DNA of 63,785 bases from a virus (IMGVR_UViG_3300044675_006867), one strand, 5' to 3'. Positions 1-63,785 are shown, numbered from the stretch's first letter. Notes: generated by a model not told the origin, from the sequence alone. Made by a program: numbers and translations.

Positions 1-127
1 TCTTCAAAATTTTTTAGAGGCATATGCTTTGCATTAAGAAATCCAGTTGATAAATTTTTTTGCCAAATCCATCTATACCTAAAAAGACGGGGATTACTTG
101 CCCAAAGCTGAAAAGTGAAAATATTGC
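1..127. repeat. Terminal overlap identical to 63659-63785 (circular closure of the contig)
   Basis: Read directly: the first 127 nt (tcttcaaaatttttt...gaaaatattgc) recur exactly as the last 127 nt. An ORF runs through the junction. Confidence 0.95.
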
Positions 128-323
128 AAGCCGTCAGCACAATAGCCCCGTTGTCCTTGATTACTCTCTCATACTCAGCCCAAAGCCTGCCCATGTCTAT
201 AATAGAATCCCATTCACAAGCTGTAGTCCCATAAGGTAAATCACATAAGATCATATCAACGCTTTTACTTGGTATGGAGGGCATCAGCTCCAAGCATTCC
301 CCTAAGTGTACCTTGTCAATCAT
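1..323 (-). CDS. DNA methyltransferase paralog B (DPPY-type N6A/N4C family), N-terminal part. The gene continues across the circular junction into 63244-63785.
   Basis: The minus-strand translation from the ATG at 323 reads MIDKVHLGECLELMPSIPSKSVDMILCDLPYGTTACEWD (motif IV, DLPY). This is near-identical to the N-terminus of ORF 59729..60478. The ATG overlaps the stop of 320..859 (ATGA). Confidence 0.85.
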   Translation of the reverse strand, partial: MIDKVHLGECLELMPSIPSKSVDMILCDLPYGTTACEWDSIIDMGRLWAEYERVIKDNGAIVLTACNIFTFQLWASNPRLFRYRWIWQKNLSTGFLNAKHMPLKNFE

Positions 324-859
324 TTATCTTTGTCTCCTGGTAGCTTTGGCGGTTCTCTGTGTGCTTGTACCGCTGTTTGTAGCTTTGCCCAATAGTCCCC
401 CTGCTCCTCTATAGACGATATGCCCAGCTTTTGCTTTGTCGCTTCAATAGCCTCGGCTACGCTGGTATACATGAGACCACCCTTGATCTCCTGCTGCACC
501 TTCTGAGAGGGGGCTGAATATTCTCCACCGACTCGGCGTTCAAGAAGCCACATGCCACTATTAGAAAGCTTCCCACCAGCCTCAATGTAGCCCTGCCACC
601 TCATATCTCGTTTAGCAATAGATTTATTGAGGTAGTATGACACTAGGAAGCTTGCCCCATCCTCATCTAAGGCATCCTCTAAATATGCTTCATAGTCAGC
701 CTTAAGCCTTTTGATCTGCTTAGGAGTAAGATCAGCCAAAGCCCCCGCGGTTTGCCAAGAGCCACCAGCTTCTATCTCAGCAAGCATTCTTTCTATCAAA
801 TGAACTGGGATAGGGTATTCCTTGGCTTGGATTATGTTTTTATGCTCTATGAGTACCAT
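320..859 (-). CDS. Putative small terminase subunit / HTH DNA-binding protein
   Basis: 179 aa with AAGGAG upstream of the ATG. It has an N-terminal HTH-like segment (GGSWQTAGALADLTPKQIKRL) and a WLLERRVGGEYS motif resembling the fwLerR.pe.w signature of small terminases. It is not adjacent to terL. Confidence 0.35.
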   Translation of the reverse strand: MVLIEHKNIIQAKEYPIPVHLIERMLAEIEAGGSWQTAGALADLTPKQIKRLKADYEAYLEDALDEDGASFLVSYYLNKSIAKRDMRWQGYIEAGGKLSNSGMWLLERRVGGEYSAPSQKVQQEIKGGLMYTSVAEAIEATKQKLGISSIEEQGDYWAKLQTAVQAHREPPKLPGDKDK

Positions 860-899
860 TTTTGATCTCCTTTGTGGCTAGTTTATCAGCTTTCATTTT

Positions 900-1203
900 T
901 GCATAGGATATCTTTTTTTGCATAAGATATCTTATGCACTAATTTATTACGATATTTCATATACTTAGATCACTTTTGCATAAGATGCATAAGATCGAAT
1001 ACCTTTTTTCATATACCCCTGTATATATATACCCTATGAACACATATTTTTTATGTTCATACAATATTGAAAATGCACCTTACTTTATCTTATGCAATCT
1101 TATGCAAAGTAGATAAGTATATGAAATATAATAGAAAAAAGTGCATAAGATGGGGTGCATAAGATAAAACGATTTTCTTATTTTATCTTATGCATCCTAT
1201 GCA
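900..1203. repeat. Iteron-dense non-coding element, copy 1: 9 perfect and 2 variant copies of TGCATAAGAT/ATCTTATGCA arranged as a large imperfect dyad
   Basis: Forward copies at 900 (variant), 919, 977, 986, 1142 and 1156. Reverse copies at 929, 1087, 1097, 1185 and 1194 (variant). 919-938 is a perfect 20-bp palindrome. There is a central AT-rich core with the inverted repeat TATGAACA(1035-1042)/TGTTCATA(1054-1061). Confidence 0.85.
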
Positions 1204-1274
1204 AAAAACGTAAAAACGGCTAAAAAATGAGCCCTGGGAACAAAAAATATAAAAAATTTACCTAGTATATCAGC

Positions 1275-1634
1275 TTAATCAATTTTTTTAGGTGCTGGCG
1301 TCTCAATGGATTCAATAACAAATTCTAAGCGGTGAACCTTCTGTTTAGTATCCTCTAGCTGTTGTTTAAAAAGTGCTTGTGTCTGGTCATTGTGTCTTAG
1401 ATCAGCGATTTCAAATTTAATTTGATTCACTTGATTTTCTAGCTCATGCAATTTATTGGCGTGCTCTGCTGCTTGGTTGTCTGATTCCTTTTTTTGCTTA
1501 GAATAAAAGAAAATAGCAAGGAAGAGGACAATTGACAGGGGAAGGCTTCCAGTGATATCAATAAGCTCCTTTAGGTGCTTTAGATCGTCAATTGGTTGCT
1601 CTTGTGAGCTGGTGCTTAGTGCTTGTTCATTCAT
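1275..1634 (-). CDS. Membrane-anchored coiled-coil protein, function unknown
   Basis: The ATG at 1634 has AAGGAG 7 nt upstream. There is one hydrophobic helix (LPLSIVLFLAIFFY) followed by heptad-like sequence. Confidence 0.7.
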   Translation of the reverse strand: MNEQALSTSSQEQPIDDLKHLKELIDITGSLPLSIVLFLAIFFYSKQKKESDNQAAEHANKLHELENQVNQIKFEIADLRHNDQTQALFKQQLEDTKQKVHRLEFVIESIETPAPKKID

Positions 1635-1702
1635 GTAAATGCTCCTTATGTTTACGAATATAGCATATAGCAAAGCCTCAAATTAATTTAGTGTAAAAAT
1701 AT

Positions 1703-1731
1703 TTGACAAAGTGAAAAGTATAGCATACCAT
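1703..1731 (+). promoter_or_regulatory. Early promoter, TTGACAAAGTG family (TTGACA-N17-TACCAT)
   Basis: TTGACA at 1703-1708, a 17-nt spacer beginning AAGTGAAAA, and TACCAT at 1726-1731. The same architecture occurs at five other sites. Confidence 0.7.
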
Positions 1732-1768
1732 GAGAAAAACCAAGGCAACCAAGCAAAGGAAAATAAAA

Positions 1769-2011
1769 ATGAAAAAGCAATCAGATTTAAACTGTGGACT
1801 ATTCCCAATCGTACATGACGCTCCAATATTAGATGAAACCTATTACCCTATCAAAAAAGAAGCGGAGGCATCCAAGCCTCAATATGTATATAGACCACTT
1901 GAAAAGCCTAGCTTTCTAAATGTACTATGGGTGGAAATATTTGAACCAGCATTAGCATTAGTATGCTTTTGTATGTTTGTCGTGTGTGCATATATTTTGA
2001 TAGGAATCTAA
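1769..2011 (+). CDS. Small protein with a C-terminal transmembrane helix, function unknown
   Basis: The ORF track starts at 1730, but that ATG lies inside the predicted -10 element. The in-frame ATG at 1769 has an AGGA upstream. Confidence 0.55.
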   Translation: MKKQSDLNCGLFPIVHDAPILDETYYPIKKEAEASKPQYVYRPLEKPSFLNVLWVEIFEPALALVCFCMFVVCAYILIGI

Positions 2012-2054
2012 GCATATATGCTACAATGCCCTAATGCTATTTATAAGGGGCAAA

Positions 2055-2543
2055 ATGAGACAAATAAACAAATCACAGGCACAAGGGATTCTCTTTGAGG
2101 ATTATCTAGTTAAGCTATCTGAATATTACGAGCAACAGGGGATAGGGCTGATCAAGAAGCGCTATGAACCATATAGACGAATAGGAAAAAATTTATCAGG
2201 TGGTCGCTTTGTAGCCCATTATTTAGGAATGAGCGGAGCTGATTTTGAAATCTTTTTATCCAATGGTAAAAGTGGACTTTTGGAGGTCAAAAAAAGGGCT
2301 ACAAAATCAATTGCCTTTGATACCTTGAATGAGAAGCAGCATGAGGAGCTATCAAAAATGAGTGCCTGGGGCTTTTTGGCGTTGGTTCTTGTTTACCTTG
2401 AATGTGAAGAGGGGGGCTGGTTTTTAATTCCATATTCACAATTCACACATGAAACAAAGAAATCCTTGAACCTAAAGGAGCTAGAAGCCTTCAAGGTGAA
2501 TATATTGGCGAATGGATTACCAGATTTACTAAGTCGCCTTTGA
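2055..2543 (+). CDS. recU: RecU-like Holliday junction resolvase (PD-(D/E)xK)
   Basis: GILFEDYL..YYEQQGIGLIKKRYEP, then DFEIF...LLEVKKRATKSIAF..L.EKQHEEL and GFLALVLVY. This follows the RecU pattern (G..lE...YY...gia.i.K..P; D..G; EaK; hQ). The ATG at 2055 is preceded by AAGGGG. Confidence 0.6.
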   Translation: MRQINKSQAQGILFEDYLVKLSEYYEQQGIGLIKKRYEPYRRIGKNLSGGRFVAHYLGMSGADFEIFLSNGKSGLLEVKKRATKSIAFDTLNEKQHEELSKMSAWGFLALVLVYLECEEGGWFLIPYSQFTHETKKSLNLKELEAFKVNILANGLPDLLSRL

Positions 2544-2598
2544 TTTGCCTTGAAAAATGGTTAGGATAGGCAAGCTATCAACCACAAGGAGCAAGCCA

Positions 2599-3339
2599 AT
2601 GAGCCTATCAATACAAGAGTATCAAGAAATAATCCAGCCTACATTGTTCACCAGGGCACCACTTGAAAGCCAAGGCATACATGAAGACCTAAAGGGGCAT
2701 GTACAGCTTTTGGCGGTGATGGGTGACGACTTAACGATTGTGAATGCCGCCAAGGTTTCCTTTTATAGTGAGGCTGCAGCATGGGGGGATGATTGTACAA
2801 GGCTGATTAAGTATCTAGCAAAGCACAAGCACTTTTCCCCCTTTGAGCATGCTTCTCTTACGTTTAGAATCAAGACATATTTACCGATTGCCAAACAGCA
2901 CATGAGGCACCGTACACAATCATATAATGAGATTTCAAGACGATATACAAGTGATAACATTGAGTTTCATATTCCTCAAGTGTTTAGAAAGCAAGCTAAA
3001 AAGAACAAGCAAGGAAGCGAAGGACAGCTGGATGAAGAGGCGAACGCTGTTGCATTAGATATTGTTACTAAGCTTGCTAGCCAATCGCTGGAGGCTTACG
3101 AAGCGCTTTTGATGCTTGGAGTATGTAAGGAGCAAGCAAGGGGCTATTTAATACAAGCAACCTATACCGAATATTGGGCTACTGCAAATTTGAGAAATTG
3201 GCTTCAATATTTGGATTTGCGACTTGATGAGCACGCACAACAGGAAATAAGAGAGGTTGCACTATGTATCTATGAGATGATAAAAAAGAGATTCCCTTTT
3301 GCTTGTGAAGCATGGGAATTGGCTAATCAAAACACATAG
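2599..3339 (+). CDS. thyX: Flavin-dependent thymidylate synthase ThyX
   Basis: Carries the ThyX signature RHRTQSYNEISRRY (RHRxxSxxxxSxR). The ATG at 2599 has AAGGAG 7 nt upstream. Confidence 0.9.
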   Translation: MSLSIQEYQEIIQPTLFTRAPLESQGIHEDLKGHVQLLAVMGDDLTIVNAAKVSFYSEAAAWGDDCTRLIKYLAKHKHFSPFEHASLTFRIKTYLPIAKQHMRHRTQSYNEISRRYTSDNIEFHIPQVFRKQAKKNKQGSEGQLDEEANAVALDIVTKLASQSLEAYEALLMLGVCKEQARGYLIQATYTEYWATANLRNWLQYLDLRLDEHAQQEIREVALCIYEMIKKRFPFACEAWELANQNT

Positions 3340-3475
3340 GCAATAGAAATGCTAAAAAACCTAGACCTAGAAGCCCTCAAAAGGCTTGCATGTACACTAT
3401 GGGAAGCCCAGCCCATCAATTGGGCATTATTAGACATGGTATTGAATCAGATCAATGCAAAAAAGGAGAACCAAA

Positions 3476-3814
3476 ATGAACGAGCTACAAACGATTAAGT
3501 CACTTGTGAATAGTATCAATGGATACTTTGACGATCAAAGGAATACATATTTAGACTATGAAAGAAAGCAGGATAGCTTGTATAGCATTGAACCCGCTTT
3601 ACGCACATTAAGAAGGATGCTTATTACAGGCTTTGAAGAGTGCCTAAACAACAATATGCCCAAGGATACTTTATTAGCTTGTTGCTCGGTGGTGCTGGAT
3701 TCCTTGCATGTTCCTAATGGTGAATCTAGCTTCTTTGAGCCTATGCGCAATGTGGTTTGCATAGCCCGTCAAATTGTTTTACATGATAAATTATCTACAA
3801 AGAATGAAATTTAA
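3476..3814 (+). CDS. Hypothetical protein
   Basis: The ATG at 3476 is preceded by AAGGAG, and the ORF lies in the early plus-strand operon. Confidence 0.7.
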   Translation: MNELQTIKSLVNSINGYFDDQRNTYLDYERKQDSLYSIEPALRTLRRMLITGFEECLNNNMPKDTLLACCSVVLDSLHVPNGESSFFEPMRNVVCIARQIVLHDKLSTKNEI

Positions 3815-3880
3815 ATTTGGTGAATAGGTAGCAAAAGGCATAAATTGACAATCCACACTTTGAACAAAGGATTGTCAAAA

Positions 3881-6247
3881 ATGGATTTACAACGTACAAA
3901 AAACTTATCTGATTTCACCTTTAAACAAACATATGCAAGATATCTAAGAGAGCACGGACGCCGTGAGAACTGGGAAGAAGCGGTAGCTCGTATGATGTCC
4001 ACACATAGAAGCTTTTATGCGGATAAGGGCATTGACACAGAGCTAGCTCAAATTGAGCAAGCAATCAAGGAAAAACGCATTTTAGGAAGTCAACGCGCTC
4101 TGCAATTTGGCGGGGATGCTATTTTAGAAAAGCACTGGAGAATTTACAATTGTACAAGCTCCTTTTGTGATAGGCCTCGTTTCTTTGCTGAAGCCTTATG
4201 GTTGCTCCTTTGTGGTTCAGGGGTGGGCTTTAGCATTCAAAAGCACCATGTGGCAAGCCTGCCCGCCGTTTTGAACAATGAATTGATTTTACAAGCGCAC
4301 TATGAAAGCCTTGTGATTGAGGATTCGATTGAGGGCTGGGCTGATGCGCTAAATGAGCTTGTCAATTTTTTCTTTGGGATTCGTGAGACCTACCCCCAAT
4401 TTGATTACTCCTTGATTCGTAAAAAGGGTTCAGCGTTGAGACATGGGGGTAAGGCACCTGGTGCATTTGCACTAAAGAAGGCATTGCAAGCGATTGAGGC
4501 TGTTTTTGTTCAATCAGCGGGTCGCAAGCTTAGTCCCATTAATTGCTTAGATATTGTTTGCTATGCTGCTGATTGTGTAAAAAGTGGCGGAGTGCGCAGA
4601 GCTGCACTGCTTGCCATGTTTTCAAAGGATGATCAGGAAATGATGAACGCCAAAATTGGGGACTGGTGGCGACACAATGGGCAAAGAGCACGCGCAAATA
4701 TCTCAGCGACCATTCCAAGGGGCATGCTTGCACAAGAGGATTTCAACAAGATTATTGAGAGCACGAAGCAATGGGGTGAACCAGGCTTTATCTTTACCGA
4801 CTCAACAGAATTTTGCTTCAACCCGTGTGTCGAGATATGTATGTCCCCTGTACTAGTGACCAAGGAGGGCAACCTTGTTGAGGAGTACACACTTGATCTA
4901 TTAGAACCAAGCAATAGAGCGGAATTGATTAAGCAAGGCTACCGCTTTGAATCAGGCTGGCAAGCTTGCAATTTAACCGAGGTTAACGCTTCCTTTTTTA
5001 GTGAGTGTACTGAGGATAACAAGGAAGCGTTTGTAGAAGCGGTAAGGCTAGCAACGATGCTAGGAACACTACAAGCGGGCTATACTCAATCTGAGTACCT
5101 CGGTAATGTATCTAAGCAAATTTTAGAGCGTGAAGCTCTACTAGGCGTAAGCTTAACAGGGCTGGCCAATTCCTTTATTTTTACTGAGTATGCAAAGGGG
5201 GATGAAGAAGCCAAGGCAAGCGTGAAAGCATTTTTAGTTCATTTGGCAAGCGTTGCGCGTACGGTTAATGTAGATATGTCTTGTAAGCTTGGTATTCGTG
5301 AGGCGTCAAGAATTACCTGTGTGAAGCCCAGCGGAACGGCATCCCTTGTTCTTGGCTGTGCGCCTGGTGTGCATTTGGAGCATGCTAAAAGGTATCTAAG
5401 AAGAAATCAGGTGAATAATGACTCTCCTATTGCCCTTGCATATAAGAAGCTTAATCCAAAGGCTGTTGAGCCCTATATTATGTCAACCAGCAAAACCGAG
5501 GATGTCGTAGCATTTGCGATTGAGGCACCTAATGCGCTTTGTAAAGCTGATTTATCAGCTGTTCAATTTTTAGACATGGTAGCAATGGTTTATGAAACAT
5601 GGGTACGCAGTGGTACACATAAGCCCCAGCGTTTAGAGGGTGCAGCACATAATGTGAGCAATACAACCATTGTACAAGATGATGAATGGGATGATGTAGC
5701 ATACTATATTTATGAGAACCAGAGAAGCTTTAGCGGGCTTAGTTTCTTAAGTGCGACAGGGGATTATGATTATATTCAACCACCCTTCCAAGCGGTATAT
5801 GAGCTATCAGAGATCAATGAAATATATAATAAAGCCAAGGTTAAGCTGGATGCTGAGAAAAAGGATGCTATGAAGCCTATTAAGGCAAAATACAACCAAG
5901 AAAGATTAAATTTATTGGATTTGTACAAGGCTAAAATGGACGCCGTACAACAGATGGACATTGAAGGGGATGTTACAAGCGTTTGTGAAGCATTAGATGA
6001 GGACTATCAAAAGGAGGTAAGCGCAAACCAAGCACAGGAGAAAAAGGCGCTTACTGAGATTGACAATGTATTCTTAGAGAGGATGAAGCCAATCGCCAAG
6101 CGTTGGCAAGATCATATGGATGCTTTAGAGCTCTGGACTTCATTAAGAGGGGCGCAGCAGTTAGACTTTGATACAGTAAAAGAAAAAATTGATATAACCG
6201 ATGTATCAGGCGAACTTGCTTGCTCGGGGGGAAAATGTATTATTTAG
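3881..6247 (+). CDS. nrdJ: Class II (adenosylcobalamin-dependent, monomeric-type) ribonucleotide reductase
   Basis: ~790 aa with the active-site context QACNLTEVN, GSGVGFS, and a C-terminal Cys pair ACSGGKCII. The N-terminus (FTFKQTYARY...ENWEEAV) is typical of RTPR-like enzymes. The track start at 3845 is TTG; the ATG at 3881 has AAGGA upstream. Confidence 0.8.
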   Translation: MDLQRTKNLSDFTFKQTYARYLREHGRRENWEEAVARMMSTHRSFYADKGIDTELAQIEQAIKEKRILGSQRALQFGGDAILEKHWRIYNCTSSFCDRPRFFAEALWLLLCGSGVGFSIQKHHVASLPAVLNNELILQAHYESLVIEDSIEGWADALNELVNFFFGIRETYPQFDYSLIRKKGSALRHGGKAPGAFALKKALQAIEAVFVQSAGRKLSPINCLDIVCYAADCVKSGGVRRAALLAMFSKDDQEMMNAKIGDWWRHNGQRARANISATIPRGMLAQEDFNKIIESTKQWGEPGFIFTDSTEFCFNPCVEICMSPVLVTKEGNLVEEYTLDLLEPSNRAELIKQGYRFESGWQACNLTEVNASFFSECTEDNKEAFVEAVRLATMLGTLQAGYTQSEYLGNVSKQILEREALLGVSLTGLANSFIFTEYAKGDEEAKASVKAFLVHLASVARTVNVDMSCKLGIREASRITCVKPSGTASLVLGCAPGVHLEHAKRYLRRNQVNNDSPIALAYKKLNPKAVEPYIMSTSKTEDVVAFAIEAPNALCKADLSAVQFLDMVAMVYETWVRSGTHKPQRLEGAAHNVSNTTIVQDDEWDDVAYYIYENQRSFSGLSFLSATGDYDYIQPPFQAVYELSEINEIYNKAKVKLDAEKKDAMKPIKAKYNQERLNLLDLYKAKMDAVQQMDIEGDVTSVCEALDEDYQKEVSANQAQEKKALTEIDNVFLERMKPIAKRWQDHMDALELWTSLRGAQQLDFDTVKEKIDITDVSGELACSGGKCII

Positions 6248-6249
6248 GC

Positions 6250-6867
6250 TTAGGCTTCTTCTTGAACCATGTAATCTTGACGGAAGCCTAAAGAGGGTAG
6301 GCTGGTTTTGTTTCCACCCAAAATCGCATATTGTGGATTTGTGGTAAAGCGGTCGCCTCTTCTATACTCATCTAAACGGGGCATCTCATAGCCTCTTCTT
6401 GTGATGGTGTATTTTACTTCTCTGTCTCTGTAGTCAAAATCTTCACCATTGTGAAAGCATTCGATATCAATTTCAGGCTTACAAATAATCTTGTAATCCT
6501 GGAAAAGAGGAGCGCCGACAAGCAATTGATCGATTTCAAGATTGCGCTCATCAGCTTCCTTCTGAGCACATTGAACCACAAAAGACAAGCGGGCTAAAGA
6601 AAAAGCATAATCGCAAATCGCTTCAAGATCAGTAGAATCAAAGGTGCGGACAGGAACCAGCACAACCTTGGACAAATCATAGTCCACGGCTTGTTGAACA
6701 GTGGTTAAAATGCTTGTTGTGTCGCCACTGTTCACAAAGACAATTCGATCACTGCCAACATTGACTTGGATCATGTCAGAGGATACCTCGGAAATTTTTA
6801 AATCAGCGCAATCCTCAGCAAGTTGAGAATTTAAGAAAAAATTTTGTACGTAAGCTTGTGTAAGCAT
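6250..6867 (-). CDS. Hypothetical protein
   Basis: 205-aa ORF directly downstream of the promoter at 6902-6930, with TAGGAG before the ATG. Confidence 0.75.
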   Translation of the reverse strand: MLTQAYVQNFFLNSQLAEDCADLKISEVSSDMIQVNVGSDRIVFVNSGDTTSILTTVQQAVDYDLSKVVLVPVRTFDSTDLEAICDYAFSLARLSFVVQCAQKEADERNLEIDQLLVGAPLFQDYKIICKPEIDIECFHNGEDFDYRDREVKYTITRRGYEMPRLDEYRRGDRFTTNPQYAILGGNKTSLPSLGFRQDYMVQEEA

Positions 6868-6901
6868 GGGAAAAACTCCTATTTGGGTTGATGGTAATAG
6901 G

Positions 6902-6930
6902 AGTATATCAAGGCTTTTTCACTTTGTCAA
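6902..6930 (-). promoter_or_regulatory. Early promoter, TTGACAAAGTG family (TTGACA-N17-TATACT)
   Basis: The minus strand reads TTGACAAAGTGAAAAAGCCTTGATATACT. Confidence 0.75.
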
Positions 6931-6961
6931 ATAATTTTACAAAAATAAATTAAATATTTTT

Positions 6962-8038
6962 CTATGCTCTTCGTGCCATGACAATCTGGATCAGCTTCCC
7001 ATTTGCTTTTGTGGCTAAAAGTGGGGTGCTTTCGCTTTTCTTGTGCATATAGATATCAGTGGTACTCAGTGCATTTGCTAGGTAATCGTATTTGAAGGAG
7101 CAAGAATAATCTGCTTGTAGTCCCTCGGTTTCCTCGTATGTAAAAGCATTGTTTACAAGGATATCATATCTATTTGCTTCTGTATTCCCGCTGATTCTGA
7201 TTGCCTGATCGGAATCTAAGAATTTTGAAGCTTGTTTAAAGGCATCCTTGAAGGCTGTACTAAATTGTAGGTGAACATCATTCGATTTAGGAATGATTGC
7301 TTTGTAATCTGGGAAGGACTCATCAATCAGCCTAATAGAAAGCACCAATGAATCAGCATGCACAATAAAATCCTTACCCGTGCAAGCAATAGAGACAAGC
7401 GGGCTTTGTAGCGCATTAATCAGCTGTGGAATAGCTTTATTTGGGACTAGTGCAATATTTTTTAGGGTCTCATTGTTTACGCTGGTTTTATAAACGCTGA
7501 GAACATGCCCATTTGTTGCTGCTAAGTCTAAGCCCTGTTCACCTTGTTGAATGCTAATACCTGTTAGTCGTGGGCGCGCTGTGTCGGTGGATACCGAAGG
7601 GCTACAAAGCTTAAGCCCCTCAATAAAATCTATCTTATCCTCTTCACTGAGGGGCACACAGTCCGAAGCCTCTAAAAAGCTTAATTCTGGGTATGTTTCA
7701 GGATTGAGAATAGGAATTGATAGCTTTACCTTGTTTGCCTTGGCTTGCCCGTGTGTGTGATCGCTTGCGATTGTAAATTCTACCAAGTCATAATCGCTGG
7801 CAAGTAGCTTATTGAAGAAAGCATGATCAATAAGGGCTTGCCCTTCTTCTTGGATTTCATAGGGAACAAGAGAAGCCTGTAGACTCACCTCTAGATTGGT
7901 TGCTTTTGCTAATAGCTTGCCTTCCTTGGCTTCCAGGTAGATAAAGCCCAAATAAGAGGGCTGGGATATCGTTTTAGCCACATTTACAAGGGCTTTTAGT
8001 GTGGATTTATTCGCTTTTAAAAATAAAGAGATTTTCAT
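6962..8038 (-). CDS. dnaN: DNA polymerase sliding clamp (DnaN/beta-clamp-like)
   Basis: 358 aa. The N-terminus (L.KAL.NVAKTIS....LGFIYLEAKEGKLLAKATNLEVSL) matches the beta-clamp pattern (pil..i.lea....l...atd.e.s). The length fits three clamp domains. Confidence 0.6.
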   Translation of the reverse strand: MKISLFLKANKSTLKALVNVAKTISQPSYLGFIYLEAKEGKLLAKATNLEVSLQASLVPYEIQEEGQALIDHAFFNKLLASDYDLVEFTIASDHTHGQAKANKVKLSIPILNPETYPELSFLEASDCVPLSEEDKIDFIEGLKLCSPSVSTDTARPRLTGISIQQGEQGLDLAATNGHVLSVYKTSVNNETLKNIALVPNKAIPQLINALQSPLVSIACTGKDFIVHADSLVLSIRLIDESFPDYKAIIPKSNDVHLQFSTAFKDAFKQASKFLDSDQAIRISGNTEANRYDILVNNAFTYEETEGLQADYSCSFKYDYLANALSTTDIYMHKKSESTPLLATKANGKLIQIVMARRA

Positions 8039-8483
8039 GATCTAGGGACTCCATGATTATGGTTGCTTTTGTCTTTTGGTTGATGATTCGCTTTGCATAT
8101 GCCCTTGCCTTAGCCCCCTTGCCCGCGTAAGCTTCTACCGCCTTTAATTCGTTATAGTCATGAATTTCAAGGTATGTCTTGATTGCCTTAATACCAGCTT
8201 CAATAAGATCGCAATCCTCTTTTTTCTTAGTATCGCACCATAGGCGGGGGGTAGCCTGCATAGCCCCAAAGCCTTTCCCATCACTAGCGGTAGCATTCGT
8301 GAACTTGGATTCATGAAAGGCGATTGTTATTGCTAGTATTGGGCTGACCTCGTGCTTTAGGGCTTGTGCATGAACAACGCTACAAATTTCTAAGCGTTTT
8401 TGGTTTTCAAGTGCAAGTTTTTTGGTATAGCCAATTGAATGATTATTTGAAAAGAGGGATAAGATAAGAAAGTAACAGAGCAT
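8007..8483 (-). CDS. Lytic transglycosylase (SLT domain) with an N-terminal signal/anchor
   Basis: Contains the catalytic FHESKF, then GFGAMQ and EAYAGKG (the ES...GLMQ...AYNAG pattern). It has a hydrophobic N-terminus and AAGGA before the ATG. Confidence 0.75.
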   Translation of the reverse strand: MLCYFLILSLFSNNHSIGYTKKLALENQKRLEICSVVHAQALKHEVSPILAITIAFHESKFTNATASDGKGFGAMQATPRLWCDTKKKEDCDLIEAGIKAIKTYLEIHDYNELKAVEAYAGKGAKARAYAKRIINQKTKATIIMESLDHENLFIFKSE

Positions 8484-8531
8484 TTTTCATCCTTTTTTGA
8501 AAAGTGTTCTATTTTAAAGGGTTTTTTAGTT

Positions 8532-10199
8532 ATGTCAAATAAAATGATTTTACCAGCCACCTCAGAGGATCGCCGATTATTGGCTTTATATAGCCCCTTA
8601 TTTTTTGATGTTTACTATTGTGGTATGCGCTATGCTAGTCATAGAGAAGCATGGTTAAAAAGCTTTGATAAATATAGAAAGCTAGCCTTAGAGCAGGAGG
8701 ATAAGGCGCGCTTGCTCGTTTTGGCTCCTCGTGATCATGGGAAAACAGAGGTAGGCATCACATATGCACTAAGAGCGATTTGCTTAGATAGAGACATTAG
8801 AATTTTGTGGATTTGTGCAAGTGCTGCACAAGCTGAGAGAAGAATGAAGCGTGTTAAATCCTTGCTACAAAGTCCAAAAATTATTGAGGATTGGGCAAGC
8901 TCACCAGATCAAGGTTGCCCAGCCTTTGAGGGGGGAGATGAATCTTGGACACAAACACAATTATACGTCAAAAGAAATAAGCATAGTGTTGATCCTACAC
9001 TACAGGCAATTGGTGCAGGGGGTGCGATTACAGGGGCACACTTTGATATTATCCTAGCTGATGACTTAGAGGATGATAACACGTGCTACTCAGCATCAGG
9101 ACGAGAGAAAACAAGGCGCTGGTTCAAGGGTACTATTCAACCAATGCTATCAAGAGGCGGGATCATGATTGTTATTGGTACTAGAAAGCATCATGATGAT
9201 CTTTACGGGCATTTGATCACTGATCCCACATTTGCAATTATTGAGAATCCAGCGATTTTACAATGGCCTGATAGATATGACTTTGAAACAAGGGTTATTG
9301 ACGGGAAAGAAATGATAACAGGCGTTAAAATAGAAGGAGAGGCTAAGACGCTATGGCCTGAAGAACGCCCATTTGACTATCTGATTAGAGAGCGTAGATC
9401 GATTGGGGAACAGCTATTTGCAAGGGAATTTTTAAACCAAGTGCAAGATGATAGTGCTGCAGCCTTTAAATGGGAATGGCTACAGCATGCTAAGGCTAGA
9501 GGAAAGCATTTATCTATGTATGAGCTACCAAGCATGGATTTAGATATTGTGCAGGGCTGGGACTTTTCACTTGTTCAAAGTGCAACACAAGCGGAAACCA
9601 AGGACACCGACTATACTGTAGGGACTACATGGGGAAGAGATAGAAAAACAGGTGATCATTATTTGCTAGGCTTATTTAGAAAAAGGGGCTTATCAGTATC
9701 AGAGCTTAGGCACTCAGTTTTAATGGAATATCAGAGGTTTAGGGGCAAGGTTTACGCGGTAGCCGTAGAAAGAAACGCATTTGGTGAAATTCATTTTGTA
9801 GGGCTTCAACAATCAACCGATTTACCGCTAAGACCACATTTAACAACAGGAGCAAAAAAGGCTAGCCCATGGGAAGGAGTCCCCAGCCTGTCAATTTTAT
9901 TTGAGAATCAAAAGGTTATTATTCCAAGCGCTACCATTAAGGATAATGAGCTTACAGCCCCCTTGATTCAAGAGCTTTGGGGACTAGGTAGAGAGAAGCA
10001 TGATGATACCGTTATGTCTCTTTGGATTGCCCATTGTGTGCTAAGAGAAGAGCGCTTTGTTCATCGTGTATCCTTTGGAGATAAGGATTATGCAACCAGT
10101 GAAGAAATTATGCTACTTGAAAAACCAATTGAAGACGAGCCAAGGGGCTTAAATGACGTGCTTGCGTCTTGGGGGGTTGATTTAGAGGATGAAAACTAG
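8532..10199 (+). CDS. terL: Terminase large subunit
   Basis: 555 aa with a Walker A-like LAPRDHGKTE, Walker B ILADDLEDD, GTRKHHDDLY, and a C-terminal nuclease-type acidic region. Confidence 0.8.
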   Translation: MSNKMILPATSEDRRLLALYSPLFFDVYYCGMRYASHREAWLKSFDKYRKLALEQEDKARLLVLAPRDHGKTEVGITYALRAICLDRDIRILWICASAAQAERRMKRVKSLLQSPKIIEDWASSPDQGCPAFEGGDESWTQTQLYVKRNKHSVDPTLQAIGAGGAITGAHFDIILADDLEDDNTCYSASGREKTRRWFKGTIQPMLSRGGIMIVIGTRKHHDDLYGHLITDPTFAIIENPAILQWPDRYDFETRVIDGKEMITGVKIEGEAKTLWPEERPFDYLIRERRSIGEQLFAREFLNQVQDDSAAAFKWEWLQHAKARGKHLSMYELPSMDLDIVQGWDFSLVQSATQAETKDTDYTVGTTWGRDRKTGDHYLLGLFRKRGLSVSELRHSVLMEYQRFRGKVYAVAVERNAFGEIHFVGLQQSTDLPLRPHLTTGAKKASPWEGVPSLSILFENQKVIIPSATIKDNELTAPLIQELWGLGREKHDDTVMSLWIAHCVLREERFVHRVSFGDKDYATSEEIMLLEKPIEDEPRGLNDVLASWGVDLEDEN

Positions 10200-10242
10200 T
10201 TTTATTTTGTCTATTATAAGCCTATGAATAGGAGTATCAAAA

Positions 10243-10554
10243 ATGTTTAGAACATTTACACAAACGACAACAACGGAAGCCGTATTTAGCTATGGTTCCA
10301 CAAAGCAAGACTTCGCTGCTTATCCTATGAATGTACAAGTATCTTGTGCAAATTTAGGGGATGCCACCTTTGACGTTTTAATCTTTTTACCTGGTGAATC
10401 TGATTATAAAACACATGTTGCAGGGGCTACCTCGATTGATACGGTGATGATCGCTGGCAAGGATGCACCATTATTTGAGATGGTCAAGGTTGTTTTAAAC
10501 GGTGCTAGTGCTTCCGTGAATGTTGTTTTAACCTGCTGGGAAAGAGGTATTTAA
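10243..10554 (+). CDS. Hypothetical protein upstream of the tail fibre
   Basis: AGGAG before the ATG. The stop abuts the tail-fibre start. Confidence 0.7.
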   Translation: MFRTFTQTTTTEAVFSYGSTKQDFAAYPMNVQVSCANLGDATFDVLIFLPGESDYKTHVAGATSIDTVMIAGKDAPLFEMVKVVLNGASASVNVVLTCWERGI

Positions 10555-10555
10555 T

Positions 10556-13500
10556 ATGGCTACTCTACCACAAAAAACAGGCGGAATTCCTACAGATGAG
10601 AAAGGCGTGGCTGGTGGTGTTGCTACCTTGGACGGAACAGGTAAAATCCCATTAAGCCAAATCCCTGGGGGGCTTGGCGCGGGTACCGTGGATAGTGTGA
10701 ATGGGGTTAGTCCAGATGTGAACGGCGATGTTGTTATCAGCACAACCAATATTCAAGAGGGAACAAATCTATATTATACACAAGCCCGCTTTACAAGCGC
10801 TTTTACAAGTGCTATTGCTCCTTTAGATGGTCGTGTATCCACACTGGAAGCTGATCTTGCAAGTGAGATCACCGATAGGACAAATGCTGATAGTGCTTTA
10901 GATACACGAGTAACCACTTTAGAGAATGATCTAGCCGATGAGATCACTGATAGAACTAATGCTGATAATGCACTTGATTCAAGATTATCTATTGCGGAAG
11001 CTGATATAGATACGCTCCAAGCGGATGTTTTAGCCTTGACCGCGGGCGTTGATCTTAGAGCACTAGAAGCCGATTTACAACAAGAAATCACTGATAGAAC
11101 CAATGCTGATAATGCACTTGATTTGCGATTGGATGACGTTGAAGCCCACCACTTACATTCAAATTCATACTATGTAAATGATGGCGTAAATGATATTCAA
11201 AGCGTTATTGATTCGATTTCAGGTGGAGGTAGTGCGTATGCTATTTATGTATCAGCAGGCTCTTATGTTGGGGACACAATCACAATTACAGATGCTCCTA
11301 GCGGAATGGTAATCAATGGGCCTTACAATGCAACAGGCGTTCACAAATGCGAATTTCTATCAAGAGGGCTGAGTATTTCAGGGGCAAACACAACAAGAAT
11401 TGTACTTTGTAATATTAACGTTGAAGGTGCTTTATTAATCAGTGATACACAAGGGCGACACTATTTTAAAAATTGCATTTTTGATTCAACTGTGACAATT
11501 AACAATGCTTGCTCAAATTGGGTTGTCTTTGAAGATTGTAGCTTCTCGGGGGGTATTTCTATTGCCTCTACTGTAACAGCTACCGTAAGCTTTGTACGAT
11601 GCACAATGAATAACCAGCTTGTCACCTCGTCAAGAAGTGGTGCAGGTTCCCCTCTTCTGACTATTTTAGCGGAATGTACAAGCGTAAATACATCACAAAC
11701 CAATTTATTATCGAATGTTGCTCTTGTGGGTAGAACAGGGTTTAATAATAACTCTGTAGTACAATATCAAAACATGGATATATATGTTTATGATCTATCC
11801 ACTGGGGCAAGTACAAGCTTTAGCGGTTCTTATACTGAGCTGAGAAATAAACCAAATATTCCCACAAGTACCGATAGTTTAACCGAAGGATCAACAAATC
11901 TATATTTTACAACGGCTAGGGCTAGAGCTTCAATCAGTGCAGGCACTGGTATTTCTATTACGGATGGACAAATATCCACCACCATCACACAATATACTGA
12001 TGCTGATGCTGATGCGCGAATAGCACTTCAAAAAGGTGCTAACAATGGAATTTGTGAATTAGATGCAAATGGGCTTGTGCCTACAAATCATCTTCCTCCT
12101 TTAGCAATCACAGACGTTCATGTAGTAGCCGATGAAACCGCTAGGCTTGCTTTGACTGCACAAGAGGGCGATGTTGCTATACAACAAGATGATTCTAGCT
12201 CTTGGATTTACGATGGTTCAGCATGGGTACAATTCGGTTTAAGTGGAGGCGTGATATCCGTAAACGGACAAACAGGCGTTGTATCATTAGATACAGACGA
12301 CATCACCGAGGGTGGCACAAATCTTTATTATACAGATGCCCGCTTTGATACAAGACTAGGTACAAAAACCACGGACAATCTATCCGAGGGTGCAACAAAT
12401 CTATATTTTACAACGGCTAGGGCTAGGGCTTCGATCAGTGCAGGCACTGGTATTTCTATTACGGATGGACAAATATCCACCACCATCACACAATATACTG
12501 ATGAACAAGCGCGAGATGCAGCAGGTACCGCGCTAGCAAATGGAGTGCATACAGGAATCAGCTTTTTAAACAATGATTCTTTAGATAGAATAGACGCTAC
12601 AGTCTCATTAAGTGGTTTTACAACTGATGATCTATCAGAGGGCGCCACAAATAAATATACTACCGCGTCAAGTGTACGTCCGTTGTTAAGCGCTACAGCT
12701 CCTATTGTGTATACCTCCGCTACAGGTGTTATTTCAACAACCTTGACACAATACACGGATGAGCTTGCGCAAGACGCTGCAGCCTCTTTATTCACAGGTG
12801 GAACACATACAGGCATCACATATACCTATAATGATGCATCTAATAAAATTGATTCTACCGTTAGTATTTCAGGAAATTCGTTAACATGGCCAACAGTGGC
12901 TTTAAGTGCTGGAACTACCGCGGTAGCTGTGGGCAATTATTACTATACCTCTACCACGCTACAAGGTTCTGCACATACATTGACTCCTCCTTCACCTGGC
13001 AAAAATGGTGATGTTATATATGTTCATAATAATGCAGGGAATACTATTAGCTTTGGTACTACCGCGTATTATTTTGATGGGACATACTCAGGAACTGGGC
13101 AAACCTTCACAAGCACTGAAAACGACGTTTTTGTGTTTACTCGTGTGGGAACAGGTAACTCATGGTTTATCAGTAAACAAGTTTCACATGTCCGCGCGGT
13201 TGTTAATTCAATGGCTGGTTCACAAACCACGCAAGCCCCATCAGTATCCGCGATCAAGGCATACTATACCGCGGGGACAAATATCACCATTTCAGATGGT
13301 GTAATCTCTTCAACATCATCAGGTGCATCAAGACCTACATATACTACAGTTTCTTCTTTCCCTTTGACAATATCCGCTCCAGCATCAAGTGTAGTAAAGC
13401 AAAGATACTATTTAAGCAATGGTGCAAGTGCAGTATCCGTTAACTTGCCCGCTGTCGCAACGTGTGATGGCTTGGAATTGACAATCAAATTACTTGGCAC

Positions 13501-13624
13501 TGGTACCGCTACAATTGATGCGAATGGATCAGAGACGATTGACGGTGCATTAACCTTTGCACTTACTTTACAAAACTCATCCATTAATCTTGTTGCCACC
13601 TCTGCAGGATGGAGAATAGAATAA
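10556..13624 (+). CDS. Tail fibre protein, long and repeat-rich
   Basis: 1022 aa. It has three copies of a (L)E.DL..EITDRTNAD.ALD motif and five copies of a TEG.TNLY(Y/F)T.AR module. The composition is Thr/Ser/Gly-rich. Confidence 0.8.
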   Translation: MATLPQKTGGIPTDEKGVAGGVATLDGTGKIPLSQIPGGLGAGTVDSVNGVSPDVNGDVVISTTNIQEGTNLYYTQARFTSAFTSAIAPLDGRVSTLEADLASEITDRTNADSALDTRVTTLENDLADEITDRTNADNALDSRLSIAEADIDTLQADVLALTAGVDLRALEADLQQEITDRTNADNALDLRLDDVEAHHLHSNSYYVNDGVNDIQSVIDSISGGGSAYAIYVSAGSYVGDTITITDAPSGMVINGPYNATGVHKCEFLSRGLSISGANTTRIVLCNINVEGALLISDTQGRHYFKNCIFDSTVTINNACSNWVVFEDCSFSGGISIASTVTATVSFVRCTMNNQLVTSSRSGAGSPLLTILAECTSVNTSQTNLLSNVALVGRTGFNNNSVVQYQNMDIYVYDLSTGASTSFSGSYTELRNKPNIPTSTDSLTEGSTNLYFTTARARASISAGTGISITDGQISTTITQYTDADADARIALQKGANNGICELDANGLVPTNHLPPLAITDVHVVADETARLALTAQEGDVAIQQDDSSSWIYDGSAWVQFGLSGGVISVNGQTGVVSLDTDDITEGGTNLYYTDARFDTRLGTKTTDNLSEGATNLYFTTARARASISAGTGISITDGQISTTITQYTDEQARDAAGTALANGVHTGISFLNNDSLDRIDATVSLSGFTTDDLSEGATNKYTTASSVRPLLSATAPIVYTSATGVISTTLTQYTDELAQDAAASLFTGGTHTGITYTYNDASNKIDSTVSISGNSLTWPTVALSAGTTAVAVGNYYYTSTTLQGSAHTLTPPSPGKNGDVIYVHNNAGNTISFGTTAYYFDGTYSGTGQTFTSTENDVFVFTRVGTGNSWFISKQVSHVRAVVNSMAGSQTTQAPSVSAIKAYYTAGTNITISDGVISSTSSGASRPTYTTVSSFPLTISAPASSVVKQRYYLSNGASAVSVNLPAVATCDGLELTIKLLGTGTATIDANGSETIDGALTFALTLQNSSINLVATSAGWRIE
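11892..12002 (+). repeat. 111-nt intragenic direct repeat, copy 1 (tail fibre)
   Basis: Matches 12393-12503 with only two A/G differences by eye. It encodes TNLYFTTARARASISAGTGISITDGQISTTITQYTD. Confidence 0.9.
12393..12503 (+). repeat. 111-nt intragenic direct repeat, copy 2 (tail fibre)
   Basis: See 11892-12002. Confidence 0.9.
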
Positions 13625-14008
13625 ATGGCATACAATATTGCTAGACAAGTCAGCCCATCTGTTGCGATATGTTCTCTTTCATCGGTAGCTTCAGGCCTGG
13701 CAACAATGACTTTTATAAATGGTGATTTTACTCCTAATATCTTGTTAACTAGCTTAACTTTAGAGGCGGGATATGAATATTTTTTAGTAACATCTCCTGC
13801 TACTACGTCAGCCGTTACAGCTACCTATGAAACGCTAATAGATTCAGTGTCTCAAGGATCATACCCAATCAGAGCAACAACAACAACAAGCGCATTAGAT
13901 GAAAAGTTTGATTCAGTTTTAGCGGATGCCCCCATACTATTCCAAATCAATGCTAGTGAGGCATTAAGTTCAAATTCAAGATTACAAGTTTGGAGGATTC
14001 CGCTATGA
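13625..14008 (+). CDS. Small fibre-associated protein, paralog 1 (C1q/TNF-like jelly-roll suspected)
   Basis: Contains LTLEAGYEYFL and a C-terminal VWRIPL. It is coupled to neighbours by overlapping start/stop codons. Confidence 0.7.
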   Translation: MAYNIARQVSPSVAICSLSSVASGLATMTFINGDFTPNILLTSLTLEAGYEYFLVTSPATTSAVTATYETLIDSVSQGSYPIRATTTTSALDEKFDSVLADAPILFQINASEALSSNSRLQVWRIPL

Positions 14009-14379
14009 GTTATGACCCAAGCCAAGCTATAGGAACGAGAGGAATTCAAATTGATATTAATTCGTCTACGATCTTAAGTGATGATATTACACAACATACT
14101 GAAACAAGTATAAATGCTAAAAATATCTATTTTATAGATGTTAGGCATTATTTTATTACTTCCGCGTCAGTGATTTCATATAGAAATTTTAATGGTTTCT
14201 TGCCTTTTGGCGGTCAGTTTAAGGGGAGAAATAATAGTTCTGGAAGCACTGCTTGCGATGAATCATATTGTGGAGTAAATAGCCGAAATACAGCGTTAAC
14301 GGTTTTTGTCAATACGTCTGGTTCTCCAGCAAGTATTACCACAAACAATTCATTTAAATCTTTTTGGAGAATAAACTAA
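14005..14379 (+). CDS. Small fibre-associated protein, paralog 2
   Basis: The ATG at 14005 (GGAGGA upstream) overlaps the preceding stop (ATGA). The C-terminus is SFWRIN. Confidence 0.65.
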   Translation: MSYDPSQAIGTRGIQIDINSSTILSDDITQHTETSINAKNIYFIDVRHYFITSASVISYRNFNGFLPFGGQFKGRNNSSGSTACDESYCGVNSRNTALTVFVNTSGSPASITTNNSFKSFWRIN

Positions 14380-14885
14380 TGGCATATTTTGGAAATGAAA
14401 AAAAATTATTAATGTCCGTCAGTGCATTATATTCTTCAGGAAATACGCAATCCATAGGAACTACTGAGGCAATTGTATCAATTTTTAATGGGGTTTCACC
14501 AACACAATTGGCTTCATCAATAGGCTATCCAACAATAAGCATTGCAAGCGGTGTATTCACTTTAGAAGCTGGATATAAATATTTAATTGATGCTAGATTT
14601 AAAGTCAGTGATTCAAGTCCCTCAGCAGGTGAATATGTAAGTTATTATTTAGCTGATTCAGGAGCAAATCAAATTTCATCCACTGGAATAACCAATATAA
14701 CTACCGATTCTTCAGCGATTTTAAGTCAAGAACGATGTATTTCATATATCGATGCTTCATCCGAATCGATAACATTTACAGTACGAATGCAAAAAAATGC
14801 GGGTTCTGCTGTTACTTTAAATTCCAATATTGATGCGGGTACCTCTGGTTTTCTTTCATATCTCTTAATTAAGGCATGGAAATGA
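14379..14885 (+). CDS. Small fibre-associated protein, paralog 3 (C1q/TNF-like)
   Basis: The ATG at 14379 overlaps the preceding stop (TAATG). GVFTLEAGYKYLIDARF and the C-terminal GFLSYLLIK resemble the C1q-domain motifs G.F..P..G.Y.F and FSGFLL. Confidence 0.65.
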   Translation: MAYFGNEKKLLMSVSALYSSGNTQSIGTTEAIVSIFNGVSPTQLASSIGYPTISIASGVFTLEAGYKYLIDARFKVSDSSPSAGEYVSYYLADSGANQISSTGITNITTDSSAILSQERCISYIDASSESITFTVRMQKNAGSAVTLNSNIDAGTSGFLSYLLIKAWK

Positions 14886-15157
14886 AATACGGTATCCTCT
14901 TTTTACCAATGCTTCTTTATGCACAGGATGATGACAACCTAGAGCGATATGTATCTAGTGAGATCAGAAGACTACGCATAGAAGCAACGCACCTAAAACA
15001 AGAAAACCAAGAGCTAAGAAACAAAATAGAAGCTTTAAAGGAGAAATTAGATGACTGTGAAGACAAAAACACAAAAGCAAGCGAATATATCACACTTGGA
15101 ACAGCAATCCTTGGATCAATCACTGGTTCAATCTGTGCTTACAAGGGAGTCAATTAA
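14876..15157 (+). CDS. Lysis-cassette membrane protein (signal/anchor, coiled coil, C-terminal TM); holin or spanin candidate
   Basis: Hydrophobic N-terminus (GILFLPMLLYA), a heptad region, and a C-terminal ITLGTAILGSITGSICAY. It overlaps the next gene by 107 nt. Confidence 0.55.
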   Translation: MEMKYGILFLPMLLYAQDDDNLERYVSSEIRRLRIEATHLKQENQELRNKIEALKEKLDDCEDKNTKASEYITLGTAILGSITGSICAYKGVN

Positions 15158-15527
15158 AACCGCCAATTTTAGTATTGAAGAGCTAGAATTTTGTGACAAG
15201 GTACCTGATGCTTTATTAGATAATGCCAAGGCTTTATTAGAGAGCCTACAAGCGCTAAGAGACCATGTACGCTTGCCAATTAGAATCATCCCAGGCGGTG
15301 GCTTTAGAAGTGAGGCTACAAATGCCAAGGTAGGAGGGGCTAAGGCTTCTAAGCACATGCTTTGCCAAGCTTCTGATATTCGTATTACTGGACTAAGCCC
15401 CCATGAAATAGCAAGCACCATTGAACAGCTGATTGATGCTGGTAAAATGAAGCAGGGTGGTCTTGGTATTTATAGCAATTTTGTTCACTATGATATCAGG
15501 GGTGATAAAGCCCGCTGGAATGGATGA
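15051..15527 (+). CDS. Peptidase M15-type endolysin
   Basis: GGGFRS...SKHMLCQASD...GGLGIYSNFVHYDIR matches the zinc-ligand pattern of M15 peptidases (H..G.A.D and H.D). Strong AAGGAG 8 nt before the ATG. Confidence 0.75.
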   Translation: MTVKTKTQKQANISHLEQQSLDQSLVQSVLTRESIKTANFSIEELEFCDKVPDALLDNAKALLESLQALRDHVRLPIRIIPGGGFRSEATNAKVGGAKASKHMLCQASDIRITGLSPHEIASTIEQLIDAGKMKQGGLGIYSNFVHYDIRGDKARWNG

Positions 15528-15810
15528 ATATATGAATACCGATACTATCACATTATCCGTAGCAGGACTTACAACGCTAATCAGCACTCTTTATCCCATT
15601 TACAAGGGCCTGAACGACAAAGAGCGCAGAATGACAATGCTAGAAGAGAAGATTATCAATTTGACAAGTAGACAAGCATCTATTGAGATTGAGCTTAAAA
15701 GCATGGATACTAAGCAGGATCAACTAGCAAGTGAAATCAATGATATCAAGGTAACGCTCGGAAGGATTGAGGAGCGAATAATCACACTACTAAAGAGACA
15801 AAATCACTAG
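15523..15810 (+). CDS. Small membrane plus coiled-coil protein (holin or spanin candidate)
   Basis: The ATG at 15523 overlaps the endolysin stop (ATGGATGA). There is one TM helix (ITLSVAGLTTLISTLYPIY) followed by a coiled coil. Confidence 0.55.
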   Translation, partial: DEYMNTDTITLSVAGLTTLISTLYPIYKGLNDKERRMTMLEEKIINLTSRQASIEIELKSMDTKQDQLASEINDIKVTLGRIEERIITLLKRQNH

Positions 15811-15817
15811 TGGGCTT

Positions 15818-16405
15818 TTAGAGGGGTAGAGAAAGCTGTTCCCCTCTTTTTATACCCATTAAATAAGCATTGGCATCAATTCTTTTTTCAAATACAAGCT
15901 TGGGCTGGGGGTTGCTATAATCCCATTTTTTTGTAGTCCCCCATTTTTTATTAGTTTCATCCTTTACTCTTTCACATGTGAAGCCCTTTGTCATGCCCAC
16001 CTGTGAATATCCTACTCTAAGATATGCTTCTCCAGTCCTAGGGGGCTGTACTAGTGTTTCAATAGCCCTTGGGATATCACCATAACGCACATACCAATCA
16101 ATGATAGCCTGTCTCTCAAAGGCAAGTAGGATTTTACTTGTGATATTTCTACATGGGTAGCCCTCGGCTGGTCGGCGTAGGTGAAAAAAGGTATTACATA
16201 AAATCTCATTTAGATTACTACTTGCTCTTTCGTGTGGAAGGTGAATTGTAGCACTGCCCATAACGATATGTCCATAGTATTTTTTATCATAGTAAATAGC
16301 ATAGCAAATAGACCTTCCTATCAACCCTTTAGGCTGAGTATAATGGACACGCATACAAGCAATAAGCTCAGCATGTGATTTTTTGGTCTCAACAAGCTCC
16401 AGCAT
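15818..16405 (-). CDS. DUF4338-like protein, function unknown
   Basis: HYTQPKGLIGRSICY...CNTFFHLRRP...ITSKILLAFERQAIIDWYVRYGDIPRAIETLV...GEAYLRVGYSQVGMTKG parallels the DUF4338 pattern as I recall it (HYLGY.P..G.qLRY...NNaRFLILPWV...aSrvLal....l..DW..rYGy.PvLlETFV...f.GTcYrAaNW..vG.T.G). Its start overlaps the DNA polymerase stop at 16405. Confidence 0.55.
   Translation of the reverse strand: MLELVETKKSHAELIACMRVHYTQPKGLIGRSICYAIYYDKKYYGHIVMGSATIHLPHERASSNLNEILCNTFFHLRRPAEGYPCRNITSKILLAFERQAIIDWYVRYGDIPRAIETLVQPPRTGEAYLRVGYSQVGMTKGFTCERVKDETNKKWGTTKKWDYSNPQPKLVFEKRIDANAYLMGIKRGEQLSLPL
15820..15851 (+). terminator. Rho-independent terminator closing the plus-strand fibre/lysis block
   Basis: AGAGGGG (15820-15826) pairs with CCCCTCT (15841-15847) and is followed by a T-run. 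It lies within the 3' end of the convergent gene 15818..16405. Confidence 0.6.
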
Positions 16406-18285
16406 TACTTATCCCCCCAAATAGAATAGAAGCCTGTTTCCTCATCAAAGGAGGACTCAGCATTTTTTGACCAATATTTCATCAGCGTAGGGCTAGCTTC
16501 AATTGGACAATCCGGACAAAAGGCTTTCATAGCTTCAATCATAACCTCTTGCAAGCGTTTGGCGGCATCCTGTGCCTTGTTAATTGGTGCTTCCAGGATG
16601 ATTTCATCATGGATAAAGACAACAGGTCTGCAATCGTACAGGGGGGATTGAGAAACGCTGAAGCACTCTTTGGTCACCTTAAACAGAGCATTCTTTGCAC
16701 CATCGGAAGCAAGCCCTTGAAAAGGGGTATTGCATGCTTGGGTAAATGATACGTTTCCTCTTTTTCTAAGTGAAAAAGGTACCATAACAAAGCCCTGCTC
16801 AACGGCTATATTTGCTTGCTCTAGCCAATCCCACATGTCCCACGCGTCGAACCACTGGTTTTTTAATTTATTTGCTTCATCCAGTGTAAGCTCTAAGCCG
16901 TAGCCCTTAGCATAGCCTTGGAAGGATACAGCCCCCATACCCCCAGGAAATCCAAAATTACAAGCCTTAGCACGCTGTCTATTTTTCTTGATCTCTTTAT
17001 CCCCCGCTTTCTTTCGTTCCATGCCCTCATCATAGGTAATGCTCATCAGCTTACAAGCAAACCAGGTATGAGGATCAAAGCTAGAATCCTTTTGATACAT
17101 AGTCAAAAGGGGGCTTGCTTTACCTGTCATCGTATAGTGGCATTGTGCAAGCGTTCGTAGCTCTGCTGCATCATAATCACAAGCAATAAAAATATGTCCA
17201 GGGCTGGGAACAAAGCAATCGCGAATGCCTTCTTTTCTTGGTAGATTTTGTAGATTTGGTTCACGGCTACTTGTTCTACCTGTGCTTTGGAGAACCTCAT
17301 AGGAGCATCTCAACCGCCTATCCATAAGGGGATGCTCTACCATTTTAACGGCGTCTAAATAGGTGCTGAGGAGCTTGCTAGATTCCCTATATTCTAAGAG
17401 GTATAGGCAATTAGCATCCTGTGATTCCTCTAAGGCTTGCTTATCTGTGCTGATAGCCCCTGTTGTAGTCTTCTTTGTCGCTTCATTCCTTGATGCATAT
17501 GCACGCTCCAAGGCTCCTTGAATAGCTTGTTTATTCTCTTTACCATAGGCATCTAAGAAGCCACATGCTAATAAGGGCTTGCTAGCCTCAGCAACCAAGC
17601 CTTGTAGGCTTTTTTCTACCTCTAAGACCTTGCTAGCGTCTACACATATGCCTTGGCTACCAGTGAGCCTTAAAGCAAAATCTGATGCCACTTGGAAGGC
17701 ATGCCCTTTGATCTCATCTGGTTGTATTTGAGTCATTTGGCATGTGTACACAAGTAATGTGAACATGGCATCCTCACAGGCATATTTGATAGCTTCTGGG
17801 CTCCATTGGCTAACGGGTGTATCTCTAAGAGCACCATAATTATATCTGATAGCATCTGGGCTTTTCTTTGTGGCTTGGATATTAATATCAAAGTATTTGT
17901 AAACAAGCCCAGCCAATGAGAGCTTTGAGGCTCCATTATCATAAACCCCGCTACCATCGCCCCCATGGGCGATTTTGTGTATCTTCTCAATGATCTTTGT
18001 GTCATGAACCCTTGATGCCTCTAAGGCACTAAAGACATACTGATACAAGCTGGGGTAAATGTTACATAGTACCGTCAAATCAAAGGCGGCATTTTGCATG
18101 ATGATGATATTGTTTTCATCGGAAAATATATTGACAAGCCAAGCATATAAAGCAGCATCAAAGCCGCTTAGGAAGCTTTCAAGGCTTCCATTGTCATTCA
18201 TTATATAGCTGGTTAAGCATACGGGAGCAGGGACATTATTATCTCTGATTAAAAAGGTTTCTGTGTCTATTGCGATAAGCTTCAT
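16405..18285 (-). CDS. Family A DNA polymerase with 3'-5' exonuclease
   Basis: Exonuclease motifs IDTET, NAAFDL and YACEDA. Polymerase motif A is CDYDAAELRTLAQ, motif B is RQRAKACNFGFPGGMG, and motif C is FIHDEIILE. Confidence 0.9.
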   Translation of the reverse strand: MKLIAIDTETFLIRDNNVPAPVCLTSYIMNDNGSLESFLSGFDAALYAWLVNIFSDENNIIIMQNAAFDLTVLCNIYPSLYQYVFSALEASRVHDTKIIEKIHKIAHGGDGSGVYDNGASKLSLAGLVYKYFDINIQATKKSPDAIRYNYGALRDTPVSQWSPEAIKYACEDAMFTLLVYTCQMTQIQPDEIKGHAFQVASDFALRLTGSQGICVDASKVLEVEKSLQGLVAEASKPLLACGFLDAYGKENKQAIQGALERAYASRNEATKKTTTGAISTDKQALEESQDANCLYLLEYRESSKLLSTYLDAVKMVEHPLMDRRLRCSYEVLQSTGRTSSREPNLQNLPRKEGIRDCFVPSPGHIFIACDYDAAELRTLAQCHYTMTGKASPLLTMYQKDSSFDPHTWFACKLMSITYDEGMERKKAGDKEIKKNRQRAKACNFGFPGGMGAVSFQGYAKGYGLELTLDEANKLKNQWFDAWDMWDWLEQANIAVEQGFVMVPFSLRKRGNVSFTQACNTPFQGLASDGAKNALFKVTKECFSVSQSPLYDCRPVVFIHDEIILEAPINKAQDAAKRLQEVMIEAMKAFCPDCPIEASPTLMKYWSKNAESSFDEETGFYSIWGDK

Positions 18286-18325
18286 TTTTGTTTGAATCCT
18301 TGGTTGATGGGCAATATGGGATTCG

Positions 18326-18354
18326 ATTGTATTTAAATAATTTCACTTTGTCAA
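18326..18354 (-). promoter_or_regulatory. Early promoter, TTGACAAAGTG family (TTGACA-N17-TACAAT), upstream of the polymerase operon
   Basis: The minus strand reads TTGACAAAGTGAAATTATTTAAATACAAT. Confidence 0.75.
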
Positions 18355-18357
18355 ATA

Positions 18358-18900
18358 TTATACTAAATTTCTTGTGAATCCAAGGGCGCCAATAATGACG
18401 CCTTCCTCATTTCTATGTGGAATCACCTGTAAAAGGTCTACTCTATCAGGGCATGCACTTCTTACTAGTGCTGACACTATATAGTACACTCCCTCTTGAT
18501 AAGGGGGTAGACCCTCCACGGTTGAGCTAACTGGAGCTGTCTCAACCTTTACCTTTATTGTTCGTGATGGACTTAAAAAGATGAATGCTTCTTTGCTCTC
18601 ACTAGCGATTGGCGTGATCACTCTTGGAAGAATGCCGCTTGGTGGAATACTGTAAAATCGATTCATATCCTCGTCATACACGTTGACCGTGTGAGGAGTC
18701 GCGTTGATTGCCACTTGTGGCTTATCGCTGAGAACCTGTAGATTTTTTTCCTCTTTATCCGCGTATTTAAGGAGAAACAAGCCGTCCTCTCTTTCTGCGG
18801 TATCCTCAGAGAACGTATGATAGATTGCACGATTTGACAATTCTTTGTTGTCTTGAATAGCCTTGGCAATAGCCTCTTTGGCCTGGTTTAATAAGTCCAT
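18358..18900 (-). CDS. Hypothetical protein
   Basis: The ATG at 18900 has AAGGA upstream and lies downstream of the promoter at 18941-18969. The track's longer start would overlap that promoter. Confidence 0.7.
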   Translation of the reverse strand: MDLLNQAKEAIAKAIQDNKELSNRAIYHTFSEDTAEREDGLFLLKYADKEEKNLQVLSDKPQVAINATPHTVNVYDEDMNRFYSIPPSGILPRVITPIASESKEAFIFLSPSRTIKVKVETAPVSSTVEGLPPYQEGVYYIVSALVRSACPDRVDLLQVIPHRNEEGVIIGALGFTRNLV

Positions 18901-18940
18901 TTGTTTTATCCTTTTTGATGGGCTGTGAATGGTATACAAG

Positions 18941-18969
18941 TATATATAAATAATATTGCACTTTGTCAA
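18941..18969 (-). promoter_or_regulatory. Early promoter, TTGACAAAGTG family (TTGACA-N17-TATATA)
   Basis: The minus strand reads TTGACAAAGTGCAATATTATTTATATATA. Confidence 0.7.
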
Positions 18970-19195
18970 ATATTTTACACTATTCACAAAAAAATAGAGA
19001 TGAAGGATGACCGCTCCAAGGTGCTACGCGTTTCTGTTCAAATCAACTCTCTTTGCAACAATCGCAAGGAATATCGAGCGGTCAAGATATAAACAATTTG
19101 CTATGTAAAAAGCTTTCAAAGGATTTACGGGCGGACTGAGGAATCTAACCACAATGCAATATGCAAGGCATCAGCCACCGCCAAAAACAAGGCGT

Positions 19196-19222
19196 AAAAA
19201 AAGCCCAGCGTGAACCAGGCTT
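19196..19222 (-). terminator. Rho-independent terminator after the helicase-primase operon (possibly bidirectional)
   Basis: The minus-strand RNA reads AAGCCUGG-UUCACG-CUGGGCUU followed by U7. A second hairpin, GAACCAT/ATGGTTC, sits at 19244-19268. Confidence 0.6.
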
Positions 19223-19325
19223 GTTTTTACTTCCCATCAACCAGAACCATCAAGGATAAAAATGGTTCAAGCTTGTTTAAAAGATACCATATTTCTATGG
19301 TTTGTCAATACCTTTTTAAAAATTT

Positions 19326-19838
19326 TTAAAAGGGCACATTATTTTCATTGCTGCTAGATGAACCATCAAAGCTTTGATTTGCATAGTGCAACCAGTGTGT
19401 TTCCAAGAAGGCTTTTTCATTCTTTGATGTCTTAGACACTACCCTACAGCGGACAAGATAGGGGACTAGGGCACTTGATGAACCACCAGTTACAGCACTC
19501 ATTACCACATTATTATCTACTTGATTCGCATACTCAGGGGGAAGCACTGCACACACAAAGGATTTCAAGGCTTTTAAATTGCCTTCTTTTTTCCATACAG
19601 GGCAACCGCTCAGCTGATAAAAATGCTTTACCTGTGTATTTACGGGCATAGAATCAGATTCGATAACTTCACCCTCGATTAAAATGTAGTCATTTCCATT
19701 ACTCTTAGAGCTGATACCATCAATGCTTTGTAGCTTAATGATATGTGTACCTTCTGCGATGTTGTCGCGGTGCATCATTGCTTGTGCGCTTTGTGCAATT
19801 TGCTGTGCATATTTGCTTATGTCAAATGTCATTGTCAT
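19326..19838 (-). CDS. Hypothetical protein; possible ssDNA-binding protein
   Basis: 170 aa, last gene of the replication operon. The Ser/Asn-rich C-terminal tail ends ...NENNVPF, reminiscent of the SSB tip DDDIPF. This is weak evidence. Confidence 0.25.
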   Translation of the reverse strand: MTMTFDISKYAQQIAQSAQAMMHRDNIAEGTHIIKLQSIDGISSKSNGNDYILIEGEVIESDSMPVNTQVKHFYQLSGCPVWKKEGNLKALKSFVCAVLPPEYANQVDNNVVMSAVTGGSSSALVPYLVRCRVVSKTSKNEKAFLETHWLHYANQSFDGSSSSNENNVPF

Positions 19839-19881
19839 TTTCCTATGTGAAAAAGAAATACTAGGTTATCTAGTGCATTCA

Positions 19882-19910
19882 TGTATAAAACAATCTAAGC
19901 ACTTTGTTTC
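19882..19910 (-). promoter_or_regulatory. Weaker promoter of the same family (GAAACAAAGTG-N-TATACA)
   Basis: The minus strand reads GAAACAAAGTGCTTAGATTGTTTTATACA, which keeps the AAGTG element and the 17-nt spacing. Confidence 0.4.
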
Positions 19911-19921
19911 TTTCATCCATA

Positions 19922-21553
19922 TCAAATTTTTGTTGAATAAATTAATCTTTGATTTTGTCCAGTGGTATCAATGATATATTGTGCATCCTTTAGCGCCTTA
20001 TAAAAAGCCTTGCCAAAGATACCGCTTGCGATTGTGTGAAAGTGGACTTCATCTGCATTTTGTCCAGGTCTATGAGTCCTAGCCAATAGCTGTTCCCATG
20101 TGCTAGGATGTGCAAGGGGATGAACAAGAAATTGATTGCTCCAGGCTTGTAAATTCTTTCCTGTCCCGTGTGCTGATAAGGACATTATGCAATTATGGGC
20201 TTGGTGCTTGTTTGCTTCAAGTCTTTGTGCATCTGTATCACCAGCCCCATAATATGGGATACCTAGTATTTCTTGCATTTTTCTTGCTAGTGCTGAATGC
20301 TGCACCCAAATAATTGCTGGTGCATCCTGTTTACCTAGCCAATCCTTAACATATTGTACTAAGTAATCAGAAAGCCAAAGCTCCTTCGTAAGCGGGGGTT
20401 CGATATCCTTGAAGGCTTGCCAATGCTCCCATGCCTCCTTTAGAGGCTTAGGCGCTTTATCACCTTGGGCATATTGTGAAATCAAAGAGATCGAGTCAAA
20501 TTGCCCGCTTTCTAGGATACTAAAAGCCTTTCGATTCCAAGCCCTTTTAGCCTCAATCCAATCTTGATTGACTTGGCGCCCTTGCCAATCCCAGGTATAA
20601 ATAAAACCGCAAGCAATTTGCCCCCATACTCTCAAAATAAATGAGTCCTTGGGGCTCCAAAGAGCACTTGAATCTAATAGGGATGTGAGCATAGCTTCAT
20701 CAAGGATTTCACTTGTAGCGCTGATAATATCCCCTGTTTGCATAGCGTAATTGATTGCTTGCTTTAGCTCCTTTGGTATATCTACCTTGTGCTTATGAAT
20801 TACTAGTGACGCCCCCACCTCTTGCGATTTAGTAATAACAATGCCCTTTGATTTTCTAAGCCGAATATGAAGCTTTTCCTTGCTAGGTACTCCATCAAAG
20901 ATACTATGTACCCTTTTAGAGGGAACATTCTCCTCTATGCTCAAAGCCCATTCTTGAACAATGCTTGCAAGCCTTGGAAGTGGTGAATATACCTTTAAAG
21001 CCCATGCGCTCAAATGTGCATAATCCTCAAGGCTTCTAGCGCAAAGGGTGCCACTTAGTGCACAAAAATGAACGGCTGGATTATTGACTAGGTATTTATC
21101 AAGTCGTCTAACGCGTGCACTCTTCTTGTTTCTAAGTGAATGGGCTTCATCACAAATAATCAAATCCGGCTCATATTCATCCAGCTCATCAATTCTTTTA
21201 GGTGAGCTCAATGTTTCATAGGAGAGTACCTTCATAGGTGCCAAGCTCCAATGAAGACCATAAGAAGCCCTATCGGCTAGGTGCTGAGGGATCATAAATG
21301 CAGGTAGAAGCAATAGGGGCTTTTTTGCTCTTAGCACAGAGGGCAACAAAAGAGATACAAGCGTTTTACCTTCACCACAGGCAACAAAGCCTAATAAGCC
21401 CTTTCGTTCTATTGCTTGCCAAAGCATTTCATTTTGAATAGGTCTCAATGCTTGCTTCCCATGCTGCAGCCTTAGCCACTTAGTCAAATCCTCATTCTTT
21501 TCAATTTTATCTAAAGGGACTTCTTTTAGCCTTTCCCATTCTAGCTTTTCCAT
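19922..21553 (-). CDS. SNF2/DEAH-family helicase
   Basis: Motif I is ACGEGKTLV, motif II is IICDEAHSLRN, and motif VI is LLARTHRPGQ. The ATG at 21553 follows the upstream stop (TAAAATG); the track start at 21574 is TTG. Confidence 0.85.
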   Translation of the reverse strand: MEKLEWERLKEVPLDKIEKNEDLTKWLRLQHGKQALRPIQNEMLWQAIERKGLLGFVACGEGKTLVSLLLPSVLRAKKPLLLLPAFMIPQHLADRASYGLHWSLAPMKVLSYETLSSPKRIDELDEYEPDLIICDEAHSLRNKKSARVRRLDKYLVNNPAVHFCALSGTLCARSLEDYAHLSAWALKVYSPLPRLASIVQEWALSIEENVPSKRVHSIFDGVPSKEKLHIRLRKSKGIVITKSQEVGASLVIHKHKVDIPKELKQAINYAMQTGDIISATSEILDEAMLTSLLDSSALWSPKDSFILRVWGQIACGFIYTWDWQGRQVNQDWIEAKRAWNRKAFSILESGQFDSISLISQYAQGDKAPKPLKEAWEHWQAFKDIEPPLTKELWLSDYLVQYVKDWLGKQDAPAIIWVQHSALARKMQEILGIPYYGAGDTDAQRLEANKHQAHNCIMSLSAHGTGKNLQAWSNQFLVHPLAHPSTWEQLLARTHRPGQNADEVHFHTIASGIFGKAFYKALKDAQYIIDTTGQNQRLIYSTKI

Positions 21554-21554
21554 T

Positions 21555-22688
21555 TTATGAGCGTCTGATAACAATATCAGCTAGGGCAATAAGCATTGAG
21601 CCAACCCGTGTATACTCATCAGACATAGGATCAATATAAATACTTGGATGACTTGGAGGCCAACCATGATCATTTAAAAACGCTTGGAAGGCATTCCAGC
21701 CCTTCCCATAGTCCACTTGTGACAAATGGGATACATTTAAGCCCCTGCAAATTGCTTTAATAGGTTCGCCAAAGGCTTCATAAAAGGTAATGGGCTGACT
21801 AGCTCCTTTTTGTGGTAAACAACCAACATATAAAAATTTCATGATGGGCTTCTCTTGCACTGGTTGGACAGGTGCTTGTGTAATAGGTGCTTGTGTAATA
21901 GGTGCTTGTGCACCAGGGGCAATTAAGCCTAGCTTCTTTGTAAATGTCATGTTTTCCTCTGATGGGCTGAGGGTTGCTTGTTCTTGTTTATAAGCCTTCA
22001 AGGAAATACAAGTATCATGATAGGGGCAACCGCCAAATTTAGCACAGCTTTCAAGATTCCTTGGTATTTCTTTTATGTCCTTTGTAGCATTTTCTTTCAT
22101 TTTGTCAATTGTTTTGCTGATATCCTCAAAGGCTATTTCGCATTGCTCTCTTGATACCTGTACAGATACCTTATCAGCCCAAAACGGCGCTTTAGTTCCA
22201 TAGTACACATGCACAAGCTCAACGCTATCCACCGCTATGTTTTCAAATACCGCTTTGGCATATACCAGCATTTGGATATCAAAGCTCAGCTCTAAAGCTG
22301 TTTTCATGTACTTTTTAGAAGAGGTTGTCTTATGATCTAGGATTCTTACATATCCATCTCCACGCTCTAAAATGTCAATATAGCCAACCAGTGGAACACT
22401 TAGATTTCTAATTGGCAAATGCTCATGCACGGCAATTTCAATTGAAAGGCTGCAGCTTGGTTCAGGTAAAAACGGAATACCTTTTTTGGCTAGATTTCCT
22501 AGCTCACTATTTGGGATTTCTATTTGATCCTTTAGATAGTCCTCAATGATCCTATGAAGCTCCTTGCCCTTTTCCGTTGCTTGTGTGCTAGGTGATGGAA
22601 GCCCAACAATTTTTTGATAGTACCATTTCCTTTGACAATCCTTAAACGTTTTTATTTGTGATGCGCTCACATGCTCCAGCTTATTCAT
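21555..22688 (-). CDS. Cas4/RecB-like PD-(D/E)xK exonuclease with a four-Cys cluster plus an uncharacterised C-terminal domain
   Basis: SASQIKTFKDCQRKWYY, GYIDILE...ILDHKT and CAKFGGCPYHDTC. An APITQAPITQAP linker then leads into a ~110-aa extra domain. Confidence 0.75.
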   Translation of the reverse strand: MNKLEHVSASQIKTFKDCQRKWYYQKIVGLPSPSTQATEKGKELHRIIEDYLKDQIEIPNSELGNLAKKGIPFLPEPSCSLSIEIAVHEHLPIRNLSVPLVGYIDILERGDGYVRILDHKTTSSKKYMKTALELSFDIQMLVYAKAVFENIAVDSVELVHVYYGTKAPFWADKVSVQVSREQCEIAFEDISKTIDKMKENATKDIKEIPRNLESCAKFGGCPYHDTCISLKAYKQEQATLSPSEENMTFTKKLGLIAPGAQAPITQAPITQAPVQPVQEKPIMKFLYVGCLPQKGASQPITFYEAFGEPIKAICRGLNVSHLSQVDYGKGWNAFQAFLNDHGWPPSHPSIYIDPMSDEYTRVGSMLIALADIVIRRS

Positions 22689-22689
22689 G

Positions 22690-25600
22690 CTATGCCTTGG
22701 TAATATTCTTTATTTGTGCCTTGGCTTCTCTTTGCTCTGGAGTTGTAGCCCTTGCTAATGCATCTTGTATAGACGATACATTTAAAGCACTCTTTAGCAT
22801 GTCATATGCACCAACAGTGGTTTTGGTGCCCTGCATGGTTTGCCCGCCAATAGGTTGACCTAGTTCATTATTTTCTAGATATGTCTCAATAGAAATTCTT
22901 GTTTTAGGTGCATATTGTGGCCAAGAGGCATCATCATATCCACCGCGGGAATTTATCTTTTCTTCAATTGCGTTTGGCTTTGCTTTGATCTGTTGCTTTG
23001 ATATACCAAAGTGTCTAATTGCTTCTCCTACACTTGATGAGCTCCAAGGCTTACCAGCGCTTTTAAAACGCTCCTTAGTGAGGATATCCGCGATGTCCTT
23101 TTGAGTCCTGCCAACACAAAGTAAATCATAAATCCTTGTTTTCAAGGCTGGGGTATAAATAGATGTATCCTCAGTAAATAGGGATTTCTCCTCTATTTTA
23201 ACAAAAGGCTTTGCTATAGGCTCCGTAATATTGACGAGCTCCAAGTCATATTCACAAGAAACTCTATCACGCAAGCACATTTTGCCCTCAGTCAAGAATG
23301 TACATGTCCCATTATCACCCATTGTACCACAGCTTAACCAATCAGCGTTAAATGCCTTTGCCTGTGGTGCTGGTGTGCTTGGGGCTGGTGTGCTTGGGGC
23401 TGGTGTGCTTGGGGCTGGAGTGCTTGGGGCTGGTGTGCTTGGGGCTGTGATCAATGGGGGCTTTGCTTCTGTTTTTACAAGCCTATATATTTTCTTGTTT
23501 GTACGATCAATGGTAACGGTAAACTTTACGCCTTGGACAATTTTATCCTTGTATTTGATAAGCTTTCTCCCAAGGTTAATCACATTAAAGCTACCGATAC
23601 CACCAAATAGGAGATCATAGATGCTTTGTAAATGCTCGTCTTTATCAGTCTTAGCTCTAAAGGCTTCACATAAATCATTGCCCAACCAGCCACCTTCTCC
23701 CTTTTGGGCTTCAAAAGCATTTTGAAATGTCAAAAGAGAGGTAAACAACGAGGCTACTTCGTCAACATCTCGGCTGATTGTTTCTTGCTTGCTGAGCTCT
23801 ACAATGTCAAATTGTGGAAGCTCTAGCAATGCACCAATCCAAGAAATGGGCTTTTGCACCCAGTCCCCCCATATTTCATATGAACCAAAAGCCTTAATCG
23901 CATTCTTAACATTATCCTTGTTGGCATATTCTAAATATGCACGCTGAATAGTCAGCATATCGCGCCAAATTTCCCCCACTCTATCCGCGCAATATTGCTC
24001 AATATTATCATGCTTAAAATCCCTGCGTTCGCTTGGATCATCTAGCTCTGTAACGAGTCTCACTGTAATAGTTCTTCTATGTGTATCCCCCTTTAGAATC
24101 GCATTATTTCCAGTACCTGCAAAAAAAGTTCGAATCTTGATTGGACTTTGTCCAGTGGTGCCTAAACGGCGCAATGATAGCACGTTACTAGTCAAGATAG
24201 CATCCATATGCCCACCGCCAAAAAGGCTACTGATATTATCAAAAAGAACATAGTCATCTCCTTGAAATATCGCACCATTGATCATCTTCTCTAGCTCTTC
24301 TTCCTTGTTTGGAATTGGCATTAAATTAATACCTGTTAAGCCTGTCACGCCCGCTAAAATAGAGCTTAATAATCTAGTTTTACCAGCACCAGGGGCATTG
24401 GCTGAAACAAGATACATTGGTGCAGAGGCTTCTATTTTCTTTCTAAAGGCCGCAGTGAACATACATGACAAAGCAACAAGCTTATGTGATTCACTAGCAA
24501 AAGGGAAGTCTACAAATAAATCAAGAAGTCTTCTAGCTGCAGCCTTAGCCTCCTCAATGCTATTTGGGATATTCCTTAAGCTTGCCAAATTAAAATTTTT
24601 GCTTGGTGTAAAATAGACGCCTTGGGACTCACAGAAGCCCCTTGCTTCTAAAAGCGGTTCAAAGGCTTCATTGATTGGTGGTAAAGATGAAATCGAATTC
24701 AGCAAGGGCAATAGGTCGCGGATGCTTGTTAAGTGTCGATTGATTATCTTATCCACTGATAAGATCATATAATTTTTTACCCAGCCCCCATCCTTGCCCA
24801 TTGTCTGCTTATACCAGCGGGACTTATGATCTAGGAAGCTTGCGATTTCCTCCTTTGAAACGCTAACAATACGATACTGCTCTACAGCGATATCATAGAT
24901 AACGCGCACAATCCCAGTACCCCTTTTAAAGAAGGGCTGATCTTTTTCCGATCTTAATACGGTTGCTATGTTTTCACATAGCTCTTGTGCGTTGATCTCA
25001 TCTAATAGGAACTCAAAGCTCTCAGACACATTTTTATCAAAAAGCTCAGGAAATTTATTTTTGAGTGCATTGGGCTTCTTTCGTTCATCCTTGCAAGAAG
25101 CATGCTTACAATCGAACACATAGCCACCATTACCATCAGCAAAAAGAACGCTTGCTGTGCTCTTTGGATCAACGGAGCTATGCAAGCTAGCCCAAGGACA
25201 AATAACGCGGTGCATGGACTCTTCGTTGTATTTCTTGTTGATCTCTTCTACATATAGATCAGCTTCCTTGAATACCTGTACAAGCCCCTTATAGCCCTTA
25301 CTATTTGTTGTCTTAGCATGATATGCACTTGTGCTATAAAAGAGATCATCATAATCAATTTTAAAGGTGCTTAAGGTGCCTGGAATCCAAAACAAAGAGC
25401 TTAGCGTCTCACCATCTCTAATCACGTTAGGAGCCCTAAAGGTTTTTACAGCATCTGTACAGGCAACATCAAAGACTCCGAGATCGGTTTTTGGAAGCTG
25501 TTTAAGCATGTATTCATAGATAAAAGTCCAATCTCTACCGTGGTATTCCTTCTTGAGTGAGTATCTGTTTTCTAAGGGAATGATGCCCCTTAATCCGTGC

Positions 25601-26064
25601 TTTGTTTTATAGAATACACAATTAGCCAAAATAGCATTTTCTCTAAATGTGATCACTGCTGCCTTGAAATCCTCATCACTCCAAGCCCATTTTTGCCCGT
25701 CCTTCTTAGCGTCAAAGTCAATAAAAAGACAATCCACAAAGCAGTCGTACTTTGATACGAGCTCAATTGATACTCTCCATGTTTCTTGCCCTTCTTGAAT
25801 CACGCTTGGAATAAAAACGGGCTGTAGCTGTGCATCAGTGTCAAAGGCATGACAAAGAATCTGAGGAATGCTTGCCAAATAGCATTTACGCTTGGCGCTT
25901 TGATTAAATTGTCCAGCCTTAATCTTTAGATCGGGCATGATCACCGCTTGGCATTCTCTACCAAATAATTTGTTTAACGCGGTAATTTCTGGGGCATCGG
26001 TAAAATACCCGTTTGCTTGTGCTGGGGTAGTCTTAGCCCCCTTGAATAAATCTTGTAAGCCCAT
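22690..26064 (-). CDS. Primase-polymerase / SF3-type helicase fusion with a C-terminal HTH domain
   Basis: AEP-like FIDFDAKK, Zn motif CPWASLHS...CKHASC, Walker A NAPGAGKTRL and Walker B YVLFDNIS. A (PAPST)x5 linker follows. The C-terminal segment TQKDIADILTKERFKSAGKPWSSSSV is recombinase-type HTH-like. Confidence 0.8.
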   Translation of the reverse strand: MGLQDLFKGAKTTPAQANGYFTDAPEITALNKLFGRECQAVIMPDLKIKAGQFNQSAKRKCYLASIPQILCHAFDTDAQLQPVFIPSVIQEGQETWRVSIELVSKYDCFVDCLFIDFDAKKDGQKWAWSDEDFKAAVITFRENAILANCVFYKTKHGLRGIIPLENRYSLKKEYHGRDWTFIYEYMLKQLPKTDLGVFDVACTDAVKTFRAPNVIRDGETLSSLFWIPGTLSTFKIDYDDLFYSTSAYHAKTTNSKGYKGLVQVFKEADLYVEEINKKYNEESMHRVICPWASLHSSVDPKSTASVLFADGNGGYVFDCKHASCKDERKKPNALKNKFPELFDKNVSESFEFLLDEINAQELCENIATVLRSEKDQPFFKRGTGIVRVIYDIAVEQYRIVSVSKEEIASFLDHKSRWYKQTMGKDGGWVKNYMILSVDKIINRHLTSIRDLLPLLNSISSLPPINEAFEPLLEARGFCESQGVYFTPSKNFNLASLRNIPNSIEEAKAAARRLLDLFVDFPFASESHKLVALSCMFTAAFRKKIEASAPMYLVSANAPGAGKTRLLSSILAGVTGLTGINLMPIPNKEEELEKMINGAIFQGDDYVLFDNISSLFGGGHMDAILTSNVLSLRRLGTTGQSPIKIRTFFAGTGNNAILKGDTHRRTITVRLVTELDDPSERRDFKHDNIEQYCADRVGEIWRDMLTIQRAYLEYANKDNVKNAIKAFGSYEIWGDWVQKPISWIGALLELPQFDIVELSKQETISRDVDEVASLFTSLLTFQNAFEAQKGEGGWLGNDLCEAFRAKTDKDEHLQSIYDLLFGGIGSFNVINLGRKLIKYKDKIVQGVKFTVTIDRTNKKIYRLVKTEAKPPLITAPSTPAPSTPAPSTPAPSTPAPSTPAPQAKAFNADWLSCGTMGDNGTCTFLTEGKMCLRDRVSCEYDLELVNITEPIAKPFVKIEEKSLFTEDTSIYTPALKTRIYDLLCVGRTQKDIADILTKERFKSAGKPWSSSSVGEAIRHFGISKQQIKAKPNAIEEKINSRGGYDDASWPQYAPKTRISIETYLENNELGQPIGGQTMQGTKTTVGAYDMLKSALNVSSIQDALARATTPEQREAKAQIKNITKA
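23371..23445. repeat. Five tandem copies of a 15-nt unit (TGGTGTGCTTGGGGC), coding for the PAPST linker of the primase-helicase
   Basis: Read directly. One unit has a single substitution. Confidence 0.9.
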
Positions 26065-26142
26065 TTTTCAATCCTTGGTTGATGGTTTCATAGTTTTTAG
26101 CAAATCAAAGCTCAATCGTCAAATGTAAAAACTAAAAAAAGT

Positions 26143-26415
26143 ATCTTATGCAACAAAAAGCTTTTATTTTACAAATACTTACATTACTTTTTTATGCACT
26201 GCATAAGATCGCATACAAGATTCACAGCTCCTATGTATATTTATACACATGAACAAATATTTTCTATCATCACCAACAATTCAAAATGCTTTGTACTTTT
26301 TAATAAGTATCTTATGCAAAACTTGTAAGTGTATGAAATACAATAGAAAAAAGTGCATAAGATAGGTGCATAAGATACAAAAAAACATCTTATTTTATCT
26401 TATTCATCCTATGCA
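26143..26415. repeat. Iteron-dense non-coding element, copy 2 (diverged paralog of 900-1203, same orientation)
   Basis: TGCATAAGAT at 26200, 26354 and 26367. ATCTTATGCA at 26143 and 26309. Variants at 26397 and 26406. The block GT(A/G)TATGAAATA(T/C)AATAGAAAAAAGTGCATAAGAT(G/A)GG(G)TGCATAAGAT is shared with 1117-1165. Confidence 0.85.
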
Positions 26416-26418
26416 AAT

Positions 26419-27273
26419 TTAGGGCAAATTAGGAAAAATCCCTGTTTTTGCATAGATTGATATTGGTTCATAGGAAACCATATTTTCCCAATCAATAGAA
26501 TAGACCTTATATTGAATACCTGCCGCCAAAGTATTTTTTAGTATCTGAGCATACAAATCACTTAGATCATTCCCACTTAGATAAATGGGAAATGGGCCTG
26601 TTTCTTGATTACCAAAGCTTGGTTCTCCTGGATATGCACTATCCCAAAGAGTCATCACATGCCCGCCAAAGGGTTCGTTTGTGTCTCTCTCTTCATTATT
26701 TTCCTTTAAATAGGTGGCTGGGGTAAGTGCTAATGTGGAATCAATGAAAATTGTAAGGCTTCCTATGCCCTCAAAGATCAAAAAAGGTACAAATTCGATT
26801 GTACAATTTACACTTGATGCACTTGACCACGCTTTAAAATAGCTTGTTGTATGCGTGGTATTTAGCCTTAGCCTTTTCACAAGTAGCGGTGGTACTCCTG
26901 TTTCGGAATAGGCATCTACATAATACCATCCATCTAAATCAGGATTAGAGGCACATGTGATTCTCACTAGCTTATTACAAAGCCCCTTGCTTGCCCCTGT
27001 AGGGATTGTAAATTGTCCAGTGCTGGATATATTAACCTCGTGTGTTTCTTGAAGAGTCCAAGGCTTAAACATCCAATAAAGCATATTGAAAATCTGTGAA
27101 TAAGTCCCTTGTGATCGATATACGATTGATCGCATAACCTCAGCCCAATATGCTGGAGGAAAAGAAACAGGGCGGTCTAAGCCCCAAATATGGGCTAAGA
27201 TATCTAAATCCTTGCCCTGTGCCTTTGTAAAAATTGTAGCGCGTCTAGCCTGTTCAATCTGTGAAAGAAGCAT
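26419..27273 (-). CDS. Baseplate/tail-fibre-region structural protein, function unknown
   Basis: Last gene of the late operon. The ATG at 27273 has GAGG upstream. Confidence 0.65.
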   Translation of the reverse strand: MLLSQIEQARRATIFTKAQGKDLDILAHIWGLDRPVSFPPAYWAEVMRSIVYRSQGTYSQIFNMLYWMFKPWTLQETHEVNISSTGQFTIPTGASKGLCNKLVRITCASNPDLDGWYYVDAYSETGVPPLLVKRLRLNTTHTTSYFKAWSSASSVNCTIEFVPFLIFEGIGSLTIFIDSTLALTPATYLKENNEERDTNEPFGGHVMTLWDSAYPGEPSFGNQETGPFPIYLSGNDLSDLYAQILKNTLAAGIQYKVYSIDWENMVSYEPISIYAKTGIFPNLP

Positions 27274-28015
27274 AAAGCACCTCACTTCCCTTTGCATGCT
27301 GGATAAAAGGCTTATAGGCTTGTATTGTAATTGTATTGCCTACATAGCTTACAATTCGACATTTATCCCCATTAATGAAAAGATACTCTCTACCTTCAAT
27401 ACCAAAGGTGCTTTCAACATTGATTGTATTTGTCAGCTGAGAATCTAAACCAGCATTGAGATATATAGCATCAGTTAGAACGGTTTTGCTAGCTCCCTTT
27501 AAACGGTTCAGCTCATCCCCCATAATGCTTGTCACTATTTCTAAAACGCTTTGTTTACTTGTATCTCTAAGCGTAGTGCTACTTGAAGCGATAATTTCAT
27601 CCTTGCTTAGTTCTCTTTCACCAGCGTTGAAACGAGGTGGCAAATTAGAGCGTAGATCATATGCTTCTTGCTTTCTCAAAGCCCTTTGAACAGTGATACA
27701 ATTGAAGATTTCAAAGTCGCTAGAATCAGGATTAGTAACAGGCCCAAATTCTACAACAAGATCATAAGAACCAGGGGCAATAATGGGGCTGGAAAACATG
27801 ATAAACACATTCCCACGATTCCTTGAATAAATGCCTTGTCCCTCAACAGCAGCATACAAATATTGGCTATATGTACTAGTACCATTCTTTCTTAAACGCG
27901 CTGAGTAAACATAATCGCTAGGATTAGAGGCTAATAAGTCCCCTGTGACTAGGATAATATTTCCTCCTGTATCCTCTAGAAGCTGAGTACTTGATATGAT
28001 AGATAGACTAGGCAT
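27254..28015 (-). CDS. Baseplate-region structural protein, function unknown
   Basis: The ATG at 28015 overlaps the upstream stop by 8 nt. The track start at 28039 is TTG. Confidence 0.65.
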   Translation of the reverse strand: MPSLSIISSTQLLEDTGGNIILVTGDLLASNPSDYVYSARLRKNGTSTYSQYLYAAVEGQGIYSRNRGNVFIMFSSPIIAPGSYDLVVEFGPVTNPDSSDFEIFNCITVQRALRKQEAYDLRSNLPPRFNAGERELSKDEIIASSSTTLRDTSKQSVLEIVTSIMGDELNRLKGASKTVLTDAIYLNAGLDSQLTNTINVESTFGIEGREYLFINGDKCRIVSYVGNTITIQAYKPFIQHAKGSEVLYASFTD

Positions 28016-29414
28016 TTGCAGGGGCTCCAAAGAATGCAATATCTAAGATAATATCCCCCGTATTTGCCAAATTATTAAAATCAGCTGAGTTATCTCTTGC
28101 ATCAAAATTTGTTTCATTGGCTAAATGGTGGGGGATTACTTCAAATTTGATTGCGTTATTACCTACAGAAGCATCGTACCATGCGCTATCGTCTATTGTT
28201 GTACTATATTGTGTAGGTTCGACGGTAACACGCTTATGATTCTTTGTATTTGCTCCCGTAGATGAAGGGTTGCTTTGCATTTGAATATTGACATGATTTA
28301 TGTACCATTGTTCATTCTTTTGAGCTGTTGTAAACACAAGCTTAAAGATACCAGGGAATGCGGGGTCTACAGAAATACTATTGAAGGAACCTGTAATAAT
28401 TGTCCATATATTGCTGTTATATGTCGGATTTCCCTTGACTCTGCACCATGCAAACGGAATCAAGCCCCTTGTAAAAAAGATATTGTTAAAGCGGGTAATA
28501 CTTGAGGAGTTTGTATTTGCTTGTACCTGTAAATCGCCAATATCCGAATCATGATTTGTTAAATACTTATAGGCACCATTCAAGGAAAGCTGAGGAGTAC
28601 TAAACCAGGGGGTTGTTTTTGTTGTTCCGCTTGGATCATTAGTGCCTTCATATTTATGAAGTCTAAGAGCCTTGCCTAAAAGGTGGAGCACCTGCAAAAG
28701 CCCAAAGCCCTGATCGTAGGTATTACTTGAATTTGAGGGACTATATGTAAACAATGCACCACTAAAGGCGGTACTCTCAGTATTTAAGCTACTATAAAAT
28801 GTACCGCTTTCACTATTCACGGCTTGTAGGCTAGGATTATCAAAGGCACTAATAAAATCCATAGTAATTGTAGTGCCTGTAATTGCTGTCACCTTGGCAA
28901 TATTTGAGTATTGATAAACATCTCCAGCCTGTGTAGGATCAGTGGCACTAAAGGCAAACTCAACGCGCATACTTGAGCGTACATTGTCGCTAAAGGTAAT
29001 CTCTGAGCCTGTGTTCAAATCCCATTTTCGTCTATTCTCAGTATCAGTATCTACCATTAAGGGACGAGCCCAAAGAAACATAGAGCTTGTAACGCTGGTT
29101 AAATTAATGGGGTAGTTTCCATGATCTGTTAATGCACTATTGAAATGAACGATTTCGCTTGTTTGCAGGGTCTTGACTCCCACGGAGCCTGCATCTGTCC
29201 CTTCTGCTTTAGTACAAACAAAGCTAAAATCACTTAAAGACAAGGTGTCTGGTGAACCATTGTTAAAGGTATAGACGGGACGACTTAGAAGCCCTCTCAT
29301 GCCACCGAGTAAATTTCCTAATGATCTTTGAGTATATTGATAAACAAGCTCTTGTAGTGCTTGGATATCTCCTAAATCAAGGCGTTCTTGTGGGTATAGC
29401 TTAACCTTATCCAT
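28008..29414 (-). CDS. Baseplate-region structural protein, function unknown
   Basis: 468 aa with AAGGAG before the ATG, directly downstream of the baseplate J-like gene. Confidence 0.7.
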   Translation of the reverse strand: MDKVKLYPQERLDLGDIQALQELVYQYTQRSLGNLLGGMRGLLSRPVYTFNNGSPDTLSLSDFSFVCTKAEGTDAGSVGVKTLQTSEIVHFNSALTDHGNYPINLTSVTSSMFLWARPLMVDTDTENRRKWDLNTGSEITFSDNVRSSMRVEFAFSATDPTQAGDVYQYSNIAKVTAITGTTITMDFISAFDNPSLQAVNSESGTFYSSLNTESTAFSGALFTYSPSNSSNTYDQGFGLLQVLHLLGKALRLHKYEGTNDPSGTTKTTPWFSTPQLSLNGAYKYLTNHDSDIGDLQVQANTNSSSITRFNNIFFTRGLIPFAWCRVKGNPTYNSNIWTIITGSFNSISVDPAFPGIFKLVFTTAQKNEQWYINHVNIQMQSNPSSTGANTKNHKRVTVEPTQYSTTIDDSAWYDASVGNNAIKFEVIPHHLANETNFDARDNSADFNNLANTGDIILDIAFFGAPANA

Positions 29415-29417
29415 TTA

Positions 29418-30797
29418 TTATCTCCTTACTGAAACATAGATATTGATTGTTTGTGCCTTTAAAATGTGTCTATCGGTAACGGGGTAAATATCAGGACTTA
29501 GATTATTTGTCCCCGCTGATAAAATCTTAACATTTTCCAGCCTTGAATCAGTCATCAAGGCGTCAATGTATTGCGCGATAAACAGGGGTTGCCCTGCATC
29601 TAAGCTATTGATAAAGCTGGTTGCCAATGTGCTTAAATCGCTTTGTAATTGAACAAGATCAGTTCCCGTATATGCTGTAATTTGAAGGTCTACAGATACA
29701 TTGGTGATAGGGGCTGGAAGTACTCTAATTCGTGTCCCTGCTGCTCTATATCCTGGATAATTTAAAGGGTCTTTTACATCGCCCTCAATTTGATCTTGTA
29801 GCTCTGATATTAAGCCCTCATAGATACTATAGGTATTTGTGGTTACAACATCCCCATCGGTCAAATCTGTTCTATCGGTAAATAAGATAATACCGCGTTC
29901 ATGTAAAACCGTATATTTAGTGCTAGGAATCACAAAAGAGCCCCTAGCTCTTGTTAAAACAAGAATAGAAGCCTCGGTAATGGGCTTTGATATGGGCATA
30001 ATCAAGGGATTCTGAAGCCCTGTTACAGTGAAGCTTGTACTTGTGCTTGTTGTGCTAACGGTATTATATAGCCCGCTACCATCATCAATCAAAAGCTCAG
30101 AATAACCAGGGGTAAGCCCTTCATATATATGTGCATTGGTTGCCCTTGTTCCGTCTGATGCTGAGAAGCTTCTAGCAAATGCCTCAATTGAGCTAGGCTG
30201 ACACTTAGCCAAGGATTTTAAATATAGTCTACATCTATTCAAAAATGTTGCATCCTGTTCTAAATCCTGTCCATTGGTAAACGCTAGCCCATTTGCTACC
30301 GCTATGACTCCATCAGGCACATTAACAAGCGTTGCTATTGCATTTTTTGCCACATTTCCAAGGCTACCTGAAACGCCACATTGAACAGAGGCGTTAACGG
30401 TGGCTTGTCCATTGGTAAAGGTTGCATCCTGACTTGTATAAAATAAGGGCTTTGTTAATAGTGTGCTTTGAACGATTGATCCCTTGGGTATGGTTAAGCT
30501 TCCAGTAGTACTTGATCTTGTAAAGGTAACGGTGCCCGTAGACTTTGAGGGCTGTAATCTTGTTAATCCTATCTCTCCTGCTCGTTCGTCTAAATCAGTG
30601 CCCGTTGCATTATTGATATCAAATTGACTTCTTACTTTGTTGATTCTGTAATCGGTATCAGCTAATTGCTCAGCCATAGAAGCAAATAGATCATATAATA
30701 CTGAGCCCTCTGTTATGTCCGTTACGGTGCTTCTTGCAACCATTCGTGCAAGCATGCTTCTTAATATTTCCTCAGTGCTTCTTTGTACATAAGCCAT
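29418..30797 (-). CDS. Baseplate J-like protein
   Basis: The N-terminus (ILRSMLARM...ITEGSVLYDLFASMAEQLADTDYRINKV...NATGTDLDERAGEIGLTR..PSKSTGTVTF) follows the Baseplate_J/gpJ pattern. Confidence 0.7.
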   Translation of the reverse strand: MAYVQRSTEEILRSMLARMVARSTVTDITEGSVLYDLFASMAEQLADTDYRINKVRSQFDINNATGTDLDERAGEIGLTRLQPSKSTGTVTFTRSSTTGSLTIPKGSIVQSTLLTKPLFYTSQDATFTNGQATVNASVQCGVSGSLGNVAKNAIATLVNVPDGVIAVANGLAFTNGQDLEQDATFLNRCRLYLKSLAKCQPSSIEAFARSFSASDGTRATNAHIYEGLTPGYSELLIDDGSGLYNTVSTTSTSTSFTVTGLQNPLIMPISKPITEASILVLTRARGSFVIPSTKYTVLHERGIILFTDRTDLTDGDVVTTNTYSIYEGLISELQDQIEGDVKDPLNYPGYRAAGTRIRVLPAPITNVSVDLQITAYTGTDLVQLQSDLSTLATSFINSLDAGQPLFIAQYIDALMTDSRLENVKILSAGTNNLSPDIYPVTDRHILKAQTINIYVSVRR

Positions 30798-30798
30798 C

Positions 30799-32370
30799 TT
30801 AAATCTCCTGTCTTACTGGTATAATTAATGGAATTGTCACGCCACTTATACCAATCAAGGTACAAGTAACCGCGATACTATCTCCTTCTATCAAAAGAGA
30901 TACTTGCTTTATTGAACTAATCCTAGGATCAAGTAAAAGCTGTTCTCTGATACTACTTACTAGTATTGCATTTGCTCTATTGTCTAGTGCATCGCCAATT
31001 AGTGCTGGTAGTCCGTATGTTGGTACTAGCTTAAAGGTTCCTTGCTCAGTAAGAACACGATTGATTATAGCCTGCTTCAAATTTGATTCGTCGGTAATTA
31101 ATCGTAAATCATTATCATCAAGTATCAAGTCCCCATCAGCGGATAGCGCCAAATCTGTATAAAAAATGCTATCCCCTCTTTTTGGATATAGTGCATCTCT
31201 ATCTTCAATTAAGCTAGGAATAAACAAGGTATCCCCCGCCAAAATAGGGGCTCCGTCTCCGTGTGTTCTCTCATCTAAGAAACCATTGAAATCAATCAAA
31301 ATAGATACTAGGTTCTTATCACCATATACACGCCCTGCAATATCTCTTAGGCTTTCCCCAGCCCTTAGCAAATATGGAATAGATGCTTGTCTCTTTGCTA
31401 GCTCAATTAAATCATCTGTATTTGTATTCTGTTCACCAATAAGCCCGCGTGAACCAATGCTAAGCTCTATTACTGTTCTCTCAACAAGCTCTACCTGTGA
31501 ATAAAGCTCACGAACCGCCGTTTTTGCGGGATTCAAAGCATATTCATCAAAGACTTCATAGGGATATGTTGCTTGTAGGTTCCCAAGCGCACGGCGTGCA
31601 TTCCCTGCAATATTATAAACACTAGAAAGCACGGCGGAGGGTATCCCATAGATTGAATTAGCCACGGTTTTAGTGATATCTGATAGAAGCTTTGTTGATC
31701 GTTCTAATGCTCTTAAGGGCTCTAAAGCTACATTTCTTATCTCAGCATCTAAATTGGCTGCAGCATTTGACAAAATAGCAATGCTTGCATTTATGGTATC
31801 AATTCCATCTGTCAGCTGATTGATAAATTGATCAATAGGGAAAAAGATAGATACAAGCTTTGATTCGCTAGGCTCTGCATAGGCATGAAGAGATAAAGCC
31901 CATTGATATGAAAATCTATTAGAATCAGCATCCTTTTGAAAGTCCCATTTCTCAACAGATACTTTGTATGCAAAGCCCTCTTTGAGGCTTCTAAAAACAA
32001 GATAGGATTTATTGCTTGCCTTCTTTTGCCACTCATTCAACCAGTGATCAAATTCCTCTAAAATAACTAAGCCACTTTGATAAATTAGATCACCGTCTCT
32101 ATTGTATCCAGTTCTTGGCGCATAGCCACTTTGTCCCCGTAGCTCTATATGAGTACTTCTATATGGGCTATTTTCCTTAACATATCCATTGATCGTATAT
32201 GTTAAAACTGAGGCTGTTGGCCTTGATTGCATATAAAAGCTAGGAGTATTAGGCAAGGTGACAAAATCCCCGTCATCCGTCTCTAAAATGTAGTCAATAG
32301 GTACCTTGAACAAGGAACCTAAACGCCCCTTTTTAGGTACACTTATCCCCGCTGGTTTTCTTGTAGGCAT
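30799..32370 (-). CDS. Baseplate protein with a LysM-like segment and a gp25/GPW-like C-terminal domain
   Basis: LRAGESLRDIAGRVYGD...LAGDTLFIPS is LysM-like. LKQAIINRVLTEQGTFKLVPTYG resembles the gp25/W motif (i...L.T..Ge....p.yG). Confidence 0.6.
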   Translation of the reverse strand: MPTRKPAGISVPKKGRLGSLFKVPIDYILETDDGDFVTLPNTPSFYMQSRPTASVLTYTINGYVKENSPYRSTHIELRGQSGYAPRTGYNRDGDLIYQSGLVILEEFDHWLNEWQKKASNKSYLVFRSLKEGFAYKVSVEKWDFQKDADSNRFSYQWALSLHAYAEPSESKLVSIFFPIDQFINQLTDGIDTINASIAILSNAAANLDAEIRNVALEPLRALERSTKLLSDITKTVANSIYGIPSAVLSSVYNIAGNARRALGNLQATYPYEVFDEYALNPAKTAVRELYSQVELVERTVIELSIGSRGLIGEQNTNTDDLIELAKRQASIPYLLRAGESLRDIAGRVYGDKNLVSILIDFNGFLDERTHGDGAPILAGDTLFIPSLIEDRDALYPKRGDSIFYTDLALSADGDLILDDNDLRLITDESNLKQAIINRVLTEQGTFKLVPTYGLPALIGDALDNRANAILVSSIREQLLLDPRISSIKQVSLLIEGDSIAVTCTLIGISGVTIPLIIPVRQEI

Positions 32371-32372
32371 CT

Positions 32373-33062
32373 TTAATTCTCACTTGGTATTGTTAAGCTA
32401 GATGATACCATATTTGAGCTTGGATTATTGAAGCTTATCAAATCTAAGGCTACTTTTTGCGCTCTAAATACCTGTTGCATTTGAGTAATTGGATATGTAT
32501 TAGCAAGCGTCTCTAATGTAATGCCTAATATTGCTTTTAATGTGGTTAATTGTGTTGCTTGTGTAGTCAGGAAGCCCATAGATGCATTTGCTACAAGCAC
32601 CGAATCATTAGATACTCCGTTTCTTGATATTTGTACGCGTGCTTCACTTGATAGCTGTAGCTTAATATTTTTACCTGTTGCCTTTGTACTAAGCACTAAC
32701 CCCGCTTGTTTAGATAAAACAAAGGTATTATTTTCATTATTTACAATAATATCCTGCAAGCTTGGTTCATAGTCTCCGCTCTCATAGTCTTTTTGTACTG
32801 ATACATTACCAAGCTTGGCAATACCAAAGCTCACAAAAGCATCCCTGTTTGGATCATCTGGATACAATAGAAAATTCTCACTATCAATACTAGGTGGTGC
32901 ATATACAAAGCGCTTATTTCCACCGAGCACGACTAAAGGGGCTTGCTTATGATATGCCCCATCTGCTGAGTAAACAGAAGCTACCGCTTTATCATTTACC
33001 TTGTCAATTTGCTTGTTAAGAATCCCAGTAACTAAACCAGGCTTTGATAATCTAAGGCGCAT
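32373..33062 (-). CDS. Baseplate/spike-region protein, function unknown
   Basis: 229 aa. The start overlaps the upstream stop by 11 nt. Confidence 0.65.
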   Translation of the reverse strand: MRLRLSKPGLVTGILNKQIDKVNDKAVASVYSADGAYHKQAPLVVLGGNKRFVYAPPSIDSENFLLYPDDPNRDAFVSFGIAKLGNVSVQKDYESGDYEPSLQDIIVNNENNTFVLSKQAGLVLSTKATGKNIKLQLSSEARVQISRNGVSNDSVLVANASMGFLTTQATQLTTLKAILGITLETLANTYPITQMQQVFRAQKVALDLISFNNPSSNMVSSSLTIPSEN

Positions 33063-34650
33063 ATATATAAGCCCTTTCTAGTGTTATTTGTGTCATTCTT
33101 TGTATTTGTCCATTTGTTAGTGCTCTGTGTGTATGTGCTACCGCTACACAATAGCCCCTTAAATACCATTGTGTACCATTGTAATTATATATTGCACAAT
33201 TCACATATTCCCCATGCCTCACGGTTGGCGTAAAATAGCAATTTACGGAAGCATTGGCAAATTTTTGACCGTCCTTATAAAGTGCTGAGTAATACTTTGA
33301 CAGCTCGAAAGCATACTCCTTCATAGTCCCATCATTATCACTTCCAAAAAATGGATATGTTGCTTCATAGCCTATTGCCCCAAATCTATCTAGTGCGCGG
33401 GCATCATATACAAAATCAGTAAGCACCCCCAAAATTTGCATAACGCCGGTAGCCTTGGTTGTGATATCGACTAAATTTAAGCGTTTATCAGCACTGAATG
33501 CCAAGCTAAAGCTTGTTACTGTGGTAACCTCAATCGCATCAATAGTGATTGCCTTGATCACATTGAAATTAGTATCTATTTCTACGCTTGTATATTCTAT
33601 ATTGCTTTTTGCATTGTATTCTAAGCCCTTTTCTAAGCTGGTTGCCTCATTGCTTGTTACTTCAATTGCTTGTGTTTCTACTGGGCTTTTATCTGAGCCT
33701 ACAAGAGTTCCTTTGATGCTTCTTTTACGATTATCAATCGGTCTATAACGATATATGAGGCATGGAGAAACCTGCTCATTTTGTATATTGCTTGCTTTAA
33801 AAAGGCTTTCAATAACAAAGGGGCTTTGATCACTTGTTTTTGCAAGTGTCTCATAGCTTGGGAAAAGCTCAATAAGCCCATCTAAACCAGCCACAAAGGA
33901 TTTAGTTAATAATGACCATAAGGAACCATTGATACTAGGTTGAATCACATTGAAATTAGTACCTATGATCTCAGCAAATGCCCTCTTAATATTGGCCTTG
34001 TCAAAATCGTTTTTTGTTGTGATAAGGGGCATTTGTGCAAGTGTCCCTTCCTTGATAATGCTTGGTGGTATTTCAAAGCTAGAAAACAATCGATACGCTG
34101 TTTTAAATGCTTCTTTCGGGTCTAAAAAATCTTGAAATATAGGTACCAGCGTTTCAAAGAAATCTGTTAATGGTCTAAGCCCTGTTTCAATAGGTGGATA
34201 TACACTAGCATTTTGTTGATTGATTGCATTAAGCTTAGCATCATCAACCACCTTAAAAGGAGCTTTCATTAGAATCGAAACCCATGATTGACAAGAAATT
34301 GTTGTTTCAACGCTTGTAAAAGCCCCATCCTGTGTAAGCTGTGCCCCTGTGTTGAGAGAATTGATGAGACCTAAGAATTTAAGTACTCTCCTTGGTTTAC
34401 CGCTAAACATACCACCTTTAATATCAGTATCCTCTATCAGCTCATGAATTGTAACCCAGTGATCAGCGCCAAAGAATAGGGGCTGAACCTCTGCAATAGG
34501 TATTTTGGCTTTAATGCTTGCTGTTTCATATGGTGCATTGATCGAATACGAATAAGTAATATCTGTGATATATCCACTGATTTCATTGTATTCCTCATAG
34601 CCATTTGGCACCGTGTCAGGGAATTTGTGAATATAAGCTAAGATTTGCAT
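33052..34650 (-). CDS. Tail/baseplate hub-region protein, function unknown
   Basis: 532 aa, immediately after the tape measure gene. Confidence 0.65.
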   Translation of the reverse strand: MQILAYIHKFPDTVPNGYEEYNEISGYITDITYSYSINAPYETASIKAKIPIAEVQPLFFGADHWVTIHELIEDTDIKGGMFSGKPRRVLKFLGLINSLNTGAQLTQDGAFTSVETTISCQSWVSILMKAPFKVVDDAKLNAINQQNASVYPPIETGLRPLTDFFETLVPIFQDFLDPKEAFKTAYRLFSSFEIPPSIIKEGTLAQMPLITTKNDFDKANIKRAFAEIIGTNFNVIQPSINGSLWSLLTKSFVAGLDGLIELFPSYETLAKTSDQSPFVIESLFKASNIQNEQVSPCLIYRYRPIDNRKRSIKGTLVGSDKSPVETQAIEVTSNEATSLEKGLEYNAKSNIEYTSVEIDTNFNVIKAITIDAIEVTTVTSFSLAFSADKRLNLVDITTKATGVMQILGVLTDFVYDARALDRFGAIGYEATYPFFGSDNDGTMKEYAFELSKYYSALYKDGQKFANASVNCYFTPTVRHGEYVNCAIYNYNGTQWYLRGYCVAVAHTHRALTNGQIQRMTQITLERAYIYAP

Positions 34651-36261
34651 TTAGAGAGTGTCCTTTATTGTATTGATCAAGGTTTTAATAGTATCTACAA
34701 TAGCCGTAATCCCCCCACTTTGTCCTAAGCCCTCTACAATAAGCTCAAGGCTTTTTTGAATTTCTAAGAGGGAATCGAGCTCCTTTGTTCCTTCCGCTGT
34801 TTTCAAATATGCCCTTGTCCTAGATATACGCGCTTCATCCAGCATAGCCGTTTTTCTACTTACCATCAGCCCACCCGCTAATTCATCCTCAATGCCCTGT
34901 GTGAAATCACCTGTATACTGTGCTTTTGATCTACCTAAAAGACCAAGTGCTTGCTCCTTGGATAGTCCAGCACCCATTAAAGCAAGGCTTCTAATGCTCT
35001 TAGGAAGCTTGGATAATGCCCCCATAGCAAGCTCAGGATTTACACGCATAGCTTCAAGGCTACTCATCAATTCAAGAGGGCTTTTGGCACCCTCTGAAGC
35101 CTTGGCAAGCATAGCCGTCTCAGCAAGCCCGCTAAAGCTACTTGCAAATTGTGAGCGTGCTGTGTCTGCAATACCTAAAAGGCTTGTTGTTGCCTGTACT
35201 CCTCTTGCACCCTCCAAGCCCCTTAAACCAAGGGCAAAATTTGCAAAGGACTCAGCATTTACCGTTAAACCCTTGCTTGCTATTCCTTGAATCCCTGCAC
35301 TAATTGCACCAAGTAGCCTTTCTATCTTAGCCCCTGCAAGCTTGTTGCCCTCCGCTGTTGATACTATTGCTTTTCCGAAGGTCTCCATTTGATCGGTGCT
35401 TTGTACAACACCAGTACCAAAGCCACCCAGAGCGCCAAAATTAGCAATTGCCATAGGATTGATGCCCAGCACCTCAGAAGCCCTTGTGGTTCTCATTGCC
35501 TCACTTGCACTAATGCCTATTTGCCCCCTAGCTCTAATATATTGATTGATTACATTGGCGGCTTCTTGGGGCTTATATCCATATGTCTCAGCCCCCGCTT
35601 GTAAAGCTTCTGGTTGGATTCCTAGCCGTGCCATTTGCATCATTGGCATTTCCATAGCTGCAACCTCTTGAAACCTAGAAAACATAGCAGACACGATAGA
35701 GGCTACCCCCTGTCCCACAACGGGGATTGCTGCACCTAATCCACTTACAATTGAGCCAAAAATAGGAGAATTTTTACTCAGCATTCCCCCAAGCCCTTGT
35801 GTTATGCCACCTAGTCCACTTGATACCGCTCCAATTGCCCCTGGTGCGCCTTCCGCTGTTATTAAGCCCGTTGTAGCACTCAAGCCCGCAAGCCCCATTG
35901 AAGTAATCCTAGATACCATTTGTGCTTTTTCGGCATTTTGCCTAAGCTTCCTTGCTTCCGCTTCCCTTGCTATTTGCTCTTGTTCCCTTTGTTGACCTCC
36001 CTGTATTCGATTTACTTGTTGAGCTGTTCTTATTTGCTCATTGTCCGCTTTTGCCTGGGCTTGGTATGTTCTTTGTCTTATAACCTCTGTTCTTGCTGCT
36101 TCCTGTTGCATTCGTAAAGCATGTCTCTCTTGCTTTTGTCTTTCTTGCTCATTTATTGGGGCTTGCCCAATTTGTCCTAATTGAGCCTGAAGCGTTTTTA
36201 AGGCATCTATTGCCCTTTGATCATCTAAATCAACCTGTAATGTTACCTTTTGAACCGCCAT
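34651..36261 (-). CDS. Tape measure protein
   Basis: 536 aa with a coiled-coil N-terminus and Gly/Ala-rich hydrophobic blocks. It sits downstream of the overlapping chaperone ORFs. Confidence 0.75.
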   Translation of the reverse strand: MAVQKVTLQVDLDDQRAIDALKTLQAQLGQIGQAPINEQERQKQERHALRMQQEAARTEVIRQRTYQAQAKADNEQIRTAQQVNRIQGGQQREQEQIAREAEARKLRQNAEKAQMVSRITSMGLAGLSATTGLITAEGAPGAIGAVSSGLGGITQGLGGMLSKNSPIFGSIVSGLGAAIPVVGQGVASIVSAMFSRFQEVAAMEMPMMQMARLGIQPEALQAGAETYGYKPQEAANVINQYIRARGQIGISASEAMRTTRASEVLGINPMAIANFGALGGFGTGVVQSTDQMETFGKAIVSTAEGNKLAGAKIERLLGAISAGIQGIASKGLTVNAESFANFALGLRGLEGARGVQATTSLLGIADTARSQFASSFSGLAETAMLAKASEGAKSPLELMSSLEAMRVNPELAMGALSKLPKSIRSLALMGAGLSKEQALGLLGRSKAQYTGDFTQGIEDELAGGLMVSRKTAMLDEARISRTRAYLKTAEGTKELDSLLEIQKSLELIVEGLGQSGGITAIVDTIKTLINTIKDTL

Positions 36262-36607
36262 TTGATACCTGCTTTCTTTGGTCTTCCCAAAATTCCCTTT
36301 CCCATTGATCAGCTATTGCGTCACCAGTAGAAACGGGCATATCTTTTTTAATATCTATCTTTGGGTCTATCTTATCATAAGTTTCATTATCAAGAGATAG
36401 CAACCATGCTTCAAGCTGATCAATTTCCGTTAGGCTGGAGTAAACCGCGTTAATCTGACTATTTGGGAAGCTTGTCGGCAAGGTCTTCTGAATGTATAAC
36501 CACTCTTTTGATCTCCTCACCTGTCGCACTCTTAGCAACACTTGATCGAAAAAATAGGGTGGTATGCTCCTTAGCCCCCTCCCATACTGAAAAGAGAAGC
36601 TCATCAT
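36230..36607 (-). CDS. Tail assembly chaperone, frameshift-extension ORF (T-like), in the +1 frame relative to 36459..36902
   Basis: Overlaps the upstream chaperone ORF by 149 nt and the tape measure start by 32 nt, the canonical G/GT position. Confidence 0.6.
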   Translation of the reverse strand: MMSFSFQYGRGLRSIPPYFFDQVLLRVRQVRRSKEWLYIQKTLPTSFPNSQINAVYSSLTEIDQLEAWLLSLDNETYDKIDPKIDIKKDMPVSTGDAIADQWEREFWEDQRKQVSNGGSKGNITG

Positions 36608-36902
36608 CCTCTACAATCCATTTACTCAACCAATCAGGAGGGCTGATTAATTGAATTGCTAGTGTTGCAATTGCCTCTAAGCGCGCTTGTGAATAGACGG
36701 GCATATTTGCCCACATACCACCACTTAACAACGCTACTTGACGATCAATTTTAAGGCGTCCGTCTCCATCAGGAACCCTTGATATAATAGCATCAATATG
36801 CTTTTGTCCCTCTGGATCAATATATTCAACCTTGATTGCTATTTCTCTTTTTACCAGTGGTTTAATTGCTTCCTCTTTGGGTACTAGATTTCTTAAATCC
36901 AT
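36459..36902 (-). CDS. Tail assembly chaperone (G-like)
   Basis: 147 aa, located between the tube and tape measure genes. It contains CTA TTT TTT CGA (36557-36546) within the overlap. Confidence 0.65.
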   Translation of the reverse strand: MDLRNLVPKEEAIKPLVKREIAIKVEYIDPEGQKHIDAIISRVPDGDGRLKIDRQVALLSGGMWANMPVYSQARLEAIATLAIQLISPPDWLSKWIVEDDELLFSVWEGAKEHTTLFFRSSVAKSATGEEIKRVVIHSEDLADKLPK

Positions 36903-36951
36903 TTTTGTTTCTCCTATGCTTGCGTTTTTCTTGTTTTACACTGTTTCATTT

Positions 36952-36979
36952 TTGACTAGAAATTAAAAAGTGATATCTT
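36952..36979 (+). promoter_or_regulatory. Promoter of the plus-strand methyltransferase island (TTGACT-N16-TATCTT)
   Basis: The plus strand reads TTGACTAGAAATTAAAAAGTGATATCTT. AAGGAG follows at 36994-36999. Confidence 0.5.
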
Positions 36980-37006
36980 GCTAAAAACCCATCAAGGAGA
37001 TTTTAA

Positions 37007-38281
37007 TTGTGGATACTACCAAACACATTACCCACCTTTCCCTTTGTACAGGCTATGGAGGGATTGACATTGGACTTGCAAGAGCTTGCCCAGATATCAG
37101 AACAATCGCTTACAGTGAGATCGAAGTTTACGCCCTTGAAAACCTGGTTAATAAAATGGAAAAGGGAATCCTCGCGCCCGCTCCTATTTGGTCGAATCTT
37201 AAAACCTTCCCATTCAAGGATTTTTATGGAAAAGTGGATATCCTCAGTGGAGGCTTTCCATGCCAACCCTTTTCCGCTGCTGGACAAAGAAACGGAGACA
37301 CAGACCCAAGGCACCTATTCCCATTCATCAAGCAAGGGATCATCGATTGTAGACCTGCCTTTGTTTTCTTGGAAAATGTCCGAGGACTCCTCAGCTCAAA
37401 GCTCCAATCCGATCACTGGGCAGACCCCCAGGGCACCCCTGTATTGCTCCATATCCTTAGAGATCTGGAAAGAATTGGTTACGAAGCACATTGGGGCTTA
37501 TTCTCAGCGAGAGAAACAGGCTTACCCCATCTTAGGCAAAGAGTGTTCATCCTTGGAAAAAGAAAGGATATTACAAATGGGCATATCAAAGCCAGTGCTT
37601 TCTATGGATACCTTCAAAACAGTGGAGACACAATCCTTGACGAGGGACAAGATTGTATGGACAAAAACAAAGCCAATAAGAATCCGAGCACATCTGGAAT
37701 TGACAACCAAGGAGTCATATTACAGCGATTTGCTGAAGGAGCTAGAGGCTTTGAAGATATCAAATCCGACCGCATTTGCAGACCTAGCGGGCGAGATAGA
37801 CGCCAACAATTCTATGAACCAAGAAGAACCCTGCGAAGAGGAGTTAACAGAGCCCAAGAATTGGGCAACGCCAATCACAACGGAGCCAATCACATTGAAA
37901 GATCAAGACCCCTCGTGGAATACCATGAAACTATCGAATCAAGTTTATTGGGATCACAAAAATATGATCAAGGAGTTAACAGAGCCCAAGGAGTGGAGAA
38001 CCCCACAGCAAAGGGATTTTTACGACATATCGAGGAGCAAGGAGTATATAGCCAAGGATCAGATGAGAGAGAACCATCAGGACAATATCGCATTTCAAGT
38101 GCTGAGTTCGCCTATCGAACAGGAGAGCGGAGAGATGAAGATATTAGAGGAAATGAAGAAATACTTGAATCCTCGATGGGTGGAAATGCTGATGGGCTTG
38201 CCAATTGGCTGGACTATGAAAGATTGTGTGAATCCTATACTTCCCTTATTGACGAAATCCGATTGCTCGGAAATGGAGTAG
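37007..38281 (+). other. Fully open overlapping frame B (+1 relative to frame A). It carries the TRD-like W-x-T-P modules and the motif IX-like NPRWVEMLMGLPIGWT.
   Basis: 424 codons without a stop. The TTG start is 7 nt after the same AAGGAG. NWATP starts at 37859 and GWT ends at 38215. Confidence 0.6.
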
Positions 38282-38352
38282 TACCAGCTACCGCCGAGCG
38301 TGCTTTTATTACACTACTTAAGGAATGCTTAAATGAAGCTGATAGAACCTAA
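37009..38352 (+). CDS. DNA (cytosine-5) methyltransferase, frame A. It carries motifs I, IV, VI, VIII and X, but its middle third looks off-frame.
   Basis: Motifs LCTGYGG, GGFPCQPFS, FLENVRGL, RQRVFILG and RLLGNGVVP. The GTG start is 9 nt after AAGGAG. Confidence 0.75.
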   Translation: MDTTKHITHLSLCTGYGGIDIGLARACPDIRTIAYSEIEVYALENLVNKMEKGILAPAPIWSNLKTFPFKDFYGKVDILSGGFPCQPFSAAGQRNGDTDPRHLFPFIKQGIIDCRPAFVFLENVRGLLSSKLQSDHWADPQGTPVLLHILRDLERIGYEAHWGLFSARETGLPHLRQRVFILGKRKDITNGHIKASAFYGYLQNSGDTILDEGQDCMDKNKANKNPSTSGIDNQGVILQRFAEGARGFEDIKSDRICRPSGRDRRQQFYEPRRTLRRGVNRAQELGNANHNGANHIERSRPLVEYHETIESSLLGSQKYDQGVNRAQGVENPTAKGFLRHIEEQGVYSQGSDEREPSGQYRISSAEFAYRTGERRDEDIRGNEEILESSMGGNADGLANWLDYERLCESYTSLIDEIRLLGNGVVPATAERAFITLLKECLNEADRT

Positions 38353-38578
38353 AAGCATATTTAATAAGGCAATTATTGGCATATCTATTGATTCCAATAG
38401 GGCTGTATATGACTTTGATTTATTGATCTCTGCTCTTATGTCATCCGATAAATGCACTGAGGATGAAGCCATAGAACACATTTATCATAATATAATTGGT
38501 TCCATTGTTGAGGTAGATGATGCACCTATAAACAAGCACCTTGATGACTACGATTTAGAGGAAGATGATAATGCTTAA
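38333..38578 (+). CDS. Small acidic hypothetical protein
   Basis: 81 aa. It overlaps the methyltransferase 3' end by 20 nt. Confidence 0.6.
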   Translation: MKLIEPKSIFNKAIIGISIDSNRAVYDFDLLISALMSSDKCTEDEAIEHIYHNIIGSIVEVDDAPINKHLDDYDLEEDDNA

Positions 38579-38816
38579 ATCAAATAAACTAAAAGCCCTT
38601 AAGATACTTTGTATTGCACTTGATATTGATCTATCGATAATCGGTAATTCAATTAAAATGATTCATAAAGACGCGTGCTACCATGTGCATGTTGGCGATA
38701 ATGCCTACACAACCTTATTTATTCACGGTGATCTCTTTAGCCGTGCAATATTCACCTTTGAGGAATATGATATTTTAGACTTCCCAAGTCTTCTAATTGC
38801 CCGCTTAGACGGTTAA
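38565..38816 (+). CDS. Hypothetical protein
   Basis: 83 aa, last gene of the plus-strand island. It converges on the tube gene with a 12-nt overlap. Confidence 0.55.
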   Translation: MIMLKSNKLKALKILCIALDIDLSIIGNSIKMIHKDACYHVHVGDNAYTTLFIHGDLFSRAIFTFEEYDILDFPSLLIARLDG

Positions 38817-39245
38817 ATCAGCCTCTTCCTTGAAGCGCTTTGCTTGGAAGGTTGCATTAACAGAAACCAAGCTACCAGCCTGTACTTGAAAGCTTCTATT
38901 TTCACATCGTACCCCTTCAATTTGAAAAATGATATTGTTAGATACGGCGTCAAATACCTGCATAGTTAACTCAGGAAAATCTAAAACCTGAGCTGTGGCA
39001 CCCTGTGGCCAGATACCTTGACTTCTTAAGGATTCACCACTAATACGTACAAAATCGCATCGAACATCCACCGCTCTATTTACGGGTACAATTTCCTCGG
39101 AATCTAAATTGCCGAGAACATTTACTCTTTGGAGCTGTTGATTCTCATTAGCGGTAATACCAGTAGCAAAGCCAACGGGTACTAATTGACCATCTTTATT
39201 TTTAAATGAAATTTTAGCGCGTGCGCCTGTTAATACGGTTGCCAT
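38805..39245 (-). CDS. Tail tube protein
   Basis: 146 aa, immediately downstream of the sheath gene. Confidence 0.65.
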   Translation of the reverse strand: MATVLTGARAKISFKNKDGQLVPVGFATGITANENQQLQRVNVLGNLDSEEIVPVNRAVDVRCDFVRISGESLRSQGIWPQGATAQVLDFPELTMQVFDAVSNNIIFQIEGVRCENRSFQVQAGSLVSVNATFQAKRFKEEADLTV

Positions 39246-39255
39246 TTAAATGCTC

Positions 39256-41205
39256 CTAAAATCTTTGTACACTTGCATTCAATTGAATGAAGTTTAAGGG
39301 TTCGACGGCGGCTACTGTGTAATTTACTCTAATAGTATCGCCAAGGTCTTCTAAAACCACGTTTTTAAATGCTTTAATGATAGCGTTGTTAACCTGATTT
39401 TGAAGCTGATCAATAACAATGCCCTTAATTGCATTGCTTGTTGTTACGCTATTCCCTTGACCAATGAAACGATTTACCGCTCCTCTTAGGTCTCTTACAC
39501 TAGCATTAATGCTTTCATTTGCTGATACCTCGGAATAAATAGGATTGTCATCCTTAATCCAAGTAGTAACAGATCGCTCAACCTGCCAACCTAGCGCATT
39601 GCTGGTTAAACAGGTAATTCCCGCTTTGATAGCATCAGTAGCATCTCTATTGGCAATCCAAGCCCCAAGGACATCAAGAACATCAGGGCGCTTTCTTGTC
39701 AATGGGGTAGCAATAGGAGTGCCTGCTTGCATTGCTGCTAGGATTAATGCAAGATACATAGGGGCTAGTGTTTGGATTTTCCCCTCTGGGTTAGTCACCT
39801 TTACGCTTTGACCAACCAAGGCAACATTTCTATTATTGAGAACACGAACATAATCAGCCTTCAAGGTGCTGATGCTCTGATTTGCACTTGCTCCAACCCA
39901 TGCGTTTCTCTCATAGCCTCTTACCGCTGAGCTTGTGCAATGCTTAACAATTTCCTTGTGAATATCAACATCATCCGACATAGGAACAACAATTTGAATA
40001 TCGCTTGTTTCAATGATCTCAAGTGCTGAAGTCCAATGTGCGAGTGTTACGCTAGATTGAGAGCCCCCTAGCATATATTCCCCTGCTCTTGTGATGATCT
40101 CATCAGCGGGGCTTGTCCCTGTTCTCTCAATAGTAATCAAGGCACTATTAGCAACGGAATCAATCAGCTCTTGAAGATTGGCGGTCAAGATTGCCTCAGT
40201 GCCCTTAATAGACACTGGAGAATTAATTAACCCATCTAAAGCAAGCGCACTATATGACTTAGAAGCCAAATAGCTGGAAGTAAAATGCGCACTAGATGCT
40301 TGTTGAATGTGATCAGCGATATCATTTACGGTTTCAAAGTCATTGAGATCAAGATCGAAGGCGGTACCGCTGATTGTGAGTACTAAGCCCGCTTGTGCTG
40401 AATTTGCAATAGAAAGCCCATAAATATTACTAAATGAATTTGTGCTGAGTGCTTGGCTATTTGTGCTGAGTGTTACAGTGTCATTTGTTACAACGCCTGC
40501 TACATTATAGCCGTTAATTGTGATTACTACATTTGCGTTTGGAGCATCATCTAGCTTTAGACCCAGTCTACCATTAATAAGCATATCAGAAACGGTAACA
40601 ACGCCGTAATTTGCGCTATCTAAAGCAACGGTTTTAGTCCAATTAATCAAAAGATTGCTTGTATCACTTAGATCGAGGGCAACAGTGCTTAAATTAGAGC
40701 CTGTGTATTCGATTGAACAAACATCCCCGCTGGTTACATTCTCATAAGCCTCAGTAACGCCGTTTCTTGTACAAGTAAGATCAATTGATCCACCGCTTAA
40801 GGCATACTTAACAAAGGTACTATTGCCCTTTGAGCCCCAAACCTTGGATTTGATTGTAGCAATAGTATCAGCATCATTATTTGTTACAATCATGCTTGCT
40901 TGTGTACATGGTTGAACATTTAGCATTGTAACGCTTTGAGCACCAGCGGGGACTAGATCATCAATGCTAGGAGCAAATGACAGCTTGCCCAATAAGGCTA
41001 AATTCTTATCGGTAGCATCATAATCTCTCAAAGCACCAGCACTTGTAAAGGTCAAAGGCTCATTTTGTTCAAATGTAGGAAATGCTCCAACAATAGCAAC
41101 ATTCCCACTTGAAACGCCTTGACCACCTAAAGCGGTTGCATCAATATTTGCATAGACTCCAGGTCTATAAATCTTTAAACCATTCAAATTTAATGAACTA
41201 GGCAT
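39256..41205 (-). CDS. Contractile tail sheath protein
   Basis: 649 aa. The N-terminus (LKIYRPGVYANID) is typical of sheath proteins, and the tube gene follows. Confidence 0.75.
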   Translation of the reverse strand: MPSSLNLNGLKIYRPGVYANIDATALGGQGVSSGNVAIVGAFPTFEQNEPLTFTSAGALRDYDATDKNLALLGKLSFAPSIDDLVPAGAQSVTMLNVQPCTQASMIVTNNDADTIATIKSKVWGSKGNSTFVKYALSGGSIDLTCTRNGVTEAYENVTSGDVCSIEYTGSNLSTVALDLSDTSNLLINWTKTVALDSANYGVVTVSDMLINGRLGLKLDDAPNANVVITINGYNVAGVVTNDTVTLSTNSQALSTNSFSNIYGLSIANSAQAGLVLTISGTAFDLDLNDFETVNDIADHIQQASSAHFTSSYLASKSYSALALDGLINSPVSIKGTEAILTANLQELIDSVANSALITIERTGTSPADEIITRAGEYMLGGSQSSVTLAHWTSALEIIETSDIQIVVPMSDDVDIHKEIVKHCTSSAVRGYERNAWVGASANQSISTLKADYVRVLNNRNVALVGQSVKVTNPEGKIQTLAPMYLALILAAMQAGTPIATPLTRKRPDVLDVLGAWIANRDATDAIKAGITCLTSNALGWQVERSVTTWIKDDNPIYSEVSANESINASVRDLRGAVNRFIGQGNSVTTSNAIKGIVIDQLQNQVNNAIIKAFKNVVLEDLGDTIRVNYTVAAVEPLNFIQLNASVQRF

Positions 41206-41253
41206 GTGTATTCTCCTTTTTGCTTAGTATATGTAAAAGTAAACCATTTTTCT

Positions 41254-41898
41254 TTAGGTTTGAGGAGTAACCCCGCCTTTATTACCGTTTTTTTCTTGAT
41301 CACTTGCTAAAACAAGAACCTCTGCTGCATTGGTAATAATAGGTAAGTCTCCAAATTCCGCCTCCTTTGTAAGCTGGATAGAAACGGTATATGAGCAAGA
41401 AAAGTTAAGCTTCTTCACATAAACCCCCATTTCTTCGCTTGCTAGCTCCTCCTCTGGTGATAATGCTTGGCTTCCCTCATAGGTTACCGCGTAATATCCC
41501 GCCTTTTGTAAGGCTAATGCGCCTTGCTCAAAGGATGCCCTAAGAATGCTATGATAAACACGTGCAAGCTCTGGGCTTTTAGTAAACAAAACAACCTGCG
41601 CATCTTCATTCACATTATAACCAACCTCCAAAAGCCCATTTGAAGCCCTTGTAAGCATTTTACCCGTAAATTTGTCCGTTACATTCTCAATACCACCAAG
41701 AACCATAATCGTATTAGTGTCCCTTGTGCCCTGCGCATATCTTGAATAAAATGTGGGCAAATTTGCATTAAGCAATGAGAACCATGCTTCAAGGGTACTA
41801 TCAGCAAAGCCAAAAAACAAGGTCTTAAATGCTGGTTTGTTATTTGAGTAGTACTTGAACCCATTAGCCAAAGCACTTAGTAAATGTAATTCAAACAT
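41254..41898 (-). CDS. Neck/tail-completion region protein, function unknown
   Basis: Called on position between the head and sheath genes. Confidence 0.6.
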   Translation of the reverse strand: MFELHLLSALANGFKYYSNNKPAFKTLFFGFADSTLEAWFSLLNANLPTFYSRYAQGTRDTNTIMVLGGIENVTDKFTGKMLTRASNGLLEVGYNVNEDAQVVLFTKSPELARVYHSILRASFEQGALALQKAGYYAVTYEGSQALSPEEELASEEMGVYVKKLNFSCSYTVSIQLTKEAEFGDLPIITNAAEVLVLASDQEKNGNKGGVTPQT

Positions 41899-42691
41899 TG
41901 TAAATCATCCTTATCATATCTGGTAGCTTGTTATATACACGCTCAGCTAAATTAAGCGGTGCAATCCCTGGATGTTGCCATTTGGGCGGTCTTTGATTCA
42001 TTGTCATCCGTCTCCATGTCATATATCCGCTTGTTTGTACAACAGGCTTCCCACCCTTCCCCTTGGAATATGTAGACGCTAAACGAACCATGCCCGCATA
42101 GATATCCGTGGTATGGTGATATTTCATCTTAGGTACCAAGCCACGCGGTAGCCTACCGCCCTTACTACTTCTATTGCTTCCATCAGGTGATACCTGTGGG
42201 GCATTGGCGGTAAAGGTAGGGGCAAGCTTCCTAGCAAGCTTCAAAACACTCTCTTTATGCCCTCTTGCCTCAATTTGCTTTGCACTATGCTTAAAGGGAA
42301 CATTTAGATATAAATTGCCGTTTTTATCTCTTCTTATGTTCCTTGTTTCAGGCTTAAGCATAAACGCACGCATATCATACGGGCCTGTTGTACCAATACC
42401 ACCAGGCCCCATTCCTAATTCATACATTAGCGCTAGTGTTGCACTTTGCCCAGGCTTAGGAAGGCTTACTTGTATTCTTGTTGCGCTTGCCTCTTGTATG
42501 CTCAATGAACGTAGATATGTATTAAGTATGGAGCCCTTAAGGTTGCCTCGTGCCTCTGCAGACCACTCAGCTAAAATCATTTGTGCAAGCCGTGATGCTC
42601 TTATTTTCTTTTCTCTATCAGATAAGCCCAGGGCGTCAAGAATTGCCCTATAATCATACTTAACTTCACTTTGTACTTGCATTTTAACCAC
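41891..42691 (-). CDS. Head-tail joining region protein, function unknown
   Basis: 266 aa with overlapping start/stop codons on both sides. Confidence 0.6.
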   Translation of the reverse strand: MVKMQVQSEVKYDYRAILDALGLSDREKKIRASRLAQMILAEWSAEARGNLKGSILNTYLRSLSIQEASATRIQVSLPKPGQSATLALMYELGMGPGGIGTTGPYDMRAFMLKPETRNIRRDKNGNLYLNVPFKHSAKQIEARGHKESVLKLARKLAPTFTANAPQVSPDGSNRSSKGGRLPRGLVPKMKYHHTTDIYAGMVRLASTYSKGKGGKPVVQTSGYMTWRRMTMNQRPPKWQHPGIAPLNLAERVYNKLPDMIRMIYNV

Positions 42692-43511
42692 TCACGCCTA
42701 AGCCCATAAATTCAAGTGTTGCCTTGCATTGAACAGGCATCAATCGAATTTGTTCCTGTGTGGACTTGCGAACATATCTTGAATCTCTGTGAGTATGTGG
42801 ATGATCAGCAACATAGTATCTAGGATGCCCAAAATAGCTAATAGAATACCTAGCACCAACCACAGGGGCTGTTCCTAGGGCGTCGCCCTTGGCAAAGCTG
42901 ATTGTCCCATCCTCTAAAACATCAAAGTCCACGCCTTCAATAAGCGATTTGGTAGGATCAGCAAGCCCCGCCAAGGTTGCCACCTGTAGGCTTAATACTC
43001 TCAATGTACTTGCTCCACCCTGTGTATCTAAAACCCTTGGTACAATAGGATTTCTAAGCGTTTGTATAGAACCAGCCTTGCGCACCTTGGTTTCTCTAAA
43101 GATCATTGAGCTGTCTACCATTGTAAAGCGATCACCAAAGGAGGGTAAATTCTCAGGTAATAACGTTAAATTTACCATGCCCTTTGCATATTCACCGTAT
43201 TCGTTAAAGCGATTTGGATCTGCTGCAGCACTGGTTATGATTGCCCTTGTGTTTTGTTTGCTATGCCAATAATAGCCAATGCCCTTGCACACTTGACAAT
43301 CTGATCGAACCTCTCCTCTTTGCTCTAAAGCACCTATATTATCTTGTAAATCAAGGGTTAATTCAGTACCTGTATACGCGCAAGGGCACTCATTACACAT
43401 TTCCCAGCTAACCACCATTGAGCGTGTATAAAATTGCTTTCTAAACTCTTCATTTAGCCAATCTACACGAGGGCGAAGCTTACTTGGTACTCTTGGATTT
43501 ATTGTAGGCAT
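42684..43511 (-). CDS. Virion-region protein with a four-Cys zinc-ribbon-like motif
   Basis: CNECPC ... CQVCKGIG (CxxC ... CxxCxGxG). Confidence 0.6.
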   Translation of the reverse strand: MPTINPRVPSKLRPRVDWLNEEFRKQFYTRSMVVSWEMCNECPCAYTGTELTLDLQDNIGALEQRGEVRSDCQVCKGIGYYWHSKQNTRAIITSAAADPNRFNEYGEYAKGMVNLTLLPENLPSFGDRFTMVDSSMIFRETKVRKAGSIQTLRNPIVPRVLDTQGGASTLRVLSLQVATLAGLADPTKSLIEGVDFDVLEDGTISFAKGDALGTAPVVGARYSISYFGHPRYYVADHPHTHRDSRYVRKSTQEQIRLMPVQCKATLEFMGLGVSG

Positions 43512-43513
43512 TT

Positions 43514-44488
43514 TTATATTGCTCCAAAGCTTGTAATACGATATTCCGCTTTTACTGCTGCTCTCAACGTTTCATATTGCTTCTCATAGTAATCTATTCT
43601 TGATGAATATCCCGAATACATCGCGGACGAGGTGGTTTGTATTGATTGACTCAGCCCATCTATACCAATTGAACTTGAAGCAATACCAGCACCTAGAATC
43701 AAATCCCCAGCCACCTGTAAAATAAAATTACATGCTGACTTTAAGCCGATCATGTGCTTAATGTTACTAGGTAATGTATCAAGGAAATAGGAAATCGTTG
43801 TTGGTTCATTCCTAGCCGTACCTAGGCTAATCCTAAAGCTACTTTGACCATACGAAAACGCCTTGGCGGTTACCCCAGTAGGCGCGGTCAAGGTAATGCT
43901 ATACTTCATCAATACTAATGGATCAAGTGTAACCTCATAATCAGTAATACCCGCGGGGATCACTACTTCCCCCTTACGTGACTCGAAGCCCGCGGTATAG
44001 CTAAATTCAAAGTAACCAGGGATATATGTTTTAGCCTCATAGTAAATATTGAAATTTCCTAAAATAGGCATACCACTTTGAAAGAAATAGCTAGAAATGC
44101 TTTCTTGACTTGGTATTAAATGCAATTGCCCGTGCATAGGTGAAACGATTCTACCCCATGAATTGGGCACCGTGACAGGCTGGAAGCTTCCTAGTCTAAT
44201 TCTAATCTGATCTAAGCTAATAAGTGGTCTATAGTCCAATCTAAACGGCCAATAAGAAAATCTATTTTGAAGCTCAGCATCATGCTTCTCTTGAACCACA
44301 CTAAAGGGAACAATGTTTATTCCTAAATCTTGCTCAATATGCTTTACGCTCGTTTCTACAGCAAGCCTATATGCCATATCAGGAAACGGCGAACCATCAT
44401 CCAAGGTTAGATCAACCCCCATTAAAAAGGTATTGGCTAACCATTGCTTGGTTATTACATCGTAAATCGAATAGTCGTTTGTTGTCAT
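43514..44488 (-). CDS. Head-tail connector region protein, function unknown
   Basis: ATG at 44488 with AAGGAG upstream. The track start at 44500 is GTG. Confidence 0.6.
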   Translation of the reverse strand: MTTNDYSIYDVITKQWLANTFLMGVDLTLDDGSPFPDMAYRLAVETSVKHIEQDLGINIVPFSVVQEKHDAELQNRFSYWPFRLDYRPLISLDQIRIRLGSFQPVTVPNSWGRIVSPMHGQLHLIPSQESISSYFFQSGMPILGNFNIYYEAKTYIPGYFEFSYTAGFESRKGEVVIPAGITDYEVTLDPLVLMKYSITLTAPTGVTAKAFSYGQSSFRISLGTARNEPTTISYFLDTLPSNIKHMIGLKSACNFILQVAGDLILGAGIASSSIGIDGLSQSIQTTSSAMYSGYSSRIDYYEKQYETLRAAVKAEYRITSFGAI

Positions 44489-44539
44489 TTTATTAAGCAC
44501 TCCTTATCAAGTAGTGCCAACAAAAAAGACACTACATAG

Positions 44540-44571
44540 TTAGACGCAATCTAGCACCTAGAACCGTCTAA
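44540..44571 (-). terminator. Stem-loop downstream of the capsid gene (possible attenuator or terminator)
   Basis: TTAGACG/CGTCTAA forms a 7-bp stem with an 18-nt loop. A second hairpin (GTAGTG/CACTAC, 44511-44535) contains a U6 run. Confidence 0.35.
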
Positions 44572-44608
44572 TTGTAGCATATTTTAGGTTAGATCAATCT
44601 AAAATCGC

Positions 44609-46030
44609 TTACATAGTTTCAATGAGTGTTGAAGATACCTTGGCATTCTTCACAACCCAGCACTTATTTGGAACCTTGACAATTGGAGAACCAAAAAGCA
44701 TAAGTAGGAAGGGCTTAGAGGTTGCAACTTCTGCTAATGGTCTTCTAAAGAAATCAAGGAGTCTTGCAAATTCCATAACACTCTGATCATGCTGTACAAA
44801 CACAAGCTTAGAGCTATTTGGAAGGTTACCATTGAAATCATTATAAACGGTAGCACCACCAGAGGTAGCAGCAATTTCATCAATAAGAACAGCGGTATCA
44901 GCAGAAGCGTCAACCTCGGTTCTATAAATCTTGAAATATACAGCATCGGCTTGTTGTGCAATGGTCAAAACAACCTTATCACCTGCAGCAACAGCGGTAG
45001 AAGCTGAAGTAACAGCTTGTGAGAAGCCATTGTTATTGCAAGCGACGACCTTATAGAAGTAGTTACCAGCATCAGAAGCACCGAATTGACTTGCGGAATC
45101 AGCAGGGGTAGTGATTGAGGAAATCACAGGGGTAGCACTTGCGCCAGTGGTACCAGAACCCGCGGTAGGTGCATTATAGCTATTAAATAGGAATGGTGCA
45201 CTTACAACAGGAACAGGCCCAACAGGCCCCATAATATTGATTTGCTGAGTAGCGCCATAGGTAATTGCGCCGTCATTCTTAGAAATGCTCAATTGATCAT
45301 GTCTACCCCATTGAACAGCAAACTTGATAAGCTCAGCATGAATTCTTGGCTCAACATAAATAGCATCAGGACGACCGAAGCGGGGGGCGCCATATAGCTT
45401 ACCGAGGATTTCTTGAAGGAGTCTTGGGGTTGGACTCTTACCGCGTGCATCAAAAACATTTGAGCCGTTATTGTGGGCTTCAATTTGTTGAATGATACCG
45501 TCAAAGAAAATAGGATTGGTGCTTTCCTTAGCATGGAAAATTGAGCGTTCGAGCTTCTGGAGTAAACGCATTGTACCGCGTTCGGTTTCTAAAGCGATTG
45601 CATTTGAATCAGAGCCGATTAATCCCACTAGTGTACCAACATCGGTTACTTCTCTTCTTTCAGCTAGATACTTAACACGAATTGATTTTCTCTCATATTC
45701 GGATTTGTTAGTAACGCCCGCGGAGCCTTCAGTAATAAATGGGTCTAAATCCATACCGTGATCTTTGATAACAGCATACTCATGAATAGTATTAGTTACA
45801 TTGACCTTGGGGATTTTAGGCCATAAAGCAAGCTCTTTGAGGGTATAGGTAGCACTAGAAAGCATATTCTCAATGCTTTGTGGTACCAAAGGAGATAAGG
45901 AACCAGCATCCGCACCACTTGTAACAGCGGGGGTTTGGTATCCAACGGTAGCACTCTTACGGAGTGCATCATTTAAACCTGCTAATTCGGCTTGTGAAAC
46001 AAAGCTATTGGCTTGTGGTAAATTAAACAT
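44609..46030 (-). CDS. Major capsid protein
   Basis: 473 aa, directly after the scaffold gene and followed by stem-loops. The call rests on position and size. Confidence 0.6.
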   Translation of the reverse strand: MFNLPQANSFVSQAELAGLNDALRKSATVGYQTPAVTSGADAGSLSPLVPQSIENMLSSATYTLKELALWPKIPKVNVTNTIHEYAVIKDHGMDLDPFITEGSAGVTNKSEYERKSIRVKYLAERREVTDVGTLVGLIGSDSNAIALETERGTMRLLQKLERSIFHAKESTNPIFFDGIIQQIEAHNNGSNVFDARGKSPTPRLLQEILGKLYGAPRFGRPDAIYVEPRIHAELIKFAVQWGRHDQLSISKNDGAITYGATQQINIMGPVGPVPVVSAPFLFNSYNAPTAGSGTTGASATPVISSITTPADSASQFGASDAGNYFYKVVACNNNGFSQAVTSASTAVAAGDKVVLTIAQQADAVYFKIYRTEVDASADTAVLIDEIAATSGGATVYNDFNGNLPNSSKLVFVQHDQSVMEFARLLDFFRRPLAEVATSKPFLLMLFGSPIVKVPNKCWVVKNAKVSSTLIETM

Positions 46031-46045
46031 GTATATATGCTCCTA

Positions 46046-46741
46046 TTATTTAATTTCGATTTCGTAATCTTTGGCGACCTGGAGGGCATCAACGCCACTC
46101 TCAAGCTTGGCAATCGCTGTGACTAGCTGACCCTTGCGTACAAAGTCCACCTTGTCATCCTTTAGCATGTTCATTGCCTTGTTGATAACATCCCCTCTTG
46201 TAACGCTTACTTTAGCTTGCTGTTGAGCGTATGGGACATCATTAAATTGAAGAACGGCTTTTGGAGGTACTGGGGATAATAAAGCTTTGTTAATGCTCTT
46301 TTCCATCTCTTGAACCTTGCCGTCAACCTTCTTCATACTTTGCATTTCTTTTAAACAAGCATCTAAGGCCTTCATCATTGCCTTATATTGCTTATCCATA
46401 GTATCAAGAATAGCATCAGTGCCTTTAGCCATAGCTTCCATAGCCTTGTGCATGCTCTTTTCGTCTTCGTCTTCGTCTTCGTACTCAGATTGTTCAAATA
46501 GCATATCCTCAGAGCTGGAGCCGTCTTCTTCATCCTCTTCCTCTTGCTTCATAGCTTTCTTTGAGCCTTTAGCCTTGGATAAGGTTTCGTCTTCATTTAG
46601 CTTCATAGCCTTGGATAGATCATTGATAGCGTCATTCAAGGCGTCTAATTCAACGGAATCAGAGCTAAAGCCATCAGCCAACTTTTGGGCGTCTTCTTGT
46701 GTGAGCCCCTTGTTTAACAAATGCTTGATTAAATCACTCAT
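46046..46741 (-). CDS. Scaffolding protein
   Basis: 231 aa, highly acidic and helical (EEEDEEDGSSSEDMLFEQSEYEDEDEDE), immediately upstream of the capsid gene. Confidence 0.65.
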   Translation of the reverse strand: MSDLIKHLLNKGLTQEDAQKLADGFSSDSVELDALNDAINDLSKAMKLNEDETLSKAKGSKKAMKQEEEDEEDGSSSEDMLFEQSEYEDEDEDEKSMHKAMEAMAKGTDAILDTMDKQYKAMMKALDACLKEMQSMKKVDGKVQEMEKSINKALLSPVPPKAVLQFNDVPYAQQQAKVSVTRGDVINKAMNMLKDDKVDFVRKGQLVTAIAKLESGVDALQVAKDYEIEIK

Positions 46742-46835
46742 ATAAAACTCCTTATATTTTTCATTTGAAACAAAATAGAACCTTTTTTCAACATTTACAC
46801 AAATTTTTTACTTGATTTCACGCGATTTTTACTTT

Positions 46836-48194
46836 TTAAATAATGGGCATCTGAGATAGTGGCTTTTCAAAACGATAATACGATATTCCCTTGCCCCCTT
46901 CCTTCTTCTGTGCAAATACAAAGCCCAGGCGTCTTAATCTATCTTTGTCCTCAAATCTACCTTCTACATACAATCTTAGATTATCTGCATCCTTCCCCTC
47001 TATTTCCTCATCAGAAAGCTCTGTGCCTACCTTGTCTTGCTCAAATACATACGAATCATAGCCTAGATATGTACCACCATTAGACTGAGCAACAAGCCTC
47101 TTTTGATCGTCTGTCAATGAAGTAGCTTCTGTCTCTTTAAGCTTGTCATTGCTGAGGTTTTCTTTGATAAAGCTGGTTGCCCCCTGCTTTGTGTTATTCA
47201 ATACATGAATAGGCAAGGAATATGTGACCATTCCCCTATCAAATGTTAAAATGTCAAATCTTTCAAGTCCAGCATCCTTAAGAGCGGGCTTCAAAACATC
47301 ATCCCACCTTGCTTTCTCTCTCTTATCCCATTTCTTATTTACTACCACTGTAAAGCCCTTTGAAGCTTCCTTAGAATCTGCTTCTATTGCATCTAAGAAG
47401 CCTTCTAAGCCACGATATTCTATTGCTCCGCTATCAGATACAAGATTGTCATTGATAAGATCGGTTTTTAGGTCTGTCATTGTTTCTTTAGCATTACTAT
47501 GTGCAAATCTGTTTAAGTCTGTTAAAATATCATAATACTCAAAAGGCACATGTAGCCCTGGTTCCCCTATTGTTTTAAAGTCACTCATATCTGCTGCAGC
47601 CTTATTAAGTTCTTTTAGCTTAGATACACGCGCAACAATTTTATTTAAGGTTTCTTCTTTAGGTGAAGTGGTTTGCTCCTTTGGTTCTTCTTGCTTCTTT
47701 GGTTCTTCTTGCTTCTTTGATTCAGCAAATTTCAGTTTGTCCACCTGTGCTTGTAGTTTATCAAGTGTTTCTTGTTTAACCTTTGCCCCGCGTTCCTTCA
47801 TTTGCTGGAAGTTTGCTAATTGCTTGCTTGCCTTTTGTTTAGCTTGCTTTAGTGCTTCTCTATGCTCATGATGAACTAGCTTTTGAAAGGCTTCCTTAGT
47901 ATAAACATGCTCAGTTCCCTTCTTAGCACCATCATCATGCTTAACGGTAATCATATCCCCATCAACCTTGATAATGTGTGCATGGTACTTGTTTTCACCA
48001 GAACTAAATACAAAGCTTGCACCTTCCACAAGTTCGGATTCATGAGCTAGTCCTTTACCATGTCCTTCTTGTCCTTGATAGAAATATCTGTACTTGGTAC
48101 CCCCTGTATTGGTTGCACCCACTGGGATTCTTCTCACATATTTGTGAGTCCTTGCTTTGATCAGGTCAAGGATTACTGAGTAAAATGAAAACAT
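46836..48194 (-). CDS. Head-module paralog P1: shared N-terminal module plus a unique C-terminus
   Basis: The N-terminus (MFSFYSVILDLIKARTHKYVRRIPVGATNTGGTKYRYFYQGQEGHGKGLAHESELVEGASFVF...) is shared with P2-P4. Confidence 0.8.
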   Translation of the reverse strand: MFSFYSVILDLIKARTHKYVRRIPVGATNTGGTKYRYFYQGQEGHGKGLAHESELVEGASFVFSSGENKYHAHIIKVDGDMITVKHDDGAKKGTEHVYTKEAFQKLVHHEHREALKQAKQKASKQLANFQQMKERGAKVKQETLDKLQAQVDKLKFAESKKQEEPKKQEEPKEQTTSPKEETLNKIVARVSKLKELNKAAADMSDFKTIGEPGLHVPFEYYDILTDLNRFAHSNAKETMTDLKTDLINDNLVSDSGAIEYRGLEGFLDAIEADSKEASKGFTVVVNKKWDKREKARWDDVLKPALKDAGLERFDILTFDRGMVTYSLPIHVLNNTKQGATSFIKENLSNDKLKETEATSLTDDQKRLVAQSNGGTYLGYDSYVFEQDKVGTELSDEEIEGKDADNLRLYVEGRFEDKDRLRRLGFVFAQKKEGGKGISYYRFEKPLSQMPII

Positions 48195-48249
48195 GGTTCT
48201 CCTATTTCTGCTTTCAATATTGTTGTATAGTTGGTTGGGGATATCGTTT

Positions 48250-49518
48250 TTACTCTGTCACATGAAAAATTGTGGTTTTAGCAGAACTGTTTTCTTCCTC
48301 GAATATAAAAAGTCTGCTTGAAAAAGCAGAGTCCATTGACCAAGTGCTTGCGTATGGTAAGAACATTGATAATGCACTAGGAGAAATACTAAGTTTCTGT
48401 TGTTCGGGGTTTTCTGATAACTTTACAGGCTTCCCCCACCTTCCTTTATATGGTACAGTATCAAAAAGTATAGGTTCCTCTTCTTTTTGTGTATTTCTAA
48501 AATAAATGCTTATTTTACCATCTTTGGGATACATAATATCAATTTTTGTATTATCTGCATTATCTCCAAGAGCGTTTATAGACTCCTGCAATTTGTCTTT
48601 TAGAGTACTTGTTAAATCTATTATTATTGAAGAACCAAGCCTGTTGGTTCGTATCTGTTCATAATTCCTAAAAAACTGATCTAATCCATATACATCTCTC
48701 TTCATTGATTCTTCTGTAAATAGTTGTCTAGTAATCTCTATTTTATCACACTTCTTATCCTCTGCAATTTTCTTGGTATACGCATCGGACAAATAGACTG
48801 GTTCATCACGTAGCTCAAATCCTAACGTCATGTTCTCAGGATATGATAAGAGAACGGCTGTTTTCTCTGTTTGCACTAAAAAGGTGCCTGTGCCTTTCAC
48901 GAGGACATGATTAAACTCTTTTCCCGTCTGTGTCCCATTCTTTAATACTTTACGTAAAAAAGACATTATTTTATTTGCAGGTTGCAAAGCAAGGGGGGTG
49001 CTTTTTACATGTACTTTTTTTGTATTAGTTTTTTTGGGGGTTCCTGTTGAAGCATCAAGATTCTTTACTCTTTGTTCTAGCTTATCTAGTGTTTCTTGTT
49101 TAACCTTTGCCCCGAGTTCCTTCATTTGCTGGAAGTCTGCTAATTGCTTGCTTGCCTTTTGTTTAGCTTGTGCTAGTGCTTCTCTATGTTCGTGATGAAC
49201 CAGCTTTTGAAAGGCTTCCTTAGTATAAACATGCTCAGTTCCCTTCTTAGCACCATCATCATGTTTAACGGTGATCGTATTACCGTCAACCTTGGTAATA
49301 TGTGCATGGTACTTGTTTTCACCTTCACCAAAAACAAAACTTGCACCTTCAACAAGTTCGGATTCATGAGCTAGTCCTTTACCATGTCCTTCTTGTCCTT
49401 GATAGAAATATCTGTACTTGGTACCCCCTGTATTGGTTGTACCCACTGGAATTCTTCTCACATATTTGTGAGTCCTTGCTTTGATCAGGTCAAGGATTAC
49501 TGAGTAAAATGAAAACAT
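48250..49518 (-). CDS. Head-module paralog P2: shared N-terminal module plus a unique C-terminus
   Basis: Same first ~140 aa as P1. The MFSFYS ATG at 49518 has the same GAAATAGGAGAACC leader as P1. Confidence 0.8.
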   Translation of the reverse strand: MFSFYSVILDLIKARTHKYVRRIPVGTTNTGGTKYRYFYQGQEGHGKGLAHESELVEGASFVFGEGENKYHAHITKVDGNTITVKHDDGAKKGTEHVYTKEAFQKLVHHEHREALAQAKQKASKQLADFQQMKELGAKVKQETLDKLEQRVKNLDASTGTPKKTNTKKVHVKSTPLALQPANKIMSFLRKVLKNGTQTGKEFNHVLVKGTGTFLVQTEKTAVLLSYPENMTLGFELRDEPVYLSDAYTKKIAEDKKCDKIEITRQLFTEESMKRDVYGLDQFFRNYEQIRTNRLGSSIIIDLTSTLKDKLQESINALGDNADNTKIDIMYPKDGKISIYFRNTQKEEEPILFDTVPYKGRWGKPVKLSENPEQQKLSISPSALSMFLPYASTWSMDSAFSSRLFIFEEENSSAKTTIFHVTE

Positions 49519-49525
49519 GGTTCTC

Positions 49526-50533
49526 CTATTTCTTGCTTTCTTTAGTCTTAGCTGCACGCATTAACAAGGAAACCATTTTATCGAGTTCCTCATTTGAGTA
49601 GCTACTGAATTGCTTTTTAACAAGCTCTTTGATTTGTTGCTTACTAATCATCTTTTTGTCTTTCTTTTGTTGTCCATAGGAAGCATTTGATAGCTTTTGT
49701 TCAAGTGATTGTTCGACTAGTGCACTTTGTGAGGCATCAGCATCAGCAATAGCTGGTTCTTGGTATCCAACATTAGCCCCCATTGATCTTGCAATCACCT
49801 CTAAATTTGTATTTGGGTTTACTGGTGCATTTGTAATTGCCACATGAAGCACCTGCGCCTTTAATACCTTCTTTTTATCCGAAGGATCACGAAGGAGAAC
49901 ACGCCCCTCAATAGAAAAGCCAAGGGAACGATTAGCCCCCGCCTTCTTAATTGCTAAAGCGGTTTCATAGCACTCTCTAGCTAAGGGCTTATCTAGATAC
50001 AAAACGCCCTCTACTCGTGTTCTATTGTCATCTATGCGCTCAATCTTGGTTGGATTCCCTAGCACGGCTTCTGGGCCTGGTCTATGCTCATGATTGAACC
50101 AACCATGCTTTAGAAAATAATCCCAATCTAGCCCGTCTTGGCTGATTCGTTCCCCCTCAAAATCCATGTCATCAGTGGACACGATACCAGCAATTTTACC
50201 CTCACCACCAAGGGAATCATTTCCATTAGGATCATCCCCAGGCACCGCCCCCTTTTCTAGTGTGTCAATAGGAATCCATTTAGCAAAGAAGCCCTTATCA
50301 ATAGCCTCTTCAATGGTTGCTTTGAAATCATGCTCCTTTAACCACTTCTCAAATTCACTAGGGCTAAATTTAGCCTTGTCCGCTCTGATGCTTTGAATCT
50401 CTGATGATCCATCCGCTTTAATCCCTAAAATGGTTGATAAGCCCATTGGGAAGCCCTTTGGCGTATAGCGTCTAAATTCCTTGTATTCGCTAGGTTCTGT
50501 TTGTCTAGCTGCATGTTCATTTTGAAAAGGCAT
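49526..50533 (-). CDS. Prohead protease
   Basis: The NEHAARQ N-terminal motif, then IAGIVSTDDMDFEGERISQDGL...HGWFNHEH, resembling prohead serine protease patterns. Position also supports the call. Confidence 0.6.
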   Translation of the reverse strand: MPFQNEHAARQTEPSEYKEFRRYTPKGFPMGLSTILGIKADGSSEIQSIRADKAKFSPSEFEKWLKEHDFKATIEEAIDKGFFAKWIPIDTLEKGAVPGDDPNGNDSLGGEGKIAGIVSTDDMDFEGERISQDGLDWDYFLKHGWFNHEHRPGPEAVLGNPTKIERIDDNRTRVEGVLYLDKPLARECYETALAIKKAGANRSLGFSIEGRVLLRDPSDKKKVLKAQVLHVAITNAPVNPNTNLEVIARSMGANVGYQEPAIADADASQSALVEQSLEQKLSNASYGQQKKDKKMISKQQIKELVKKQFSSYSNEELDKMVSLLMRAAKTKESKK

Positions 50534-50598
50534 ATTTGTTGCTCCTGTCTTATGTTTATAATTGATTATATGGACTATTTAACATTGTTTCATTTTTT
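50531..50598 (-). promoter_or_regulatory. 68-nt duplicated leader/promoter, copy 1 (upstream of the protease)
   Basis: Identical to 52593-52660 apart from one base. The minus strand reads AAAAAATGAAACAATGTTAAATAGTCCATATAATCAA.TATAAACATAAGACAGGAGCAACAAATATG and contains TATAAT. Confidence 0.6.
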
Positions 50599-50678
50599 GT
50601 GAAAATTATTGTTCTGTCTAAGCTTTGAGCAACCACTTTGTATATGTCATGAATATGACTCAAAGCAATATACATATA

Positions 50679-52595
50679 CTATTTATGTCTTTTTACATGC
50701 TGGATTAGATTATCAAGTGCTTCTTCTAGTGTGTGATCTTTGGCATAGTTAATCTCATGCCCCCAAAAATTATCTATATCTTGATCTATCTGATGAAAAT
50801 CACTCTCATCTGCCCAATCTGTATTATATATGACATTCTTAAAAATTTGAGCGGTTATCAATTCTTTTAATAAAGACTCCTTTGATCTGAGATCATATCG
50901 CCCAGGATATGAAAAAGGTTCTTTTATGTACGCTGATGAAACATCATTTTTGTTGGGATATGCTTGTTTGTAGGATGCCAATAAGCTTTGTGCATTCGTT
51001 TTTATTTGTTGCAATGTCTCCAGAATGTCTTTTTGTGTCTTCATTAGCCCAGTGATATTTGATAATCCATCGTTCAATTTTTCACTTGTCATTTTTTTAT
51101 CGGCACCTGTGATTGCTCCTAGTATTTTTTTAATCTGTTGCTTATTCTGTGTGTTGTTTTGTGCCTGTGTGTTTTGAGGTATCTTATTCGTATTTTCTTG
51201 TTTTACAGAATCTTGCAGGGTGCCGTCTAAGTTATTCCTTAATTTATTTAGTCCATCAGAATCAAATAATTTGTCCAGCGACTCTGTGTCTTGTAAAATA
51301 GGCATATTTTCAAAGGTGATTTCTTTGTCTTCAGGAAACCTTTTTAAATGTTCTCTGACGGCATCAATATTCAGAGGTGTAATAATAGGTTCTTTATCTA
51401 CGCGTCTATTTATTTGATCTTTTAAAATGTCACTAATATTTGGAATATTTGCAAATTTAACGCCGTTGCTTGTTGCTAAATAGAAGGCTATTACTTCATC
51501 TGCATTTTTTCTATAAATAACAGATGGTATTTGCTGAATGAGTTCAGCTGTAGTACTAGTACCTATTCTTATAGAACGAGGATTTTTTATAAATTGTTGC
51601 ATATCCTCTGATATTTTGAAGGGGCTTGCTTGTTCTGTTTGTTCTTGCTTTTTTGTGCGCGTATAGGCACTTTTAGCTTTGTCAATATCCCGCTGTGTTA
51701 TTTCTGTTTGTGTGTCTTTAATTGAAGATATTGTGTGATCAATCCAATCTTTGAACCCTTTTCGTATGCCTGATATTTGTAAGTTATCTTTTTGAATAAG
51801 CGGAATATCGGATCGAATACCTTGAAAGTTACGCTTTGCAAGACTAAGAATTAAATCATTTCTTGAATTAAGTAAAGTAGCAAGCATGCCATATTCTTTA
51901 TATAGGTCTTGATTGGTTACTGATTTATCCAGTGTATCTAAAATATCTTGTGAGTGGTCTTTGTACATCTGAAGAAAAGATAGTGTTTTATCCTTAGTAT
52001 CAAGTGTTGTAGCAAGTTTGCTTAGTGCATCATTGGCGTCTTGCACTTCTGTATATGTTTTAAGCTTTCCCTTTTCAAATGATGAAAATATTTCTTTAGC
52101 ATCGCCTTCTCTTTTTGTTATTGGCGCCTCGAGTGTCTTTACTCTTTGTTCTAGCTTATTAAGTGTTTCTTGCTTAACCTTTGCCCCGCGTTCCTTCATT
52201 TGCTGGAACTCTGATAATTGCTTGCTTGCCTTTTGTCTAGCTTGCTCTAATGCCTTTCTATGTTCAAAATGAACCAGCTTTTGAAAGGCTTCCTTAGTAT
52301 AAACATGCTCAGTTCCCTTCTTAGCACCATCATCATGCTTAACGGTAATCATATCCCCGTCAACCTTGATAATGTGCGCATGGTACTTGTTTTGACCTTC
52401 TGCATTAAATACAAAGCTTGCACCTACCAGAAGTTCGGATTCATGAGCTAGTCCTTTACCATGTCCTTCTTGTCCATGATAGAAATATCTGTACTTGGTT
52501 GCCCCTGTCGTGGTTGCTCCTACTGGAATTCTTCTCACATATTTATGAGTCCTTGCTTTGATCAGGTCAAGGATTACTGAGTAAAATGAAAACAT
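50679..52595 (-). CDS. Head-module paralog P3: shared N-terminal module plus a unique 490-aa C-terminus
   Basis: Same N-terminal module. The C-terminus includes a Q/N-rich tract (NTQAQNNTQNKQQ). Confidence 0.8.
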   Translation of the reverse strand: MFSFYSVILDLIKARTHKYVRRIPVGATTTGATKYRYFYHGQEGHGKGLAHESELLVGASFVFNAEGQNKYHAHIIKVDGDMITVKHDDGAKKGTEHVYTKEAFQKLVHFEHRKALEQARQKASKQLSEFQQMKERGAKVKQETLNKLEQRVKTLEAPITKREGDAKEIFSSFEKGKLKTYTEVQDANDALSKLATTLDTKDKTLSFLQMYKDHSQDILDTLDKSVTNQDLYKEYGMLATLLNSRNDLILSLAKRNFQGIRSDIPLIQKDNLQISGIRKGFKDWIDHTISSIKDTQTEITQRDIDKAKSAYTRTKKQEQTEQASPFKISEDMQQFIKNPRSIRIGTSTTAELIQQIPSVIYRKNADEVIAFYLATSNGVKFANIPNISDILKDQINRRVDKEPIITPLNIDAVREHLKRFPEDKEITFENMPILQDTESLDKLFDSDGLNKLRNNLDGTLQDSVKQENTNKIPQNTQAQNNTQNKQQIKKILGAITGADKKMTSEKLNDGLSNITGLMKTQKDILETLQQIKTNAQSLLASYKQAYPNKNDVSSAYIKEPFSYPGRYDLRSKESLLKELITAQIFKNVIYNTDWADESDFHQIDQDIDNFWGHEINYAKDHTLEEALDNLIQHVKRHK

Positions 52596-52660
52596 ATTTG
52601 TTGCTCCTGTCTTATGTTTATAGTTGATTATATGGACTATTTAACATTGTTTCATTTTTT
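52593..52660 (-). promoter_or_regulatory. 68-nt duplicated leader/promoter, copy 2 (upstream of P3)
   Basis: See 50531-50598. It overlaps the 3' end of the MuF-like gene. Confidence 0.6.
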
Positions 52661-54100
52661 ACTATCTAAATACTCTCGCCAAAGGTCTTTATCGGCTGTG
52701 CTTCTTGTTTTACCCCCAGTTAAAAAGCTATATACCCTTGCTCTAGCCCATGCTACTTGTGTTGCCCCTGGTCTATGTCCCACGCTCCAAGCCTCAGCCC
52801 CTCTTTTGTGAACCTGATTTAAAATGCGCTTTGGTACGCCTGTTAGCTTAGAAGCCACGCTTATAAATTCCTCTGTGCTATTGCCCTTTAGCTCCTCTCG
52901 TACCCTGCTTGCAAGCTGAGTTCTTGTATACTTAGAGGGCTTTGTTTTAGCGTCTTTATCCCCGTGCATGGGCTCATAGCTTCTTTTCTTGTCTGCGCTC
53001 TTTACTCGTTCTTGTATTTCCTTTGCCCTCTTTGCCTTGTCCTCATCAGATAGCCCACTTAGATATTTACGAGGTATCTTGATAGCCTTGGATACCTGAG
53101 CTTCTATACGCTTCATATTGCCCATTCTAGTAACATAAAAGCCCCTTGGTACTGGCAAGGTGTCACATTTACAATTAGGATGAATAGGGAATAATGTAGC
53201 CTTGTATTCTTGCTTTTTCCTTCCTACATTTACCCCATTATCAATTAACTGATTTGGCTCAAATAATACGAGGTTCCCATCAGCACCAACAAACAATGAA
53301 ATACATGATTCACAAGCGTTTGTTTCAGGTACACGAGCAATCAATGAATCAAATTCAATAGCGTTTAATAGTCTTCCCTCATTATGCGCGGCCTGTAGCT
53401 CCGTTTGTGCTATCCTTTGCCAATTCCTTGAATAATCCTTGGTTATATCAGCAAGCCTTCCCGCCAATGTCTTTGTGTCCCTATTCCCCATGATCTCATT
53501 AGCGGTTTCTTGCTTAATCGTATCTAGCATGAATTGCCTTTGTGCCTCATTTACCTCTTGCGTTATCTGTGTTCCCTTCCAGCCCTCCGCGATTGCATCA
53601 TTTATATCCTCTCCTACTTGATTCCCTAGCCCCCTTGCATATATGCCCGCTCTTTCAATTGATGCCTTATATGAAGCCTTTTCACTAGGTGACATCCAAG
53701 CAGGTAAATTTGATGGTGACTCCAGCGGGTCAATTATGCCCGTTGGGCTAGGCTTGCTTACCATGCTAGAAGACACTTGCCCGCCCTGTCCTACAAAGCT
53801 CTTCATCTCCTCTTTTACAGGGGCTAGCCAATCGCTTAAGCTCCAATCTCTCATTTTCATCCGTGTACTATTATCAGCCCTATCCATGATTCGACCAAGC
53901 ACCACTAAGAAGGCATATGGATCAAGTCCAGCCACCTCTAAGCCTGGTTCATCAAGTGTAATCAGCTTCTCATCGTACAATTCCTTGATTCTCTCAGCAC
54001 TTAGCCCACAATTTGAAATACCTAGGAACTGGATTAAAAAGATATCATGCTGATCCTGTACCGTTTTACTTGCTTGCTTTATTAATTCGCTTCTTAGCAT
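52652..54100 (-). CDS. Head morphogenesis protein (Mu F / SPP1 gp7-like)
   Basis: RIAQTELQAAHNEGRL and IHPNCKCD match the MuF-family signatures (rTE...a.n.g; HpnC.C). Confidence 0.75.
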   Translation of the reverse strand: MLRSELIKQASKTVQDQHDIFLIQFLGISNCGLSAERIKELYDEKLITLDEPGLEVAGLDPYAFLVVLGRIMDRADNSTRMKMRDWSLSDWLAPVKEEMKSFVGQGGQVSSSMVSKPSPTGIIDPLESPSNLPAWMSPSEKASYKASIERAGIYARGLGNQVGEDINDAIAEGWKGTQITQEVNEAQRQFMLDTIKQETANEIMGNRDTKTLAGRLADITKDYSRNWQRIAQTELQAAHNEGRLLNAIEFDSLIARVPETNACESCISLFVGADGNLVLFEPNQLIDNGVNVGRKKQEYKATLFPIHPNCKCDTLPVPRGFYVTRMGNMKRIEAQVSKAIKIPRKYLSGLSDEDKAKRAKEIQERVKSADKKRSYEPMHGDKDAKTKPSKYTRTQLASRVREELKGNSTEEFISVASKLTGVPKRILNQVHKRGAEAWSVGHRPGATQVAWARARVYSFLTGGKTRSTADKDLWREYLDSKK

Positions 54101-54156
54101 TTTGTCTACTCCTGTTTTGATAAGAGTAGCATATTTACTTTTATTTTACTTTGTTC

Positions 54157-56043
54157 TTATTTTTTAAAAATCTTAGTGAACATTGTGAAATTAAATCTCA
54201 TACTTTTGCTTATGAATTTCACGGCTTCGCCTGTAGCTTTGTCTTTTGGTCTATACTGGTTATTAATTGCTGTTAATTCTTCTAGCGTTGTTGGTGCTTC
54301 CCCAAACATGTCAGTTTGGTTCTCGGCATCATCACTCAAAACACGCTTTGCAATTCTTGAATACATAGATTTAATCTTTTCCGCACTATTCCCAATTGCT
54401 AAGGATTCTAAATATGCCTTAGCAAGTGGACTTTTTCTCACTGCTGCCTTTAAATTGTTCTCTTCATCCTGTTCTCCCATTGCGATTGATGTTTGCGCAA
54501 ACCAATCATTTAACCCCTTAATATTGCTTTCCGCATCTCCTTTTGTTTTCACAAAGCCTGTTGAATTTGCCAAGGCATACGCATAAATAGCAGATTGCAA
54601 GGCTTTCTTGTTTTCCTCATCTAAACCATGTGTCACCAGTGTAATAATACCAGATGAAAAACGATCATATAAACTAGGCTTAAGCTTTTTAATTACCTTT
54701 CTATCTGTCAAAACTGATCCTGTAATCACATTCTGAAGCATAGAAATAAAGGTATTATTAACTTGTTGTGTATCAATATCAAAGTATTTATTCATATTTT
54801 GATTGCTGAGTACCCCATCTCTCAAAAGGGAATTAATCACATTCGAGGCACCTTTAGAACCACTTTTCAAAAAGTCAGCCAAATTATCATCGCTAGAGGC
54901 CATCATCTCAGCACCTAAAAGTCTTAGTGTGCTATCACTAAGCCTTCTTGCAATTGCGCTTGTTTCTGTCCTCTCATCCATGCTTTGTGTAAAGCCTTCA
55001 TTCATTTGTCTTACAAGAAGTCTTAGATTATTCTTGTCCTGTGATGAAGGCTCATATTCTCTCACCAAAACAGGTTCCTTGAAGCTTGCTACATGGTCAC
55101 TTGAGAATCCAAAAGCATGGGCATTATTTGCTAAATATTCTTTGTATTCTTGGGCCTTTTCTGGATGGTTGCTATAGGCTCTTTGAATTGCCATAGTTCT
55201 TGAATTGCCACCTAATACAATTCGATCAGGCGTCATGATTGGCGCACCGTTAATTGCATCAGGATTCGTATTTACAACAAATGAAGGCTCTAGATTCTGA
55301 GCATTTCTAATAACTTTTAATTGTTCTGCCTTATCCGATTCATAAGCTCTCTCTTGTACTTCTTTAGGATACAAAGGATTTTCGCCAAATGACTCAGCTT
55401 TATGACTAGCTATCAAATCACTGGCTTCTATGATTTTATATTTACACTCATGCCGTACAGGTTTCCCAGCCTCTCCAGTTAAGAGAAGCCTTGCATTTTG
55501 TTTTGATTCATCAACGCTAGGGGTAACAGATACTTTTAATTGGTTCAAAAGCTTATTTAGTGCATCTATGCCACCTTGCTTAACCACGGCTTCTAAAACA
55601 TTTACAAGATTATCCGTGGTCACTTCTCTTTTTTGTGCACGTGTGGACAAAGAATCAATCTTGATTTTTCTTTTAGGTTTTTCAGTATTGCTTGGCGCTT
55701 GGCGTTCTTTTAAAGGATGTTGTTTACTAAACTTTTCTTTGAAAGCATCCTTTGTAAACTCTTCAATTTTCCCCTTGTGTTCCCCATCATCATATTTAAC
55801 CTTAATTTTATCCCCGACCGCTTCGACAATATGCGCATGATGTCTATTTTCTCCGTCACCAAATGCAAAGCTTGCACCTTGTTTTAAATGTTCGTCTTTA
55901 ACTTGAACGGACGCTGTAGCATTTGTGTAGAAATAACGATACTTGGTTTTCCCTGTCTTGGTTGCACCCACTGGGATTCTTCTCACATATTTGTGAGTCC
56001 TTGCTTTGATCAGGTCAAGGATTACTGAGTAAAATGAAAACAT
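54157..56043 (-). CDS. Head-module paralog P4: shared N-terminal module plus a ParB-like (polyvalent-protein type) domain
   Basis: KIIEASDLIASHKAESFGENPLYPKEVQERAY...INGAPIMTPDRIVLGGNSRTMAIQRAY matches the ParB-like pattern seen in DarB-type/polyvalent proteins (dl..SH...np.YP..lQ.R...GaPiv....v.sGN.Rt.a). Confidence 0.7.
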   Translation of the reverse strand: MFSFYSVILDLIKARTHKYVRRIPVGATKTGKTKYRYFYTNATASVQVKDEHLKQGASFAFGDGENRHHAHIVEAVGDKIKVKYDDGEHKGKIEEFTKDAFKEKFSKQHPLKERQAPSNTEKPKRKIKIDSLSTRAQKREVTTDNLVNVLEAVVKQGGIDALNKLLNQLKVSVTPSVDESKQNARLLLTGEAGKPVRHECKYKIIEASDLIASHKAESFGENPLYPKEVQERAYESDKAEQLKVIRNAQNLEPSFVVNTNPDAINGAPIMTPDRIVLGGNSRTMAIQRAYSNHPEKAQEYKEYLANNAHAFGFSSDHVASFKEPVLVREYEPSSQDKNNLRLLVRQMNEGFTQSMDERTETSAIARRLSDSTLRLLGAEMMASSDDNLADFLKSGSKGASNVINSLLRDGVLSNQNMNKYFDIDTQQVNNTFISMLQNVITGSVLTDRKVIKKLKPSLYDRFSSGIITLVTHGLDEENKKALQSAIYAYALANSTGFVKTKGDAESNIKGLNDWFAQTSIAMGEQDEENNLKAAVRKSPLAKAYLESLAIGNSAEKIKSMYSRIAKRVLSDDAENQTDMFGEAPTTLEELTAINNQYRPKDKATGEAVKFISKSMRFNFTMFTKIFKK

Positions 56044-56046
56044 TGG

Positions 56047-56307
56047 TTACTCCTTTTCTGCTTTCATAAGAATATCTTTGCTAATTGCTTTAAGTCTTTG
56101 TTCATACAAGTTAACCATGCTACCAGCAAGCTCAGAAATAGCCTTGATTTCTCCACCTCGTGATTTTTGCGCCTTAAGCATGGTTTCATATTCATCAGGA
56201 TAGATCATGCTTGCAATCGTGCTTGCATTGGCTTGTAGGTGCTTTGTAAGCGTGTCAAGATCATAGCTCTTAAGCTCTTGTTCGCTAAGCTCTAAATTAA
56301 GCTTCAT
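56047..56307 (-). CDS. Hypothetical small protein
   Basis: The ATG at 56307 has AGAGAGG upstream. The track start at 56325 is TTG. Confidence 0.6.
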   Translation of the reverse strand: MKLNLELSEQELKSYDLDTLTKHLQANASTIASMIYPDEYETMLKAQKSRGGEIKAISELAGSMVNLYEQRLKAISKDILMKAEKE

Positions 56308-57106
56308 TTTGTTCCTCTCTTTCAAATTGCTTCATCATTTTCTTAGCCCATGAGAAGCCTGGATTACCACCCCATAGCATCCATGAGATATATGCCTTGC
56401 TCGATTTGTCATCATGGTACTTTTTATAAGCTGAGTGTCTTGAAAAAAAAGAATACATACGCTTAATAGTTTCCTTAGTCACATGTCCTTGAACTAGGTT
56501 GCTTGCTCTTTGTACTCCGCTTCCGATTCCTAGCTTGCCCGCTTGCCTTGAATCTAAGCCACCATGCCCAAACTCTCTTCTAAGCTCTAAGCCCCTTTGT
56601 GCTGCAGCCCTCACGCCCTGGGGTACCTCAAAGCTATTTGCGCCCTTTGTTAGCTTAGTTCTTCTGTAGACTACATCCGTAATCAATGGAACCAAGGCAT
56701 ATTGAATAAAGGCACGAACGGGGCTTGTGATATCAGATAAATCAGCTTCCATAATATCAATGATTCTCTGTTGCATATTTGCATTTCTAATGAAGTCCCT
56801 TGCCACTCGATCAGCAAGCATTTTGATAACCTTGGGCTTAAGAAGCCTAGCACAAAGCTTCTCTCTCTCCTCATCTGGTAATATGCTTATTTGCTCCATG
56901 ATTTGAGTGCTGAGAAAGGCATATTCATTCATGATTGTATCATTGACAATGTCAAAAATAGTACCAGCGGTTATCACCTTAACAGGGGCTTCTATAATAT
57001 CCGTAATCTCATCAAATCTTGGATGAGGGTGCAATTGGCTTTTGAACCAATTTGCGATATTTACATATTTAAACATGTCAAATCCTAGCGTTAAAATACT
57101 AGGCAT
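56297..57106 (-). CDS. Portal-adjacent head protein, function unknown
   Basis: 269 aa, 7 nt after the portal stop. Confidence 0.65.
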   Translation of the reverse strand: MPSILTLGFDMFKYVNIANWFKSQLHPHPRFDEITDIIEAPVKVITAGTIFDIVNDTIMNEYAFLSTQIMEQISILPDEEREKLCARLLKPKVIKMLADRVARDFIRNANMQQRIIDIMEADLSDITSPVRAFIQYALVPLITDVVYRRTKLTKGANSFEVPQGVRAAAQRGLELRREFGHGGLDSRQAGKLGIGSGVQRASNLVQGHVTKETIKRMYSFFSRHSAYKKYHDDKSSKAYISWMLWGGNPGFSWAKKMMKQFEREEQNEA

Positions 57107-57112
57107 ATGTTA

Positions 57113-58711
57113 TCAAATTTCAATTGTGAATTTGTGGTTTTTTATTTGTGCCTTTTGTACCTGCTCTTCTTGCTCTTCTTGGTCTTGGTCTTCTCCTTCA
57201 TCTTCTTGCTCTCCTTCCTGCTCTGATTCATCATAGCCTTGATCTCCTTGGGCTTGTTGCTCTTGGCTTGCTTGTGACATTCCTAGCGACGTAATATAGG
57301 CCTGGTTCAAAATCACATCACCACCTTCAATCTTGGGCAAATTATACTTGGCTCGAATCTCATTCACGGTCAAAAAGTTACTTACTCTTTGTACATCAGC
57401 TGACAACACATCCTTTTCCGTTTCTAAATCCAAGCCAACAAAACGGAGCTCATATTTATCATGTGATACTGGATGGATAATGAACCGATTTAGCCAATTT
57501 TGAACGCTTCTTAAGAGAGGATAAAGCCCTTTGTCCTTTGATGCCTGGATTCTTGCCCCTGGGCCTTGCTGAGTCAATGCCCCTGTTTGTCCCTCGGTAC
57601 CAAATACAAAGCCTAGCTCCGCGGGGTCAATTTGGAATAAGGCACATGATAGCTTGGTTAAATAGCCAATCCATTGAGTGTATCCCATTTCCTCAGCACT
57701 ACCGCCAATTGATACGCTTTGTAAATCCTCTTTTAGATTGGTATCTGGGTCTAATTGAATAATAGGGGTTCTCTTCGCTTGTGCTGCACCACTTAGCATC
57801 GCATACATATCACGCTTAAACGACCTAAATGTATTTGGTGACATTTTACTTTTGAGAACAAGAATACTAGGTGCATGAATACCATTGATGAAATTTGACG
57901 CGTTGTAGGTCTCCGCGTTGACTAAGTGCGTTACTACTCTAATGAGCTCCTCGAGTTCAGGGAATCCATAGCCCCTAGCATGATAAGTAGTTCTTGGTCT
58001 TCTGATACAAAAGGCTAAATTCTCAGCATCGAACTCAGCAACCTTTTTCCCATTGATCACTTGAATAAAGGCGGTATGCTCCCAATCTCTACGCCCTTCC
58101 TCCTTCTCCTTTTCACTGAGTGCACTTCTTCTAATGGTTGAACCATCCACTGGAATGAAGCCCGCTATTTCCCCCTTGCGATTCTTGATAATTTCAAAGG
58201 CCGCCTGATCATAGGTCAAGGAGTCTCTAAGAATCATTTTAACAAAGGCTTCAAAATTGAAGGCACCTCCGAATCGGTAGCCCTCTCCACAGGTTTCTAG
58301 CCACTTTGATAATTCCCTCATTTCCTTGGTTTCCTCGGGCGTGGGCTTCCGTTCTTGGTCTCTAAGTCGGATCACATACCCAGCCTTGTATTGATCCTCT
58401 TGTGGTACGCAAAATTCCGCAATCTGATTTAACCTTGTTTGTATGATCGCACTGATCACAGGCACGCGGGACATAAATTGCAAAATGTCATAATCTACGC
58501 CAAAAGTCCCTTCGTGAGCATTGTCTCTATATGAATCGCTGGTGGCATACATTGAATAATTATATGGATCGACATCATACGCTGAGGGCTCAATTTTACC
58601 CCCTCCCTCTGCTGCCTTAAGTGCCTTTTGAATTAAATCCTCACTGATATCCGATAGCTCTTCTAGCGCTTCCCTGGTATCCGTCTTCTTTTCTCGTCTT
58701 ATTTGATACAT
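57113..58711 (-). CDS. Portal protein
   Basis: ~530 aa, first gene of the late operon upstream of the MuF-like gene, with an acidic C-terminal tail. The ATG at 58711 has AAGGAG 5 nt upstream. Confidence 0.7.
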   Translation of the reverse strand: MYQIRREKKTDTREALEELSDISEDLIQKALKAAEGGGKIEPSAYDVDPYNYSMYATSDSYRDNAHEGTFGVDYDILQFMSRVPVISAIIQTRLNQIAEFCVPQEDQYKAGYVIRLRDQERKPTPEETKEMRELSKWLETCGEGYRFGGAFNFEAFVKMILRDSLTYDQAAFEIIKNRKGEIAGFIPVDGSTIRRSALSEKEKEEGRRDWEHTAFIQVINGKKVAEFDAENLAFCIRRPRTTYHARGYGFPELEELIRVVTHLVNAETYNASNFINGIHAPSILVLKSKMSPNTFRSFKRDMYAMLSGAAQAKRTPIIQLDPDTNLKEDLQSVSIGGSAEEMGYTQWIGYLTKLSCALFQIDPAELGFVFGTEGQTGALTQQGPGARIQASKDKGLYPLLRSVQNWLNRFIIHPVSHDKYELRFVGLDLETEKDVLSADVQRVSNFLTVNEIRAKYNLPKIEGGDVILNQAYITSLGMSQASQEQQAQGDQGYDESEQEGEQEDEGEDQDQEEQEEQVQKAQIKNHKFTIEI

Positions 58712-58811
58712 GGTGCTCCTTTGCATGTGCTCATAGTACTATTTTTCATTGTAATATTTTGACAATATGAAAGCATAGCAAATTTATTTTTATTTATTTT
58801 TGTAAAAAGAT

Positions 58812-58840
58812 TTGACAAAGTGAAAAATATGTATTACCAT
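58812..58840 (+). promoter_or_regulatory. Early promoter, TTGACAAAGTG family (TTGACA-N17-TACCAT)
   Basis: The plus strand reads TTGACAAAGTGAAAAATATGTATTACCAT. It is divergent from the portal operon. Confidence 0.7.
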
Positions 58841-58884
58841 GAACACATCCACCAACCAAAACAATAAAAACAAGGATAAGCAAA

Positions 58885-59121
58885 ATGCAAAACATCGAAT
58901 TCAAAAGCTCAGCAATCATGACAACCAAGGAAGGTAAATCCGCGTACATTTATCTAAGAGAGGACGGCGTAGCTATTCTATACGGCGTATTTAAGCCCGA
59001 ATGGTGGGACACTGAGGTTTCAACCGTTGATTTATATGTTGAATGCGCAAAAGAAGAGGCTGAGGGAATGATCCATAGTGGTGTGTACTATGCAAAAAAG
59101 GTATCTTTAGAAGCTTTGTAA
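58885..59121 (+). CDS. Hypothetical protein
   Basis: 78 aa with AAGGA upstream, followed by a terminator. Confidence 0.65.
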   Translation: MQNIEFKSSAIMTTKEGKSAYIYLREDGVAILYGVFKPEWWDTEVSTVDLYVECAKEEAEGMIHSGVYYAKKVSLEAL

Positions 59122-59163
59122 GACAGCTGATTTAGGTACCAGCGAACTAAATAAGCTAAAGGA

Positions 59164-59187
59164 AGCCCCTTAATTGGGGCTTTTTTT
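59164..59187 (+). terminator. Rho-independent terminator
   Basis: AGCCCC-TTAATT-GGGGCT followed by T7. Confidence 0.8.
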
Positions 59188-59461
59188 ATTTGTGTCCTTG
59201 GTCAACCAGGGCAAGAATCGCATAGCCCGCTAAATCCATATATGGGCTTTCCCCCATAGGATCATTATTCTCAGCGATCCTATTTATCTTATCGAGCATA
59301 CGAACGATTACATGTATATCCTTGTATTTTGTCGCTGGTATCCCATTTGGATATATGATCTTTAGAAGCTCAGTAGTCTTTTGAAAAGCATTACCATATG
59401 CCTCATTTTTCTTCTCTAATAGAGTGCTTAGCTTCTTTGCTACCTTCTTATATTTACTCAT
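59186..59461 (-). CDS. DUF1599-like small protein
   Basis: KKNEAYGNAF ... MLDKINRI ... DLAGYAILAL resembles my recollection of the DUF1599 pattern (KN.dYG.af...Kl.Ri...D..nYa). Confidence 0.4.
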   Translation of the reverse strand: MSKYKKVAKKLSTLLEKKNEAYGNAFQKTTELLKIIYPNGIPATKYKDIHVIVRMLDKINRIAENNDPMGESPYMDLAGYAILALVDQGHK

Positions 59462-59732
59462 TGGCTATCTCCTTAATAAGCGTGTTTTTGATTGCCTGGA
59501 CTACTTGCACAAAGCCTGCTGCCTTGATACAAATTACCCGTTGTTCATTGAAGATATGTATTGTAGCCCCCATTTTGTCCGAGTGTATTTCTAGCACAAG
59601 CTCGGAACCATCCTCATCTAAGAGGATTCTTGCGCGCCCAGTGTCAAAGACCATTACCGCGTTGTGTTTTTTGCCCGCTAAGGCTTCTTGTATGCCCTCC
59701 GACAAGAAGAGCATTTCATCATCAGTTATCAT
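59454..59732 (-). CDS. Hypothetical protein
   Basis: 92 aa with overlapping start/stop codons on both sides. Confidence 0.65.
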   Translation of the reverse strand: MITDDEMLFLSEGIQEALAGKKHNAVMVFDTGRARILLDEDGSELVLEIHSDKMGATIHIFNEQRVICIKAAGFVQVVQAIKNTLIKEIANE

Positions 59733-60478
59733 TTGTCCCCCAGATGCAATAGTGGTTCATGGTTGGCTATTCTTTCCAGGGACTTATTGTAGTAGGTTTC
59801 ATCCTTTTCTATGCAAATAAAATGCCTATTGCTATTGAGACAAGCAATAGCTGTTGTTCCGCTACCACTACAATTATCTAAGACGACTTCGCCTTCATTT
59901 GTGTAGGTCTTGATTAGATACTCAAAGAGGGCTACGGGCTTTTGCGTTGGGTGCTGTGTGCTTCCTTGGCTAGGAATGCTTATAACATCGCTAGGATAAT
60001 AAAGTCCATTATTGACCGTTGGGATTCGCGCTAGCGCTTCATCACCGTAACCGCTTTTACCGCCAATGGATGATTTAGCATTGGATATAAAATATGGTTT
60101 CCCTGATACTTTTTGAGGATTATATGTGGGCTGGTTTTTATAGAAAAGTAATATGTCTTCATGTTGTGCTAGCGGGCGTCGATTTGCGTTTAAAAATTGT
60201 GTCTTAAGTGATTTATGCCAAACATATTTATACCTAAAAAGACGGGGATTACTTGCCCATAGCTTAAAAGTAAATATGTTATTAGCCGTTAAAACGATAG
60301 CCCCATTGTCCTTGATTACTCTCTCATACTCAGCCCATAACTTGCCCATATCCAGCACGCTATCCCACTCACACGCTGTAGTCCCATAAGGCAAGTCACA
60401 AAGTATCATATCAACGCTTTTACTTGGTATGGAGGGCATCAGCTCCAAGCAATCCCCCAAGTGTACCTTGTCAATCAT
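59729..60478 (-). CDS. DNA methyltransferase paralog A (DPPY-type N6A/N4C family, motif IV before motif I)
   Basis: DLPYG (motif IV), HPTQKP and NCSGSGTT (motif I). Confidence 0.85.
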   Translation of the reverse strand: MIDKVHLGDCLELMPSIPSKSVDMILCDLPYGTTACEWDSVLDMGKLWAEYERVIKDNGAIVLTANNIFTFKLWASNPRLFRYKYVWHKSLKTQFLNANRRPLAQHEDILLFYKNQPTYNPQKVSGKPYFISNAKSSIGGKSGYGDEALARIPTVNNGLYYPSDVISIPSQGSTQHPTQKPVALFEYLIKTYTNEGEVVLDNCSGSGTTAIACLNSNRHFICIEKDETYYNKSLERIANHEPLLHLGDK

Positions 60479-60603
60479 CTATGCTTCTCCAAGGTGTCAA
60501 TGATCTGCTCCAAATAGGTTAAAACAAGTAGCTGGATTTCTTTATCCTCTCTAAGCAGGGGCTCAGCAATTTGCTTCAAAAGCTTCAAGGCTTCAATGAT
60601 CAT
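60475..60603 (-). CDS. Small 42-aa ORF translationally coupled on both sides
   Basis: Not in the track because it is under 60 aa. Its ATG overlaps the upstream stop (TAATG) and its TGA overlaps the methyltransferase ATG (ATGA). It reads MIIEALKLLKQIAEPLLREDKEIQLLVLTYLEQIIDTLEKHR. Confidence 0.45.
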   Translation of the reverse strand: MIIEALKLLKQIAEPLLREDKEIQLLVLTYLEQIIDTLEKHR

Positions 60604-60830
60604 TAATACCCCCTTGTGATTTCAAATAGAAGGATGGTGACAAGGATGCACAGCATTAAAATTGGAATATGGAAGCACATTCCACCAATGAGAAAAGCAC
60701 AGCCCATTATGAAGGCCAAGCCCCGCCAATCGCCTGTTTCTCTAAGTACATCAAAGCAAGCATCAAAGACAGGGGCAAAGAAAAATAAGATACAAAGGTA
60801 AACAAAGATACCTAGTCCAAAATCGAACAT
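60603..60830 (-). CDS. Small integral membrane protein
   Basis: 75 aa with two or three hydrophobic helices. Confidence 0.6.
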   Translation of the reverse strand: MFDFGLGIFVYLCILFFFAPVFDACFDVLRETGDWRGLAFIMGCAFLIGGMCFHIPILMLCILVTILLFEITRGY

Positions 60831-61316
60831 TTAAAATCTCTCATCAGTCCCAAGGCGCTCAAAAAGCACTTGGATATTGTTTTCTTGTAGATAGTTTATT
60901 CCAGCATCCTCAGTAAGAGAAGCCCCTAAATAGCCCCCTCTGATAATAACAACAGCTTCAATGAGTGCATGATGAATCAGCTTTGCGCACATTAGGCAAG
61001 GTTCACCATTGACCAAAGCCCAAGCCCCTTTAGTGCTGATGCCCATAGAAGCAGCATTGCAAATTGCATTAGCCTCAGCATGATGACAGCCTATCTGTGG
61101 GTTGTCTCCGCTAGTGATACACTTCTTATCTCGGATGCATTCCGAACCACCACAAAGGGCATATGCACCTTTAGGGGCACCGTTCCAGCCGTCACTTATG
61201 ATTCTATTATGCAGGGGATCAAGAAGCACACATGCAAATTTTCTTCGTGTACAAGTCGAATTCTTGGCGGTCAATAGAACCTGGTTCATTCTTTGTTCTA
61301 GGTGCTTAAGCTTCAT
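60831..61316 (-). CDS. dCMP deaminase
   Basis: CHHAEANAI and GEPCLMCAKLI match the zinc-binding HAE / PCxxC motifs. Confidence 0.85.
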   Translation of the reverse strand: MKLKHLEQRMNQVLLTAKNSTCTRRKFACVLLDPLHNRIISDGWNGAPKGAYALCGGSECIRDKKCITSGDNPQIGCHHAEANAICNAASMGISTKGAWALVNGEPCLMCAKLIHHALIEAVVIIRGGYLGASLTEDAGINYLQENNIQVLFERLGTDERF

Positions 61317-61936
61317 GCTTTCCTCAGTAGCTGAAAAACCTTAGTATAATTGATGGTGTTGCCCTTTACCCCTGTGTAGCCCTCTTCATTAAGCTTCTCA
61401 GCAATTTGATGAAGTGTAAGCCCTCTTGTTCTAAGCTCTTTGGCTCTTGCTTGTAGAGGTGTCTGATAGCTTCCTTGGTTCTTCTTTTCTAAAATATCCT
61501 TGAAGGCATAGCAGACCAAGGAATGAGACCATGAAGCCCCCCTACGGCTAGTATATCCATGATCATTTAGTGCTTGTGCAATCTCTCTACTACTCTTCTT
61601 TTGAGCCACAAGGGTTTCAACCAGCGGGCGGGGATCACTTGTAGGGCACTTGTTGGCTAATTGTCTAAAGCGATATGACAGCGCCGTGCATTGCTGTTGA
61701 AAGACCTCTAAAGCCAAGGGCTCAGCACTTAGATCAACAATTTTACTCAGCATATGTGCAGCACGATTACAAAGCTCAGCTACCGAATTACTAAGCTTCA
61801 AATCGTAATCGAGCTCACTAAAAGCATTCCCCTTCTTGCTCGGTTCTTGGGCTGGTGCTTGTTGTTCCTGTGGGGATAGGTGATCAATAAAAGCAAGCTC
61901 CTCTAAAATTTGGGTTTTAGTCATCGCTGGATTCAC
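61313..61936 (-). CDS. DNA-binding protein with two recombinase-type HTH modules and no catalytic resolvase domain
   Basis: SSREIAQALNDHGYTSRRGASWSHSLV and LTLHQIAEKLNEEGYTGVKGNTINYTKV follow the pattern IA..LN..G..t..G..W....V. Confidence 0.55.
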   Translation of the reverse strand: MNPAMTKTQILEELAFIDHLSPQEQQAPAQEPSKKGNAFSELDYDLKLSNSVAELCNRAAHMLSKIVDLSAEPLALEVFQQQCTALSYRFRQLANKCPTSDPRPLVETLVAQKKSSREIAQALNDHGYTSRRGASWSHSLVCYAFKDILEKKNQGSYQTPLQARAKELRTRGLTLHQIAEKLNEEGYTGVKGNTINYTKVFQLLRKA

Positions 61937-62279
61937 CTATCAAAAGGGCTTCATTTGTGCTTTGTTGTGCCTTATCGCTGAGAACCTTAGCAAGCTGAGC
62001 CACTGAGTCAATAATACTCATATTTGCAAGCTCCTTGACACTCTGATCAAAATCAACGTTATCCTTCTTGCTTTTGATTTCCACCTGTAAAGCGAGATTG
62101 AAAAGCGCAGCTAGTGCATATTTGTCATTGTTGTTTACCTTGCTAGCAAAGTGTCTTAAAACCATTGTTTCAAAGGGGGATAAGTGCAGGGTTACCTTTT
62201 TAAGCTTGTCTTTTAGCTTCATGTTTTCCTCCAGGGGCTGTATTTCCCTTGGTTTATGTGTTTTTTGCTTTGTTGTCAA
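61917..62279 (-). CDS. Hypothetical protein
   Basis: 120 aa, in the operon. Confidence 0.6.
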   Translation of the reverse strand: MTTKQKTHKPREIQPLEENMKLKDKLKKVTLHLSPFETMVLRHFASKVNNNDKYALAALFNLALQVEIKSKKDNVDFDQSVKELANMSIIDSVAQLAKVLSDKAQQSTNEALLIGESSDD

Positions 62280-62309
62280 ATAGTAAACACATAAACAAAG
62301 CCCTTACTT

Positions 62310-63068
62310 TCAAGTATATATTCTTTTTATTTTGTCTAAGCGGTCTATGTCCAGCCCATCAAAAGGCGCCTTGATGATACTAAGCTTAGTAAACTCAACG
62401 GGAATAGAATCCGTGGAATATGCTCCATATGCAACGCCTCTATATACCGTTGCAACATTGCTCATCCAATGCTCTAATTCCGCCTTTAGCTGATATCCCC
62501 CCCATGAGGCCACACAATACAAAATAGCTTCATCCATCCTACATTCACATTGGGCTTCATCTAGCCTAGCATCTATCAAAACGCCTGTTGTATGGTGAAG
62601 CCTTGGGGACATAATAGCAACCTCACTAGGATAACCAAGCCAAAGCTTCACCGCGGTTTGCTGATCCACAATGCTTTGATTCAAGTTCCTATTGACTACA
62701 TCGCATGCTTGTAAAAGCTCATAAAGAAGCTGTGTGCAGGGCTCATCAGGCTGTGCAATCCTAGTGATCAGCATACTCGGGCTATCAGGATCAAAGGCAA
62801 GCATTTTAACAAGCTTATCCTTTCTCATTTTCCATAGCTTGCCCCATTGTTCAAGAAGCTCTACACTAAAGCTATTATTGTTCAGCATGCGACAAAATGA
62901 GCTAAAGGGAATATCTAGCTCCTCAGATAACCAGCCCCTTATTTCACAATCATCCAGCGCACGCCTGGTTGCCAATAGTGCACCATCACAAAGGCTTAAT
63001 GGTCTTACTGTTTGGTATGTGCTATTTACTCGGCGATATTGTCTACTGAGCTTTGCATTCTTCTTCAT
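62310..63068 (-). CDS. Hypothetical protein
   Basis: 252 aa, in the operon. Confidence 0.65.
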   Translation of the reverse strand: MKKNAKLSRQYRRVNSTYQTVRPLSLCDGALLATRRALDDCEIRGWLSEELDIPFSSFCRMLNNNSFSVELLEQWGKLWKMRKDKLVKMLAFDPDSPSMLITRIAQPDEPCTQLLYELLQACDVVNRNLNQSIVDQQTAVKLWLGYPSEVAIMSPRLHHTTGVLIDARLDEAQCECRMDEAILYCVASWGGYQLKAELEHWMSNVATVYRGVAYGAYSTDSIPVEFTKLSIIKAPFDGLDIDRLDKIKRIYT

Positions 63069-63243
63069 CTAGTCCCTCAATTTTCCTGTCCCGTACCTCC
63101 TCATACTCAAGCATTAAAAGAACGGCTTTGATATTTTCAAGGCTGTGCTTTGTTTCCTGGTAGAGATGGGGGCTCTTGGCTAAAAAGTCTGTTATTCGGT
63201 TGAGGGTATGCTTATATTCTATAATTTCTTTGTACATAGGCAC
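63043..63243 (-). CDS. Hypothetical small protein
   Basis: 66 aa, immediately downstream of methyltransferase B. Confidence 0.55.
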   Translation of the reverse strand: MPMYKEIIEYKHTLNRITDFLAKSPHLYQETKHSLENIKAVLLMLEYEEVRDRKIEGLDEEECKAQ

Positions 63244-63785
63244 CTAGTTTTTTATGTGTAAAAGTGGTTCATGGTTGGCTATTCGTTCCAGGGACTTATT
63301 GTAATAGGTTTCATCCTTCTCTATGCAAATAAAATGCCTGTTGCTATTGAGACAAGCAATCGCTGTCGTGCCTGATCCACTGCAATTATCTAAGACGACT
63401 TCGCCTTCATTTGTGTAGGTCTTGATTAGATACTCAAAGAGGGCTACCGGCTTTTGCGTGGGATGAATTGAATCTATTCGTAGCTCACAATCGAATGACA
63501 AGATACTTGTAGGCAATCTATTTGCATTGACAATGTTATCAGTACGCTTTTCTTTCCATTGTGCATAGTCTTTCCCTTTACTCTTTCTTTTCTCATCTTT
63601 ACCAAATCTAAAACTGATCGGATTATAGGTTGGCTGTTTTTTATAAAAAATCAACACCTCTTCAAAATTTTTTAGAGGCATATGCTTTGCATTAAGAAAT
63701 CCAGTTGATAAATTTTTTTGCCAAATCCATCTATACCTAAAAAGACGGGGATTACTTGCCCAAAGCTGAAAAGTGAAAATATTGC
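63244..63785 (-). CDS. DNA methyltransferase paralog B, C-terminal part (N-terminus at 323..128 across the junction)
   Basis: The frame stays open to the window end. The C-terminus (HPTQKPVALFEYLIKTYTNEGEVVLDNCSGSGTTAIACLNSNRHFICIEKDETYYNKSLERIANHEPLLH) is identical to paralog A. Confidence 0.85.
   Translation of the reverse strand, partial: NIFTFQLWASNPRLFRYRWIWQKNLSTGFLNAKHMPLKNFEEVLIFYKKQPTYNPISFRFGKDEKRKSKGKDYAQWKEKRTDNIVNANRLPTSILSFDCELRIDSIHPTQKPVALFEYLIKTYTNEGEVVLDNCSGSGTTAIACLNSNRHFICIEKDETYYNKSLERIANHEPLLHIKN
63659..63785. repeat. Terminal overlap identical to 1-127
   Basis: Read directly. Confidence 0.95.

Follow-up and report, generated by a model that had tools for sequence, protein, structure and literature searches.

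A common N-terminal domain on unrelated cargos among phage head-assembly genes: a candidate capsid-loading module

The DNA analysed here (hereafter the window) is a stretch of 63,785 nucleotides from the virus IMGVR_UViG_3300044675_006867. On its minus strand, the genes of the head block follow one another in the order portal, orf269, orf92, P4, MuF-like protein with DUF5824, P3, protease, P2, P1, scaffold and major capsid protein (Table 1). The ORFs P1 to P4 (452, 422, 638 and 628 aa, respectively) were verified, and their interleaving with portal-proximal genes, the MuF-like gene, the protease and the scaffold agrees with a preliminary description of this DNA. For P2, an ATG at 49518, i.e., 7 nt past the stop codon of the protease gene, is preferred over the GTG at 49557 to which the ORF list runs and which makes P2 overlap the protease gene. 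Pfam recognises a single domain in the four proteins, located in P4, and none in P1, P2 and P3. Separately, a domain common to orf269 and the C-terminus of the MuF-like protein was considered and rejected.

Table 1. Features of the head block, with positions counted from the first letter of the window.
Feature	Coordinates	Strand	Description
Major capsid protein	44609..46030	-	phrog_752, E = 5e-61
Acidic scaffold-like protein	46046..46741	-	assigned from position and composition; pI 4.7, net charge -16
P1	46836..48194	-	module aa 1-160 (47715-48194), KKQEEP-repeat linker, 292-aa acidic cargo
P1 leader (15 nt)	48195..48209	-	AGAAATAGGAGAACC, directly before ATG; identical copy before P2 at 49519-49533
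P2	48250..49518	-	422 aa from ATG; module aa 1-160 (49039-49518), 262-aa cargo
Prohead maturation protease	49526..50533	-	phrog_1028, E = 4e-48; weak Peptidase_S78 match
Protease-gene leader plus ATG (68 nt)	50531..50598	-	repeat copy 2; 99% identical to 52593..52660
P3	50679..52595	-	module aa 1-161 (52113-52595), 477-aa cargo
P3 leader plus ATG (68 nt)	52593..52660	-	repeat copy 1; promoter-like ATGAAA-17-TATAAT, AGGAG ribosome-binding site
MuF-like minor head protein with C-terminal DUF5824	52652..54100	-	phrog_115, E = 5.6e-9; DUF5824, E = 5.7e-22
P4	54157..56043	-	diverged module aa 1-~176 (55516-56043), DdrB-like cargo
ddrB-type ParB/Srx domain of P4	55054..55455	-	aa 197-330; GGNSRTM arginine motif
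orf269 (phrog_2859) and orf92	56047..57106	-	conserved head-block genes
Portal	57113..58726	-	Pfam Phage_portal, E = 3.9e-11; homologous portals in all module-bearing lineages

As first described, the four ORFs are paralogs with a common N-terminal module and unrelated C-termini, for which BLASTP detects no pairwise similarity beyond the module. The modules of P1, P2 and P3 are 84–88% identical across about 155 aa before diverging completely. In the protein alignment, residues 1–26 are identical in all four paralogs; P4 keeps 37 of its first 40 residues and is indeed looser in the remainder (50% identity across the module). In the DNA alignment, the four genes are nearly identical for about 110 nt after the ATG, and the leader common to P1 and P2 is present but counts 15 nt, not 16 (of which 14 letters had been quoted). 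A profile of the module matches the four ORFs with E-values from 1e-68 to 5e-89, and the similarity of the four modules is thus far beyond chance. A palindrome at codons 16–21 of the module genes is not kept in relatives.

Synonymous differences between P4 and P1–P3 rise along the module, from 8–19% in codons 1–40 to 35–40% in codons 41–100 and 64–90% in codons 101–160, a gradient which indicates that the 5' end has been homogenised between the paralogs. Moreover, modules from the same genome are 84–88% alike, against about 61% for the module borne by an orthologous cargo elsewhere. This within-genome likeness and the homogenised start of P4 would fit paralogs that need to match one genome-specific partner. 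Since the leaders of P3 and of the protease gene are copies of each other, direct repeats flank the P3 gene. The promoter-like site in the P3 leader has 10 of 12 matches; this duplicated leader excepted, promoter and terminator scans of the region stayed at background level, and an Rfam search of the region returned nothing.

When the four cargos were searched against Pfam, PHROGs, NCBIfam, PADLOC and PDB sequences, the ddrB-ParB domain of P4 was the sole match, those of P1 (Pfam, PHROG, NCBIfam and PDB), P2 and P3 (families and PDB) all being negative. Homologs of the P1 cargo, whose linker is encoded by an 18-nt tandem repeat (47673–47723), are found in the loci L001, L005, L004 and L022 and in the proteins P0015/18/20/25, in a slot differing from that of P1; a word-indexed homolog search with this cargo recovered nothing, though relatives at about 32% identity exist. 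The P2 cargo has homologs in P0007 and P0024 only, and the P3 cargo in L009, L010, L013, L015 and L019, where it is fused, in four cases out of five, to just the first ~45 residues of the module. Finally, P4 matches Pfam ddrB-ParB (PF18763) at E = 1.2e-23, and its residues 202–590 align with residues 44–419 of DdrB from phage P1 (23% identity, E = 2e-13 in BLASTP), the GGNSRTM motif facing SGNGRTM. DdrB-type cargos are the most widespread type and are also part of giant proteins.

An exhaustive profile search with the module yielded 505 protein clusters (at 50% identity), and a word-indexed homolog search 6 matches only. All ten relatives whose source was looked up are metagenomic. In the same vein, tblastn of the window's own module against GenBank phages, tblastn of 13 divergent modules, joined, against GenBank phages and PLSDB plasmids, and megablast of the head block against GenBank phages all remained without a match. 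We compared the window to 32 related loci, i.e., 25 close relatives and seven distant loci, the latter including L027 and L028 (with giant proteins), L029, L030, L031 and a Myxococcales prophage (L032). In the window as in each of these 32 loci, every module gene lies inside the head block, between terminase/portal and capsid gene, which extends the head-module placement first noticed in the window to distant lineages. Each genome has 3–5 module genes distributed over four variable slots, their number and slots varying between close relatives, and the slot taken by a P1-type or a DdrB-type cargo changes from one genome to another.

Among 153 proteins analysed (the 150 best-scoring ones plus three earlier hits), 125 have a single N-terminal module. 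The C-termini of 111 representatives form 56 BLASTP clusters, and about 90 of 95 are devoid of any Pfam domain whatever. The survey of relatives proposed in the preliminary description thus found the same module with different C-termini, and the N-module is a discrete portable domain on swappable C-termini. In six genes of relatives, only the first ~45–78 residues of the module are fused to the cargo, which corresponds to the part that is almost identical in all four paralogs of the window. At the other extreme, giant relatives of 2000–3600 aa, encoded next to the portal, have 2–4 internal modules between methylase and SNF2-helicase domains. The module co-occurs in these giants with ddrB-ParB, LPD1, N6-methylase and SNF2 domains (e.g., MTase+SNF2 in P0017, LPD1 and a Sno-type helicase in P0039). 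Finally, module-bearing phages have homologous portal, protease and capsid proteins in common.

At face value, the high nucleotide identity of the paralogs and their repeated leaders might be put down to recent duplication and exon-like shuffling, with the common N-terminus as a mere by-product devoid of joint function. Yet, the module is conserved over 505 clusters, with invariant residues and in lineages having distantly related portals, and its AlphaFold model is confident from the family alignment; the depth of this conservation already contradicts such a by-product, which we find hardly credible. Some decoration proteins also combine an N-terminal anchor with a variable C-terminus, a layout that, together with the head-block position, could evoke a module anchoring variable domains outside of the capsid, in decoration or head-fibre proteins devoted to adhesion. 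However, no Ig-like, lectin or carbohydrate-binding domain occurs among 95 members, the recognised cargos are intracellular DNA enzymes, and relatives of 2000–3600 aa are implausible as decorations, all of which makes this location very improbable.

The module belongs to no named family, as the preliminary description had suspected. It has no match in Pfam or PHROG at E <= 0.01 (faint SH3-like matches appear in Pfam at E <= 5, with RimP_C at 0.034 and Myosin_N at 0.085), no informative match in NCBIfam and PADLOC, and best E-values of 0.09–0.35 in profile searches against PDB sequences, whereas the module stretches of the giant proteins are covered by no Pfam domain. Structure prediction, also proposed in that description, gave a confident AlphaFold model (pLDDT 92 from 61 sequences; 76 for an earlier model from 9 sequences) but no significant fold match. 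The model predicts an amphipathic helix, a basic beta-hairpin (HKYxRRxP...YRYFY), a small SH3/Tudor-like barrel (residues ~60–99, with strands at 60–63, 70–78, 81–86 and 95–99) and a helical hairpin. Foldseek against the PDB with the better model gave a best E of 0.27, limited to the ~45-residue barrel, and Foldseek against BFVD with the earlier one a non-significant best E of 0.016 across 42 columns; the barrel repeatedly shows weak, non-significant matches to Tudor, Agenet, KOW, Sso7d and myosin-SH3 domains. Cupin, M23-peptidase and retropepsin readings of the HxH and DDG motifs were discarded for misfitting spacing and want of profile support. As a side observation, the module ends in a conserved ...V-x-x-L-[DE], and an [IV]EKA[LM] motif precedes internal modules.

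Modules are uniformly basic (median pI 9.7 and net charge +8 over 61 sequences) and have near-invariant residues (H17, H71, H73, H111, D87, Y19, Y37, Y39, R22). This charge and this His/Tyr/Arg/Asp set leave room for DNA binding or another biochemical role, and would also fit a function in binding metal, DNA or phosphate. The module itself might then work in the host, binding the incoming DNA or a metal or phosphate ligand and holding the cargo on the phage genome, whereas packaging, if any, would rely on other features. Besides charge and residues, its predicted resemblance to small SH3/Tudor/KOW/Sso7d-type beta-barrels with a basic hairpin and its repetition inside giant proteins that act on DNA speak for such a role. 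Nevertheless, the fold matches are generic and non-significant, and three features would be left unexplained: the constant location in the head block, the retention of a barrel-less fragment of ~45 residues on some cargos and the homogenisation within genomes. We therefore regard a module working only in this way as unlikely, although such a role partly overlaps with loading of the prohead: the module could do both.

Within the head block, the N-terminus of the scaffold (MSDLIKHL) is similar to the module helix; DLIK is confined to the four modules and this N-terminus, and scaffolds from three lineages have an invariant D-L-x-K-[AG] motif. Mimicry of the scaffold by the module is no more than a weak lead, however, since a profile comparison of the two was negative (hhalign probability 0.07) and the L029 scaffold does not have DLIK at its N-terminus. 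The short motif in common, the predicted long helical hairpin of the module and the location of the genes among those for scaffold, protease and portal could nonetheless suggest that P1–P4 are morphogenetic helpers, i.e., scaffold-like or chaperone-like paralogs that are absent from mature virions and not ejected. We deem this improbable: assembly factors are normally conserved, whereas P1–P4 are hypervariable, with slots and copy number differing among close relatives, and both the DdrB-type ParB and the methylase and SNF2-helicase of relatives act on DNA, not on capsids.

Our preferred reading, to which we give a probability of about 0.6, is that P1–P4 are module–linker–cargo proteins that are taken up by the prohead and leave with the DNA at ejection, and whose cargos are exchanged by recombination; packaging is what we infer here. 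Most likely, the module would be a common adaptor recruiting each protein into the assembling prohead, its candidate partners being the very acidic core of the scaffold, the portal or the MuF-like protein. As a consequence, the C-terminal cargos would be packaged along with the DNA, enter the host at ejection and act there before phage gene expression. Since the homogenised 5' ~120 nt and the repeated leaders supply homology, cargo cassettes could move between the four slots of the head block by recombination, leading to a turnover of the repertoire, while in other lineages the units, each with its own module, would have been joined into giant polyproteins resembling DarB.

Several lines of evidence argue for loading into the prohead: the head-block position of the module genes in every locus examined, the portability of the module (56 C-terminal clusters, cargos changing slots), the homology of the P4 cargo to the virion protein DdrB along with the DarB-like giants beside the portal, the minimal unit formed by the module fragments retained on some cargos, the concerted evolution of modules within a genome, the charge contrast between basic modules (+8) and acidic scaffold (-16), and the common lineage of the portal, protease and capsid proteins of module-bearing phages. 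On the other hand, the module is unlike any known capsid-targeting sequence and is absent from six Dar-group proteins, a function can be inferred for just one of the four cargos, and no protease cleavage motif or site is definable in the module proteins. Furthermore, a domain of ~155 aa that is predicted to be folded and recurs inside giant proteins would be more than a short N-terminal signal that is cleaved off, as in T4 or DarB.

Of the analogies drawn in the preliminary description, the one with the Dar proteins of phage P1 (for defence against restriction) is strengthened. These head-internal proteins are likewise encoded beside portal and protease genes, and giants adjoin the portal here as darB adjoins prt, with the methylase and helicase make-up of DarB. 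DarB is loaded through its N-terminus and DdrB, to which the P4 cargo is homologous, is found in P1 virions with 59.5% coverage (PMC9024508), whereas DarA and Hdf line the inner capsid surface and exit with the DNA (PMC12810830). Yet, Dar proteins have no common N-terminal sequence (PMC9024508), unlike the present system, where one N-terminal domain is common to every cargo; the module is absent from DarB, DdrB, DarA, Hdf, Ulx and DdrA (negative bit scores with two module profiles in hmmsearch --max), P4 is devoid of the C-terminal metallopeptidase of DdrB, and the head block contains no homolog of DarA or Hdf.

The comparison with T4 holds in part. The T4 capsid-targeting leader is a short peptide of ~10 residues that is removed by the prohead protease. 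The internal proteins IpI–III and their relatives, several of which occur in each genome, are unrelated proteins with this kind of common N-terminal packaging leader; once injected, they block restriction by the host, and their repertoire is hypervariable among related phages (PMC12373910). P1–P4 are similar in being several unrelated proteins per genome with only the N-terminus in common, but their common element is a predicted folded domain of 155 aa, without similarity in tblastn to any GenBank phage, T4-like phages included, and T4 ip genes are not interleaved among head-assembly genes. The carrier is not MuF either. Jamet et al. are said to have described, in 2017, MuF-fused polymorphic toxins of temperate phages, in which a head-associated N-terminal domain is followed by polymorphic C-terminal effectors; P1–P4 are devoid of MuF features, the MuF-like domain lying in a separate neighbour.

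Polyvalent proteins (Iyer et al. 2017) are multi-domain proteins delivered with the DNA and subject to extreme domain shuffling; those of the phage type have ddrB-ParB domains and are encoded next to virion genes (PMC5512222). The module genes likewise sit among late or virion structural genes, and the giants P0017 and P0039 combine at least two effector domains, against one recognised domain in the P1–P4 set of the window. However, the module is not among the polyvalent domains deposited in Pfam, the units of the window are separate genes rather than one polypeptide, and no module was matched in plasmids. The marker-domain polymorphic effectors of secretion systems (e.g., RIX, MIX and FIX for the T6SS) also join a conserved N-terminal delivery domain to unrelated C-terminal effectors (PMC10435454), but they serve a secretion apparatus instead of a capsid and have no sequence relationship with the module, so that this is an analogy only. 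As for the giant phages phiKZ and SPN3US, their paralogous inner-body or ejection proteins are packaged in the head and ejected (PMC5694885), but these proteins of jumbo phages are related over their whole length, whereas only the N-module is common here, in a genome of 63.7 kb.

A broader reading, to which we would grant slightly less than even odds, holds that the module is a portable capsid-loading domain defining a large polymorphic cargo system that has escaped notice until now. Its phages would form a widespread, uncultured lineage, whose members have portal, MuF, S78-type protease and SU10-like capsid proteins in common. To be packaged and injected, a protein would then only have to be fused to the module, or perhaps to no more than its first ~45 residues, the giant DarB-like proteins would be polyproteins built from module–cargo units, and the more than 50 C-terminal families would represent a collection of first-strike effectors for anti-defence or host takeover.

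Injected proteins act before phage gene expression and are therefore the first counter-measure against host immunity. The known examples are few (the Ip proteins of T4, the Dar proteins of phage P1, the vRNAP of N4), and injected proteins easily escape notice, given that their loading signals are either short or idiosyncratic. What we describe is most likely a new domain serving a known strategy, as a common ticket by which different proteins would be loaded into the capsid for injection along with the DNA, with cargo cassettes shuffled within an otherwise conserved head-assembly operon. A marker domain searchable by profile would permit the direct prediction of injected proteins from metagenomes, for which 505 clusters are already in hand, their C-termini almost all without known domains, and a concrete list of candidate anti-defence effectors would follow. 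The module might also serve as a tag to load foreign proteins into capsids, and it suggests a building plan for the giant polyvalent proteins that resemble DarB, namely chains of module–cargo units.

The first and last 127 nt of the window are identical (bases 1-127 and 63659-63785), and the record is therefore a complete genome of about 63.66 kb (about 63,658 bp), either circular or terminally redundant, whose cut point falls within a DNA methyltransferase gene. The phage is a myovirus, with tail sheath and baseplate genes, and it encodes a DNA polymerase, a ribonucleotide reductase and a thymidylate synthase. Its major capsid protein is at most 28% identical to the capsid protein of any cultured phage. 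Outside the head block, a 1022-aa tail-fibre-like ORF (phrog_697, minor tail matches) contains direct repeats of 47 nt and 133 nt (D7, D8), while two dispersed repeats could represent duplicated promoters or regulatory sites; the 51-nt one has TTGACA and lies upstream of the portal gene, in the divergent region. The three methyltransferase genes, of which the second and third are paralogs with DNA segments 85-92% identical (repeat families D4, D6), amount to a heavy investment in DNA modification beside putative injected proteins.

Positions of the genes and repeats of the window
Feature	Position	Strand	Region
Portal	57113-58726	-	head block
orf269 (phrog_2859), then orf92	between portal and P4	-	head block
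P4	54157-56043	-	head block
MuF-like protein with DUF5824	52652-54100	-	head block
P3	50679-52595	-	head block
Prohead protease	49526-50533	-	head block
P2	48250-49518	-	head block
P1	46836-48194	-	head block
Acidic scaffold-like protein	46046-46741	-	head block
Major capsid protein	44609-46030	-	head block
DNA methyltransferase gene 1 of 3	37009-38352	+	
DNA methyltransferase gene 2 of 3	59729-60478	-	
DNA methyltransferase gene 3 of 3	63244-63785 plus 1-323	-	
Tail-fibre-like ORF	10556-13624	+	
51-nt dispersed repeat	1692-1742 and 58801-58851		
58-nt dispersed repeat	1097-1154 and 26309-26366		
18-nt tandem repeat	47673-47723		P1
Palindrome CTCACAAATATGTGAG	48133-48148, 49457-49472, 55982-55997		P1, P2, P4

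The preliminary description had singled out four ORFs with a common start amid the head genes, an observation borne out in all its elements: the proteins P1-P4 (452, 422, 638 and 628 aa) are identical over residues 1-26. As described, P1-P3 align before diverging: their N-terminal domain of ~155 residues (hereafter the module) is 84-88% identical, while P4, for which ~30 shared residues had been claimed, keeps 37 of the first 40, the remainder of its module being a looser copy. Past the module, no pairwise similarity was found among the four C-termini (hereafter the cargos). The near-identity of the coding DNA extends over the first ~110 nt in all four genes, instead of the ~75 nt first noticed, and P1 and P2 do share a leader with a strong ribosome-binding site, albeit of 15 nt and not 16. 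The KKQEEP-rich linker between the module and the cargo of P1 is encoded by 2.8 copies of an 18-nt tandem repeat and is, as this repeat shows, low-complexity and expandable. A perfect palindrome (CTCACAAATATGTGAG) occupies codons 16-21 (THKYVR) of P1, P2 and P4, with one mismatch in P3; it is probably incidental, because relatives encode HKYIRR there.

The module could not be placed in a named family at first reading, and searches of Pfam, PHROGs, NCBIfam, PADLOC and PDB sequences gave no match either. Structure prediction, proposed in the preliminary description, was carried out with AlphaFold, nine sequences giving a pLDDT of 76 and a 61-sequence family alignment a pLDDT of 92.3 (pTM 0.81). 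The latter model features a helix (4-15), a beta-hairpin (19-39; HKYVRRIPVG...TKYRYFY), four more strands within 60-99 and two helices (100-134 and 141-159). Foldseek returned nothing significant from the PDB (best E = 0.27), nor from BFVD, searched with the pLDDT-76 model only (best E = 0.016, 42 columns). Recurrent weak fold matches are limited to a barrel of ~45 residues (Tudor, Agenet, KOW, Sso7d and myosin-SH3 domains), and faint Pfam and PDB sequence matches indicate the same domain type. Since the family searches were empty and the weak matches point only to such barrels, we treat the module as a new domain, predicted to be built around an SH3/Tudor-like barrel and lying outside every named family. 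Residues Y19, Y37 and Y39 do not vary among divergent members, K13, H17, K18, R22, G46, G58, H71, D87 and H111 are almost invariant, and the modules are uniformly basic (median pI 9.7, net charge +8). This basic charge, the barrel fold and the invariant His/Tyr/Arg set would all suit a module that itself binds DNA, metal or phosphate in the host, a rather unlikely reading, which is partly compatible with the loading of these proteins into the head.

A word-indexed search with the module retrieved six relatives only; an exhaustive profile search retrieved 505 clusters at E <= 1e-3, of which 322 reach E <= 1e-10. Architectures were surveyed in 153 proteins (the 150 best-scoring plus three earlier matches), 125 of which have a single N-terminal module (median length 508 aa) and nine a single internal copy, the other 19 being giants of 1251-3608 aa with two to four complete copies, preceding helix included. 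All ten relatives whose source was looked up are metagenome-only. No match was found for the module of the window in 50,697 GenBank phage records, nor for 13 divergent relatives in these records and 72,556 plasmids. The module does occur in three species-representative genomes, all MAGs, including a prophage in a Myxococcales chromosome; the MAG matches make Myxococcales and Sedimentisphaerales candidate hosts. The module is uncatalogued and, within the reach of these searches, confined to uncultured phages.

In 25 of 25 close relatives, the module genes, three to five per genome, lie between the portal and the scaffold, in four variable slots: portal/orf269, orf92/MuF, MuF/protease (1-3 genes) and protease/scaffold (0-2 genes). 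The DdrB-type cargo is found upstream of MuF in the window and downstream of it in five relatives (L011, L012, L016, L022, L023), and the P1-type cargo, which adjoins the scaffold gene in the window, adjoins orf92 in L001 and L005. Among other lineages, the distant L027 and L028 have giants between terminase and portal, L029 has a 716-aa member between MuF+DUF5824 and the S78 protease, and L030, L031, L025 and the prophage L032 likewise have head-block module genes; homologous portal, protease and capsid proteins are common to all of them. Six genes in relatives retain just the first ~45-78 module residues, fused straight to a cargo, which suggests that the helix-plus-hairpin unit can stand alone; it is in this stretch that the four paralogs of the window scarcely differ.

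Some related loci show peculiarities. The scaffold-adjacent module gene of L001 (8584-9953) is split into ORFs of 143 and 313 aa, by either a frameshift, a pseudogene or an assembly error. In two metagenomic proteins, P0060 (656 aa) and P0061 (548 aa), an orf269-like C-terminus (…WLLWGGDSGFAWAKR…) is in frame with a module starting at about residue 115; whether the genes are fused or the start is mis-called, this arrangement physically ties orf269 to the module genes. In the giant-module lineage, the large terminase of L027 (6742-9354) has an intein (Intein_splicing, LAGLIDADG_3 matches), and directly downstream of the portal lies a protein (L027, 18391-20226; L028, 19391-20977) that carries InPase, a polyvalent-protein domain of Iyer 2017, and weakly resembles the MuF-like genes found in other lineages.

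The survey for identical N-terminal modules with differing C-termini, also proposed earlier, revealed 56 BLASTP clusters (34 singletons) among the C-termini of 111 representatives. A Pfam scan of 95 members identified ddrB-ParB in three, LPD1 in one and a weak UvrA match in one, the remaining members yielding no domain. Among the giants, P0017 combines a methyltransferase with an SNF2 helicase and P0039 LPD1 with a Sno-type helicase, which is the domain make-up of phage P1 DarB and polyvalent proteins (Iyer et al., PMC5512222). Because every module of P0017 stands before a block of other domains, the giants resemble module-cargo units strung together. The most widely conserved cargo is of DdrB type (window, giants and a Sedimentisphaerales MAG): residues 202-590 of P4 align to residues 44-419 of phage P1 DdrB (E = 2e-13), GN(S/G)RTM arginine motif included, and DdrB is a head protein detected with 59.5% coverage in P1 virions (PMC9024508). 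Such hypervariable C-termini and DNA-enzyme cargos fit poorly with P1-P4 being non-virion assembly helpers, which is improbable, or external decoration proteins, which is more improbable still.

Synonymous differences between P4 and P1-P3, counted at conserved-amino-acid codons, rise from 8-19% in codons 1-40 through 35-40% in codons 41-100 to 64-90% in codons 101-160. Since uniform post-duplication divergence cannot yield this mosaic, the 5' end of the module genes has been homogenised by gene conversion or recombination. Moreover, a 68-nt direct repeat (99% identical) makes up the leader and ATG of P3 and again those of the protease gene. It carries a promoter-like site along with a ribosome-binding site, and its two copies flank the P3 gene. 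Module identity within the window genome (84-88%) exceeds that to the L001 module on an orthologous cargo (~61%), from which derived residues common to the window modules are missing; genome-mates are thus the closer, and the modules evolve in concert. A host-acting binding module would explain neither this homogenisation, nor the head-block rule, nor the 45-residue short forms, while the deep conservation of the module contradicts the least probable reading of all, a functionless by-product of duplication.

The scaffold is acidic (pI 4.7, net charge -16). Its N-terminus, MSDLIKHLLNKG, is similar to ILDLIKARTHKY, the helix of the module (module residues 8-19), and among the six-frame ORFs of the window, DLIK is confined to the four modules (position 10) and the scaffold N-terminus (MSDLIKHL). 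When scaffolds of three lineages are compared, nothing in their N-terminal half is invariant except D-L-x-K-[A/G], whose variable position is E in scaffold and modules alike in the L027/L028 lineage. A profile-profile comparison of scaffold and module with hhalign gave no support for a relationship (probability 0.07), and the L029 scaffold is missing the N-terminal match. This likeness, a weak lead, may reflect docking or cleavage through a motif common to both, or may be coincidental.

With a probability of about 0.6, we consider the module to be a shared adaptor that would bring each protein into the assembling prohead, the cargos then being packaged along with the DNA, ejected and active at the very start of infection. 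Arguing for this loading are the strict head-block linkage of the module genes, their portable and polymorphic cargos, the homology of one cargo (P4) to the virion protein DdrB, the DarB-like giants adjoining the portal, the concerted evolution of modules within a genome and the complementary charges of module and scaffold. Virion presence, the docking partner, cleavage and the function of the P1-P3 cargos are all putative. Recombination would renew the cargo set, with homology supplied by the repeated leaders and by the homogenised 5' end of the module sequence.

Such loading has precedents. T4 internal proteins have an N-terminal packaging leader alone in common and inhibit distinct restriction enzymes (PMC12373910). 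In phage P1, the first 30 residues of DarB are enough to load a reporter into heads (PMC9024508), and DarA-Hdf lies on the inner capsid surface and exits with the DNA (PMC12810830). The P1-P4 system would work like the T4 CTS-tagged internal proteins and P1 Dar. Regarding the analogies initially drawn with T4, P1 Dar and MuF-toxins, the Dar tie stands through the P4-DdrB homology, i.e., through one cargo only, since none of the Dar proteins of P1 contains the module; the system falls outside the T4 CTS internal proteins and the MuF-toxin families, whose defining features were tested and are lacking here. Through its cargos, it would belong with the polyvalent proteins. If loading is confirmed, injected phage proteins could be searched for with the module as their marker, which would give access to a catalogue of >50 effector families of unknown function.
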